DNA of 64,000 nucleotides from Selaginella moellendorffii (GCF_000143415.4 NW_003314262.1:1539960-1603959), one strand, 5' to 3'. Shown: positions 1 to 64,000, counted from the stretch's first letter. The notes: generated by a model from the letters alone, not told the origin. Numbers and translations: made by a program.

Positions 1-783
1 ATGCAAAAACAAATACTCCCATCAGACTTTATCACAAGACGAGGTTCACATGCCCAAGGACTCTACGACTTTCGAATAACACCCTTCTCCAACATCTTCT
101 TAACATTTGTATATAAAATTTTAATATTTTTGGGTGACCGACAACAAACAGGAATCTTGATTGGACGAGCATCCCCAGTTAGAATTGGACGACGTATGGC
201 AATCTTGGCTCTAGATAATAAGTCAAATTCAAAGAGATCGGCATACTCTTTCATGAGCTAGTCAACTATTGTAACATAAAGACTATCGGAGGGATTAAAA
301 AAGGGAAGAACAGAACAAAACAGAAATATAAGAGAAAGTAATGTGGACACAAAAGTAATGGAAGGAAAGGTAGAAGTAAAAGGACAAAGAAGTATGAAAG
401 TGAGAAGAATGGATAAAATATAAAGACGTATGAGATAAGGGGGAGAAGCTGCAAAGTCACACGTGGCATGATTGCGTTGGAACCAATCCATACCAAGGAT
501 GAGGTTAAAAGTTTGACTTGACACCACCACAATGACTGTAACTCAAGTTTGAGATTGCCCACATGCATAACTAGGTCCACCTTATCTTATGCATATATGC
601 ATGTATACGGCCGTTGCCATAAAGAATAAAAACTAGCTCTGCCGCATGATATAAATGTAGATGGCAACGTGTAGCAATAGGTCGAGCAATAAAAGATAAA
701 CTCAAACCTATATCAACCAACATGGAGAGAATAATAGGAAACCTTTTATTATAAAAACAAGCTTGGAAAGTAAATATTAGATG
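1..783 (-). mobile_element. Degenerate Ty3/Gypsy relic (protease and start of RT), interrupted by DNA transposon copy 1
   Basis: ORFs 258-580 give FNLILGMDWFQRNHATCDF (retropepsin C-terminal motif). ORF 63-254 gives IKILYTNVKKMLEKGVIRKS (RT N-terminus). The sequence continues colinearly after 13432. Confidence 0.75.
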
Positions 784-787
784 AATT

Positions 788-811
788 AAGCTCTATTTCG
801 TTAAAGTGGGA
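788..811 (+). repeat. Left TIR of copy 1 (AAGCTCTATTTCGTTAAAGTGGGA)
   Basis: Exact reverse complement of 13405-13428 and of 51515-51538. Confidence 0.97.
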
Positions 812-1403
812 TTTATTCAGTAAAATGGGACTAGGTACAAATTTTCAAGTATTTGAAAATGACGTGAAATTATATGTTTTTTGTCCAGGGGCTAGACATA
901 TCTGGGGCATGGTGACTAGCGCGGTGACTTTGTGTCCAGACTGAGTCCATCTGGTTGTATAATAAATCTCATTGTCAAGGTGAACAAGCCGAATCTGAAG
1001 CTAAAGAAGAGCGATGGCATGCGCGCACACACTATTTGTTTGTTCATTGAGCGTGTGGTGAGCTTTCCAAGATGAACGTCATTCCTATTAGCCAGACATA
1101 TAACTTAATGGTGAGAACATTTAGATATTATTCAATGTTATCTTTTTCTAACGAATCTAATTGTGAAGGTGTAGCAAGAGGCATTGCTAGTCTGGAGAAG
1201 TCATTTAACTCATTTGACCCTTAGTGTATTTTCATGAAACTAAATAACATTCATATTATTAAGGAATTTCTCTAGTACCTTTTTTTTACGACATAGAGGC
1301 TTGCATTTCTTTCAAAGGTGATTTAGTAAAAGGCCTGAGGGCACATGCCATTCTATTTCTCAGACCAGTATTAAGATATACTAGTGCAAAGGGCCACATG
1401 CCA

Positions 1404-4400
1404 TCACGCCTCCTCTGATTCAGATTCGGATTGTTCACCTTGAAATAAAATACATTAGAAACTTAGTAAAGGAATATTAAATCTCACCTTGAACCCGGGT
1501 TATGAATGCTCTTGCTACATCTCTTGCATGGTCTGGCAAGGTGATGGTGGCACTCTGCTTCCGCATCCAACCATGCACAACATTATCCACCGATATGCTC
1601 ATGCTAGGATCCCTTGGATTCAGCACCCATCTCTTTTCTAGGCAATCCTTCGTATATCCGGAACTTGGCTTGAACCACTCCACAGTTACATTGAAGGAGT
1701 TAGTTTCTGCGTCCTCCTCTGCATCAGTGATGCAGCGCCCCACCCATATCATTTGTTTTTTATTACTGGGTCTGACAAGCACGACCATTCCTTTGCAGAC
1801 CTGTACTGGATTGAATGCTGAATCCGGCTTCTTGTTCCTCGGCCCACAATAGTGATCCTCAACATCGTTATCTGTCACTGCATTTCCAGAGGACATTGTT
1901 CCGCTACTATCTGGTGCTCTGGGTTCTGGCCAAAAGGACTCTTCCAATTCTTCATATACAACCGGCCCATTTTGGATAGCAGATATAATCTTCTCCCAGT
2001 ATTCGAGCAAAGGCTTGCACCTCTTAAAATAGGATTCTCCACCAAACACCAACCCCCTCTTCCAGAAGGCAATATGCTGTCTAATCCCGGCCACTATACT
2101 TTCCTGGTCTTTGAGTCCATTCGGGTGCATCGGCCGTGGGGAACCCTGAGGAATCATAGGTTCCCCAGTTATGGGATCTCTCTTGAAGAGTTCAATGCCG
2201 TCCACTGGCAGCCACACTGTGTCCCATTCTCTCATCTTGTACCTCATCACTGGAGCACCGTCACGCATGCTGAAATGAAACTGAAGAGGCTTGGAGTGGC
2301 CAATCAGCGTTTCGGATCCGTCCCTGATGTAGCCTCTTACAAACCCCTTAAAGTCTGGAACCTCTGTCACAAGTGCAGCTTCAACAGTGCCTTTGATGCA
2401 ATTTTGGAATTCATCGTAGAGTTGTGGGAGGGTGAGGACATTGGATCGCCGGAGGGACTCTGCCAGGTGACTGAACATGGCATCGACGTCTTCATGAGTG
2501 TGCCCAACCATGAGAAAGCCAAGTGTAACCGTTTCAAATATGCCTTTGGCAACAAGCATCGCCAAGTACGCGAAGACGTACATGTTTTTGTTCTCACTGC
2601 CAGCATTGTCTGTTTGGAGCAGAAGATGGGGTGGAAGGCCACATCGGCCGCAAGAACTTCCTTGAGATTCTGCTTCGTTTGGATGAGGCTGTGCATTCAC
2701 CGGGCGACCAGCCTCGTCGGAATGGCATGAGGCCTCACGTGATAACCCTACAATCTGACGGCCAACATATTCACTGGGATGGCATGGGGCCCCACGCGAT
2801 ACTGCAAGCCTTTGCTCCTCCTCCAGCTGAACCCTGTATGGGGTTCGATCGACAAGGGCCTTATGCAAGGGTTGGCCGTTCAGCTCAGTCTGCGCACTTT
2901 GCAGAGAACTTAAGTGTTTTGCTAGGGACGCAATCATCATGTTTGCACCCCTGCCACCCCATAGAGGTACAAAGAAGTTCCCATAGTTCTGGGCACCATG
3001 CCCATGAGCGATTATGCCAAACAGAGACACAGGTAGTTGCATGGATGAAGAGATTGCCTTGGGGGCAGGATTGAGTCGAGGTAAGCACGTCTTTTTCTGG
3101 TCCATTTTGTCGTGGATGATGCAGAGGTAAGAGTCAGGTCTCTCCATGGAGAGAATCCTGTTATGATAATATGCAGTCCTGCAGCTTCTCTGCTCGATGT
3201 TGTGGTTGAGCCGCCTTCTAACCAACGTCTCTCGCTCTTGAGCGCTGCAAGAATTCTTCGACAAAGCCATTTTGATAGCAGTGCACTCGTCACACTTTGA
3301 AAAGCTGGAGTACTTTCCTATACTCACATCCCTGAACCTGTTGCTCCACAATCTACTAAATCTAGATTGGCTCAGCTTCCTGTAGCCATTACTCTGGAGT
3401 TCCCGATTCACATCTTCCAATATGGCCCCCTTGGTATACATGGAAGGGAGAACTCGTTGGGTGTCTCGTGTTCCATCTTCCAAGAGGCGGGTTTTATGTG
3501 GTTGCTGCTCGCTACATGTCTCGACAAACCTCTTGAAGATTGCCTCTCCATATACAACATGACCCCTGGTTTTGTGCGTACCGTCGTTCCCATGGACTGC
3601 CTGTTGAACCCTTTGTTCCTCGAACTCAGTTTTGATTCTGTAGAATGTGGTTTGAGGGACTCCATAAATGATTCTCCATGCCTTCATGCAGACCAAACCC
3701 CTCTGGAAGACCATGCCCCCCACCTGATGTTCTGAAGCATCAACAGATGACCGTAATGCCTCATACACAAAATTGCGAGCTGCCTTTCAGGACAATGTCT
3801 TGTATCTTGCTCTCTCCTCTTCAATAGCATCCCAATCAGCATGTTGACAGCACCTCCTCTTGCAACAAGCAACTGTCGAGACCATTCGAACCTCCATCGC
3901 CATTTTCTACCTTTTCGGTTCGTTGCTCAGATCCCTTTGGCTGCGCTATAGGAAGGTGTACTTTCTTTTCCCATGAAGAGATGTTCTGTCATCAGTTGTA
4001 GTGGTGTTTGATTGTGAATCCTTCACATTCTCAAACACTAAATGCCTCAATTTCCACCGCACAATGCTTCCAATAGTCAGACTGTTTTCTTCTGTGTCAA
4101 CAACCTCTAAAATTGCAACTCCAATATCATCCCAGCCCAATTCTTGATTAGCAACCACATCTCTTGGATTGACAACTGTGGCTAAGCCCTCAGCTACCAC
4201 CTCCCCCTCGGGGTTGTTTAGAAACACCTTTGCCTGAATCCATGTAGCACGGTTCTTAAGATCCACGGAGGGAACATGCGTCGCACTTGCGCTGTCCCCA
4301 ACATCTGCTTTCTTCTGCAGATTTTTCAAGGCAACAACAACATTTACCCCGACGACCATCTCTCCTCGTTCAATAGCGACCACATTCCCATCGAAGACAG

Positions 4401-4542
4401 TCTCTACTAATACAGCAGCATTGCCTTCCCCAAGCCTTTGACAGTGTATAACAAAGTTCCGATCCATAGACACAAGGGTCCCTTTTGCAACTCTCTTCCC
4501 ACCATTCAAAATGTAAACCTTTTCCCCAACCCTGAAGGCCAT
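1404..4542 (-). pseudogene. Sola1-like DDD/E transposase, copy 1 (two premature stops)
   Basis: ORFs 3946-4542 and 1477-3768 share a frame, broken by TAG at 3946-3948 and 3907-3909 (sense codons in copy 2). Motifs: CCKRRC, VCMKAWRIIYGV, FSKCDEC, CIIHDKMD, LQTDNAGSENKN, FLMVGHTHEDVDAMFS. A probable short last exon (GEQSESESEEA*) ends at 1404. Confidence 0.85.
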
Positions 4543-4715
4543 TCTGAAAGTGCAGAAAAGAAGTTAAGACCATACAAAAAATGATTGGAGAATGGCCTAA
4601 ATCATAACATACCAAATAGCATGAGGCCACATGCCATTATTCAAACATGCTATTGACACCCACGTGAAATTTCGCATTCACAAAATTGGCATGAGCCCTC
4701 ATGCCATTAGTGGTA

Positions 4716-4958
4716 NNNNNNNNNNNNNNNNNNNNNNNNNNNNNNNNNNNNNNNNNNNNNNNNNNNNNNNNNNNNNNNNNNNNNNNNNNNNNNNNNNNNN
4801 NNNNNNNNNNNNNNNNNNNNNNNNNNNNNNNNNNNNNNNNNNNNNNNNNNNNNNNNNNNNNNNNNNNNNNNNNNNNNNNNNNNNNNNNNNNNNNNNNNNN
4901 NNNNNNNNNNNNNNNNNNNNNNNNNNNNNNNNNNNNNNNNNNNNNNNNNNNNNNNNNN
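4716..4958. other. Assembly gap (N run)
   Basis: Run of Ns starting at the centre of a long palindrome that is resolved in copy 2. Confidence 0.99.
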
Positions 4959-5167
4959 TATGCTAGTGATGCCATCTTGATATAAACACAGCTGCAGGCA
5001 ATTAAAAACATACATGACAATACGCTAGCCATGAAATCTCAAGGGCCCAAGATGGCATGTGGCCTCATGCCATTTCTAAATGTGGTCCTAAACCATTCCA
5101 TGTTGAACATACCAGGAAGCACAAGTGCCGAATATCAAGAGGAAGCGGTAGCCACACCAAAGACAGG

Positions 5168-5292
5168 GCCGCTCGCAACCCCGCAACTACTCGTAGCGCC
5201 GCTCGCAACACCGCAACTGCTCGTAGCGCCGCTCGCACAAACTGCCACTCGCATAAACTGCCGCTCGCAATGGCGCTCGCAATGCCGCAACT
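5168..5292 (+). repeat. GC-rich ~30-bp tandem repeat (GCCGCTCGCAACMCCGCAACTRCTCGTAGC x2 plus degenerate units) upstream of the transposase
   Basis: Read directly. Also present in copy 2 at ~46845-46970. Confidence 0.85.
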
Positions 5293-6096
5293 GCTTGTAG
5301 ACGCATAAACCACAGCTCACAACGCCGCTTACACAAGCAGCGCTCACTGCGCTCAGCGGAACCAAGAACACGGCGCACAAAAATGATAGACCTAGGAATG
5401 AGTTCGAGAATTCAAAAATAACACACGCTTGAACGTCACATCAAATCCTCTGACAAACCAGATCTTATGATTCCTCTGACAAATTTCAAACTGAGTAGCT
5501 TCTAGACTTTGCTGTCGGAGGTTGAACTTTGTCACATCATGTCCTTGCCTCGATCCAGCTGTGCCATGTCAGTGATTCGAACTTTGCCATGCCATGTCAG
5601 CGATCCGCGCCAAGATTATTCGCCGTGTAAAGGAATAATTATGCTGTGTGTGTACATCCATTTATGGCAATATAAGGCCACATGCTATTCAAAGAATAAT
5701 GCTAGTCGAGCATCTTTTGGTGCATTTTTGGGTTCAAAATTGCATGAGCCCACACGCTATAAAGTTTACCTGTACCAAAAATAGAAACAGCTTTATTTAC
5801 TTGGGAATTTATATGGCTGAGGCATTTTTAAACTTACAAACACATGCCCTACTTACATTCCTTTGGTTGCTTAAAATTCAAAAATATTATAAACCTTTCT
5901 TTTTGCATTTTCAATGTTTTCAATTATGGTTTTTGATTTTCGCAGGACCAGCCTAGTAATCTATTTGCATCCCGTCATGTTTATAGCTAGCTTTTGTTTG
6001 TCCCCTTCGCTAGCCTGAGATACATCTGCTCGGCATCTGCCTCTTACAGCATTTGCCCAGAAAGGGCATCTTTCTTCACGCAGCATTTGCCACATG

Positions 6097-6128
6097 TTTA
6101 GGGTTAGGGTTTAGGGTTTAGGGTTTAG
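6097..6128 (+). repeat. Interstitial plant telomere-type/telobox repeat (TTTAGGG)n inside the transposon
   Basis: TTTAGGG TTAGGG TTTAGGG TTTAGGG TTTAG. Copy 2 has (CCCTAAA)n at ~46007-46040. Confidence 0.9.
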
Positions 6129-7019
6129 CAATTCAGTAGCTTGATAAACATGCAAATACAGAACTTGATGCAAAATCCTTTGATATGTCACAATGCCCCT
6201 AGGACCATAAACACATTTCAATAGAGAGGGTCCTTTCATTTCATAACTCCTTACGTAGATCTTGGTGAAACCAGAGTTAGTGAAGTTGGTTTCTTGTGAT
6301 CCCACATCTGATTGTGATGTCCCTTTGCAGTGTCGATGGAAAGGTCAATGCACACCAAACTGTAGAATCTTGGAGCAAAATAACGGTCGGATCTATGGCA
6401 AATGCCCCTGAAACATTGTAAGGCTCGTGTGGTCTCATGTGGTGTCCGATCGAGATGCTTCTTTGCAGGGTCATCAAGAAGGACATTGTATACCATTCTG
6501 TAAAATTTAGTTGCGATCTAACGGTTGGATCTCCAGGAAACTCAAAACAATCTCGCGCGTGTCAGAATATTCTAGGAATATACTCCTATGTGCTCCTGAA
6601 AATGGCATGCGGCCCCACGCCATTCAAGAGATAACGCCAGATGACGCCGAGCATTTTTTGGTGCATTTTTTGGGATCAAAATTGCATGAGCCCACATGCT
6701 TGAACGTCATCCTCTGACAATTTATTTAGCTGAACATCTGGCATTTTTGGAAATACAAGATGCTTTGGAATATCCAATCATGCATGGTATAAATATAGCG
6801 AGGGTATTAAATGATATCCCAATCATGATCTTTCTTTTGGATTTCGCGTGCATGCAGTCCGAGGAATGATGACGTTGCGGATTTCTTTTGGATTTCACGC
6901 ATGCGCGTGCCGATCCAGAAATTAATGGTGGCGCCCAAGTCCGAGAAATGATGACGTGGCGGGATTACCAACCGTCGTGACATTTCGCGCGTGTGAGGTT
7001 AGGTTTTGCATTTTGGTTC

Positions 7020-7260
7020 GTACTCGCGCTCGCACACTCGCGCTCGCATCGCGCTCCCACTCGCGCTCCCACTTCTCTACAGGTTTCTCGTGTGCATCGG
7101 CGTCCACTCGCGCTTGCATCACACTCGCGCTCGCATCGCGCTCGTGTGCATCGGCATCCACTTCAAGACACACCCAGTTTGTAACTTCGCCGCCAACTCC
7201 GCCGCCCACTCCGCCACCCACACGCAGCCCACTTGGCGTCCCGAGAGATTTCAGCGCCAC
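7020..7260 (+). promoter_or_regulatory. CpG-rich low-complexity (CGCGCT/CGCACT) tract, probable promoter/5' region of the cargo gene
   Basis: Dense CG repeats just upstream of the cargo gene exons. Expanded in copy 2 (44620-44800). Function inferred from position only. Confidence 0.4.
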
Positions 7261-7605
7261 TCTCCAACTATAAGTGGCAGAGTAGCCTTGCTGCTACGAT
7301 CCGCTGCACACACAGTGCACATTCGCCAGCGAGTCCAGTTGTCACGCCTCCATTCGGCTTCAAATGGTAAGTCTTTTAGGCCAAGTAGAAAATGGCATGA
7401 GGCCACATGCCATTCAGTAGCAACATTGGCATGCACCGATTGGGCTCTCGAGTGCAGTCCGGTTACAGATGGCGTGTAGCCTCACGCCATCTTAGGATGC
7501 AGCCTCAAGACATCTGATGCAGTGGTGAATGGCGTGTGGCCTCACGTTATTTCCAGCTACTAGCTTTTCATCTGTCAGCTCTAATTGTTGTGCATTTCTG
7601 AACAG

Positions 7606-10600
7606 GCGAGGAATTGCGTTCTTCTTCCAGCCACTGTCAATGTGGATGCAGAGAAGGGGGAGGAGCTCACCAGTTGGACTTTCGGGATGGAAGGCGAGGA
7701 TCTGAGGCTGTACAACACAGATGGTGGGAGAAAAGAATGCATGGGGATCCTCATCCAAGTGACAGACACTCCATGCAGTTCCATGCAAGAATATGGACTG
7801 GCACTTGTGGTAGAGACAGCGTCTGCCTTCAAGATCCACCTTGCACATCCTAGCGGCTTCCCGGAGGGGGGCAGCGGCTATGAGGAATTCCTAGAGGGAG
7901 CTAGGGAGAGGTTGTCCAGGAGGCCCACAATTTCAAAGACGCTGCGGGTCTATGAAGATCACATGGAATCCACGGACCTCACCTACGGCGATGTTCAAAA
8001 ACTATATTCCAACATTGAGCCGTTGAGAGTGACTCCAGTTCGCGAAGCAAAGGGGAAGGGGGTCGATCTGGAAACTACCTCGAAGCAGAAAAGGGTGGTC
8101 AAGCTCAAGCCAACGTCCGACTCTTCTGCTCCAAAAAAGAAGCTACTCAGTGATGCCATTACCTCGGGTTCGAACACTACACCCACCAAAAAGAAGAGCC
8201 GCAAAGAGCAGAAAGAGCAAGAAGAGGCAGCAAAAATCGTCGCAGATAATAGTACTTGTTACTATTCCAACAAAGTATATACAATCGACGTGAGCCGTAT
8301 CGACATCCAAAGCAAATACAACCACAGGCTAGTATCTGATGAGTGGGTGGAGAAATTGAAGCAGAAGATGCTGGCAAGTCCAGTAACACCCGACATCGCA
8401 GACGTGATCCCCTACTACCAAAAAATGAAGGGCGAGATGAGGTTTCCAGACTTGATCAATAGGAAGGTGTTGGACGATCAGAACATCCGGTTCTATGCCG
8501 TCTCCGGGCAGCATTCTAGCTTGGCGATGCAAGAGATAGTTGTGGATATTATGGTGGGCGAGGAGGTGAAGAAAGTCTTCAAGACAAGAGTTGTCCGCCT
8601 GATAAAAGGCAACTCGCCCCTCCGATCTATCATATACATCTCCCACGCGCAGAATGTCAAGCAAGAAACGTGCTACAAATCGGGTCTGCACGAGACATTG
8701 GCACGAACACGAAAGCTCTGGGTTCAACTGAAGAAGCCACAAAAACCAGGACAAGGACGTGCACTAGCAACTAGCGCCTGGCAGGTAAGCCTCGTTGTAT
8801 GTGGCATAGCATGTGGCCTCACGCCATTTCCATTGAAGGAATTCTCGAGTCTTCTCTCGAAAACACTGGGGGTCAATGACACACTCAGCATCCATAACAT
8901 TCTACTCACGACAAAAGTTGTTTTTGACAAATGGGTAGATGTGCTGAGGAGGTACCATGACGGGGAGTTGCCAAACTCAATGGGTGTGGAGGACGGCCGG
9001 AAGCCCAATGATTTGAAGCTCAACGCCTTGCGTTTCTCGCGGTCTCTAGACGACGACGACCTTCTGACAGTGGCTAATGCTCTTCTACGTGGTGAGGTTG
9101 TCTTCAACAAGACCAAAATGACTCCCGGCCATATTGTGACATACGAGGACTTGTGCACGACTCTGAGAGCTCGTGCGCTATTGAAGGATTGGATCTTCGA
9201 GCAAGTGGCCGTGGAGAGGGTGAGCATCGACACCACGCAAGAGATGATGGAAGCGCTGGAGTTGTCAAATGAAGACATCGACGAGTACGTGAAGGGGGCC
9301 CCCAAGTTCATCGATCTGCTGCGGGATGCCACGAAAAGTAAAGCTGAGAAGTTGGATCAGTATCCAAATTTCATTAAGATTGATGTCGACCGCCGGCTTC
9401 AGAAACAGCTCAACCCCGCAGCAGAGGCCTATCGAGAACCTTACCGGGTATACTTGAATTCGGATGAGGATCAAAGGTGGAGGAGCATCGTTTCCCGCGG
9501 AGATGAGCAGGTCAAGAACATCTTTTGTGTGATGGACTTCACAAACGAGGAGATCACTCATGCAGACGAAGTCAGCTCCATCATTGACTTAATGGTGGGA
9601 CTTGCGGAGGTGGAATCTTCAGTCCACTATATGATCTACGACTCCGAATCCTATCACAAGTTCTGGAAGGCCTTGAACGAGGTGAAGGCTCGGTTGAAAG
9701 GCAAGGAGATGCGGGAGATCCATGGGATAATGGCTAAGAAGAAGATACCGACAAATGTCCGCATCTTCACACTCGCCCTTGTTATTGGTCCTGCAGCAGA
9801 GTGGGACTGGAGTGACTTCCCAGCTTTGTTCGACAAGGCCAATCGAATTGATCTGAGGGAGGTCAATTTACCCGTGCCTGAGGAACTGAAGACGGCTATG
9901 GAGCTTTCGAATCCAAAGAAAGCTCCAGGTGCAGCATGGGAAATGCTCAGCTGGGTCTTCAACGCAATAGCGGGTGGGTCACCTGCTTCCGACTCCAAGG
10001 GCAAATGCGTTGTCGAGTACAACTGCGGCGGACTATTCTTTCGAGCCGCACTACTCAAGGGTGTCCCGTGTGTTGCGGTGACAAACTCCATTGAAGAGGT
10101 GACTTCAATGGAGCATATAATTACAGTTGCCAAAGAAAAACAGTATCTTCTCTGCGAACCTGGTGAGTACGCACTTTAAGTTTAAATGTTATCTCACAAG
10201 CTCTGTATGCAGGAGCGTGGCCACCCCCAGATGCTGAAACGGCGTTAACAGCTACTGTTGAAGATACCCATGTTGGGCCGAGCTCACAACCTGCACAAGG
10301 TAAGGTCATGTGAGGCCTCACGCCATTTTGATTATAGATCGTTGTGAATATTCAGACACGAGGACTGAAAAGCGCACTGGTGGCGCATCGAAGAAGGACA
10401 AACAGAAAAGCAATAGGAAAAAAGGAGGTACAAATTATATTTGCAATGGCGTGTGGTCTCATGCCATTCCTTGCAGGAGAAACTTCTTCAAAGGCAAAAC
10501 AGGCAAGCACCAGCCAAACTCAAACTGATAGTGGTCATAAAAAGTGAAAGCACGTTGGACAGTCGTCGAGATCAGAGGCATTTGATTCGAAAAGGAAGAA

Positions 10601-12986
10601 GGGCAACGAAAAGATGATAGGTAATGCCTCGCGGTTATGGCGTGTGTGCTCATGCCATTCATTGCAGATCAAGGGCTGAGTGAAAGCAGGCAGTCACCAC
10701 CTCATGACTCAGATTCCTATGGTGGACTCCCCTTCCCCAATCTCAATGGAGAGGTACAATGGATGAGGGAAGCTTTTCAAGGTAGGGCCACGTTTTTCTC
10801 ATCTCGTCGTCTTCGAAGGGTGCAAGAACGTGCAGAAACCATGTTAAGACAGTCGGGTGAGGATACGGTCCTAGGTCACGCACTAAAACAGGCTATGGAT
10901 GTCTTGTATTTTGAGATGGAGACTCGGCCAGATGATTTTCCCAAGATGGTCCTGGAAGAACAAGCCATCCAGCCTGAGCAGCCTATGGAAGAAATGCAGG
11001 AGGGGGATAAGGAGCCAGAGAAAGATAATGAGCAGGAAGAGCAGAAGGACGAAGAGGAGGACAAAGAAGAGGAGGACGAAGAAGAGGAGGACGAAGAGGA
11101 CTTGGATGGTCCTCACAATGGTGACGATCACAATAACGACGACGACGATGATGACGACGATGGCCAGCCTGAGGTGGCCAAAGAGCGGCGGAGGAAGGTC
11201 ATACAAGATAAACCATCAGGTAAATAATAATACATCCATTCCTAACCTTTTACCATTTTTAACATTGTCCATGTAGGTCACAGAGCAAATGGTAAGTAGA
11301 GATTATTCAGTTGAATTTACAAACTCTAGCCTTTAGTGTCGAGGAAGGATAGTGCCAAGCAAGGGTCGAAACGTATGTCCAATCCTTCAGAATCAGCAGT
11401 GCGCTCAAGTGATATCGGTCCTAGTTCCTCAATAGCAGTTGATGGTAAATACAGTATAGTCGATTCAATGTGCTAATGAGTTTGTTTTTAGTAGCACGGG
11501 AGGATACCATCTCAATCGAAGGGAGATATTTGGACATGCATATGGATCCGCCAGTGGACTCTACTTGGCTGCAAGAGTCATCAGAGCTGGTGGAGGCTAC
11601 TATCCATATCAACGCCAAGCAAGCTGACCACGCTCCACTTGATGCTGCCCATACCACTGAGTCAATCTTGTCCATGTATCCAACTGACGGTGACCAGACG
11701 CCATTGGACCCACATGAGGCCGCCCCAGCCGCCGAGCCGGTCGTATCCTCATTTCCAACGGACTCAACGTGTGCCCAATCGTCTAACTACGCGCCGTTGG
11801 AACCTCCCTACACCGCCCCTGCTGCCTGTTCGGTCATGTCCACTTTGCCAACGGAGGCACCAGCTGAAATGGCGTGTGATCACACGCCATTGGAACCACC
11901 CCATGCCACTGTTGAGCCAGTTGTACCAGAGTCTACAGCTGAAATGGCATGTGCCCACACGCCATCGGATGTGATTGACCCCACATTGCAGAGGAGAGTA
12001 TTTCCGCCCTTCACGTTTCCTCGACCAAAACCCTCTCAACGACCATCGGGAGCAACATTCGCTAATATTGTAGATGGTAAAATTGACTTGTACCATTTTT
12101 TATGCTGACGCATTTCATTTCAGAGTCACGGCGAAGGTACTGTATCGTTTTTGATCTGAACGGTGTCCTTTTCTCCCATGAGCGTGGCTCGTCCTCGAAT
12201 GTCATTGCACCCTCCAAAGCCTGCGGTCGCAAGTTGGTCAAAAGAGACAGATTCACATTAATCACACGGGAGAAACTGCGGGATCTAATAATGACCATGC
12301 GACACTTAAAACAGAGGGCCGGGTTCAATTTGCAATTGGGAGTTTGGACATCCATGATGCGCCACAATGCATTAACGTTGCTACAGATGATGCACGATCA
12401 GACGCGAGTAATATTACCATTTGACTTTCTCCTAACGCAGGAGGATTGCTTGACTATGGTCCATGTGAGGGGTAGCAAGCCCATCTTCGTCAAGCCAGAG
12501 GCTGTAGTGATGAACCGGACTGCTAGCTCAAGTGAAATCCTCATCATCGATGACTCGCCGATTAAAACTGCAGCGAACACGCACACATATGCAGTGCACC
12601 CCATCTGTTGCAGTATGGAAACTAGGGAGAAGAAACCGTATGTTCTGGGGGACCTTGCAAAACGGCTTGGAGCGATGGTGATAGAGAACCGGCCAGTCCA
12701 GGAGGTGGCTGCAGAAATCAACCAAATGGCAGATGGAATGGTATATCAGAAGCCATTTGATCGGACAGACACCAGTCATCATTTATGGCATGTATATTGT
12801 CTAGCCAAGCACTATCCGCATCTCCATAATCTGCTCAACCGGATGGGTTCTTCGACCACTGAACATGAGCGTGGACGTATTAGAGAAGAGATGGCATTAC
12901 TATTGGGTTTAAATCCTGATAGTGTGGAGAGTGATGAAATTCCAAGATTATTGTATAGGCGTTGGAGGCAAAAAATAACAGTCTGA
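7606..12986 (+). CDS. Transposon cargo gene, >=10 exons, ~1,640 aa: ParB/Srx-like domain + degenerate beta-class DNA MTase fold + acidic/Pro-rich region + FCP1/NIF HAD phosphatase-like domain (one premature TGA in this copy)
   Basis: Exons 7606-8784, 8839-10162, 10213-10299, 10356-10427, 10477-10620, 10668-11219, 11277-11291, 11337-11444, 11492-12076 and 12124-12986 are joined by 45-57 nt GT-AG introns and stay in frame. TGA at 10545-10547 is CGA in copy 2. The true start and 5' exons (~7360-7600) are unresolved. Confidence 0.75.
12124..12986 (+). CDS. FCP1/NIF-family HAD phosphatase-like domain (last exon of the cargo gene)
   Basis: IVFDLNGVL (motif I, DxN variant), LGVWTS (motif II), QEDC, KPIFVK (motif III), ILIIDDSPIK..N..AVHP (motif IV), in the expected order. 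Confidence 0.85.
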
Positions 12987-13404
12987 GATGGCATGTATTT
13001 ATTTAAAAATGTAACTTATTATGGCATGGGGTTCCATGCCATTGTATTAATATTAAAAGACAATTCTTTGAGAGGATTTGCATTATACTAGAAGTGTTAC
13101 AGCATGTTATTGGAAGTCTACGAAGTTGTTTTATTAATAATGGGAAAGTAAAGATTGAATGGGGACTTGGGCTCCACCTAGACTCGGAGCAACTGAGCCA
13201 ATATTAAAAGGATGGAAAGAAATTGGACGACGATGACAAGGAGAAGAGAGAGGTGAAGCAGTGGCAGGGGGAGGAGAAGTGATTGAGTAGACATTTCCTT
13301 GTTTAAAATAAAATGGCATGTGCCTCAATGCAGTTGAATTTTGTTATATTTATATACTATATAAAGGTTTGGAAACCTTATTTTACAAGTGGGATAATGA
13401 CAAT

Positions 13405-13428
13405 TCCCACTTTAACGAAATAGAGCTT
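13405..13428 (-). repeat. Right TIR of copy 1
   Basis: TCCCACTTTAACGAAATAGAGCTT followed by TSD AATT. Confidence 0.97.
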
Positions 13429-13432
13429 AATT

Positions 13433-14800
13433 GGTGCTAAGTGAACCCTTTAATGTTACTCCCAAAAGAAAGATGGAGGGGTCACTAACTTATTCGCACA
13501 AGGTCCCTTCATTACTCTTGCAACTTCTTGTTTCCCGGATGCATCTCAGTGTCTGGACCTTCCACTACAACAGCACTAGCAAGACGTTGTTGACGCTAAG
13601 GTCTCCACCCAGAAAATGGAGGTTGCTAATCTAGAAAATGCCAATAATGCTGATAAGTGTGCCTAACTTTATGACACACCCAGTAGTGAATATCACGGCC
13701 ATAACCACGTCCTCACCCTTGTCCTTGAATTTGAGCAGTAATAGCAATATCAACCTCCATTAGAACAAAATCATCTCCCAGAAGAAGTGGAGTTGAAAGA
13801 TGTGTAGCAAGAAGTGGAAGAGGCGATATTTCATAACATTGTGCCAAGCAAAAGGCATTGTCAAAGGTAACTGGAGCAAGTGTATACATAAATCCTACAA
13901 AATCTTGATGCAATGTTAGCCACAACATTCCCAGCTTGATCTAATCTAACATATTTAGCTCCGCATAAAGCAAGAGGCTTTAGAAACGAACACTAAATTG
14001 CATCACTGACTTAGATGGTCTTTGACAAAGACGATACAATTATTGAAAGGCATCATCACAATTGTCAGCATGTTTGAATGTGCATTTGAAGACGTTTAGG
14101 AAAATACTCCAATCCCCACAAGTGGCTATACTCAAACCATTATACCATTGCAATACCGTCCTTTGGAGACACGTAGGAAACTCACACAAATGTTAAACAT
14201 CATTTCAAGAATGATATATGGGAATCACTATAAAATGATCAAACCAATAGTACACATCATCCCTAGGATTCCTATGAAAGAACTTTGGCCAAATGCTAGG
14301 ATTGACACTAAGAGCAAGAGGAGCTGTACCACATGCCATAAATATCGCTATCAACTAAGTTTAGTTGTTCAATTGCAATTGTGTAGCATTAAGCAATTGC
14401 ATTAATTGCTACTCCAAAGTCAAAGGAGGAGGAGACTATTACTCTGCCATGAAGATGATTAAAAAGAAAAGAGCAAAAGAAATGAAATGAAAAAAACTAG
14501 AAAGAAAGGGAAATCTAGACAATATAAAAGCTAGATCTAAAGTAAAATCTCGAAAGGAAAGAACAAAAGAAAGGAAATGGAAAAAATTAGATTTAAATGA
14601 TGCAAAATTTAGATTTAAACCAAAATCCCAAATCTAAGTACTCCTTAGGGACAATCAAAAGTGCCCCCACCTCCACCAATGTGAGTGCATGGAATATAAA
14701 AAGGGAATATAGAAAATATGTATATCAATTAGCTTAAAAACTCTAGTTTATATATTGGTCTAGATTGAAACCAATATGACGACTACTAAAATCCCACTAT
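13433..14800 (-). mobile_element. Continuation of the degenerate Gypsy relic (gag region and probable LTR remnant)
   Basis: Colinear with the paralogous fragment at 28120-28830 (inverted). Many stops. Confidence 0.55.
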
Positions 14801-16099
14801 GATAATATTAGTATATAGCATCGTAATTGTACATTTGGACCTTACAGTTTTAAAAAATTTAATCTGTAAATTCAATATATAAGATTAATCTAAAAGTATA
14901 TCAATCACTAAATGATAGAATATACTTAGCAGTATATAAGAATGTTTATAAATTATAAATATACTCATGTATTTTTCATCTCTTTATTTACTGATTGACC
15001 AAGAAAATTTTGATTATGAGATTTGAACTCAAAACCTACTATATATATGGATTGGGCCATGAGCTATACGCTTGGGGTTAGATAACAGAGTTCCTATAAA
15101 AGTAAGGTCTTAAGAACTTTATATTTAGAGTGTTAAAAAAATCTATTTTCCTTCTCTACTATTGCTTTAGTAGTTTATTAGTAGTTGTCTTCTATTTTCT
15201 CAACAACAAACTCTTGACAGTATAAGAAAAATCCAATATAACACTTCATTTGCAACTCTAATAAATTATTCAGCACAAATAGTGGCTTTCTAGTTCCAAA
15301 TTAAATATTGGTATGTTAATAAAGTTTGATGGCACATGGTTCGAGTTTTATAGCTCCCTCAACCAAGTTAAACTTTAAATCACTATGAAGCCTAAATGAT
15401 ATTCCATTCTAACTTCATGTATAGGACTAATAAAAAATTTTCTTACTAAGACACCTCTTTCTTGGTTATTCACACTTTTTTGGAAAGAGTGATTTTATTC
15501 TTCAAGACTTCAATCTCTTTTTTCAGTGCTTCACTATCATTTAGTTATATTAGTCGAGAGTACATAGCCATCAACAAGTTCCAACAATTGCACTAAGGCT
15601 CCAAGTATGCATCTACTTATGTATCAAGATTCCAAATGGTTGTCACTAATATTTCATAAGATAATATAACTCTTAAAGAACTTTTTTGCCTTGGCCTGTG
15701 TGAGGATGTCAGGAAATTATGCTTTCTCTCTAGATTTAATATCGCTCATGATTGTCATTAATCTTGTTGTTCACTATAATAATCGATTGTAAGAACATCA
15801 ATTAAAACGTTATCATCAAGCCTTTATTCCTTATCCAATAGCCATAGTCTTGGAGTAACTAGCATATGATGCACAGTTCTAATAGAGATTAGAGTTGCAC
15901 ATTGATGGCATCTTTCTGGTAATAAATAATATGTCTAATCAAAATGACCTTTCCATATATTATGGCAATGTCAACCACTTTCAAATGTAATATCCTCATC
16001 TTCATAGTCATACTTAGGCTTCTATAGAGCTTTTTTATCTTGAAAAACAAGAATATATAGTCAAATTAAGAGATATTTGATTAAAAAATTCATTTCTTT

Positions 16100-17170
16100 T
16101 ATCGTAAATATGACTGTGGGTATCAAAAGTTATTTGTTGGCAAGTTCTTTTATATATTCTTTCTTTACTATTATGATAGCAAGAAGTCGATATTGTTAGT
16201 TCCCTTCTCAGTCCCTGTTATTCGAGTGTTAGTAAACTTGACTTATGGCCAGATAAGCATAAGGAATGAATTCCTAAGTGTTTATTTAGCTAATGATCTT
16301 GGCTCAATTTGTTAATTTTTTTTTTACTTTGTCCTACATTGGCTTGACAAGAACCTTTACAATCTTGAGCTTAATCCCTCAATATTCGCTAAATGATAGT
16401 TTACCATATTTGGCAAAACACTCTTGTTATCATGCCCCATGTGTTGATTCCATTTAGTCATATTGGTTATTTATAGAAAGTATCTAGAACTGTTAGTTTT
16501 GGCATATCTATAGAATGTAGAGATTGTCTTAAACACAATAGTGTTATTGCTATGTCCAAATTCACAATTTAGTACCATTCCATATTTAGTAAATTTCAAG
16601 CTTGTCTCAAAGACTAAGTCTTAGTATTAAAGGTGAGAGCCTAAAGCATGTGTTCCTTAAAGGGGGAGGGTGGGGTGTTATGGGAGGGTTCAAATGTATA
16701 GTAAAAATAGTGGGTAAGTTGGGTATAGCCGACTAATTTAAGATATAATATAGCTCCCATTTGCGTGTCTTTCTTTATTTTGTATTTGGTTCAAGTCTAA
16801 ACTCAAGCTCCATACTATGTTAGTTGGTGGAGTACTTATATCCTCGCATTAAGCCACTGATATATTAAAATAGCACCAGATTTCATTTGACTTTATTTTG
16901 TATGTTGGTTTTGGCATTGGGATGTTTAAAGCTCTAGGACTATTCTATTGTGACTATGTGCTTATGTTCTTTTTCTTTTTAGGTTAAACACTTAAAAGTT
17001 ACTTCATGCTCTAGTTCCTTTACTCTTTCATTGCAAGTTTGGGAGTTTGGATTTGTTCCTTTATTCAATGGCCCAAAGCTCTGAAACTCGGGTTTCACTA
17101 TATTATTCTTGGATATGTGGTATGCTACACATGGCATATAAAGGGTTTAGGTTCTACTTCGTGGTTTATT
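16100..17170 (+). mobile_element. Highly decayed solo LTR, same family as the LTR at 54578-62858
   Basis: Aligns by eye along its length with 54578-55554 plus 62712-62800 (e.g. tatcgtaaatatgactgtgggtatcaaaag vs tgttgcgaatgtgacttcaggtatcgaaag), with heavy C>T/G>A decay. Confidence 0.7.
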
Positions 17171-20100
17171 TATAGTAAATCACTATAGGATAAATTTTTT
17201 TATCTTTACTCCATTCCTTTTGTTATGGATCTCTAAGCCTTTCCACATCATTAAACCTATATAATAGGTAATGATATAAATACTAGGGAGCCTAAAATTA
17301 TAATAAACATGGATGGACAAGTGGGGTGGCTCCATCAACTGGGAATTTATATTTTTTTGTGGCATTATCCTTTGATAAACACAATGGAGAGTTGATAAAT
17401 CTCCTTTAGGCTTATTACATAAAAGACTAAATTCATGAAAGTGATAACATTTTGGATTCATTATAACATCTCTTTCAATGTTATTTCCATCCTAAAGGCT
17501 TTTATCATTATAGGTCTTATTGTAAGACATGAATCCCAAGTCCCAAAATAGAGTTGAAGGCATGCCATATGGTAGTTATCAAAGTAGAAGTTTAACAAGT
17601 GTAATATGTTTGGGCTAAAAGTTCTAACTTAAAAAGTCAAGAGTAAAAGTGGAACTCTTAAAGAAGCACTTGAGGAACAAGATTAATAAATGAGTCTCTA
17701 AACAGGGACAAAAGAATGATTAACATAGGTAAATATTGTGATATGTGGAAGTGTCAAGATCAAATCTGAGATTGAAACCAAGACCAAGTTTCAAATCAAG
17801 TCTAAGACCGAGTTTGAGTCCCAGATCATAAGATGAAATCCCAAAATGATCATCTCATAAAATCTAGGGGGTTTGGTAAGTCTTTATAAGATAGTAGGGG
17901 AATGATTTTAAGGAAACCAATGTGGCTAAGGAAAGCTAGTGTGAGTAAAAAACACTATACTTATATAGTGGGTGATGATATGAATACTAAAGAGTTTAAA
18001 TCTAGAGTGTATATGGATGGATAAATGAGGTGACATGGTAAAATATTCAAAAGTCTTCAAGAGATTGAATGGTCAATGCTTTTAATCCAAGTGTGGGTAG
18101 CATTACCTAATTAGATACCCACCAAAAGGTATATGACATAGTTTTTAGATAAGTTTTACTGTTTTTCATGTTAAAAATATCTATGAGTTTTGGTTTTAAA
18201 AAAAAGTGAAACTTATATTTAGTTTTATATTAATTTATAAAGAAGTTTTTTATCTAGTTTTATATATATTAACCTATTTATTTTTGTATTGGGTTTTATT
18301 TAAACAATCTTTGTGAGCTGACCTAGCCAAATCATCTAAAAACAACTCCAAATATACATATTTTATATGCTACTATAAGATTTTCCAACATAATAGAAGC
18401 TTTGTCTTTGCAAGAAAATATATATACTAACCATAAAAGAAACAACCAGAAGATACCATACTTTTATGTGTAGCTATTATTATCAGACCTGCCTGAGAAG
18501 GTATCTAGAAAACTCTTCACTAAAGAGGCCTTGAAGAAAATGTAAACAAGTGGAGAAAATCACAACTAGAAACTAACTTCATTTGCAATATTGGATAATG
18601 CCCTGTACAAGCCAATCCAGATAGGCAAAGTTGCCAAGGTTGGCAAACATCTTGCAAGAACAAAAATAAAAACAAACAAAGAAAGAAATACATCAAGCTT
18701 ATGAATTATAGAACTTATCAGTAAGAGGATTAACTTTAGCTTGCTGATAGAGATGAGCTATCTCCATTTAAATCCTTTCCTGAACAAATGTAAAGACATT
18801 TTCTTGCGTTAAGAAAAGCATAAAAGAGAATAAGTGAAAAGAATATATAAAGCCAAAAGTAAATAATAAAGAGATAGAATCAAACTATAAGATTTAAGGG
18901 ATATATCATAAGGTGGTTATGTAAGTTGGGAGTGGGGGTTGCTTAAAGATTTTACTATTTTCATCATGGTATTTTAAATAGTATAAACTATAGAACTCAC
19001 TATATTAGATTAAATGGTGGTTAAAAAGCTTGTGAAAGAAGAGGCCTTAACAAGTTTCTAAAGGATAGAGTCCCCCTAATGTTCTAAAGATGATTTTGGG
19101 TAAGTTGATATTTAGAAAGTTGAGTAAAACTAGTTTATAGGTATACACGAAATCAAAGTAGCATAACAAAAGTGTAGTCTTAAAACTTGCTATGAGGCAA
19201 AGCTATTAAAATGAAGAAATAGTCCCCACATGTTAAAAGGGATGGTTTTGAATGAAAGTTGGAATTTGAGGACTTACATACTTATATGTAAAAATATATT
19301 ATATTGGCTAATTGAGGATTAGCTGCTCAATTGGGCATCTGCTGCAAGAATTGGATCCCTCACTCCAGGATTCGTCCTGCTCATCCACAATTGATATTTC
19401 TTGTTTTCCAGAAATCCCCTAGTTGTGGAGGATCCACTAGTGAAGTTCATTCACAAGCAAATGTCCCACACCACCATCCCAGGGCAAGAGGTCCAAGATT
19501 TCTTGCTGAAGAGTTGACTTCAAAAAAGAAGGTATATGAGGCCAATCATGAAGGAGTCCATGTATGATGATAAGTTGATGACATAATTTACCTAGTGAAA
19601 AGAATTTGGAAGTTCGGAGGAATGAGGTTCTTAAGTTATAACCTATAGTGCATATACAAAAGATAAACTAATTAGCATGAGTATAAATTTGGTGCATCAT
19701 CATAAGGAGTCATGTTAAGTATCATATATAATACCACCCATAGATGTATATACAAAAGGTATGTTAGAGTCCCAACTCTTTAGTGTTTGGTGCAATTAGC
19801 CACAAGGATGGTCCAAACTTGAGTTGAGCTTATAAGTTAAGCTCAACTCAACACAAGTCAACATAATCAATTAGAAGTTTTACAAAGGAAATCTAAATTG
19901 AAGAAATGAAGGTTTTGATGAACTTTAAAATATTGAAATATGTAAGTACTTGAGTCAAGTATTTTTTAAAAATTGAGTCATTTAAAAAAGATAAAATTTA
20001 TGAAAACCTATATCATTTTACTATAAACTACTTTTACAATTGTTATATTTTTGTTTTCTTGGTTTTTAAAACATTTTGACAGCTAGACATTATTAGTATA

Positions 20101-22085
20101 TGTTGGTTAAGGCAATATACATTTATACACTATTCCTGCATTTGAAAGATTTTTCTAAAGTTCTTAAGAAGATAGAAAGCAAGAAAAATAAAAAAATTAT
20201 AAGTAAGAGTTATAGTGTAAGGGAATGTGAGAATGTTAATTTTGTTTTAAGGAAAACAAAATATATGTGAGTAAGAGTTATACTACAATAAAATGTGAAA
20301 ACGTTAATTTTGTTTCATTACCACAATTTCTATATTACACTCTTGGTCTTTATTACCCATTTGGGAATATAGAATTGTCACTATTGATAAAAATGCTTTT
20401 GTTACTTCTAAAACAAGAATCTAGAATAAGAGAAATGAAAAAATGAACAGCACAGTGGAAAATACTAAGAAATCTACTTCATAAAAGTTTTTATGTCATT
20501 TGTAATTTATATATGAATTTATATAAGAATGAAATCCTCCCATATTAGAAGGCCAAGGTATAGTTTTATGGTGAATCCAAAATAAAAGTTTTCAAAAGTC
20601 ATTGTGAATAATAATAATAAAAATCAAAATCTTTCAAAAGACTCAAACGTAATATCACATCAAAGAATCAACTCTATCTACATTTCTAAGACTAAAAGGC
20701 ACTCTTGGACAAGAGAATGCCAATGTGCCAATATGCCCTACCACTATAATGTAGTTTATATTTTTCTAGAAAATTGGTATAAGTGTAGAAAAGAATGTAT
20801 GTGTAGTGGAGTAAGTTTTCATTAGAATGATAAAGCATATGTATATACAATAATCTAGAATTCTAAAAGCTCTTATATTTACATGTAAGCTATAATTATG
20901 AAGCCTCATTTCTGAGACTGACATTTCAAGAATTTGAGTATCGATGTCATTCCACTTAGTATATAAATTACCAAAGAAAGTTATAACCACCATAGTTTTT
21001 TTGTTGTCCTTAAGCTCTTTAGAAGTTTGTATAGAAATGGCTCAAAGAAAAGTCACTATTACTTGTACTTAGCCCCCTAATATTTCATATTAATCTCCAC
21101 TTCTATTCTATCAATGTTTCACCTTCACTTCCACATAACAATCCTTTTTCTACTAGGGGCTTTAGTGAAACTAAATTAGAGCTCCATATATATGAAATTC
21201 TGAATCTTGTTATTAAAGAGAGATTGCCTCTATTGTTTCAACAGTAGTGCCACATTTTTTTGTAAGATTTTGCTCCTGACATGGTAGAACTACTTAAAAG
21301 TATAGAACACTATTATATTTAGTGTATATTTTTTTGGGTAAGACAAATGGCTCCATGGGTTTACAAGATTTTCTTGAGCACTATAACAATTGCCCAATGG
21401 CAACTTTGATAAATGTGCATGTATAGATGTATAATAGATTTAAGAACGAGTTACAGACATATACCCACTATTAGTTTATAATGAAGAAAAATATCCACTT
21501 GGGAAACACTATATTGGTTAGTGCAAAATATAGGGTTTTTATGCCATTATATAGTGGAATGTAAGATTTAGAATTGTCCCTTAATATATATATATATATA
21601 AAATGAAATGACATTAGTTGTAGATACCATACCTTGTTCTAGAGTGCCCACTAGAATATCCATAATATATTCCTACCTATACTGACAATCTATCTACACT
21701 ATAAAATGATTATAACAAACAAGGTATTAGAAGTGTAGTGTTTGGTTTAAGAATGGCTCAAAAAAAGAAAACATATAAACTCTTTTATTTGCACAATAGT
21801 CATTTTTCACATTCCCATTCTTCTTTTGGCACTACTAAGGTTGAATCATCCTCTCATTTTGACCTTTTATTCTAACAATCTATAATTATGATATCTAACA
21901 TTGACATTATCATTGATATCTGATAGTGTCAGCAATATTTGACATATGATAGGCTTTTAATTTCATATAAGGATGCATCTAATTTTTTTTTGCTTCATCA
22001 TCAATATATTGATTCCTTCTACACCTCATATATTGGTATTGTGGGGAAGATCCACCTTGCATTTGTTGAGTCATAGCTTCTGCAT

Positions 22086-25000
22086 TGTTAGGCGCTAGCT
22101 TTGACCACGTGGTCAATGTTGGTCCAAGGGAGGCTTAAAGGTATATTAAGGCATGTTAGGGTAAGGGAAAAACCCTACCCTAGGGCTCACAATGGAGCGG
22201 TAGTGCAGTGGAGCTTTTGAGGTAGCTCGGGGGTGATTGGATGGTGAGGAACCTCAAGAGGTGGTGTAGCATAGTTTAGGGCGACTAGATTGCTGTTTTT
22301 TTGCGCCAAATCATAACATTGGTATTAGAGGAGTTGGTTGCGATGGCTGACCAAGTTGAATGCTGGAATCCTATTGTCGATGGTGGTGCCGATGATGGTG
22401 CTGACTAAGCTATAGAGATTTGGACCATTCAAGATGTGGTTCATGAGCTACAAGCCCTTAATTGAAATCAGCAAAAGATGCAAGACGAGATGTATGGCAT
22501 GATGGATACCATGCGTGGGCGTGTTGAGGCACTCAAGGCTGGCCAGGGTAGCACTCCAAGTAAGCCTTCTTTGGTAGATCAATTCAAGATTCCAACTTTT
22601 TCTGGTGATGGTGGTGTGGACGAGTGTCTCGCTTAGACAAGAAGAATGGCCAATCTTCTTCTCACAGTAAGTCAAATACTAAAAGGTTGCAAACTTTGTA
22701 GTGTGAGGATGACAAAAACAACCATTCCAATCGGAGGAAGAGACTTTCGATCGTTGCTCATCAGCTCAACTGTGTGTGGAACAAGATGGAGCTCAAGGAT
22801 ATGTGTGAATCATCTTTAATGTTGGAGGGTGTGTTTCGTGGCGATCCAGTGCGGATTTTACTGAATAGTGGGAGCGATGACAACTTTGTTTTAGCAAAGT
22901 TTGTTGCAGAGCATGGCCTGGTCATATGCGGAGTTTTTCCATACACAATGGAAGGGGCAGCTACCTCTGCTCAGCATTTCGATGCTTGTGTCAAGGGGCT
23001 GGAAGTGTTGGTTGGCAAAACCACACTTATGGAGACTTTTCATTTCGTGAATATCCATCGTGTGGATCTCATTCTTGCGATGCCATGGTTGGTGAAGGTG
23101 GATCCAAAGATAAAGTGGAGTATTAAGCGTATCTCTCTGGAGTATGTCGGCGTTAAAGATATGTGGTTTGGCGAGGGCATTCAACCACCAGTTGTTATGC
23201 TCTCTGCTACATCTTTGAAGTAGGCTTGTTGTAATGGAAAAACACTTTTGAGTTACTTGCTATTTATTCGTGACTTGGGGGATCAAGGCACGTGTGGGGG
23301 AGAGTTTTCTGATGTTTTTCCATCTGAACTTCCTCATGGGTTGCCTCTGTTACGAGGTGTGGAGCATGGGATTACATTGGAGCCGGAGACACAACCAATT
23401 TACCTACATCCATTTCGGTTAAGTTATGCAGAGGAGCAAGAAGTTCAATGGAATTACTTGAGTTTAGATTTATTCAGCCAAGTAAGTCTCTGTTTGGTGC
23501 TCCAGTCTTGCTTGTGAAGAAGAAGGACAGTTCAATGCGGATGTGTATTGACTACTGTGCTTTGAACAAGAAAACAGTGAAGGATAAGATGCCGATGCCA
23601 TGTGTGGATGATATCCTAGACAAGCTTGGTGAAACACGAGTGTTTACCAAGATTGATCTGAGGAGCGGATATCATCAGATTGCAATGGATGATGCATCTA
23701 TTTCCAAGACGGCATTCAACACAAGTTTCGAGCATTTTGAGTTTACAGTTATGCCGTTTGGTTTGACAAATGCACTAGCCATATTTACTCGATTGATGAC
23801 GGAGGTATTTGGGCATTATCTTCATGAGTTTATGGAGATTTTCTTGGACGATATTCTTGTTTTTAGCAAGAATATGGAGGAGCATAGGTGCATTTTCACA
23901 AGGTTCTTTTGTTACTTCGAGATAGCAAACTTTATGCGAAGAAGAGCAAATGTGAATTTTCAAAATCAGAGGTGGAATATCTAGGCCATATTGTGACATC
24001 TAAGGGTGTCAAGACAGATCCAAGGAAGGTGGCTGTGGTGGAAAACTAGCCTACACCGACTATAGTGGCCGAGTTGCGCAGTTTTCTTGGTATGGCTAGT
24101 TACTACCAACATTTCCAGCATAAATTTGCAGAGGTGGCTATTCCTTTGATACGGTTGTTACGCAAGAATGTGCCATTTGAGTGGAAGAAGCTACAAGAGG
24201 AGAGTTTTGTGGCATTGAAACGATTGTTGAGCTAGACTCTAGTGCTTCGCATTGCTGATCCATCAAAACCTTATAAGGTGACATGCAATGCAAGCGGTTA
24301 TGCACTGGGAGGAGTTCTTAAGCAAAAGGGATAGCCTATTGCATATAAGAGTTGAACTTTGAATTCCATGGAGCAACACTATTCTATATATGAGCAAGAG
24401 TTACTCTCTATTGTTCATGCTTTGCAGATGTGGTGGCACTATCTTTATGGTGCAATGTTTATGGTGTTGACAGATCACAAACCATTTATGTATCTTTTCA
24501 CACAGAAGGAGTTGAACACTAGGCAAGCTCATTGGATGGTCAAACTCATGGAGTTTGGGGACTTTCCTATTAAGCATCGTCCGAAAAAATAAAATGTGGT
24601 GGCAGATGCTTTATCTCGTATTCGTCATGTGGCGACGTTACAAACATGATTTTGTCATCATTTGAGTAAGGTGGTTAACGAGTTTGGGCTGCTGGTTGAG
24701 CATGCTCAAGCTCAGGATGCTGACGCGGCCTCTTTGCGAGACCAAATGGATGCCCCTTTCTCATTGGTGGATGGGATTCTCTATTACAATGGCTGTGTAT
24801 ATTTGCCATGGATAGATGCATTAATTACTCAAGTTTTATTCGACTATCATGATTGTTCAGAGACCGGTCACTTTGGGGGGAAGAAGACGTATGAGTTGAT
24901 TAAGCGCAACTTTTATTGGAGGAATATGAAGGCTGATATCCTCAAGTATTGTAAATCATGCGAGCTTTGTCAGCGGGTTAAGGTGCCACGGGAGAAGCTA

Positions 25001-26284
25001 GGGGTACTTTTGCAACCTTTACCTATTCCTTAGAGCTGTTGGTGTAGTATCTCTATGGACTTCATCACTTGTTTGCCACGAACATAGAGGTAAAAGGAGC
25101 AAGTATGGGTCATAGTGGATCGGTTAACGAAGTATGTGTGGTTGTTGGCTCTTCGGAAGATTGTCACTGCCTCAAACTTGGCTGCGGTTTACTTGGAGAA
25201 GGTTTTTCCTGATTTTAGTTTGCCAAAGGACATCATTAGTGATCGAGATTCAAAGTTCACCAGTGGATTTTGGAAAAGCTTTGCAAAGGCTATGCAAGTG
25301 ACTTTGAAACTCTTGAGTGGAGATCATCCTCAGACGGATGGGCAAATCGAGCGTGTGAATCAGGTGGTGGAGGATATGCTACATTGTAGCATTGGTCAAA
25401 GGCAAGGACAGTGGGATCTATATCTTTCGTTAGTGCAATTTGCTTACAACAATAACCAACATAGAGGAACCAAGCTAAGTCCTTACTTTGCCATGTTTGG
25501 AAGGCATCCTCGAAAAACGGTGGAGTTGGGATTGCATTTGAGTAAAGATGTTCAAGATAAGCTTGATTCCGAGGTGACTGATCTGGCCACAGAACTTGAT
25601 GAGATTCTGGTGGTGTGCAAATGGAATTTGCAGGTAGCTCAGGATAGAACGGAGAAGGTTGCTAATGAGCATCACTAATTTCGGGAATATAAGGTAGGTG
25701 ATCTCGTCTTTGTGTGAGTGATCTTTCTGTCAAGTGAGCGGTAGAACACCTTGGTGCCTTTACGGACAGGGAAGAGTGATAAACTTTCCCATCGATATGC
25801 TGGTCCATATGAAGTGCTAGAGCGCATTGGTAAAGCGGCTTATCAGGTGTGACTGCCAGCTGGGGTGAAAAGTCATCCGGTATTTTATGTCAGCTAGTTG
25901 AAAGGTGTACTATCTCGGAGTAATGGGCCCAATGCCTCCTTGATGTATACGGTTGTGGAAGATGGACCAGGAGCTTGAGCAGGGTTCCCCAAAAAAGGTG
26001 ATCATTGGTACAACTCGTCTTTGGGACAAGGACTTTGTTGGGGGGAAGAATTGTTAGGCGCCAACTTTGACCACATGGTCAATGTTGGTCAAAGGGAGGC
26101 TCAAGGGTATATTAAGGCATGTTAGGGTAAGGGAAAAATCCTACTCTAGGGCTCATAGTGGAGCGGCAGCGTAGTGGAGCTTTTGAGGTAGCTCGGGGCT
26201 GGTTGGGTGGTGAGGAACCTCAAGAGGTGGCATAGCATAGTCTAGGGTGACTAGATCTTTGTCTTTTTGCGCTAGATCATAACA
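22086..26284 (+). mobile_element. Ty3/Gypsy LTR retrotransposon A (4.2 kb, defective)
   Basis: 233-bp LTRs at 22086-22318 and 26052-26284 (TG...CA). TSD TGCAT on both sides. Met-tRNA-type PBS (TGGTATTAGAG). PPT GGGGGAAGAA. PR-RT-RH-IN order. Confidence 0.95.
22774..25900 (+). pseudogene. Disrupted pol of Gypsy A (protease, RT, RNase H, integrase)
   Basis: ORF fragments with [37 protein letters not shown] and HPQTDGQIER. Multiple stops and frameshifts; gag is largely deleted. Confidence 0.9.
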
Positions 26285-28119
26285 TGCATACTTCAAAAAA
26301 CTTCTAAAGCTTCCAACTCTAAAAACTCTAGGTGACTATGATTTATAAAATAGAATTAAACATGTATTGAAACATTAATAAACATAATTTACCTCCTTGA
26401 GGTTAGAGCCAGCTCACGAAATCCTCTAAGCCAGCATTGAAGAAATAATATTCTTCAATAGCAAACACCAATCTACTAAAGTCATGTACTATCTCCACTA
26501 TAGAATTGCTACTTATTGTGCATTAATCATAACACCATCTAATGGGCAATAGAGAAGTTATAATATGGACCTATCATGCCTTCTGTAAAAACATGTATGA
26601 CAGATTTCGTGATAGTGAGCATGTAACACACGTTTTGCTTGGTATGACAATTTCACTAACATCATACCCAACCTTATAGATGATCAGATCTACAATACAT
26701 TTCTAAATACCTACTCATCTTTTCAAGGCTTGCCTTGGACACCCCTAGTATTAATGCCAACAAGATCCATGATGCACCTGGAGGAGAATAACTTGAAACA
26801 AACTTTTATTGCACACATCATAATCTCATACATCCAATTTAGTAGGATAAAGATGACATGGTTAACTTCGACAATAGTAACATATCAGGTATATGGTCAA
26901 GTGTGAGAAAGTTCTAGATTTTGACTTTCCTATCAATATTTGAAAGATCATTTGGAAAGTTGAAGAAAATGAAGTTTGCAACTAAGAGCAAAGGCCTTTG
27001 TATCTTTTGGCACTAACAGTTAAACTGGCACTATATGTCTATATTTATATTGTCTTCTATGAAAGATGTTAGCAATCTATTGTAGGAGCCAATGAAAACA
27101 CCCGCAATGCCTTGGTGTGTTATTGGGGAAATAAAATAGACCTATAAAAGAGCTAAATGAATGAAAAAAGTAATAAATAATATATTATTGTTATATGGCA
27201 TGTTTTCGATGAGAGTTCTTTCAACTCCTCATCACAAGCATCTTGTTGAGCTGGAATGAAATTATTACCAACAATCATTACTACAAAAAATATATATTAC
27301 CACTTTTGGTTTGTAAAAATCACCTTTATCTACCTCATTGTAACAATGGTGATGTGAGTGATGATCGAGAGGAGGAAGTTCTAAATCAAACTCATATTCC
27401 ACCACCAGATAGCTAGGATTTCCACTAGGATTTGAATCAAGTTCCACCAATAAATGATGATAACCAAGCAATTTAGAGAATATTACATCAACCTATATTA
27501 ACAACTTCCTTCTAGTCTAGTATAAGGCTAAAGAGCTCCAACTCCCAAGGGCAATCTATCTTCTGTGCCTTTAAAACTTTTACAAATATTGTTGGATACA
27601 TTCTTCCATCCCTTACACCTTTAACAACAAGTTGAGTGCAAATGCATGCCTCTATATTAAAAACACCTATAGATAATACATTTAGGAAAGATCCTAGAAA
27701 TCTTATAGGCTGCACATTGCATAAAATAAAGTTGACCATGTTGGCAATCATAAGTTATCATGCTCGTGGACTTTTTTGGCAACCACCCCCTTGTGATCCC
27801 TTCTAAAGATATATTCACAGAGGTGTCGAAGGATATGAAAGTGCCTTTTAGATCACCACTAATATGTGGTGCCAAGAACTTTTTGCTTTCACTCATAGTT
27901 TGTGTGATGTAAATAGTCTTTCTCATCATATTCTCAAATAATTCTAGCAGTTCTTTTTCTTTGTTCATTAAATAGACATCGAGTAACTTCAGAATTTGTA
28001 TGTATTATTTGTATGGAAGCTTTAATTTTTGATATTGTAAATCATATCATCTAGAGTTTTGTTCACTACAAAAGTAACATATGTGTAATTAAGAAAAATA
28101 AAGCATATGATAAAAGTAA

Positions 28120-28830
28120 CAATGCAAATGGTCATGGCCATGATATTTGCTGTTGGGCGTGTGATGAAGTTGGTCATACTTATCAGCATTGTCGGCATTT
28201 TCTGGATTGGCGACCTCCATTTCCTGGGTGGAGACCTTGGTGTCAGCAACGTCTCGTTGGTGCTGCTATAGTGGAAGGTTTGGACACCGAGGTGCATCTG
28301 AGAAACGAGGAGTCGCACGAGTAACGGAGGGACCTTGCGCAAATAAGTCAGTGCCCCCTCCCACTTTCTTTCGAGAGTATCATCAAGGGGTTCACTCGGC
28401 ACTAGTTCATCGAGTATTTACTTTCCAAGCTCATTCTTATAACAAGAGGTCTCCTATTCTTCTCTCCGTGTTGGTTGATATAGGTTCGAGTTTATCTTCT
28501 ATTGCTCAACTTGTTGCCACACGTAGAGATTGTGCATGTGCAGCAATTGAAATGCTTCATACAAAGGGATTAGAAGCAATTAATACCACCTACAGATCCA
28601 CCAATGCCTCCTCCTGATGTTCCTCTAGATCCTGGCCCATCTACAAGAGAACCTTGGTGGTCTTCTATTGTTCTGAGATGAGGGGATGATGTGAGGGCTA
28701 AGTGTATGGCTACAATGCTGTATATTAATATTAATGTAGTGGGATTTTGGTAGCTGTCAAATTAGTTTCAATCACTCCTGTATATGCACATTTTTTGTAT
28801 TCCCTTTCCATATTCCAAGCACTCACAATG
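28120..28830 (+). mobile_element. Fragment of the same Gypsy relic family that hosts transposon copy 1; contains the un-inserted (empty) site
   Basis: The reverse complement of ~28130-28525 matches 668-787 joined directly to 13433 onward. 28740-28830 matches ~14680-14800. Confidence 0.75.
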
Positions 28831-29908
28831 ACTATATCATTGATCTTATTTTATCTTATCATTATTATTATATGTGAATTTATGGTTCTTTATTTTATAT
28901 ATTTTATGACAATATAAATAGCACCTATCACTGTTTAAGTTATTGGAGATATGATATTACTTTTTCCCATTTATATAGAAAGGATGCATTCTCATCAATA
29001 TTTTGTACATGTTTTGGATTTGTTACAAAAACTTTAAAGAGTATAAATAAGGCACATTACATTACCATATTAAGTATGTTGTACTATATTAATCTATGAA
29101 TGGATGAATCCTCATCCATAAATTTATTTTGTGTTGTATTAGAACCTAAACTATAGGCATGTGTTTTAAAGTATTCACACTTACGAATAAAACTCAACTT
29201 GTACTAAGAATCCAATTTGTCATAGAAGAATTTTCATTATTGGTATAACATAACACTTAAGATTTGAAAAACTAATGACACTATTGACAATCAAATTGAA
29301 TATCTTGGATCCACAGGCCATAGCAGAATGTCATTAGTGACATTATTACTAACAATTAAACCTCATGTGCTGAAAACTTTCCTTAAATATATGTGCATGC
29401 ATGTGTTAGACATCATATTATGAAGTGTTCTTCATGCAATGCTATTTAAGATTGTCTAATTTGATATTCAACAGAGTTTAATCCAACCCATGTCTTAGAA
29501 AGAGGAAATGAACACACAATGTTTGTAATCTGACTATGTATGTGGCATCTAGAGGGGAGTGACTGCTACATAGGTGTTGCTGGCTAAGGTGACGTTGCTG
29601 ATGTGGTGGTACTTTGGGATCGGCTGATGTGGCAAATTTGCTGATGTGGCAGTACTTCTTGAGGAGGAGGGTTGTTGCAAGGTTGAAGGCAAGGGAGATG
29701 AGTTCTTCAGAGGTTGTGAACATGGCGTGTATCTTCTACTGGCAAAGGGTGCTTCCTTGATAAGCTTTGCTGCTGTGAGCGCATGCCTCAATGAAGAGAG
29801 TATTCCTTTTAAATTATTGTTTAAACTGTTTTGATAACTATAAAGTTACATGTGAATCAACCTTCACAACTTTCAAAGACTCACTGGGATGGCATGGATC
29901 AGTAAGCT

Positions 29909-32788
29909 CTAGCTGTGTCTCGGGGATCTTTTGTATCCACTGGAGTTCCTATTCACCCGCTTTCTACCCTGGAAAATCCTCGAGCGTGTTAGGCAATCAA
30001 ACCACAATCGATCAGTACCTCGCTGGTAAATGGTTGTGAAGGAGTGGAAGACGACGATGGTTGGAAAGTATAACTCGAGGACGACGGGTCTTCGTACAGG
30101 CCACTCTTGAGAAACGAGGAAGAGGAAGAAGGGACACCGCTGCCAACGTCTAAGCCTTTGCCCATAGCTGCAAGCTTTGTGTCCTTCTTCCTCAGCTCCG
30201 CCTTGAGTTCGTCGATGTGTTCTTCAAGCTCTCGAACAAGCTGGAAGTTGCAAACAAACAGAGACATCGAATGAGAACTTATGAACTTTCGCCATACCTC
30301 TCTGTTTCCAGCCGCGTGACTGAGAACATCGATGTTCCTGTCGACTTCTTCTCTCATCAGTTGGATCGCCTCGTCTCGAGCCTCAACGCCCTTTCGAAGG
30401 ATGTCTACTTCAGCTGTTACTTCGTCCATTTCACTTTCTAGTTGACGCAAGGCCTAAAAGAAACATCTCTTAGAGAAATAAAATTGCGTCTAGAGGAAAA
30501 CCAAAAGCTACCTGTTCGGCACGCACAGCCCGATTGTTCTCGACCAGCTCCTGGCGAAGCTCTTTCACCATGTTTTTCATGCCGTCTAGTTCTTGTGACA
30601 GCTCCAGTTCTCTTTGTCTTGAAAGATTTAGATCCTGATATCACTTTCAAGTTGATTATAATGCGCTGGGTGAGGAAAAAGAAACGTTACCTGCTTGATT
30701 TGAGCGGCAAGTCTAAGCGCTTCGGTGCTTTGCACCGCTTCCTCTTTGATATCATTCAAAACCAAGTCTCTAGATTTTACTTCGTCGTCGAGTGCATTAA
30801 CCTGACTTGTCAGCTGCTCTATCCTTTTCTCTGCTATCAGCAGCGCCTGGGTACAAGCTCAAAGAAATTAGATAATTCTTCTGTGAGATTATTTTCTTCT
30901 TACCTCACGCGTTTTGGCTGCAGAAACCAATATGTTTGAGTTTCTCCTAGACTCTTCACGCATGGCTGATATGAGCTCTTCCTTTCCATCCAGAAGGCTC
31001 TGCAATCAAGCAAAAGTATAAAAGGAGGAGCTGCCGGTCTATATAACGAACCTTTAAAGACGTGACTTCCGTAGTCAGCGAAACCACTTTCTTTTCTGCA
31101 GCCGATAAATCCTCTTTTTGGGACGAAGTCGATCTTATGACCGCCGCTATTGTTTCCTTTTCGTGCTTCAGAGCATCTTCAAGGCGCTTAATGCGCTCCT
31201 CCAGTTCACACTTTTGCTGTTCAGCAGCTGAAAGAGACTGTCTCAACAGACCATAAGTAAAGCATTTGCTTTAACGAGAGATTGCATACCTTAGACACGC
31301 TCTCGAGTTCAGCTCTTGTGTTGGAAAGCTCCTTTTGTAACGCAACAAGCTGCTCATCTTTGGCAAGAAGGTCTACAGCTTGTTTCTCTGTCAATGTTTT
31401 CAGATTCTGAATGAGCATTTGCGCCTTGACCAATTCCTGCACAGCTGAAAATGTAAGTTTAATGACACATGCGCTACTCAGTGAATTCTACAGAGAGCAT
31501 ACTTGAACTGAAAGCTGAAGTGCCTCTGACGAATGCTGGCTTTCTAGCTGTAGGACAGATACAGCATTTTTCCAACCAGAAACAAGTTCATTCAAGTGGC
31601 CAACTTTGTCCAATAAACTCGCCACTCTTTCCTCTACGATGAGAAGGTCCTGCACCTCATATTTCCAGTCAACCACACGAAAGAAACGCCAGAGGTAGAA
31701 GAATACCTGTTGAGATTTTTCTTCAGCATCATTGAGCTGATTATCACTGCTTAATTTGTCGACCGCATCATCTAGAATCACATCGACTTCATGAATGACT
31801 TTTGGAGTTGAATCCTGGAGCGCTTTTAAATGCTGAACCATGTAAATTTCAGATAGTAAATTTGAAAAGCAAAGAAAATGAAACAAAACCTCATGCGCTG
31901 TTCTTATTTCCATCAGTGCCAGCTGAAGTTCATGATCCTTCTCACTAAGCTCTTGTTCCAGCCGTGCATTCAACTCTCTCAACTCATCTCTTGCATCGTC
32001 ATCTTCCTGGAAATTAATTAAGACGCTTCTAAGTGTATAAACGCCTACTAACGCTACTTACATCAAGAGAAGAGGGTGGAAGATTTGCGAAAGCCTGCAA
32101 CAGAAAGAAAAGAGAATCAAGCATCAGAGGAAGCAAACTGTCAAAACTTTAGATTGTCTCACTCACCTTGGAGCGTCTCTTGAAATTGTTCTCAAGGTCA
32201 GTTAGATTAGCTGACACAACGCTAAACAATCTCTTTGCACGCTCATAAGCCATGGTGGCCAACGCTATGGCGGATCTCTCCGCCACCGACGTACACCTCG
32301 AGAGAAGCTCGGAATCTCCATAGGATTTATAAACTCTCACGCTGGTAGTAGCAGAATCCGGCAAAGTCCTACCAAAAATTCGTGTCACCAAGAGAAAAAA
32401 CCAAAGAGAAAAAGAAATGGAGCAAAAGAACTCACCTTGTCGCAATTCCACTACAGTCAATCACGCCCGGTGTCTCGGATGATCCGTGATCTTCTTCTAG
32501 CCGCGGAGGATCATCTCTGCTGCTCTCGAAGGGAATGGCAATCGTCCCAACGATCCCTGGCTCCTCCACAAACTGCTGCTCAACTTCCTCGCCAGTAGCA
32601 ACTACCCTAGCGATGCGATGGCGAGGAATTCTGCGGGGAGAAACTCGCTGGTGACCACGATGGAATTCCAATGGCCTGGAAACCGCAAAGCTGCTGCTCC
32701 TTGCCTGGGACTGGCACGAATTCAAGCTCCAGCACGAATGCCACGGGCAAAGAGAATTCCCACACCACAATTGCATGCTACAAGCCAT
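29909..32788 (-). CDS. Host multi-exon gene: long coiled-coil protein with a putative plastid transit peptide
   Basis: Chain of minus-strand ORFs with heptad-rich E/K/L/Q sequence, separated by ~50-70 nt GT-AG introns (first intron 32435-32369). Ser/Arg-rich, acid-poor N-terminus. Probable last exon GRKRVNRNSSGYKRSPRHS* ending at 29909. Confidence 0.8.
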
Positions 32789-35419
32789 TCTTCGATGGCC
32801 GCATTTGCCCTGCTGCTGCTAGCGAGCTTGCCAGGATCTCGCCCCGGAGCGCTCCATTGCCGCGAGCAACCCTAGCGACGACAAGATAATGGATGCCCTA
32901 ATCCCGCCCAGAGCTCCATAGCTTCCAGAGCTGCGTGGAGAGCATCCAACGTGGTATAAAACACATCCATTTTTATTAGCTTCCACACCTTCCGGCTTTT
33001 CCGTTCGTATAACAACTGTTAAGCTTACCTTTTAAAAACGTTCCAGAAGTATTTATATTTGTGATATTTGAATATTTTAGAAAATATATCTAATGGTATA
33101 ATCTATAAACTTTTATAACCACCTTTTAGTATATTCTAGTTTATTCTACCATCTAATTATAAACTTTCATTTGATCAATTGAATTAATAAATAATAATAT
33201 TGATGCCCCATGCATATATAGCATACCCCATGACAAAAATATTATGCACATAATCATTTTTCAACTGCTAATATAGCAATTGGAAAAGGATTGTATGTAT
33301 AATATTTTTACATGCAATTCAAAATTAAAAAAAAAATCCACACATATGTAAATATATAATGCTTTTATATGCAATCATATATTTGTTTTCATAACACATT
33401 GCATGAAATAATGTTTAATTCACTTAATAGTAATGTTATTCATGTTGACACTTCAAATTGCCATTGGTATGTCATCCCAAATGTTTTTTGGTATTATAAT
33501 GGTTTGTTTTTCTTGGGTATGTTGGAAATTGACAATATAAGCCTTTTATTCTTAGATTTTTGTTTATTGGCTTAAGTTTCATGGTTGTTATAGTGATTGT
33601 GTTATGATGCATTGGAACGCAATGCTTGCATATAAATAAGTAATTAATTTATGCCCATTTCTCTCTAATTCACATGTATTTTTCAATTTAGATTATTTTT
33701 TCTATAGCAAATGAGTTGAGAGTTTTGTGCTAGTATAGAGCGTGGACCATACTTGAGCTCATGAGTTGAAGAGTTGAGCTCCTGAGTTGAGCTCAAGTTT
33801 CAATTATAATTTAATATAAACATTATAAACTTTATTATGGCAAACTTAATAATTTCATAACTCTCTACACATTATATAAATAAAAATGTTCTAAATGACA
33901 CTTCTAGTGCTAGTAATTTTAACTCTCATAATCTTTCTTCCCAAGGTTCAAAGGGTGCAACAAATTGGGTGAAAAAGAATGCTCTCCTACTTATTTTAGA
34001 AAATTGCAATTTCATGACTTTCAAGAAATGCCTATATACTATAAGCTACAAATTTTTCCTTTCCAATTTGCCAACTTACCTCGTCTATCTGTCCGACACT
34101 GCCTTGGCTTTTGCTAAGTTCCCTCGCCAAGGTTCTCGCTTATGGTACCAACTCCTACTTGGTCCTACTTGGTTTCAGCTACTCACTGCATGAGCAATGG
34201 AGTGTTAGCCATCCATCCACGGATTCCCAATCTTTCTCAATCCCCCTCCCCGGGTTAGACTGGACTTAAGGTTCGGCTACACTCCCCGCAAGCACAAGCA
34301 GCCAAGCACACCAAACTTCCAGGTTCCTAACATCCCTTGGTACCACAAGACTTGATCATGGGACCCTCTAAATCCCAAGTCTTGAGTGCAACACTTGCTT
34401 CGAGACGCCAGGGCAAAACACCGTGGCCTAGCGGCCTGGTATGTGTACCTCTACCCCCCCACTTCCATCCCGAAGAAAGGCCCAAGCCCTTAGGAAGGGC
34501 GAGGACCAATGAGCCGCATGGTACTCAAGTGGGGCACCACTCCACATGAGTCGGGAGCACCACAATTGATTTCCCTTTCGGGAGTGGGAGCTGCTCTTGA
34601 GCACTTCCTTGGATGGCCCCTCCGGCACCAACCAAGTCCATACTCACTCCCACCCAAGGCCCCTCGATCCTAGTCTCAACCTCAAGTCGGTTTGGAAGCC
34701 CCACTGGAGAGTCCCTTCAAAACTGGTTCCTGGACCTCACTATCCGTACTATACTTTTGGACCCCTGCAGCCCCCCCCCCCCCCCCTTGGGAGACACACG
34801 CTTTGGGCTTTTCTCGGACTCCGTCTCGAACTCGGTCTCGAACTCGGTCCCCGAGTCGGCCTCGGACTCGATTTCAGACTCTATCTCGAACTCGGTCTCC
34901 AAGTCAGTCTTAGACTTGATCTTAGACTTGGTCCCATCCGATGAACTCTTTGTCATTTTGGTCATGCTTTTGGGGTTCCTTTAGCCTACGACACCTCGGC
35001 GAGTTGGTTCCTTACAACTCCACCACCCATAGAAGAAGTCCGATGCCCACATTGAACGTCTCTCTTTTGATCCTACAACTTGTTGACCATGTCTCCAGGG
35101 GCATCCCCCCACTTAGTGGTGTGCCTAAGTTAGCCTCCCCGGCCAAGAGCCCATGACAACGGAATATAGGTGTCCCTATACTCCTCACCTCACCACGCCT
35201 TAGTATGGGGTCGGGACTTGAACCCAGCCTTGCTTTACCAGGGGGTTGGGACTCGAACCCAACCTCTATAGAATACGTCTACGGATTCGACATCCCCACA
35301 GGGAGTCGGGCGTAGCTCCCTATGCCTGGTCGACCTAGCTAACCCATGCTAATTAGCTTACCTTCGGCGCGCCTTCGGGTCCCAACATATGCCATCGCTC
35401 AACTTCACAAATTGATACT

Positions 35420-38405
35420 TTAATTGAACTTTGCATAAGTACATAGAGTTCTGCCTTGCAGAAATTCCTCCACTAGATCTCGCGCGTTCGTTAGGTTCTC
35501 CTTTGGTTCCCATGTTGCTTCGCAGTGTGGAAATCCTTTCCACTTCACATAGAACTCTCTCACCTCGCGTCCTTGTCGCTTGCTCTTGCGCGCATTAAGG
35601 ATGGCCTCGACTTCGTATTCCTCTTCCCTTTGAATAACCTCAGGTAAAGGTCTTACTTGGTCCTTGCGAAGCGGATCCTCAAAATACGGCTTGAGTAAGT
35701 TCACGTGGAACACGGGATGCATCTTCCCCATCTCTCGAGGAAGTCGGAGTCGGTAAGCCACTTTACCGATTCGAGCCTCAATCTCGTAAGGCCCCGTGAA
35801 CCTGCTTAAGGAACTCAAGATCAATTCATTTATAGGAATACATGCATTTTTACCTTTAGGTCAACTTCCGGCTGATCCCACTTGGTAGCCTGAGGTTCTT
35901 GGTGTTCAGCCACACCTTCTCCCCAGCTTAGAACTCTACATCCCGGTGCTTCTGGTTCGCGTACTTAGTTTGCCTTTGTTGAGCTCGTTCCAAGGAATCC
36001 CTCACTAGATTCCAAATGTTGAGTCTTTCCGCTGTGAATGCCTCCACTGCAGGTAACTCTCGTGATACTCGGCCACGCCGAGTTCCACAGGACCTTCAAT
36101 AGCTCGCCCATTGATGACTTCTCATGGACTCACCCCGATACTCGAATGTGGTGAGTTGTTATAACACATTTCCGCAAGTCCCAAATGACTTACCCAATCG
36201 GTTTGGTCTCCTGAGACATAGCATCGCAAATAATCCTCCAGCTGCCTATTCACCCTTTCCGTTTGTCCGTCTATCAAGAAGTGTTAGTGCCACCAAACTT
36301 GACTTAATACCCCATACCTGTCTATGGGTGATAGGCTGTGCTGAATTTCAACTTGGTGCGATACTGTTCCAAGAGAGTCCTCCAGAACCTACTAGTGAAG
36401 ATCTTATCTCGATTTGAGATGATCTCTTCCGGCCTTCCCCGTACTCGAACCACTTGTTCGAAGAACAGCTTCGCCACACCTTCCGCATCCACTTCTGTTG
36501 TGGTGGGTATGAAATGTGCCATTTTCAAAAATCGGTCCACCACCACGAATATCGCATCAAACCCCTCGCTTGGGGGAAGTCCTGTGATGAAGTCCATCGT
36601 AAGACATTTTCACGGACGATTTGGAATTGGGATGCTTTGCAACAAGCCCCCACTAGCCTTAGTCACGGCTTTGACCTGCTGATATGTTGGACATGTCTTT
36701 ACATAGTCTTGGACATCTTTAGCCATATCTGGCCAATGGTACTTCCTCTTGAGTAAGCCCATTGTCTTGGGCACTCCGCCGTGTCTCGCAAGAGGTCCGT
36801 CATGACACTCTTCTAAGGCTACCTTCCTTAATTCCCCTTCTAGAACATACACCTTCGTTTGCTTGTAATAGATGAGTCCGTTGCATTCTGCATAGCCCGT
36901 TTTCTCTTCCGTTGGCAGCTCACTTCTTTGGTAAGCTTCCCGTGCCTCCAGATTCCTTAGCAACACTTCTTGTGCTAGACCATCGTTCTCATATGCTGTC
37001 CGCACATCATCCCAGAAGGTTGCTGTTGCACTGGATATTGCCAACCTCAAGCTTGCTTTTCGACTTAGTGCATCCGCCACGATGTTGCTCTTCCCAGGCT
37101 TGTACAGAATTTCGCAATCAAACTCGGCCAAGGCATTGGCCCACCGACCTTGTTTCCCTCTTAGGTCGGGCTGTGACAAGAAGTGTTTCGTTGCCACATT
37201 ATCCGTGTAAACCTTGAAGTGTCTCCCAAGGTAGTGTTGCCACTCCTTGAGCGCTTTGACCACCGCAAACAATTCCTTCTCGTGGGCAGGCCACTTCCAT
37301 TGAGCCGTGTCCAACTTCTTCGAGAAGAACGCTACTAGATGGTTGTCTTGCTTCAAAATTGCGCCCAACGCAAAGTCCGAAGCATCCGTTTCTACCTCAA
37401 AGTCCTTACCAAAGTCTGGTAATGCCAACACGGGAGCCTTTCTCAACTTCCCTTTGAGGTGGACGAATGCCGCCTCGCATTCCGCTGTCTATACCATCTT
37501 CCCTTTTCCTGTTTGGTCCGTTAAGGGCAAGGCTACTCTCGAATAGTGTCTGATAAACTTTCGGTAGTAGTTGTATAGCCCCAAGAACGCCCTCAACTCA
37601 TGTACATTCGATGGTCGCTCCCATTCCTGGATCGCTTGGACCTTCTCCGGGTCCACCTTGAGCCCGTCCTGGCCCACCACATGCCCAAGAAACTTTACCT
37701 CTTGTTGAGCGAAGTCACATTTGCTCTCTTTAGCATACAGTTTGTGTTCCCTTAGTTTCTCAAACACCTTCGCCAAGTGTTCGGCATGCTCCTTTAGTGT
37801 CTTGCTATAGATCAGGATGTCGTCGATATAGACAACCACGAAGTGATCTAGATAGGGTACAAAGATGTGGTTCATCAACGCCGAAAACGTTGCCGGTGCA
37901 TTGCACAGCCCGAAGGGCATCACCAGAAACTCAAAGCTCCCATACCTCGTTCGACAGGTTGTCTTCTCGACATCTTCCTCAGCTACCCTGATCTGGTAGT
38001 ATCTTGACCTTAGGTCAATCCTCGAGAATTATTTTGCCTTTCCCAACCTATCGAACAGGTCCTCAATCCTTGGCAAAGGGTACTTGTTCTTCTTTGTATA
38101 TTTGTTGAGCAACCGGTAATCTATGCACATGCGCATAGATCCATCTTTCTTTTTCACAAATAACACTGGCGCCCCATATGGCAACTTGCTCAACCTAACA
38201 TACCCTTTGTCCACCAACTCCTCTAGTTGACACTTGAGCTCTTTGAGTTCTTTTTCGTTCAAACGATAGGGGGGACGAACCACCGCCTCAGCACCCTCGA
38301 CCAGCTCAATCTTATGTTCTATCGGTCGTGCGGGGGGCAACCCCGCCGGTAACTCCTCTGGCATGGTATCCTGGAATTGGTCCAACACTCGTCGGATCAC
38401 TAAAG
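35420..38405 (-). pseudogene. Gypsy B pol, 3' part (RT, RNase H, integrase, chromodomain), disrupted
   Basis: [37 protein letters not shown], and chromodomain YEVEAIL...FYVKWKGFPHCEATWEP. Internal stops and a deletion. Confidence 0.92.
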
Positions 38406-38847
38406 AAGTTCTATTTCGTTAAAGTGGGAATTGTCATTATCCCACTTGTAAAATAAGGTTTCCAAACCTTTATATAGTATATAAATATAACAAAATTCAA
38501 CTACATTGAGGCACATGCCATTTTATTTTAAACAAGGAAATGTCTACTCAATCACTTCTCCTCCCCCTGCCACTGCTTCACCTCTCTCTTCTACTTGTCA
38601 TTGTTGTCCAATTTCTTTCCATCCTTTTAATATTGGCTCAGTTGCTCTGAGTCTAGGTGGAGCCCAAGTCCCCATTCAATCTTTACTTTCCCCTTATTAA
38701 TAAAACAACTTCGTAGACTTCCAATAACATGCTGTAACACTTCTAGTATAATGCAAATCCTCTCAAAGAATTGTCTTTTAATATTAATACAATGGCATGG
38801 AACCCCATGCCATAATAAGTTACATTTTTAAATAAATACATGCCATC

Positions 38848-41800
38848 TCAGACTGTTATTTTTTGCCTCCAACGCCTATACAATAATCTTGGAATTTCAT
38901 CACTCTCCACACTATCAGGATTTAAACCCAATAGTAATGCCATCTCTTCTCTAATACGTCCACGCTCATGTTCAGTGGTCGAAGAACCCATCCGGTTGAG
39001 CAGATTATGGAGATGCGGATAGTGCTTGGCTAGACAATATACATGCCATAAATGATGACTGGTGTCTGTCCGATCAAATGGCTTCTGATATACCGTTCCA
39101 TCTGCCATTTGGTTGATTTCTGCAGCCACCTCCTGGACTGGCCGGTTCTCTATCACCATCGCTCCAAGCCGTTTTGCAAGGTCCCCTAGAACATACGGTT
39201 TCTTCTCACTAGTTTCCATACTACAAGAGATGGGGTGCACTGCATATGTGTGCATGTTCGCTGCAGTTTTAATCGGCGAGTCATCAATGATGAGGATTTC
39301 ACTTGACCTAGCAGTCCGGTTCATCACTACAGCCTCTGGCTTGACGAAGATGGGCTTGCTACCCCTCACATGGACCATAGTCAAGCAATCCTCCTGCGTT
39401 AGGAGAAAGTCAAATGGTAATATTACTCGCGTCTGATTGTGCATCATCTGTAGCAACATTAATGCATTGTGGCGCATTATGGATGTCCAAACTCCCAATT
39501 GCAAATTGAACCCGGCCCCCTGTTTTAAGTGTCGCATGGTCATTATTAGATCCCGTAGTTTCTCCCGTGTGATTAATGTGAATTTGTCTCTTTTGACCAA
39601 CTTGCGACCGCAGGCTTTGGAGGGTGCAGTGACATTCGAGGACGAGCCACGCTCATGGGAGAAAAGGACACCGTTTAGATCAAAAATGATACAGTACCTT
39701 CGCCGTGACTCTGAAATGAAATGCGTCAGCATAAAAAATGGTACAAGTCAATTTTACCATCTACAATATTAGCGAATGGTGCTCCCGATGGTCGTTGAGA
39801 GGGTTTTGGTCGAGGAAACGTGAAGGGCGGAAATACTCTCCTCTGCAATGTGGGGTCAATCGCATCCGATGGTGTGTGGGCACATGCCATTTCAGCTGTA
39901 GACTCTGGTACAACTGGCTCAACAGTGGCATGGGGTGGTTCCGATGGCGTGTGATCACACGCCATTTCAGCTGGTGCCTCCGTTGGCAAAGTGGACATGA
40001 CCGAACAGGCAGCAGAGGCAGTGTAGGGAGGTTCCAACGGCGCGTAGTCAGACGATTGGGCACACGTTGAGTCCGTTGGAAATGAGGATACGACCGGCTC
40101 GGCGGCTGGGGTGGCCTCATGCGGGTCCAATGGCGCCTGGTCACCGTCAGTTGGATACGTGGACAAGATTGACTCAGTGGTATGGGCAGCATCAAGTGGA
40201 GCGTGGTCAGCTTGCTTGGCGTTGATATGGATAGTAGCCTCCACCAGCTCTGATGACTCTTGCAGGCAAGTAGAGCCCACTGGCGAATCCATATACATGT
40301 GCAAATATCTCCCTTCGATTGAGATGGTATCCTCCCTACTGGCTACTAAAAACAAACTCATTAGCACATTGAATCGACTATACTGTATTTACCATCAACT
40401 GCTATTGAGGAACTAAGACCGATATCACTTGGGCGCACTGCTGATTCTGAAGGATTGGACATACGTTTCGACCCTTGCTTGGCACTATCCTTCCTTGACA
40501 CTAAAGGCTAGAGTTTGTATCTTAATTCAACTGAATAATCTCTACTTACCATTTGCTTTGCAACCTACATGGACAATGTTAGAAATGGTAAAAGGTTAGG
40601 AATGGATGTATTATTATTTACCTGATGGTTTGTCTTGTATGACCTTCCTCCGCTGCTCTTTGGCCACCTCAGGCTGGCCATCATCGTCATCATCATTGTC
40701 GTCGTTATTGTGATCGTCACCATTGTGAGGACCATCCAAGTCCTCTTCGTCCTCCTCTTCTTCGTCCTCCTCTTCTTTGTCCTCCTCTTCGTCCTTCTGC
40801 TCTTCCTGCTCATTATCTTTCTCTGGCTCCTCATCCCCCTCCTGCATTTCTTCCATAGGCTGCTCAGGCTGGATGGCTTGTTCTTCCAGGACCATCTTGG
40901 GAAAATCATCTGGCCGAGTCTCCATCTCAAAATACAAGACATCCATAGCCTGTTTTAGTGCGTGACCTAGGACCGTATCCTCACCCGACTGTCTTAACAT
41001 GGTTTTTGCACGTTCTTGCACCCTTCGAAGACGATGAGATGAGAAAAACATGGCCCTGACTTGAAAAGCATCCCTCATCCATTGTACCTCTCCATTGAGA
41101 TTGGGGAAGGGGAGTCCGCCATAGGAATCTGAGTCAGGAGGTGGTGACCGCAAGGCATTACCTATCATCTTTTCGTTGCCCTTCTTCCTTTTCGAATCAA
41201 ACGCCTCTGATCCCGACGACTGTCCAACGTGCTTTCGCTTTTTATGACCACTAACAGTTTGAGCTTGGCTAGTGCTTGCCTGTTTTGCCTTTGAAGAAGT
41301 GTCTCCTGCAAGGAATGGCATGAGACCACACGCCATTGCAAATATAATTTGTACCTCCTATTTTCCTATTGCTTATCTGTTTGTCCTTCTTCGACGCGCC
41401 ACCAGTGCGCTTTTCAGTCCTCGTGTCTGAATATTCACAACGATCTATAATCAAAATGGCGTGAGGCCTCACATGACCTTATCTTGTGCAGGTTGTGAGC
41501 TCGGCCTAACATGGGTATCTTCAACAGTAGCTGTTAACGCCGTTTCAGCATCTGGGGGTGGCCATGCTCCTGCATACAGAGCTTGTGAGATAACATTTAA
41601 ACTTAAAGTGCGTACTCACCAGGTTCGCAGAGAAGATACTGTTTTTCTTTGGCAACTGTAATTATATGCTTCATTGAAGTCACCTCTTCAATGGAGTTTG
41701 TCACCGCAACACACGGGACACCCTTGAGTAGTGCGGCTCGAAAGAATAGTCCGTCGCAGTTGTACTCGACAACGCATTTGCCCTTGGAGTCGGAAGCAGG

Positions 41801-44167
41801 TGCTATTGCATTGAAGACCCAGCTGAGCATTTCCCATGCTGCACCTGGAGCTTTCTCTGGATTCGAAAGCTCCATAGCCGTCTTCAGTTCCTCAGGCACG
41901 GGTAAATTGACCTCCCTCAGATCAATTCGATCGGCCTTGTCGAACGAAGCTGGGAAGTCACTCCAGTCCCACTCTACTGCAGGACCAATAACAAAGGCGA
42001 GTGTGAAGATGCAGACATTCGTCGGTATCTTCTTCTTAGCCATTATCCCATGGATCTCCTACATCTCCTTACCTTTCAACCGAGCCTTCACCTCGTTCAA
42101 GGCCTTCCAGAACTTGTGATAGGATTCAGAGTCGTAGATCATATAGTGGACTGAAGATTCCACCTCCGCAAGTCCCACCATTAAGTCAATGATGGAGCTG
42201 ACTTCGTCTGCATGAGTGATCTCCTCGTTTGTGAAATCCATCACACAAAAGATGTTCTTGACCTGCTCATCTCCGCGGGAAACGATGCTCCTCCACCTTT
42301 GATCCTCATCCGAATTCACGTATACCCGGTAAGGTTCTCGATAGGCCTCTACTGCGGGGTCGAGCTGTTTCTGAAGCCGGCGGTCGACATCCCTCTTAAT
42401 GAAATTTGGATACTGATCCAACTTCTCAGCTTTACTTTTCGTGGCATCCCGCAGCAGATCGATGAACTTGGGGGCCCCCTTCACGTAGTCGTCGATGTCT
42501 TCATTTGACAACTCCAGCTCTTCCATCATCTCTTGCGTGGTGTCAATGCTCACTCTCTCCACGGCCACTTGCTCGAAGATCCAATCCTTCAATAGCGCAC
42601 GAGCTCTCAGAGTCGTGCACAAGTCCTCGTATGTCACAATATGGCCGGGAGTCATTTTGGTCTTGTTGAAGATTACCTCACCACGTAGAAGAGCATTAGC
42701 CACTGTCAGAAGGTCATCGTCGTCTAGAGACCACGAGAAATGCAAGGCGTTGAGCTTCAAATCATTGGGCTTCCGACCGTCCTCCACACCCATTGAGTTT
42801 AGCAACTCCCCGTCATGGTACCTTCTCAGCACATCTACCCATTTGTCAAAAATAGCTTTTGTCGCGAGTAGAATGTTATGGATGCTGAGTGTGTCATTGA
42901 CCCCCAGTGTTTTCGAGAGAAGACTCGAGAATTCCTGCAGTGGAAATGGCGTGAGGCCACATGCTATGCCACATGCAACGAGGCTTACCTGCCAAGCGCT
43001 AGTTGCTAGTGCACGTCCTTGTCTTGGTTTTTGTGGCTTCTTCAGTTGAACCCAGAGCTTCCGTGTTCGTGCCAATGTCTTGTGCAGACCCGATTTGTAG
43101 CACGTTTCTTGCTTGACATTCTGCGCGTGGGAGATGAATATGATAGATCGGAGGGGCGAGTTGCCTTTTATCAGGCGGACAACTCTTGTCTTGAAGACTT
43201 TCTTCACCTCCTCGCCCACCATAATATCCAGAACTATCTCTTGCATCGCCAAGCTAGAATGCTGCCCGGAGACGGCATAGAACCGGATGTTCTGATCGTC
43301 CAACACCTTCCTATTGATCAAGTCTAGAAACCTCGTCTCGCCCTTCATTGTTCGGTAGTAGGGGATCATGTCTGCAATGTCGGGTGTTACTGGACTTGCC
43401 AGCATCTTCTGCTTCAATTTCTCCACCCACTCATCAGATACTAGCCTGTGGTTGTATTTGCTTTGGATGTTGATACGGCTCACGTCGATTGTATATACTT
43501 TGTTGGAATAGTAACAAGTACTATTATCTGCGACGATTTTTGCTGCCTCTTCTTGCTCTTTCTGCTCTTTGCGGCTCTTCCTTTTGGTGAGTGTAGTGTT
43601 CAAACCCGAGGCAATGGCATCACCGAGTAGCTTCTTTTTTGGAACAAGAGAGTCGGACGTCGGCTTGAGCTTGACCACCCTTTTCTGCTTCGGGGTAGTT
43701 TCCAGATCGACCCCCTTCCCCTTCACTTCGCGAACTGGAGGCACTTTCAATGACTCAATGTTGGAATATAGTTTTTGAACATCGCCGTAGGTGAGGTCCG
43801 TAGATTCCATGTGATCTTCATAGACCCGCAGCGTCTTTGAAATTGTGGGCCTCTTGGACAACCTCTCCCTAGCTCCCTCTAGGAATTCCTCATAGCCGCT
43901 GCCCCCCTCCAGGAAGCCGCTAGGATGTGCAAGGTGGATCTTGAAGGCGGATGCTGTCTCTACCACAAGTGCCAGTCCATATTCTTGCATGGAACTGCAT
44001 GAAGTGTCTGTCACTTGGATGAGGATCCCCATGCATTCTTTTCTCCCACCATCTGTGTTGTACAGCCTCAGATCCTCGCCTTCCATCCCGAAAGTCCAAC
44101 TGGTGAGCTCCTCCCCCTTCTCTGCATCCACATTGACAGTGGCTGGAAGAAGAACGCAATTCCTCGC
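38848..44167 (-). pseudogene. Cargo gene, copy 2 (ParB-like + MTase-like + FCP1-like), premature TAG at 42059-42061
   Basis: Same exons as copy 1 (ORFs 42059-44188, 41603-42043, 40614-41336, 39726-40367, 38848-39732). A 59-bp deletion near 41150 removes one acceptor site. Confidence 0.75.
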
Positions 44168-47100
44168 CTGTTCAGAAATGCACAACAATTAGAGCTGACA
44201 GATGAAAAGCTAGCAGCTGGAAATAACGTGAGGCCACACGCCATTCACCACTGCATCAGATGTCTTGAGGCTGCATCCTAAGATGGCATGAGGCTACATG
44301 CCATCTGTAACCGGACTGCACTCGAGAGCCCAATCGGTGCATGCCAATGTTGCTACTGAATGGCATATGGCCTCATGCCATTTTCTACTTGGCCTAAAAG
44401 ACTTACCATTTGAAGCCGAATGGAGGCCGTGACAATCGAGGCCGGACTCGCTGGCAAATGTGCACTATGTGTGCAGCGGATCGTAGCAGCAAGGCTACTC
44501 TGCCACTTACAGTTGGAGAGTGGCGCTGAAATCTCCCGGGACGCCAAGTGGGCTGCGTGTGGGTGGCGGAGTGGGCAGCGGAGTTGGCGGCGAAGTTACA
44601 AATTGGGTGTGTCTTGAAGTGGACGCCGATGCACACGAGCGCGATGCGAGCGCGAGTGTGATGCAAGCGCGAGTGGACGCCGATGCACACGAGAAACCTG
44701 TAGAGAAGTGAGCGTGATCGCGAGTGGGAGCGCGATGCGAGCGGGAGCGCGAGTGTGATGCGAGCGCGAGCGCGAGTGTGCGAGCGCGAGTACGAAGCAA
44801 AATGCAAAACCTAACCTCACACGCGCGAAATGTCACAACGGTTGGTAATCCTGCCACATCATCATTCCTCAGACTTGGGCGCCACCATTAATTTCTGGAT
44901 TGCCGCGCGCATGCAAGCACGCAAAATCCAAAAGAAATCCGCAACGTCATCATTCCTCGGACTGCATGCACGCGAAATCCAAAAGAAAGATCATGATTGG
45001 GATATCATTTAATACCCTTGCTATATTTATACCATGCATGATTGGATATTCCAAAGCATCTTGTATTTCCAAAAATGGCAGATGTTCAGCTAAATAAAGA
45101 AATTCTATCTGTTTCTATTTTTCTCTCAAATCAATATTATAGTGTGTGGGCTCATGCAATTTTGAACCAAAGAAACCCAAAAAACGTTGGACCCAAAATA
45201 TTTTGAAAAAACCCAAAAAACCCTAAACATTTTAAACCCAAAAATCCAAGCATCCTGTGGCGTTATTCCTTGAATGGAGTGTGGGCGCATACTATTTTTA
45301 GGGCCAAATGCTGAATGGAGAAAAATTCCCTTTCAGTGCAAATGCTGCAAGAGGTAGATGCCGAGCACAAAGGACTGTAACTACCTCACATGACACAGAT
45401 AAACTTTTCTCTATTTGGCAAAGATAAACTTTATAACGTGTGGGCTCATGCAATTTTGAACCCAAAAAATGCACCAAAAAATTCTCGGCGTCATCTGGCG
45501 TTATCTCTTGAATGGCGTGGGGCCGCATGCCATTTTCAAGGGCACATAGGAGTATATTCCTAGGATATTCTGACACATGCGAGATTTTTTTGAGTTTTCT
45601 GGAGATCCAACCGTTAGATCGCAACTAAATTTTACAGAATGGTATACAATGTCTTTCTTGATGACCCTGCAAAGAAGCATCTCGATCGGAAACCACATTA
45701 GACCACACGAGCCTTACAATGTTTCAGGGGCATTTGCTATAGATCCGACCGTTATTTTGCTCCAAGATTTTACAGTTTGGTGTGCATTGACCTTTCCATC
45801 GACACTGCAAAGGGACATCACAATCAGATGCGGGATCACAAGAAACTAACTTCACTAACTCTGGTTTCACCAAGATCTATGTAAGGAGTTATGAAATGAA
45901 AGAACCCTCTCTATTGAAATGTGTTTATGGTCCTAGGGGCATTGTGACATATCAAAGGATTTTGCATCAAGTTCTGTATTTGCATGTTTATCAAGCTACT
46001 GAATTGCTAAACCCTAAACCCTAAACCCTAAACCCTAAACATGTGGCAAATGCTGTGTGAAGAAAGATGCCTTTCTGGGCAAATGCTGTAAGAGGCAGAT
46101 ACCGAGCAGATGTATCTCAGGCTAGCGAAGGGGACAAACGAAAGCTAGCTATAAACATGACGGGATGCAAATAGATTACTAGGCTGGTCCTGCGAAAATC
46201 AAAAACCATAATTGAAAACAATGAAAATGCAAAAAGAAAGGTTTATAATATTTTTGAATTTTAAGCAACCAAAGGAATGTAAGTAGGGCATGTGTTTGTA
46301 AGTTTAAAAATGCCTCAACCACTTAAATTCCCAAGTAAATAAAGCTGTTTCTATTTTTGGTACAGGTAAACTTTATAGTGTGTGGGCTCATGCAATTTTG
46401 AACCCAAAAATGCACCAAAAAATGCTCGACTAGCATTATTCTTTGAATGGCGTGTGGCCTTATATTGCCATAAATGGACGTACACACACAGCATAATTAT
46501 TCCTTTACACGGCGAATAATCTTGGCGCGGATCGCTGACATGGCATGGCAAAGTTCGAATCACTAACATGGCACAGCTGGATCGAGGCAAGGACATGATG
46601 TGACAAAGTTCAACCTCCGACAGCAAAGTCTAGAAGCTACTCAGTTTGAAATTTGTCAGAGGAATCATAAGATCTGGTTTGTTAGAGGATTTGATGTGAC
46701 GTTCAAGCGTGTGTTATTTTTGAATTCTCGAACTCATTCCTAGGTCTATCATTTTTGTGCGCCGTGTTCTTGGTTCCGCTGAGCGCAGTGAGCGCTGCTT
46801 GTGTAAGCGGCGTTGTGGGCTGTGGTTTATGCGTCTACGAGCGGTTGCGGCATTGCGAGCGCCATTGCGAGCGGCAGTTTATGCGAGTGGCAGTTTGTGC
46901 GAGCGGCGCTACGAGCAGTTGCGGTGTTGCAAGCGGCACTACGAGTAGTTGCGGTGTTGCGAGCGGCACTGTCTTTGGTGTGGCTACCGCTTCCTCTTGA
47001 TATTCGGCACTTGTGCTTCCTGGTATGTTCACCATGGAATGGTTTAGGACCACATTTAGAAATGGCATGAGGCCTCATGCCATTAGTGGTACCACTAATA

Positions 47101-47271
47101 GCATGAGGGTTCATGCCAATTTTGTGAATGCGAAATTTCACGTGGGTGTCAATAGCATGTTTGAATAATGGCATGTGGCCTCATGCTATTGAGGTTGTTT
47201 GGTATGTTATGATTTAGGCCATTCTCCAATCATTTTTTGTATGGTCTTAACTTCTTTTCTGCACTTTCAGA

Positions 47272-50200
47272 ATGGCCTTCAGGGTTGGGGAAAAGGTTTA
47301 CATTTTGATTGGTGGGAAGAGAGTTGCAAAAGGGACCCTTGTGTCTATGGATCGGAACTTTGTTATACACTATCAAAGGCTTGGGGAAGGCAATGCTGCT
47401 GTATCAGTAGAGACTGTCTTCGATGGGAATGTGGTCGCTATTGAACGAGGAGAGATGGTCGTCGGGGTAAATGTTGTTGTTGCCTTGAAAAATCTTCAGA
47501 AGAAAGCAGATGTTGGGGACAGCGCAAGTGCGACGCATGTTCCCTCCGTGGATCTTAAGAACCATGTTACATGGATTCAGGCGAAGGTGTTTCTAAACAA
47601 CCCCGAGGGGGAGGTGGTAGCTGAAGGCTTAGCCACAGTTGTCGATCCAAGAGATGCGGTTGCTAATCAAGAATTGGGCTGGGATGATATTGGAGTTGCG
47701 ATTTTAGAGGTTGTTGACACAGAAGAAAACAGTCTGACTATTGGAAGCATTGTGCGGTGGAAATTGAGGCACTTAGTATTTGAGAATGTGAAGGATTCAC
47801 AATCAAACACCACTACAACTGATGACAGAACATCTCTTCATGGGAAAAGAAAGTACACCTTCCTAAAGCGCAGCCAAAGGGATCTGAGCAACGAACCGAA
47901 AAGGCAAAAAATGGCGATGGAGGTTCGAATGGTCTCGACAGTTGCTTGTTGCAAGAGGAGGTGCTATCAACATGCTGATTGGGATGCTATTGAAGAGGAG
48001 AGAGCAAGATACAAGACATTGTCCTGGAAGGCAGCTCGCAATTTTGTGTATGAGGCATTACGGTCATCTGTTGATGCTTCAGAACATCAGGTGGGGGGCA
48101 TGGTCTTCCAGAGGGGTTTGGTCTGCATGAAGGCATGGAGAATCATTTATGGAGTCCCTCGAACCACATTCTACAGAATCAAAACTGAGTTCGAGGAACA
48201 AAGGGTTCAACAGGCAGTCCATGGGAACGACAGTACGCACAAAACCAGGGGTCATGTTGTATATGGAGAGGCAATCTTCAAGAGGTTTATCGAGACATGT
48301 AGCGAGCAGCAACCACATAAAACCCGCCTCTTGGAAGATGGAACACGAGACACCCAACGAGTTCTCCCTTCCATGTATACCAAGGGGGCCATATTGGAAG
48401 ATGTGAATCGAGAACTCCAGAGTAATGGCTACAGGAAGCTGAGCCAATCTAAATTTAGTAGATTGTGGAGCAACAGGTTCAGGGATGTGAGTATAGGAAA
48501 GTACTCCAGCTTTTCAAAGTGTCACGAGTGCACTGCTATCAAAATAGCTTTGTCGAAGAATTCTTGCAGCACTCAAGAGTGAGAGACGTTGGTTAGAAGG
48601 CGGCTCGACCACAACATCGAGCAGAGAAGCTGCAAGACTGCATATTATCATAACAGGATTCTCTCCATGGAGAGACCTGACTCTTACCTCTGCATCATCC
48701 ACGACAAAATGGACCAGAAAAAGACGTGCTTACCTCGACTCAATCCTGCCCCCAAGGCAATCTCTTCATCCATGCAGCTGCCTGTGTCTCTGTTTGGCAT
48801 AATTGCTCATGGGCATGGTGCCCAGAACTATGGGAACTTCTTTGTACCTCTATGGGGTGGCGGGGGTGCAAACATGATGATTGTGTCCCTAGCAAAACAC
48901 TTAAGGTCTCTGCAAAGTGCGCAGACTGAGCTGAACGGCCAACCCTTGCATAAAGCCCTTGTCGATCGAACCCCATACAGGGTTCAGCTGGAGGAGGAGC
49001 AAAGGCTTGCAGTATCGCGTGGGGCCCCATGCCATCCCAGTGAATATGTTGGCCGTCAGATTGTAGGGTTATCACGTGAGGCCTCATGCCATTCCGACGA
49101 GGCTGGTCGCCCGGTGAATGCACAGCCTCATCCAAACGAAGCAGAATCTCAAGGAAGTTCTTGCGGCCGATGTGGCCTTCCACCCCATCTTCTGCTCCAA
49201 ACAGACAATGCTGGCAGTGAGAACAAAAACATGTACGTCTTCGCGTACTTGGCGATGCTTGTTGCCAAAGGCATATTTGAAACGGTTACACTTGGCTTTC
49301 TCATGGTTGGGCACACTCATGAAGACGTCGATGCCATGTTCAGTCACCTGGCAGAGTCCCTCCGGCGATCCAATGTCCTCACCCTCCCACAACTCTACGA
49401 TGAATTCCAAAATTGCATCAAAGGCACTGTTGAAGCTGCACTTCTGACAGAGGTTCTAGACTTTAAGGGGTTTGTAAGAGGCTACATCAGGGACGGATCC
49501 GAAATGCTGATTGGCCACTCCAAGCCTCTTCAGTTTCATTTCAGCATGTGTGACGGTGCTCCAGTGATGAGGTACAAGATGAGAGAATGGGACACAGTGT
49601 GGCTGCCAGTGGACGGCATTGAACTCTTCAAGAGAGATCCCATAACTGGGGAACCTATGATTCCTCAGGGTTCCCCACGGCCGATGCACCCGAATGGACT
49701 CAAAGACCAGGAAAGTATAGTGGCCGGGATTAGACAGCATATTGCCTTCTGGAAGAGGGGGTTGGTGTTTGGTGGAGAATCCTATTTTCAGAGGTGCAAG
49801 CCTTTGCTCGAATACTGGGAGAAGATTATATCTGCTATCCAAAATGGGCCGGTTGTATATGAAGAATTGGAAGAGTCCTTTTGGCCAGAACCCAAAGCAC
49901 CAGATAGTAGCGGAACAATGTCCTCTGGAAATGCAGTGACAGATAACGATGTTGAGGATCACTATTGTGGGCCGAGGAACAAGAAGCCGGATTCAGCATT
50001 CAATCCAGTACAGGTCTGAAAAGGAATGGTCGTGCTTGTCAGACCCAGTAATAAAAAACAAATGATATGGGTGGGGCGCTGCATCACTGATGTAGAGGAG
50101 GACGCGAAAACTAACTCCTTCAATGTAACTGTGGAATGGTTCAAGCCAAGTTCCGGATATACGAAGAATTGCCTAGAAAAGAGATGGGTGCTGAATCCAA

Positions 50201-50413
50201 GGGATCCCAGCATGAGCATATCGGTGGATAATGTTGTGCATGGTTGGATGCGGAAGCAGAGTGCCACCATCACCTTGCTAGACCATGCAAGAGATGCAGC
50301 AAGAGCATTCATAACCCGGGTTCAAGGTGAGATTCATTAATATTCCTTTACTAAGTTTCTAATGTATTTTATTTCAAGGTGAACAATCCGAATCTGAATC
50401 AGAGGAGGCGTGA
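47272..50413 (+). pseudogene. Sola1-like transposase, copy 2 (two premature stops)
   Basis: Single frame 47272-50340 with TGA at 48580-48582 and 50017-50019 (sense codons in copy 1). Probable intron 50327-50378 and last exon 50379-50413. Confidence 0.85.
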
Positions 50414-51542
50414 TGGCATGTGGCCTGAGATGATGTGACATATGCATTTACCAATCACACGTGCATAAATCTAATAATATGGCGTGTGGCCCATATTAAT
50501 GGCACATAAACCCATATTGTGGGCTTACGTGCTTTATGTACCATCATTCCCTTGCAGCGTGTGTGTTGGTTTCCTTTTATAACACAACGAACTCCATATT
50601 TTAGGGTGAAGAGCGTTCTCATGGCAAGCACAAAATCTGTAAGTGAGGCAGAAAAGGAGACGGAGAAGGAGATAGGTGAAGATGTAGAATATATAAGTCT
50701 TCCAAACTCCTCGTACTATACTCCAGGTGATCATTTTTCTGAACAAACGGCAATATTAACAACTATCGAGAACGCCCCAGTAACGTCAGAGACAACAATC
50801 CAAAGCAAAACAACTGACCCGGAGAAGAATGATAGTACCGCTGAGAGTACCAAAAAGGAGGTGTCCACTAGCGCTTAGGCTTATAATGGTGTGTGCCTTC
50901 ATGCCATTTACTTGATCACCAAATACCTTTTTCCCTTTGCACTAGTATATCTTAATACCGGTCTGAGAAATAGAATGGCATGTGCCCTGAGGCCTTTTAC
51001 TAAATCACCTTTGAAAGAAATGCAAGCCTCTATGTCGTAAAAAAAAGGTACTAGAGAAATTCCTTAATAATATGAATGTTATTTAGTTTCATGAAAATAC
51101 ACTAAGGGTCAAATGAGTTAAATGACTTCTCCAGACTAGCAATGCCTCTTGCTACACCTTCACAATTAGATTCGTTAGAAAAAGATAACATTGAATAATA
51201 TCTAAATGTTCTCACCATTAAGTTATATGTCTGGCTAATAGGAATGACGTTCATCTTGGAAAGCTCACCACACGCTCAATGAACAAACAAATAGTGTGTG
51301 CGCGCATGCCATCGCTCTTCTTTAGCTTCAGATTCGGCTTGTTCACCTTGACAATGAGATTTATTATACAACCAGATGGACTCAGTCTGGACATAAAGTC
51401 ACCGCGCTAGTCACCATGCCCCAGATATGTCTAGCCTCTGGACAAAAAACATATAATTTCACGTCATTTTCAAATACTTGAAAATTTGTACCTAGTCCCA
51501 TTTTACTGAATAAATCCCACTTTAACGAAATAGAGCTTAAAG

Positions 51543-53343
51543 GTACTTCTTCCGTTCCTGTCTTTTTGTCACTCTTCACTGAGAGTAAGCACAAAAATGC
51601 TGCCTTAGTTCCTTTAGTGAGTTGTCCTCTCATGGACACCAGGTTTAAGCAGGATTCTTTAGCCTTGCTTTGCCCTACCTTTAGATCCTGGGCCTCCACC
51701 CTAGATCTTCTTCCTTGGGCATTCGCCAGTACCACAAGGTTCCTACCTTGTCCATGCAGGGCTACCACAAACCGATTGAACCAATCCATTCCGAAGATCA
51801 CGTCAAATCTCGCCATGTCCAACACGGTGAAATCCATGTCTACTTTCCATGTCCCTACTTCGACTCTCGCTTGTCGAAGTACCTCATTGGTGCTTTGGCT
51901 ACCTTGAACAAACTCTATAGTCCTTGGTTCGCCTAGCCGCTGCACCGTTAGTCCGGCTTGCCGGACTATGTCTGCAGCCACAAAATTATCCGAAGCACCA
52001 ATGTCAATAAGAATCTTAACAAAGCTACCTCCGAGCTTCCCTCAGAGGGCTAGTAGATGTCGCGAATGACTCTTTACCAAAGTTGCTCGTGTAATGAGTA
52101 ACTTTGAGTTAGGGACTGGATCACATACCTCAGTTTGGACTTCACCCGACTTGATGGCCATATTGGCTCTGGCCTTCTTCGGGTAGGGACATTCCCTCAA
52201 AAAGTGTCCCGCTTCACCGCAGTTGTAGCATACGTTGTTTCCCACGCTGCTATACGACTTGACCTTCTTATCCATGGGTTTGTCTCTTTTCGCTTGACTT
52301 CCTCACATACTCGCTCGCTGGCCACCGGATTTGCCTTTCCGGAACCCCGAGGACTCATTCTTAGAGAAACTCTTTTTGAATTTCCCCCTGCTATACGTTC
52401 CCCTTGGTTTGGCCCCTTTGCTAAACGTGGCTCCCGACCCCGTTGTGTTCCCTTTTCGCAGATTATCGTTGAAATGCACCTTGATGGCCGCATCCAACGC
52501 TTCCTTGTAGTTGGTCGGGTTCCAGCGCATCACCTCACCGTGAGCCCAGGTTTGCAAACCTGAAATGAAGGCATGGAACGCATCCATATCCCCCATGTCC
52601 GTGACAAGTATCCTCTTTGCCAAGAACCCATTCACATATTCCTGGATGGTTCCAGTCTGCTTCAGCCTACTCAGATGATCTCTCAGATGCAAAGTGGCAT
52701 TCGGAGGAACGTATGTTGCGCGGATCCTCGCCTTCATCATGTCCCAAGTGGCCACTGGTCCTTTGTTGGCCTCCGTCGTTCTCCACCAAGACTTGGCATT
52801 ATTTGCCAAGTATGGTTTTGCACATGGGACCTTCTCCGAGCTCGGTAATCGCAATGCTCAGAAGTAGTCCTCCATATCGTAAAACCAATCCTCCACCACC
52901 TTATAGTCATTCACTCCCTTGAAGACCGGTGGGGGTTTTGGTTTGTACTTGGGAACTGCCTGAGGGATTGATTCTACTTCGGTTTGTTCAACCTTGTTTG
53001 GTTCTGCCTCAGTCCCTGCCAAAGGGTCCGCACCTTCTGCGCTGCCAGCATCCGCAGTCTTTCGCCTTTTCTTCCGCTTCTCGTCACGCTTTAGCTTGCG
53101 TACGAGAGTCTCCAGCAGGGCATTGGTCTGCGCCAATTGACCTTCTAGAACGTCCAATCGAGCCTTGGATGACCGAACCTCGCCACCGGACTCCTGTTTG
53201 GAAGTTTCCTCACTAGAGTCCTCCTCATGCAAGGATTCCTCATCCATAGCCTCTTGTTCGACCGAAAGCTCCAGCTCTGGCGGAGGTTCTGTCTCCGCCT
53301 GGGTTCGCTTACGCCCTGCCCTTGCCATCTCCCAGCAATCCAC
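51543..53343 (-). pseudogene. Gypsy B gag and protease, disrupted
   Basis: Gag homology (WFYDMEDYF, AKSWWR, LKQTGTIQEY), zinc knuckle CYNCGEAGHFLREC, protease ILIDIGASDNFV and DVIFGMDWF. Confidence 0.9.
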
Positions 53344-54189
53344 CTCTATCCTTCGCTAGAACTGAGGAGAAGGCTCCGATACCAAATTGTAAGCCACAAA
53401 TTTTTCCTTTCCAATTTGCCAGCTTACCTCGTCTATCCGTCCGACACTGCCTTGGCTTTTGCTAAGTTCCCTCGCCAAGGTTCTCGCCTATGGTACCAAC
53501 TCCTACTTGGTCCTACTTGGTTTCAGCTACTCACTGCACGAGCAACGGAGTGTTAGCCATCCATCCACGGATTCCCAATCTCTCTCAATCCCCCTCCCCG
53601 GGTTAGACTGGACTTAAGGTTCGGCTACACTCCCCGCAAGCACAAGCAGCCAAGCACAAGCAGCCAAGCACACCAAGCTTCCAGGTTCCTAACATCCCTT
53701 GGTACCACAAGACTTGATCATGGGACCCTCTAAATCCCAAGTCTTGAGTGCAACACTTGCTTTGGGACATTGGGGCGAAACACCGTCGCCTAGCGGCCTG
53801 GTATGGGTACCTCTACCCCCCCCCACTTCCATCCCGAAGGAAGGCCCAAGCCCTTAGGAAGGGCGAGGACCAATAAGCCGCATGGTACTCAAGTGGGGCA
53901 CCACTCCACATGAGCCGAGAGCACCACAATCGGTTTCCCTTTCGGGAGTGGGAGCTACTCTTGAGCACTTCCTTGGATGGCCCCTCCAGCACCAACCAAG
54001 TCCATATTCACTCCCACCCAAGGCCCCTCGGTCCCAGTCTCAACCTCAAGTTGGAAGCCCCACTGGAGAGTCCCTTCAAAACTGGTTCCTGGACCTCACT
54101 ATCCCTACTATACTTTTGGAACCCCCTGCAGCCCCCCCCCGCCTGGGAGACGCACGCTTTGGGCTTTCACCCCTTGACCCGTATTAGTA

Positions 54190-54450
54190 TTTGAACTTAG
54201 TCTCTGGCTCAATCTTGGACTCAATTTCGGATCCGACTTCGGATTTGGTCTCGGACTCGATCTTGGACTCAATCTCGGACCCAATCTCGGACCCAACCTC
54301 GGACTCGACCTCGGACTCGGTCTCGGACCCGATTTCGGATCTCGGACTCCGTCTTGAACTCAGTCCCCGAGTCGGCCTCGGACTCAATTTCAGACTCTAT
54401 CTCGAATTCGGTCTCCGAGTCGGTCTTGGACTCGATCTTCGACTTGGTCC
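54190..54450 (+). repeat. Hexamer/12-mer tandem array (TCGGAC/TCGATC-like) within the Gypsy B LTR
   Basis: Read directly. A shorter version in the other LTR (34813-34935) accounts for most of the LTR length difference. Confidence 0.85.
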
Positions 54451-55554
54451 CATCCAATGAACTCTTTGTCATTTTGGTCATGCTTTCGGGGTTCCTTTAG
54501 CCTACGACACCTCGGCGAGTTGGTTCCTTACATATACTTTTTGGCTTCTAGTGGAAATAATAGTAATGATCAATATGTGTTGCGAATGTGACTTCAGGTA
54601 TCGAAAGTTACCTGTCGGCTAGTCCTTACGGACACTCTTACCTTACTGCCACAATGGCAGGAGGTTAATATTGCTAGACCCTTTATTAGTCCCTCTTGTG
54701 CTAGAGGAGTTAATTGGGCATTTCAAGTGTACTTAGACTGGACGAGCATAAGGACGGAATTCCTACTATTATTAACTAAGTATACTTAGCTTGGTAAGGA
54801 GTTCCTGTCTCGTTTTGTCTTGCACTGGCTAGTGACAAGAACCCTCGCGTATTAAGATTGGTCCCTCAATATCGCTACATGATAGCTTACCGTGTCTGCC
54901 AAACACCCTCGCTATTATGCCCTTTGTGTTAGTCTCATTTTGGTCCCAAATGCTATTTATGGAAAGTGTCCAGATTTGCTCATTTGGCATATCTACAGAA
55001 TGTAGAGATCGGCATGAACACAATGGTGCTCATCCCGTGTCCAAATTCATAATCTAGGGACATTCCATATTTAGTAAGTTTCGAGCTTGTCCCAAAGACT
55101 AACTCCTGATACTAATGAAGATTTCGGGTGAAAGCCCAAAGCATGTGTTCCTCAACGGGGGGGGGCTGTGGTTCCAAATGTATAATAGGGATCGTGGGTA
55201 GGTCGGGCATGGCTGACCAACCTGAGGCATAGTCTAGCTCCCGCTTGCGTGCTTGTCCTTGTTCTGCATCCAGCTTGGGTTTAAGCCCAAGTTCCATTCC
55301 ATGTTAGCTGGTGGAGTACCCATATTTCACGTTAGACAACTGGTATGCCGAAATAGCGCCAGACTCCGTTTGGCTCTATTTTGCATGCTAGTCCTGGCAT
55401 TAGGATGCTGGTTGCTCTAGGATTGTTTTAAGTCCCTTCGAGCTCTTGTCCCTTCGCTCCTTGGGCTGTGTGCTCAGGAGTTGCTCCATGGTTCAGTTCC
55501 GTCACTCCTTAGTTCCATGCTTGAGAGTTTGGCACTATTCCTTCGTTTAGTGGC

Positions 55555-58500
55555 TGTCGCGAATGTGACTTCAGGTATCGAAAGATACTTGTCGACCAGT
55601 CCTTACGGACACTCTTTCCTTACTGCCATGACGGCAGAAGGTCGGTACAGTTGGTTCCCTTTATTGTTCCCACTTGAGCTAGTTGAGAAACTGGTCAATG
55701 ACCGTGTACTTAAATCGGATAAACATAAGGTAGGAACCCTATGTGTTTCTTGCTGAGCATACTCGGCCTGGTTTGAGAAACTCCTGTCATTGGCTTGCAC
55801 TTGCTAGTGTCAAGAACCCCCGGGATATTGAGACTAATCCCTCAATATTCATTAAATGATAGCTTACCGTGTCTGCCAAACACCCTCGCTATCACGCCCT
55901 TTGTGTTGGTCTCATTTCGGTCCCAAATGCTATTTAAGGAAAGTGTCTAGATTAGCTCATTTGGCATATTTACGGAATGTAGAGATCGGCCTGAACACAA
56001 TGGTGTTTGTCCCGTGTCCAAATTCACAATCTAAGGACATTCCATATTTAGTAAATTTCGGACTTGTCCCAGAGACTAACTCCTGGTACTAAGGGAGGCT
56101 TGGGGTGAAAGCCCAAAGCGTGTGTCCCTCAAGGGGGGGGGGGGGCTGTGGGGGGTTCCAAATGTATAGTAGGGATAGTGGTTGGAATGCATGTCCGACC
56201 ACCTGAGACATTAGTTTGGCTCCTGCTGGGCTGTGTCGCTCCTTGTTCTGCGTCCAACTTGGGTCTAAGCCCAAGCTCCACGCTGCTCTAGTCGGTGGAG
56301 TACCCTCCTCCTCGTGCTAGGCCACCGGTATGCCAAAATTGTGCCAGACTCTGTCTGACACCATTTTGCGTGCAGGTGCTGGATACGGGGAGCTGGTGCT
56401 CGTGGGATTGTACCGGACCCTCGTTTCGTAGCGCAACGGGCTTGGAGTTCGGCTCCAAATTTAGGTGTGCTACATTTGGTATCAGAGGAATTGTCTCAGC
56501 GATTCCTATCCAACTTTTGTCAAATTTTTTGACTTAAGTTGCATACGTAGAGACTTTTCTAGTAGATCCGAAGTGACCTGTGTAGGATTAGCTGGATTGC
56601 ACCATTCGGTAAGAATGTTGTATGCATGTTCAGTGACTGATAGAGGCATGCATGCAGCTAGCGGGATGGTGAAACGGAACCGTGCTGATGACGCTAAAAC
56701 CTCTAGACGGGCGAATCGAGAGGAGGAAACTCCTGCTAGAGATGCTGTGGAAGAGGCAGAGGCTGAGTCGGAAGAGGAAGAGCCAAATGCTGCGGCGTTG
56801 CAGCGTACGGCTCAAAAAGTCGAGATCGAGAATTTGCGAAAGGAGATTCGCAAATTGAAGAAGGAGAACAAAAAGAGGAAGAAAGAAGCTGAGGCAGCCA
56901 AACCAGCTAAGCCTAAGCAACCAGACTCCTCTTCAAGTTCTGAGGACGATGAAGTTCTGCAGCCGCCCCTGATTGCACGAGTTTCAAAGTTCAAGCCTCC
57001 GAAACCACCCAACTTCAGAGGCATGCGGGACTATCAGGTTTTGGAAGACTGGGTCTACAATATGGAGAACTACTTCATAGCGGCAGACGTAGATGATCGT
57101 ACGAAAGTTGCGTGCGCGCAATCCTTTCTCACTGATCATACCAAAACTTGGTGGCGCCAAGTGTGTGCTGTAAAAGGGCAGACTAGGAGTTGGACCAAGA
57201 TGTGGTCTCGTATCCGTAAGGAATACTTGGCAGATGATCTTGGTCTGAGACTTCGCGCGGAGCTGCGGCGGTTAAAGCAGTGAGGTGATCTCATGCATTA
57301 GGTTAATGCGTTTGCTCAGAAGCGCATTATGATTGCAAATATGAGTGACGAAGATGCTCGATGTAAGGAGGCAGCGCAGCAAGTTGCCTTTAGTCACTCA
57401 CTCATGGAACAATATCAGCAACCGTATGCTGGTAACTCGGACAAGAATAGGAATTCTGGGAATAAACAAGGTGATCGGAAACAGAGGGTGGAAAGTAGGT
57501 TCCGCCCTGGAGGCTCACAAGCAACGGTTAACAAAGGTGGTGGTGGTTGGAGACCACCAGCAGCTTCTTCTGGTCCTAGGCCCTCTGTTCCTCCTCCTAG
57601 TGGGTACAAGCAGCAGCAACCTGCAAAACCTGCTCCTAGCGGAACGGATAGTGTGGGTCATTGCTTCCATTGTGGAGAGTCGGGACATAGGTCCTCGGAA
57701 TGTCCCAACAAGCATAAGACAAGGTCTCGGGTTAATGTCATGAGGGAAGACGGTGGTGGTGAAGCTGAAGGAGTTGACGAGTTGGTCAATGCAGACTATG
57801 AGGAAGAAGAGGTGAGTAACTTTCATTGCTTTCCTCAAGCTTTTCTTGCAGTCAATGCAAACACTGATCCGTTGATGTATCTGGTAGGCTTTGTCCGTGG
57901 ACACCGAATCCGAGTGATGATTGACACGGGAGCTACGCACAGCGTGATGTCCAAAGACTTAGTTAAGTTGTTAGGATTGAATGCTGAGCAAATGTCACCT
58001 ATGCATTTCCGGTTTGCGGAAGGTGGGCAAGTAGCCAGAAAGTTTGTGAGTGATGTTCCAATAAAGATATCCAAGTGGAAAGAAAGAGTGGACTTGGTAG
58101 TGTTGAAGATACCAGATTTTCAGATGGTGTTTGGTATGGATTTCTTCAACAAGTATATAAAAGGGATTTATGGGGATGTCGGACCTTTTGGGTTCAAGTG
58201 ATGGAAGCTGAGAATGTGGGTGACTCTGTTCGGATTGGCGACGGGGTTGATCTTGTACCAAAGAAGATATTGGAGTTGTTGGCGCAGAATCAGGATATCT
58301 TCCCGAAGGATTTGCCACCAGGGTTACCCCCTAGCCGTGAGGTTGATCATCGGATTGAGGTTATTCTGGGTTCTAAACCACCCACGAAAGCTCCGTATCG
58401 GTTGAACATCAAGGAGATGGCTGAACTCAAGAAGCAACTCACGGAGCTTCTTGACAAAGGTCATATCCGACCCAGCAAGTCACCTTATGGAGCACCAATC

Positions 58501-61500
58501 CTTTTTGTTATGAAAAAGGATGGAACCATGAGGATGTGTATTAACTATCGGGCACTCAACAAGATCACAGTTAAGAATAGTTATCTTTTGCCTCGCATTG
58601 ATGACTTGTTTGACCAACTCTTAAAGGCTAAGTATTTTACGCAACTTGATTTGCGGTCTGGGTATCATCAGATACGGGTGGCGGATCAGGATGTGGAGAA
58701 GACAGCCTTTAAGACTCGGTATGGATCTTATGAGTTCCTTGTCATGCCGTTCGGGTTATGCAATGCTCCGGCAACGTTCAGCACTATGATGGATAGAATA
58801 TTCGAAGATTATTTGGACGCATTTGTTGTCCTATACATCGATGATGTTCTAGTCTTTAGTGAAACGTTGGAGGATCATTTGAAACACTTGGAGCTGGTGT
58901 TTCAGAAGTTGCGCGAACACAAACTGTATGCTAAGGAAAGTAAATGCGCTTTTGGTCAATTGCGCGTAAACTTTCTCGGACATATAGTTGGTGGTGGCGT
59001 GATTGAGGTCGATCCAAAGAAGGTGGAAGCGGTGAAGTCCTGGGAAGTCCCGACCACTGTATCTGATGTTCGTTCCTTTCTCGGTTTGGCTGGATACTAT
59101 CGCAAGTTTGTTTGCAATTTTGCAAGAATTGCTCTTCTGTTGACTGAGTTGACGAAGAGCAATATTCTGTTTCATTGGACACCAGCTTGTCAGCGTACTT
59201 TTGTACGATTGAAGGAGATCTTGACTACGGTTCCTGTTCTCAGGATCCCGGATCTTGATAAACCCTTCGAAGTGCATTGTGATGCATTTGGTTATGCTAT
59301 TGGTGCCGTGTTACAGCAAGATTGTGACAAAGCCGTTGGTGTTACGCTAAGGCGACATGGTTGTCCCGTTGCGTTCTATTCCAAGAAATTGGATGAAACC
59401 CAACGAAGATGGCCAACGCATGAGAAAAAGATGTTTGCTATAGTGTCAACCCTGGAACACTGGAGACACTACTTGGGTGGACACACTAAGGTTTATACAG
59501 ATAGTAACACACTAAGCTACTTTGCTACACAGCCTAAACTTACGCCAAAGCAGGCTCGTTGGCAAGAGAAGCTTGCTAGATATGATATGGAAATCATATA
59601 TAAACTTGGTAAAGACAATGTTGTTCCGGATGCATTGAGTCGTCAGGCTCAATTCCGGGCAATATCGACAATCAGTTCGGACTGGTTGGAAGACGTTCAA
59701 GCTTCATATGGACGTGACCCATTGGCAAAGGCAATCTTATGTCGAGCGGGGTTGTTGAAGCAGAGCCCTGGTAGCGAAGCAGCAAAAGTTGCTAGTCGCA
59801 CTAATGCGAAACTTCACTTCTCAGTTCGGGATGGGCTTATATTCTATAAGCAAGAAAGATTGTATCTTCCCTCTAAAGATCTGCAATAGTTATTTTTGTG
59901 GGAACATCATGATGTTCCAGCAGCGGGACATGGTGGACAGCGAAAGACACTAGCTTCGTTGAAAAAGGGATTTTTCTGGTCTGGTATGGAAGGTGATGTA
60001 GCGGACTATGTCCGTTCCTGCCCTATATGCCAGCAATGTAAGCGCAAAGCTGAGAAGCAGGCTGGAAAGTTGCAGTGCATTCCAGCACCGGCATGGCCAT
60101 TTCAAAGTGTGACACTTGATTTCGTCACTTGCTTGCCGAAGTCTAAGGGTTATAATACTTTGATGGTGGTTGTGGATAGGTTGTCGAAAATTGCACACTT
60201 CATTCCAACTGTGGGAACAGTGAATGCAAAACAAGCAACAAAGCTCTTTTTCCATGAAGTAGTGCGGGTTCATGGTCTCCCTGAAGAGATGATCTCAGAT
60301 AGGGATTCGAGGTTTACAGGGAAGTTTTGGGGCACACTGTTCCAGTTGTTTGGTACTAAGTTGAAGTTTAGTACGGCTTATCATCCTCAAACTGATGGGT
60401 AGACCGAACGCGTGAATGCTCAAGTTGAGGATTATCTGCGATACTATGTCGCAATGGACCAACACGACTGGGTTGAGCATTTGGATACAGCAGAAATATG
60501 TTATAACAACACATTTCACAGCACTATCGGCTGTTCTCCATGGGAGATGCTGCAAGGAAATGCTCGTGGGGTTCCTCAACAGATTGCTGTACCGAAACCA
60601 ATGTCTGAAGTGTTGGTCCCAGCCATTGAGACTTATGCGGAGCAGCTACGTCAAGGTTGGTCTAGAGCAACTGAGGCGATGGGCAAAGCTCAAGATAGGT
60701 ATCGACGTGATAAGGATCAGCATCAGCGGGATGTATCCTATCAAGTGGGAGATCAGGTCTGGCTATCTTCCTGCAACTTGAACATTAAGGGGTGTTTATC
60801 TTGGAAATTATTGCCAAGATATGTTGGACCCTATCGGGTGGTGAAACCAGTTGGTGATGTATCCTATAAGTTGGATCTTCCGGATGAGTTGTCCAATGTA
60901 CATGATGTGTTTCATGTTAGTTTACTAGCACCATATCATGTTGCTATGGATCACTCTGTGGACATTCGTCCCCCTCCGGAGGTTGTGAATGGTGACATGG
61001 AGTATGAGGTCGAAACGATTCTCTTGTCTCGCAAAGCTTGTGGTGGTCGTTCCAAGGAATATCTAGTTAAGTGGAAAGGTTATCCAACTTGTGAATCAAC
61101 TTGGGAACCTCTTAGTAATCTTACACATGCTCGTGAGCTTATCACGGAGTATGAGAATCGTAATAAAAACTAGCTTTTGTAAATCTTGTAATAAATCTTG
61201 CAAATTAATAAAATACTATATTTCTATAATCAAAGTGTCGTTTCTCTCGTTCATTAGTACTTGGGTCAGTTTTGGCAGGCTGACTTCGGCACTTCGGCGC
61301 ATGGGTCCAATCCATAACCATGGGGATAACTATTATAGACTGATCACAAGTCCCCGCCTCTCTCTCGATGACTCATTTTCGAAAAGGGGCGTGGTCGTGT
61401 AAACAACTTAATCTGCCAGTTTATAGTAGTTATCTAAATCTTCCCGACGGGGTTGATTTCTTGCTCAGGGGAAGTTGGGCCTCTGGCCCTCTCCCTATGT

Positions 61501-62706
61501 CCCTGCGGGCAGGGATGTATCATTCCTTTGTAAGCCGAGTGGTACTCGGAGCAGCAAGAGTGGCTAACTTTGCTAGTCATTTCCTTGTCGGTGACGGCCG
61601 GAGGGTGTCTGAGTCTTAACGTCTTTGGACGTAGAGGAGAGGTCGTTCCATAACTCATTTAAGTCGGTGCGTTTCCCACATAGTGTGCTTTCCGTTAACT
61701 TTCAGAGTTGTTTCCTTGACGGTTTGCTAGACTCGGGTATGCATCGACGAGGACATCAATCTTCCCCAAGGGGGGGAGAGTGTCGCGAATGTGACTTCAG
61801 GTATCGAAAGATACTTGTCGGCCAGTCCTTACGGACACTCTTTCCTTACTGCCATGACGGCAGAAGGTCAGTACAGTTGGTTCCCTTTATTGTTCCCACT
61901 TGAGCTAGTTGAGAAACTGGTCAATGACCGTGTACTTAAATCGGATAAACATAAAGTAGGAACCCTATGTGTTTCTTGCTGAGCATACTCGGCCTGGTTT
62001 GAGAAACTCCTATCATTGGCTTGCACTTGTTAGTGTCAAGAACCCCCGGGATATTGAGACTAGTCCTTCAATATTCGTTAAATGATAGCTTAGTACCGTG
62101 TCTGCCAAACACCCTCGCTATCACGCCCTTTGTTGTGTTGGTTTCATTTCGGTCCCAAATGCTATTTAAGGAAAGTGTCTAGATTAGCTCATTTGGCATA
62201 TTTACGGAATGTAGAGATCGGCCTGAACACAATGGTGTTCGTCCCGTGTCCAAATTCACAATCTAAGGACATTCCATATTTAGTAAGTTTCGGACTTGTC
62301 CCAGAGACTAACTCCTGGTACTAAGGGAGGCTTGGGGTGAAAGCCCAAAGCGTGTGTCCCTCAAGGGGGGGGGGGGGCTGTGGGGGGTTCCAAATGTATA
62401 GTAGAGATAATGGTTGGAATGCATGTCCGACCACCTGAGACATTAGTTTGGCTCCTGCTGGGCTGTGTCGCTCCTTGTTTTGCGTCCGACTTGGGTCTAA
62501 GCCCAAGCTCCACGCTGCTCTAGTCGGTGGAGTACCCTCCTCCTCACGTTAGGCCACCGGTATGCCAAAATTGTGCCAGACTCCGTCTGACACCATTTTG
62601 CGTGCAGGTGTTGGATACGAGGAGCTGGTGCTCGTGGGATTGTACCGGACCCTCGTTTCGTAGCGCAACGGGCTTGGAGTTCGACTCCAAATTCAGGTGC
62701 GCTACA
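55555..62706 (+). mobile_element. Ty3/Gypsy chromovirus C (7,152 bp)
   Basis: LTRs 55555-56474 and 61781-62706 (TG...CA, highly similar). TSD GTGGC. PBS TGGTATCAGAG. PPT AAGGGGGGGAGAG. Confidence 0.97.
56648..61173 (+). pseudogene. Gypsy C gag-pol with chromodomain, disrupted
   Basis: [34 protein letters not shown], integrase core, and EYEVETIL...YLVKWKGYPTCESTWEP. Stops ending at 57283, 59889 and 60402, and a frame break near 58200. The start is approximate. Confidence 0.92.
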
Positions 62707-64000
62707 GTGGCCCAAGGCCCTGAAAGTCGAGTTCCACACCATGTTCCTTTGGAACGTGGCATGTGACACGTGGCATAAAGAGGGTTTAGGTTCTGCTTCA
62801 TGGTGTTATCCTATGGTAAACCACCATAGGATAAAGGGTAAAAACCACATGTGCTACAGTATGATAGTATATATGCTCTCATGACACACTGCAACATATG
62901 CACCTAAAAGACTACCATCAAATATTTTTTGAGATGGTAAAGATAGAAATGGATACATGAGTATTATGAGTAGTATTGCGAAAAGAACACTGGCAAATAT
63001 ATGAAATGAAAAGTAAATGTTTTTAATTAAATATATAAAGTATAATGAGTTTATATTATTGATAAAGAATAAATATCGATAGAGTTGGAAAATCTAGTTA
63101 GCTCTAAAAGTTTTCTACAACTCAGCAATAATAAGACTTGTTTAGTGTATATGAATATCCACTTTAGGATCTTAGTGCAAAATGTTGATAAAGATGTAGT
63201 ACATATGTTTGCAAGGAGCATATGCCTTCCTATGTTCCTCGTGCTTTATAAAAGTCTGGACATATGCAAAAAAGAAAGTCTTGAATGGTAATTATGTACT
63301 CTCCACCTTTTGTTTTGACTATGTATTCCTTTGCAAGTGCAGTGATATACTTCATGGAGAAAATCTCACACTCAAGTGTTTGAGCTAAGCTTATTTACCC
63401 TACTTCTACTTAGAGATAGTACCAATAAATTTAACTACCTTACCTTTTCTTGCTAGATTTCTATGTATCTTTGTAGGAATAGTCTTGGTTCTATCACTTA
63501 TGTTTCCAACTCTCCTTTCAAGATTGAAACCAAATTTCTCAAGGTTTTCAATTTCATCTGAGGTGAGTGTGACCCCATTAACAACTAGCCATTCTTTAGG
63601 TACTGCATTAGGTTTAGTCACTATAATGTCTTTAAGTTGCTTCATATGGTTGCCATCGGTGTTATAACAATACAACTAGCACCATCTCAAAAATCTTGCT
63701 TGCTTGCATTTCCCATAGAAATATGGGGCTAGAACAAAAACAGATTTATCACCACAAATCTAGATTTAATACTTGCCCCTTGGAAACATCCCCACACACC
63801 TTACATTGGATTTTGCTAGCACATGGCGGAATGCTCATTGCTTTGGCTCCACGCTATGGTAAATGATTTCAATTTGCTGTGATACACTCTCTTTATCAAC
63901 CATTTAAGGTGGCTCAGTCCAAGAGCAGTGTCTTAGAGTAGAATGGTACTTAACATTAGACTTATAAGAGCTTTCCACTCCAAGGTCCGTGCCAACATCT

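Follow-up and report, generated by a model that had tools for sequence, protein, structure and literature searches.

In a 64,000-nt stretch of the Selaginella moellendorffii genome (NW_003314262.1:1539960-1603959, hereafter the window) a series of ORFs lies between positions 7,606 and 12,986, and the question is whether these represent separate genes or parts of a single one. A sequence-only reading of the window had proposed the latter: a gene with nine GT-AG introns of 45-57 nt, encoding a fusion of ParB-like, methyltransferase-like and phosphatase domains. On recomputation each of the nine introns was found in place (Table 1). Introns 2-9 are indeed all in phase 1 and the inner exons have the claimed lengths of 87, 72, 144, 552, 15, 108 and 585 nt.

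The transposon and its two copies

The cargo gene sits in a decayed Sola1-like transposon that is present twice in the window. A 24-bp TIR and 4-bp target duplications (AATT, AAAG) were found, in agreement with Sola1. The transposase of copy 1 has three premature stops (codons 199, 212 and 252). It also contains three acidic motifs that are presumably those of Sola1. The comparison of copies covered the two in the window and public contigs. Between the two window copies purifying selection was not detected, with 36 of the 129 changed codons being synonymous (40 expected). The AWWT target preference given for Sola1 in PMC3845634 is fitted by one of the two copies (AATT), the other showing AAAG/CTTT. 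A Physcomitrella Sola1 is listed in PMC9033089.

Both copies harbour a 22-bp palindrome, with 15 matches in copy 2 in addition to those of copy 1 and none outside the elements in the window. All 33 matches fall within the two copies, against 0.01 expected, for a consensus that was itself derived from these copies.

Table 1 Features of the cargo gene and of the element carrying it (window coordinates)
Feature	Position	Strand	Remarks
Sola1-like DNA transposon copy 1	788..13428	.	12,641 bp; 24-bp TIR; 4-bp target duplication AATT
22-bp imperfect palindrome	1014..13042	.	18 copies across copy 1; at most 2 mismatches
DDE-type transposase of copy 1	1477..4542	-	Pfam DUF7869, E 9.5e-43; head-to-head with cargo gene
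N gap inside copy 1	near 4716-4958		
Uncertain 5' end	7364..7605	+	candidate ATG and donor 7364-7367, acceptor 7605; alternative start is first ATG within exon 1
Exon 1	7606..8784	+	N-terminal domain, lysine-rich linker, predicted ParB/Srx-fold domain from ~8260, SGQHS motif
Intron 1	8785..8838	+	54 nt, phase 0; in frame and stop-free; contains palindrome
Exon 2	8839..10162	+	helical domain aligning with ParB DNA-binding domain, then putative degenerate methyltransferase-like alpha/beta domain without DPPY
Intron 2	10163..10212	+	50 nt, phase 1; retention gives stop TAA 10177-10179
Linker exon, 87 nt	10213..10299	+	
Intron 3	10300..10355	+	56 nt, phase 1; degenerate palindrome adjoins donor
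Linker exon, 72 nt	10356..10427	+	
Intron 4	10428..10476	+	49 nt, phase 1; predicted branch point within palindrome
Linker exon, 144 nt	10477..10620	+	contains TGA 10545-10547
Intron 5	10621..10667	+	47 nt, phase 1; predicted branch point within palindrome
Linker exon, 552 nt	10668..11219	+	long Asp/Glu tract
Intron 6	11220..11276	+	57 nt, phase 1
Micro-exon, 15 nt	11277..11291	+	
Intron 7	11292..11336	+	45 nt, phase 1
Linker exon, 108 nt	11337..11444	+	
Intron 8	11445..11491	+	47 nt, phase 1
Linker exon, 585 nt	11492..12076	+	proline/acid-rich; two palindromes inside
Intron 9	12077..12123	+	47 nt, phase 1; branch motif overlapped by ATG 12102
Last exon	12124..12986	+	FCP1/SCP-like (NIF) HAD phosphatase domain; motif I DLNGV, motif IV IIDDSP
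Transposon copy 2, inverted	38406..51538	-	96-99% identical to copy 1; target duplication AAAG

Splicing pattern of the cargo gene

The gene model comprises 1,643 codons, given an assumed 5' exon starting at ATG 7364. Splice sites were ranked with a frame-blind scorer using approximate plant site frequencies. The eight linker introns are its top 8 non-overlapping calls in 10100-12200. Over 7300-13000, at a threshold of 5.5 that was chosen once this ranking was known, it returned the nine introns plus 7367-7417, with no calls on the reverse strand and none in the 3,066-nt transposase frame. Eight of the nine introns have a yUnAy branch motif in the interval -15 to -19; among 378 exonic AGs, 12 have one. 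In their GT-AG ends, consensus sites and branch points, and in restoring the frame, the introns agree with the spliceosomal U2 type.

The seven inner exons are almost free of stops in the model frame (1 of 514 codons); the other two frames have 12 stops in 521 codons and 41 in 514. At most one stop was obtained in none of 2,000 shuffles (mean 24.5) and in none of 3,000 Markov simulations. For exons 3-5 taken alone the link is modest, with a probability of 0.004-0.02 for no stop and of 0.03-0.10 for at most one. In support of intron 1, the 18 residues that it would encode are absent from the annotated Selaginella and Riccia homologs, and several ORF-called homologs stop or diverge at this point. 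The pattern had been called unlikely by chance. This holds even with the local phase bias, less extremely than under a one-third null: 200 of the 419 G-preceded linker positions are in phase 1, giving a probability of ~0.003 for eight introns instead of 0.00015 with equal phases.

No spliced joint across 10163-12123 was found in 7 different sequencing runs (of 23), in which coverage was almost nil, and the check by RNA alignment across 10162-12124 returned nothing in favour of the model. The only joint seen occurs in a single contig, from a run that is probably RNA, and connects donor 7534 to acceptor 7605 (joint 7533-7606). In two RNA runs searched as raw reads (~12% of each read) hardly any reads fell on the gene body. 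One contig, RNA by guess, runs through intron 9 unspliced and another extends into intron 6. Because of the lack of a joint across 10163-12123, fusion and exon skipping stay predictions. Sequence support for a single spliced and fused cargo gene is good, with indirect support from a Streptophyta Atlas cluster of 1,673 aa (score 0.93), compared by length and score. It is considered highly probable that in intact copies all nine introns are removed and a single frame results.

One alternative is that the locus gives two products: a ParB-methylase-like protein ending at 10179, due to retention of intron 2 or premature polyadenylation, plus a linker-phosphatase gene with transcription of its own. 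Homologs of ~450-810 aa indeed finish after the methylase-like part, as the named Selaginella homolog does directly, and the first-ranked Atlas cluster has a length of 813 aa. Furthermore, the Ectocarpus protein shows no phosphatase in the available part of PMC12477816, and at intron 2 no RNA joint appeared (7 runs, coverage almost nil). However, intron 2 ranks second by splice score within the region, with its branch point at -17, and exons 3-5 are nearly open only in the frame dictated by exon 2 (1 stop versus 3 and 8). Four A-rich poly(A)-like hexamers were sought between 10100 and 11220 and none was present, while the ATGs at 10637 and 12102 fall within predicted introns. Two separate products are regarded as unlikely.

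The homologs were collected in a representative search that gave 16 matches at E <=0.001. One of these (P0004), a repeat protein and chance match, was removed, and the alignment consisted of the remaining 15 matches and two cluster members. Word-index searches, which are weak for relatives at 20-30% identity, gave nothing, and no fused homolog was found in searches for longer proteins (both weak). Locus scans of viral, metagenome and genome contigs showed no true relative; one metagenome locus was a false match to a bacterial polysaccharide cluster. A tblastn search of phages with one homolog and sequence searches of solved structures yielded no match and nothing relevant, respectively.

State of the copies and symmetry of the exons

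The ORFs can be joined into one frame by the splice model, but in copy 1 this frame is not open. The TGA in the 144-nt exon is in frame (codon 912), so that the full protein cannot be made from copy 1 unless this exon is skipped. The stop is private to copy 1: CGA occupies the place in copy 2 and in an intron-containing contig of run X3. The latter has no added stop and retains every GT and AG in 10000-12300. Conservation of splice sites among copies is thus complete in the contig over this region but not in copy 2, which has lost the intron 3 donor and, by a 59-nt deletion, the intron 5 acceptor, and which also has a stop at codon 686.

The symmetric exons had been taken to allow in-frame exon skipping, and arithmetically they do. 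It could be speculated that within a truly fused gene they were selected for skipping, which would tune linker length or remove modules. The run of seven consecutive exons in multiples of three, the improbable phase series (~0.003) and predicted palindrome hairpins that cover the branch points in intron 4 (z -2.5) and intron 5 (z -1.7) are compatible with such selection. No skipped form was seen, however, in the 7 runs with their almost nil coverage, and shared intron modules favour duplication. Retaining any of the linker introns would introduce a stop in no more than 33 codons, and therefore the frame would have to be kept with or without skipping. Introns 1, 4 and 5 are alike (z 7.6-9.4), while no significant mutual homology exists among introns 6-9 (best p 0.048), so duplication is supported for the palindrome-bearing introns only. 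Selection for skipping is held to be improbable. Most likely, the phase-1 exons reflect frame-safe growth of a disordered linker, through a phase-1 context biased towards G and repeated use of a module made up of palindrome and acceptor, rather than regulated skipping.

Domains of the predicted protein

The three proposed domains did not fare equally: the ParB-like part is backed by fold and the phosphatase by Pfam, while the methyltransferase is weak and has no catalytic motif. For the N-terminal part the top 14 rows of a fold search with the model were all ParB, Noc, PadC or KorB (Z 8.6-11.5). Caulobacter ParB aligned over 97 residues (Z 11.0, rmsd 2.3) and Myxococcus ParB over model residues 5-301 (Z 11.5, rmsd 12.9). 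A wide PDB fold search gave PadC at Z 9.4 and a further one Noc at E 7.5e-4. The model has pLDDT values of mostly 79-94 over residues 1-130; a single-sequence fold (pLDDT 32) was set aside. The modelled structure thus supports the presence of an N-terminal ParB/Srx-superfamily fold. Like the bacterial CTPase-fold proteins ParB, Noc and KorB, the cargo protein combines this predicted fold with a following helical domain that aligns as well, and candidate palindromic sites accompany it. It differs from them in sharing only 9-16% identity and in having SGQHS where ParB CTPase clamps carry the arginine motif GxxRxxA (GxxR). Across the 12 aligned rows the G and H of SGQHS never vary, and the Q and S occur in at least 90%.

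A methyltransferase-like identity of the second domain is weakly suggested by sequence. In hhalign comparisons with methylases the best E value was 0.024 with a homolog-led profile and 0.15 with a window-led one (range 0.024-0.4), confined to the motif-I region. Of 200 shuffles, 150 scored at least as well as the domain of the window itself, and the model has low confidence over residues 485-582. PDB fold searches, with a query fold that included the domain, had no methyltransferase among the matches listed, and a viral fold search gave one phage DNA methylase at rank 43. For Ectocarpus Sola1-1 an active N6-adenine or N4-cytosine DNA methyltransferase marking the element has been proposed. The same here would fit the motif-I-like strand, which aligns with beta-class methylases in the expected order. 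It would also fit the best Pfam-carrying Atlas matches, which are phage N6_N4_Mtase/ParB clusters (0.77-0.79, below the lead threshold of 0.9). Beta-class amino-methyltransferases (PF01555) have the catalytic motif (D/N/S)PP(Y/F). In contrast, the DPPY position reads DFTN in the cargo protein and DLRR, DSAN, DATT or DFAR in homologs, the aspartate being the sole residue retained. Motif I is VEYNCGG, and Pfam, PHROG and NCBIfam returned no methylase match. An active enzyme is accordingly very improbable, and the domain is likely to be catalytically dead.

The linker of 520 residues is acidic (net charge -46) and contains 19% hydrophobic residues. The C-terminal domain resembles the FCP1/SCP CTD phosphatases in matching Pfam NIF (PF03031) at 26.7 bits, above the gathering cut-off of 21.8, over profile positions 1-126 of 160. 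It differs in being transposon-encoded and in motif I, canonically DxDx(T/V). In DLNGV the first aspartate is kept while the second is asparagine; the DD of motif IV is retained. Judged by sequence, the DxN motif suggests slow turnover or holding of a phospho-substrate instead of ordinary catalysis. Giant-virus proteins make up most of the nearest Atlas clusters (0.95), by which gene transfer is not shown.

Proposed role of the cargo protein

Taken as a whole, the preferred explanation, which is considered reasonably probable, is a Sola1-like accessory gene. Its nine short introns would be spliced out in intact copies to yield one ParB/methylase-like/linker/phosphatase-like protein of ~1,640 residues. 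This protein would likely bind palindromes through its ParB-like part and keep the phosphatase-like domain tethered at the element. On balance we lean towards binding of the element's own 22-bp palindromes by the ParB fold and helical domain as ParB binds parS, with the methylase-like domain as a non-catalytic DNA-binding or scaffold part. More tentatively, the acidic disordered linker may allow the FCP1-like domain, at the site of the element, to reach RNA polymerase II or some other phosphoprotein, by which the element's own transcription would be set. A host precedent for chromatin-tethered CPL2 in repression is the Arabidopsis BAH-PHD-CPL2 complex, going by the title of bioRxiv 10.1101/2020.10.15.341198. 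Much more speculative is a self-regulating RNA polymerase II controller. In this doubtful scheme a sequence-specific ParB clamp tethers a phospho-CTD phosphatase or trap to the DNA of the element, and palindrome occupancy, because the bound palindromes are also branch points of the gene's own introns, would direct splicing during transcription towards either a short ParB-only or a long phosphatase form.

In terms of annotation, the separate genes of an ORF-based model would become a single protein that can be tested and for which candidate binding sites are defined. For locus-specific control in plants, a compact tether guided by palindromes might be of use.

Comparison with known systems

The ParB-methylase cargo is known, having been published for Ectocarpus Sola1-1 (PMC12477816), and an architecture without the fusion is thus of limited surprise. 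Predicted as new are the fusion via the 520-residue acidic linker and the palindromes that supply intron branch points. In the literature searched, with thin coverage of subscription journals and Repbase Reports, no ParB and FCP1 fusion was found, although it may be recorded elsewhere; PMC4738411, bioRxiv 10.64898/2026.05.21.726589 and PMC9033089 had no bearing on it.

According to the available text of PMC12477816, Sola1-1_Ec32 is likewise a giant Sola1 element with a 4-bp target duplication and an accessory gene on the strand opposite to the transposase. Compared by description, its product shares ParB-like and N4/N6 methyltransferase-like domains and proposed binding to its own element. It differs in size (21.5 kb, 282-bp TIR, 1,104-aa product), and the word phosphatase is absent from the main text. 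The Selaginella element, in contrast, has 12.6 kb, a 24-bp TIR, a degenerate methylase, the acidic linker and, by prediction, a fused NIF domain. PAG3 of a Bostrychia Plavaka element (bioRxiv 10.1101/2025.02.11.637652, in part) is also an accessory protein with an N-terminal ParB-like and an enzyme domain, encoded near inverted-repeat arrays that are its proposed binding targets. Here the host element is EnSpm/Plavaka, the effector a 2OG oxygenase and the repeats are adjacent to the gene, not intronic. The anti-silencing factor VANC of Arabidopsis VANDAL elements (PMC5735166) is a TE-encoded protein that binds short motifs in non-coding parts of its element, including introns, and its variable regions and exon-intron layouts were altered through repeat formation. 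VANDALs are Mutator-like, and no ParB, methylase or phosphatase is claimed in the parts consulted; the function of VANC is experimental, while that of the cargo protein is inferred only. Among the giant DNA transposons of algae and plants, ParB-fused accessory proteins are found repeatedly, with differing effectors, a methylase in Ectocarpus and a 2OG oxygenase in Bostrychia. If the predicted fusion is true, a CTD-phosphatase-like domain would be added to these effectors, acting on the transcription machinery instead of on DNA bases.

Intron-exon structure of the cargo gene

Renewed analysis of the window sequence agreed with the earlier reading of the cargo gene of copy 1, a Sola1-like element that has a second, inverted copy (copy 2): the nine introns and their phases were returned, as were the lengths of the seven inner exons. 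The introns measure 45-57 nt. So that the reading frame could not shape the model, splice sites were also scored without frame information, using approximate plant site frequencies. The eight linker introns (2-9) were the top eight non-overlapping calls within 10100-12200, and seven of their eight donors were the top seven among 116 GTs. Scoring of the whole gene, at a threshold chosen after the 10100-12200 scoring had been done, called the nine introns and one further upstream (7367-7417); neither the reverse strand nor the transposase frame gave any call from the same scorer. A branch motif was found at -15 to -19 in eight of nine introns, compared to 12 of 378 exonic AGs. Read in the model frame, the 514 codons of the inner exons include a single stop, compared to 12 and 41 stops in the other frames, and none of 2,000 shuffles was equally open. 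Judged from its sequence, the predicted gene model is real.

Homologous sequences support intron 1: a RefSeq Selaginella protein reads WQ-EF at this site, the same as the spliced window sequence, and two Riccia gene models are likewise continuous; several ORF-called homologs stop or diverge there. Exons 3-5 are the weakest link of the fused model (chance of no stop 0.004-0.02, of at most one stop 0.03-0.10). The 5' region of the gene (7367-7605) harbours several possible small introns and three palindromes.

The single fused, spliced gene proposed in the sequence-only reading stands as a sequence-based model, but no joint across 10163-12123 was found in the seven sequencing runs examined. Because nothing joins across this interval, the ParB-methylase-phosphatase fusion is a prediction. 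These runs gave a single joint, linking 7533 with 7606 in one contig from a probable RNA run; the contig derives from a related copy. The joint supports the acceptor at 7605, not the start codon. Another contig, presumed to be RNA, runs through intron 9 without splicing, and a further one extends into intron 6; DNA or unspliced RNA could be the source of both.

If phases were equally frequent, eight phase-1 introns would arise with a probability of 0.00015; the local bias (200 of 419 G-preceded linker positions are phase 1) raises this to about 0.003. Module reuse explains part of the remaining phase bias. Within a disordered linker 5' of a required domain, additions would survive only if the frame is kept. 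In-frame exon skipping is possible on paper, and loss of the 144-nt exon would remove the stop of copy 1; no exon-skipped forms were seen in the seven runs.

Features of the element and its surroundings (window positions)
Feature	Position	Description
Copy 1	788-13428	12,641-bp element; 24-bp terminal inverted repeats; 4-bp target duplication AATT
Copy 2	38406-51538	inverted relative to copy 1; target duplication AAAG
DUF7869 transposase (Pfam)	copy 1, minus strand	head-to-head with cargo gene
Transposase_23 match	3949-4563	transposase N-terminus; weak (E 0.00046, under cut-off)
Palindromes in introns 1, 4, 5	8806-8827, 10446-10467, 10637-10658	
Coding-sequence palindrome pairs	2722-2800, 11869-11965	insert-like transposase stretch; 585-nt linker exon
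Plant-telomere-like (TTTAGGG) short run	6097-6128	between both genes of copy 1
Decayed Ty3/gypsy retrotransposons	22702-25678, 35420-38418, 51382-52041, 56465-61173	flank the copies; chromodomains in two
Ty3/gypsy retrotransposon	35420-52041	one of those above; appears interrupted by copy 2

Premature stop and element copies

The sole stop of the inner exons, absent from the earlier reading, lies in the 144-nt exon and is an in-frame TGA (10545-10547). As a result copy 1 would yield about 911 residues, and its cargo gene is a pseudogene. Copy 2 has CGA at this position, and its cargo gene carries a stop at codon 686. A contig from sequencing run X3 (5,260 nt, introns present) has C at 10545 and, within 10000-12300, no added stop and every GT and AG unchanged, so an open form exists within the family; 26 of its 33 differences in this interval agree with copy 2. 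Copy 2 has also lost the intron 3 donor and, by a 59-nt deletion, the intron 5 acceptor. Another, low-depth X3 contig resembles the phosphatase exon over 38 nt (12230-12267), at less than 90% identity; a diverged second family in the same species is suggested.

The 4-bp duplication and AATT site of copy 1 appear to fit Sola1, for which AWWT is given as the hallmark target (PMC3845634). The copy 1 transposase has three premature stops. The two copies have diverged neutrally, with 36 of 129 changed codons synonymous (expectation 40). Transitions between them are more common at CG (57 of 498 sites) than at CHH (38 of 1,817), as expected from methylated, silenced element copies. Many RNA reads from another, highly expressed locus match the 40 nt at 7267-7306, 5' of the cargo gene; in run X9, 168 reads have loose ends at both sides. 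This stretch could be a fragment that was captured or donated.

Palindromes

With a consensus derived from both element copies themselves, a 22-bp imperfect palindrome (up to two mismatches) was found 33 times, 18 in copy 1 and 15 in copy 2, against 0.01 expected, and nowhere else in the window. Six of those in copy 1 lie in the cargo 5' intron region and introns 1, 4 and 5. The right palindrome arm forms the predicted branch point of each of these three introns, at a distance of 16-18 nt from the acceptor; for introns 4 and 5, folding predicts a hairpin in which the branch point is paired. Introns 1, 4 and 5 are mutually similar beyond their ends (z 7.6-9.4), and introns 6-9 showed no such similarity in the same comparison. 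The motif is tolerated in frame, since palindrome pairs occur within the coding sequence of both genes.

Protein domains

A structure model built with an 18-row alignment reached pLDDT values of mostly 79-94 for residues 1-130. Its best fold matches were ParB, Noc, PadC and KorB (against Caulobacter ParB, Z 11.0 with 97 residues aligned at rmsd 2.3), and some alignments continue as far as residue 303, taking in the helical domain, with high rmsd. ParB proteins carry an arginine motif; a conserved SGQHS stands in its place. The methylase-like assignment is weak. Only the motif-I region aligns with a profile built from 32 beta-class methylases (E 0.024 to 0.4); against this profile the domain encoded in the window scores no better than shuffles, and the catalytic position reads DFTN. 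Leads in the Atlas, a protein-cluster resource, point toward phage ParB-methylase proteins (0.77-0.79). The linker (521 residues) has a net charge of -46 and few hydrophobic residues. The last exon scores above the Pfam NIF cut-off, with DLNGV as motif I and the DD of motif IV intact; the nearest Atlas clusters of this phosphatase-like domain are mostly giant-virus proteins.

For the N-terminal half, the Atlas lists a Streptophyta cluster of 813 aa (0.97) and another of 1,673 aa (0.93); by length these would fit both a short and a long form. The best homolog of the cargo protein is from Selaginella moellendorffii. A 451-aa homolog of this species (P0001/P0017-P0019), with near-identical members on two scaffolds, has the helical and methylase-like parts only, without the ParB fold; it is possibly a domesticated or truncated relative.

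Proposed mechanism and known systems

We infer every functional step of the cargo protein mechanism. Most likely, the ParB-like half would recognise the element's own palindromes, the methylase-like part would assist without catalysing, and the phosphatase-like domain, carried on the long linker, would reach polymerase or chromatin proteins located at the element. The effect would be either self-limiting or anti-silencing. A host complex containing CPL2 has been linked to repression (bioRxiv 10.1101/2020.10.15.341198), whereas VANC proteins bind motifs in their own introns and relieve silencing (PMC5735166).

Our literature searches returned no paper that matched every term used. Sola1-1_Ec32 of Ectocarpus carries a 1,104-aa ParB-like and methyltransferase gene opposite the transposase, and the proposal is that the gene product binds its own element and modifies it (PMC12477816). 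In PAG3 of Bostrychia, ParB is joined to a 2OG oxygenase, and inverted-repeat arrays lie alongside. The main texts on both systems do not contain the word 'phosphatase'. The predicted phosphatase fusion, and palindromes doubling as predicted branch points, are the new features of the Selaginella element.
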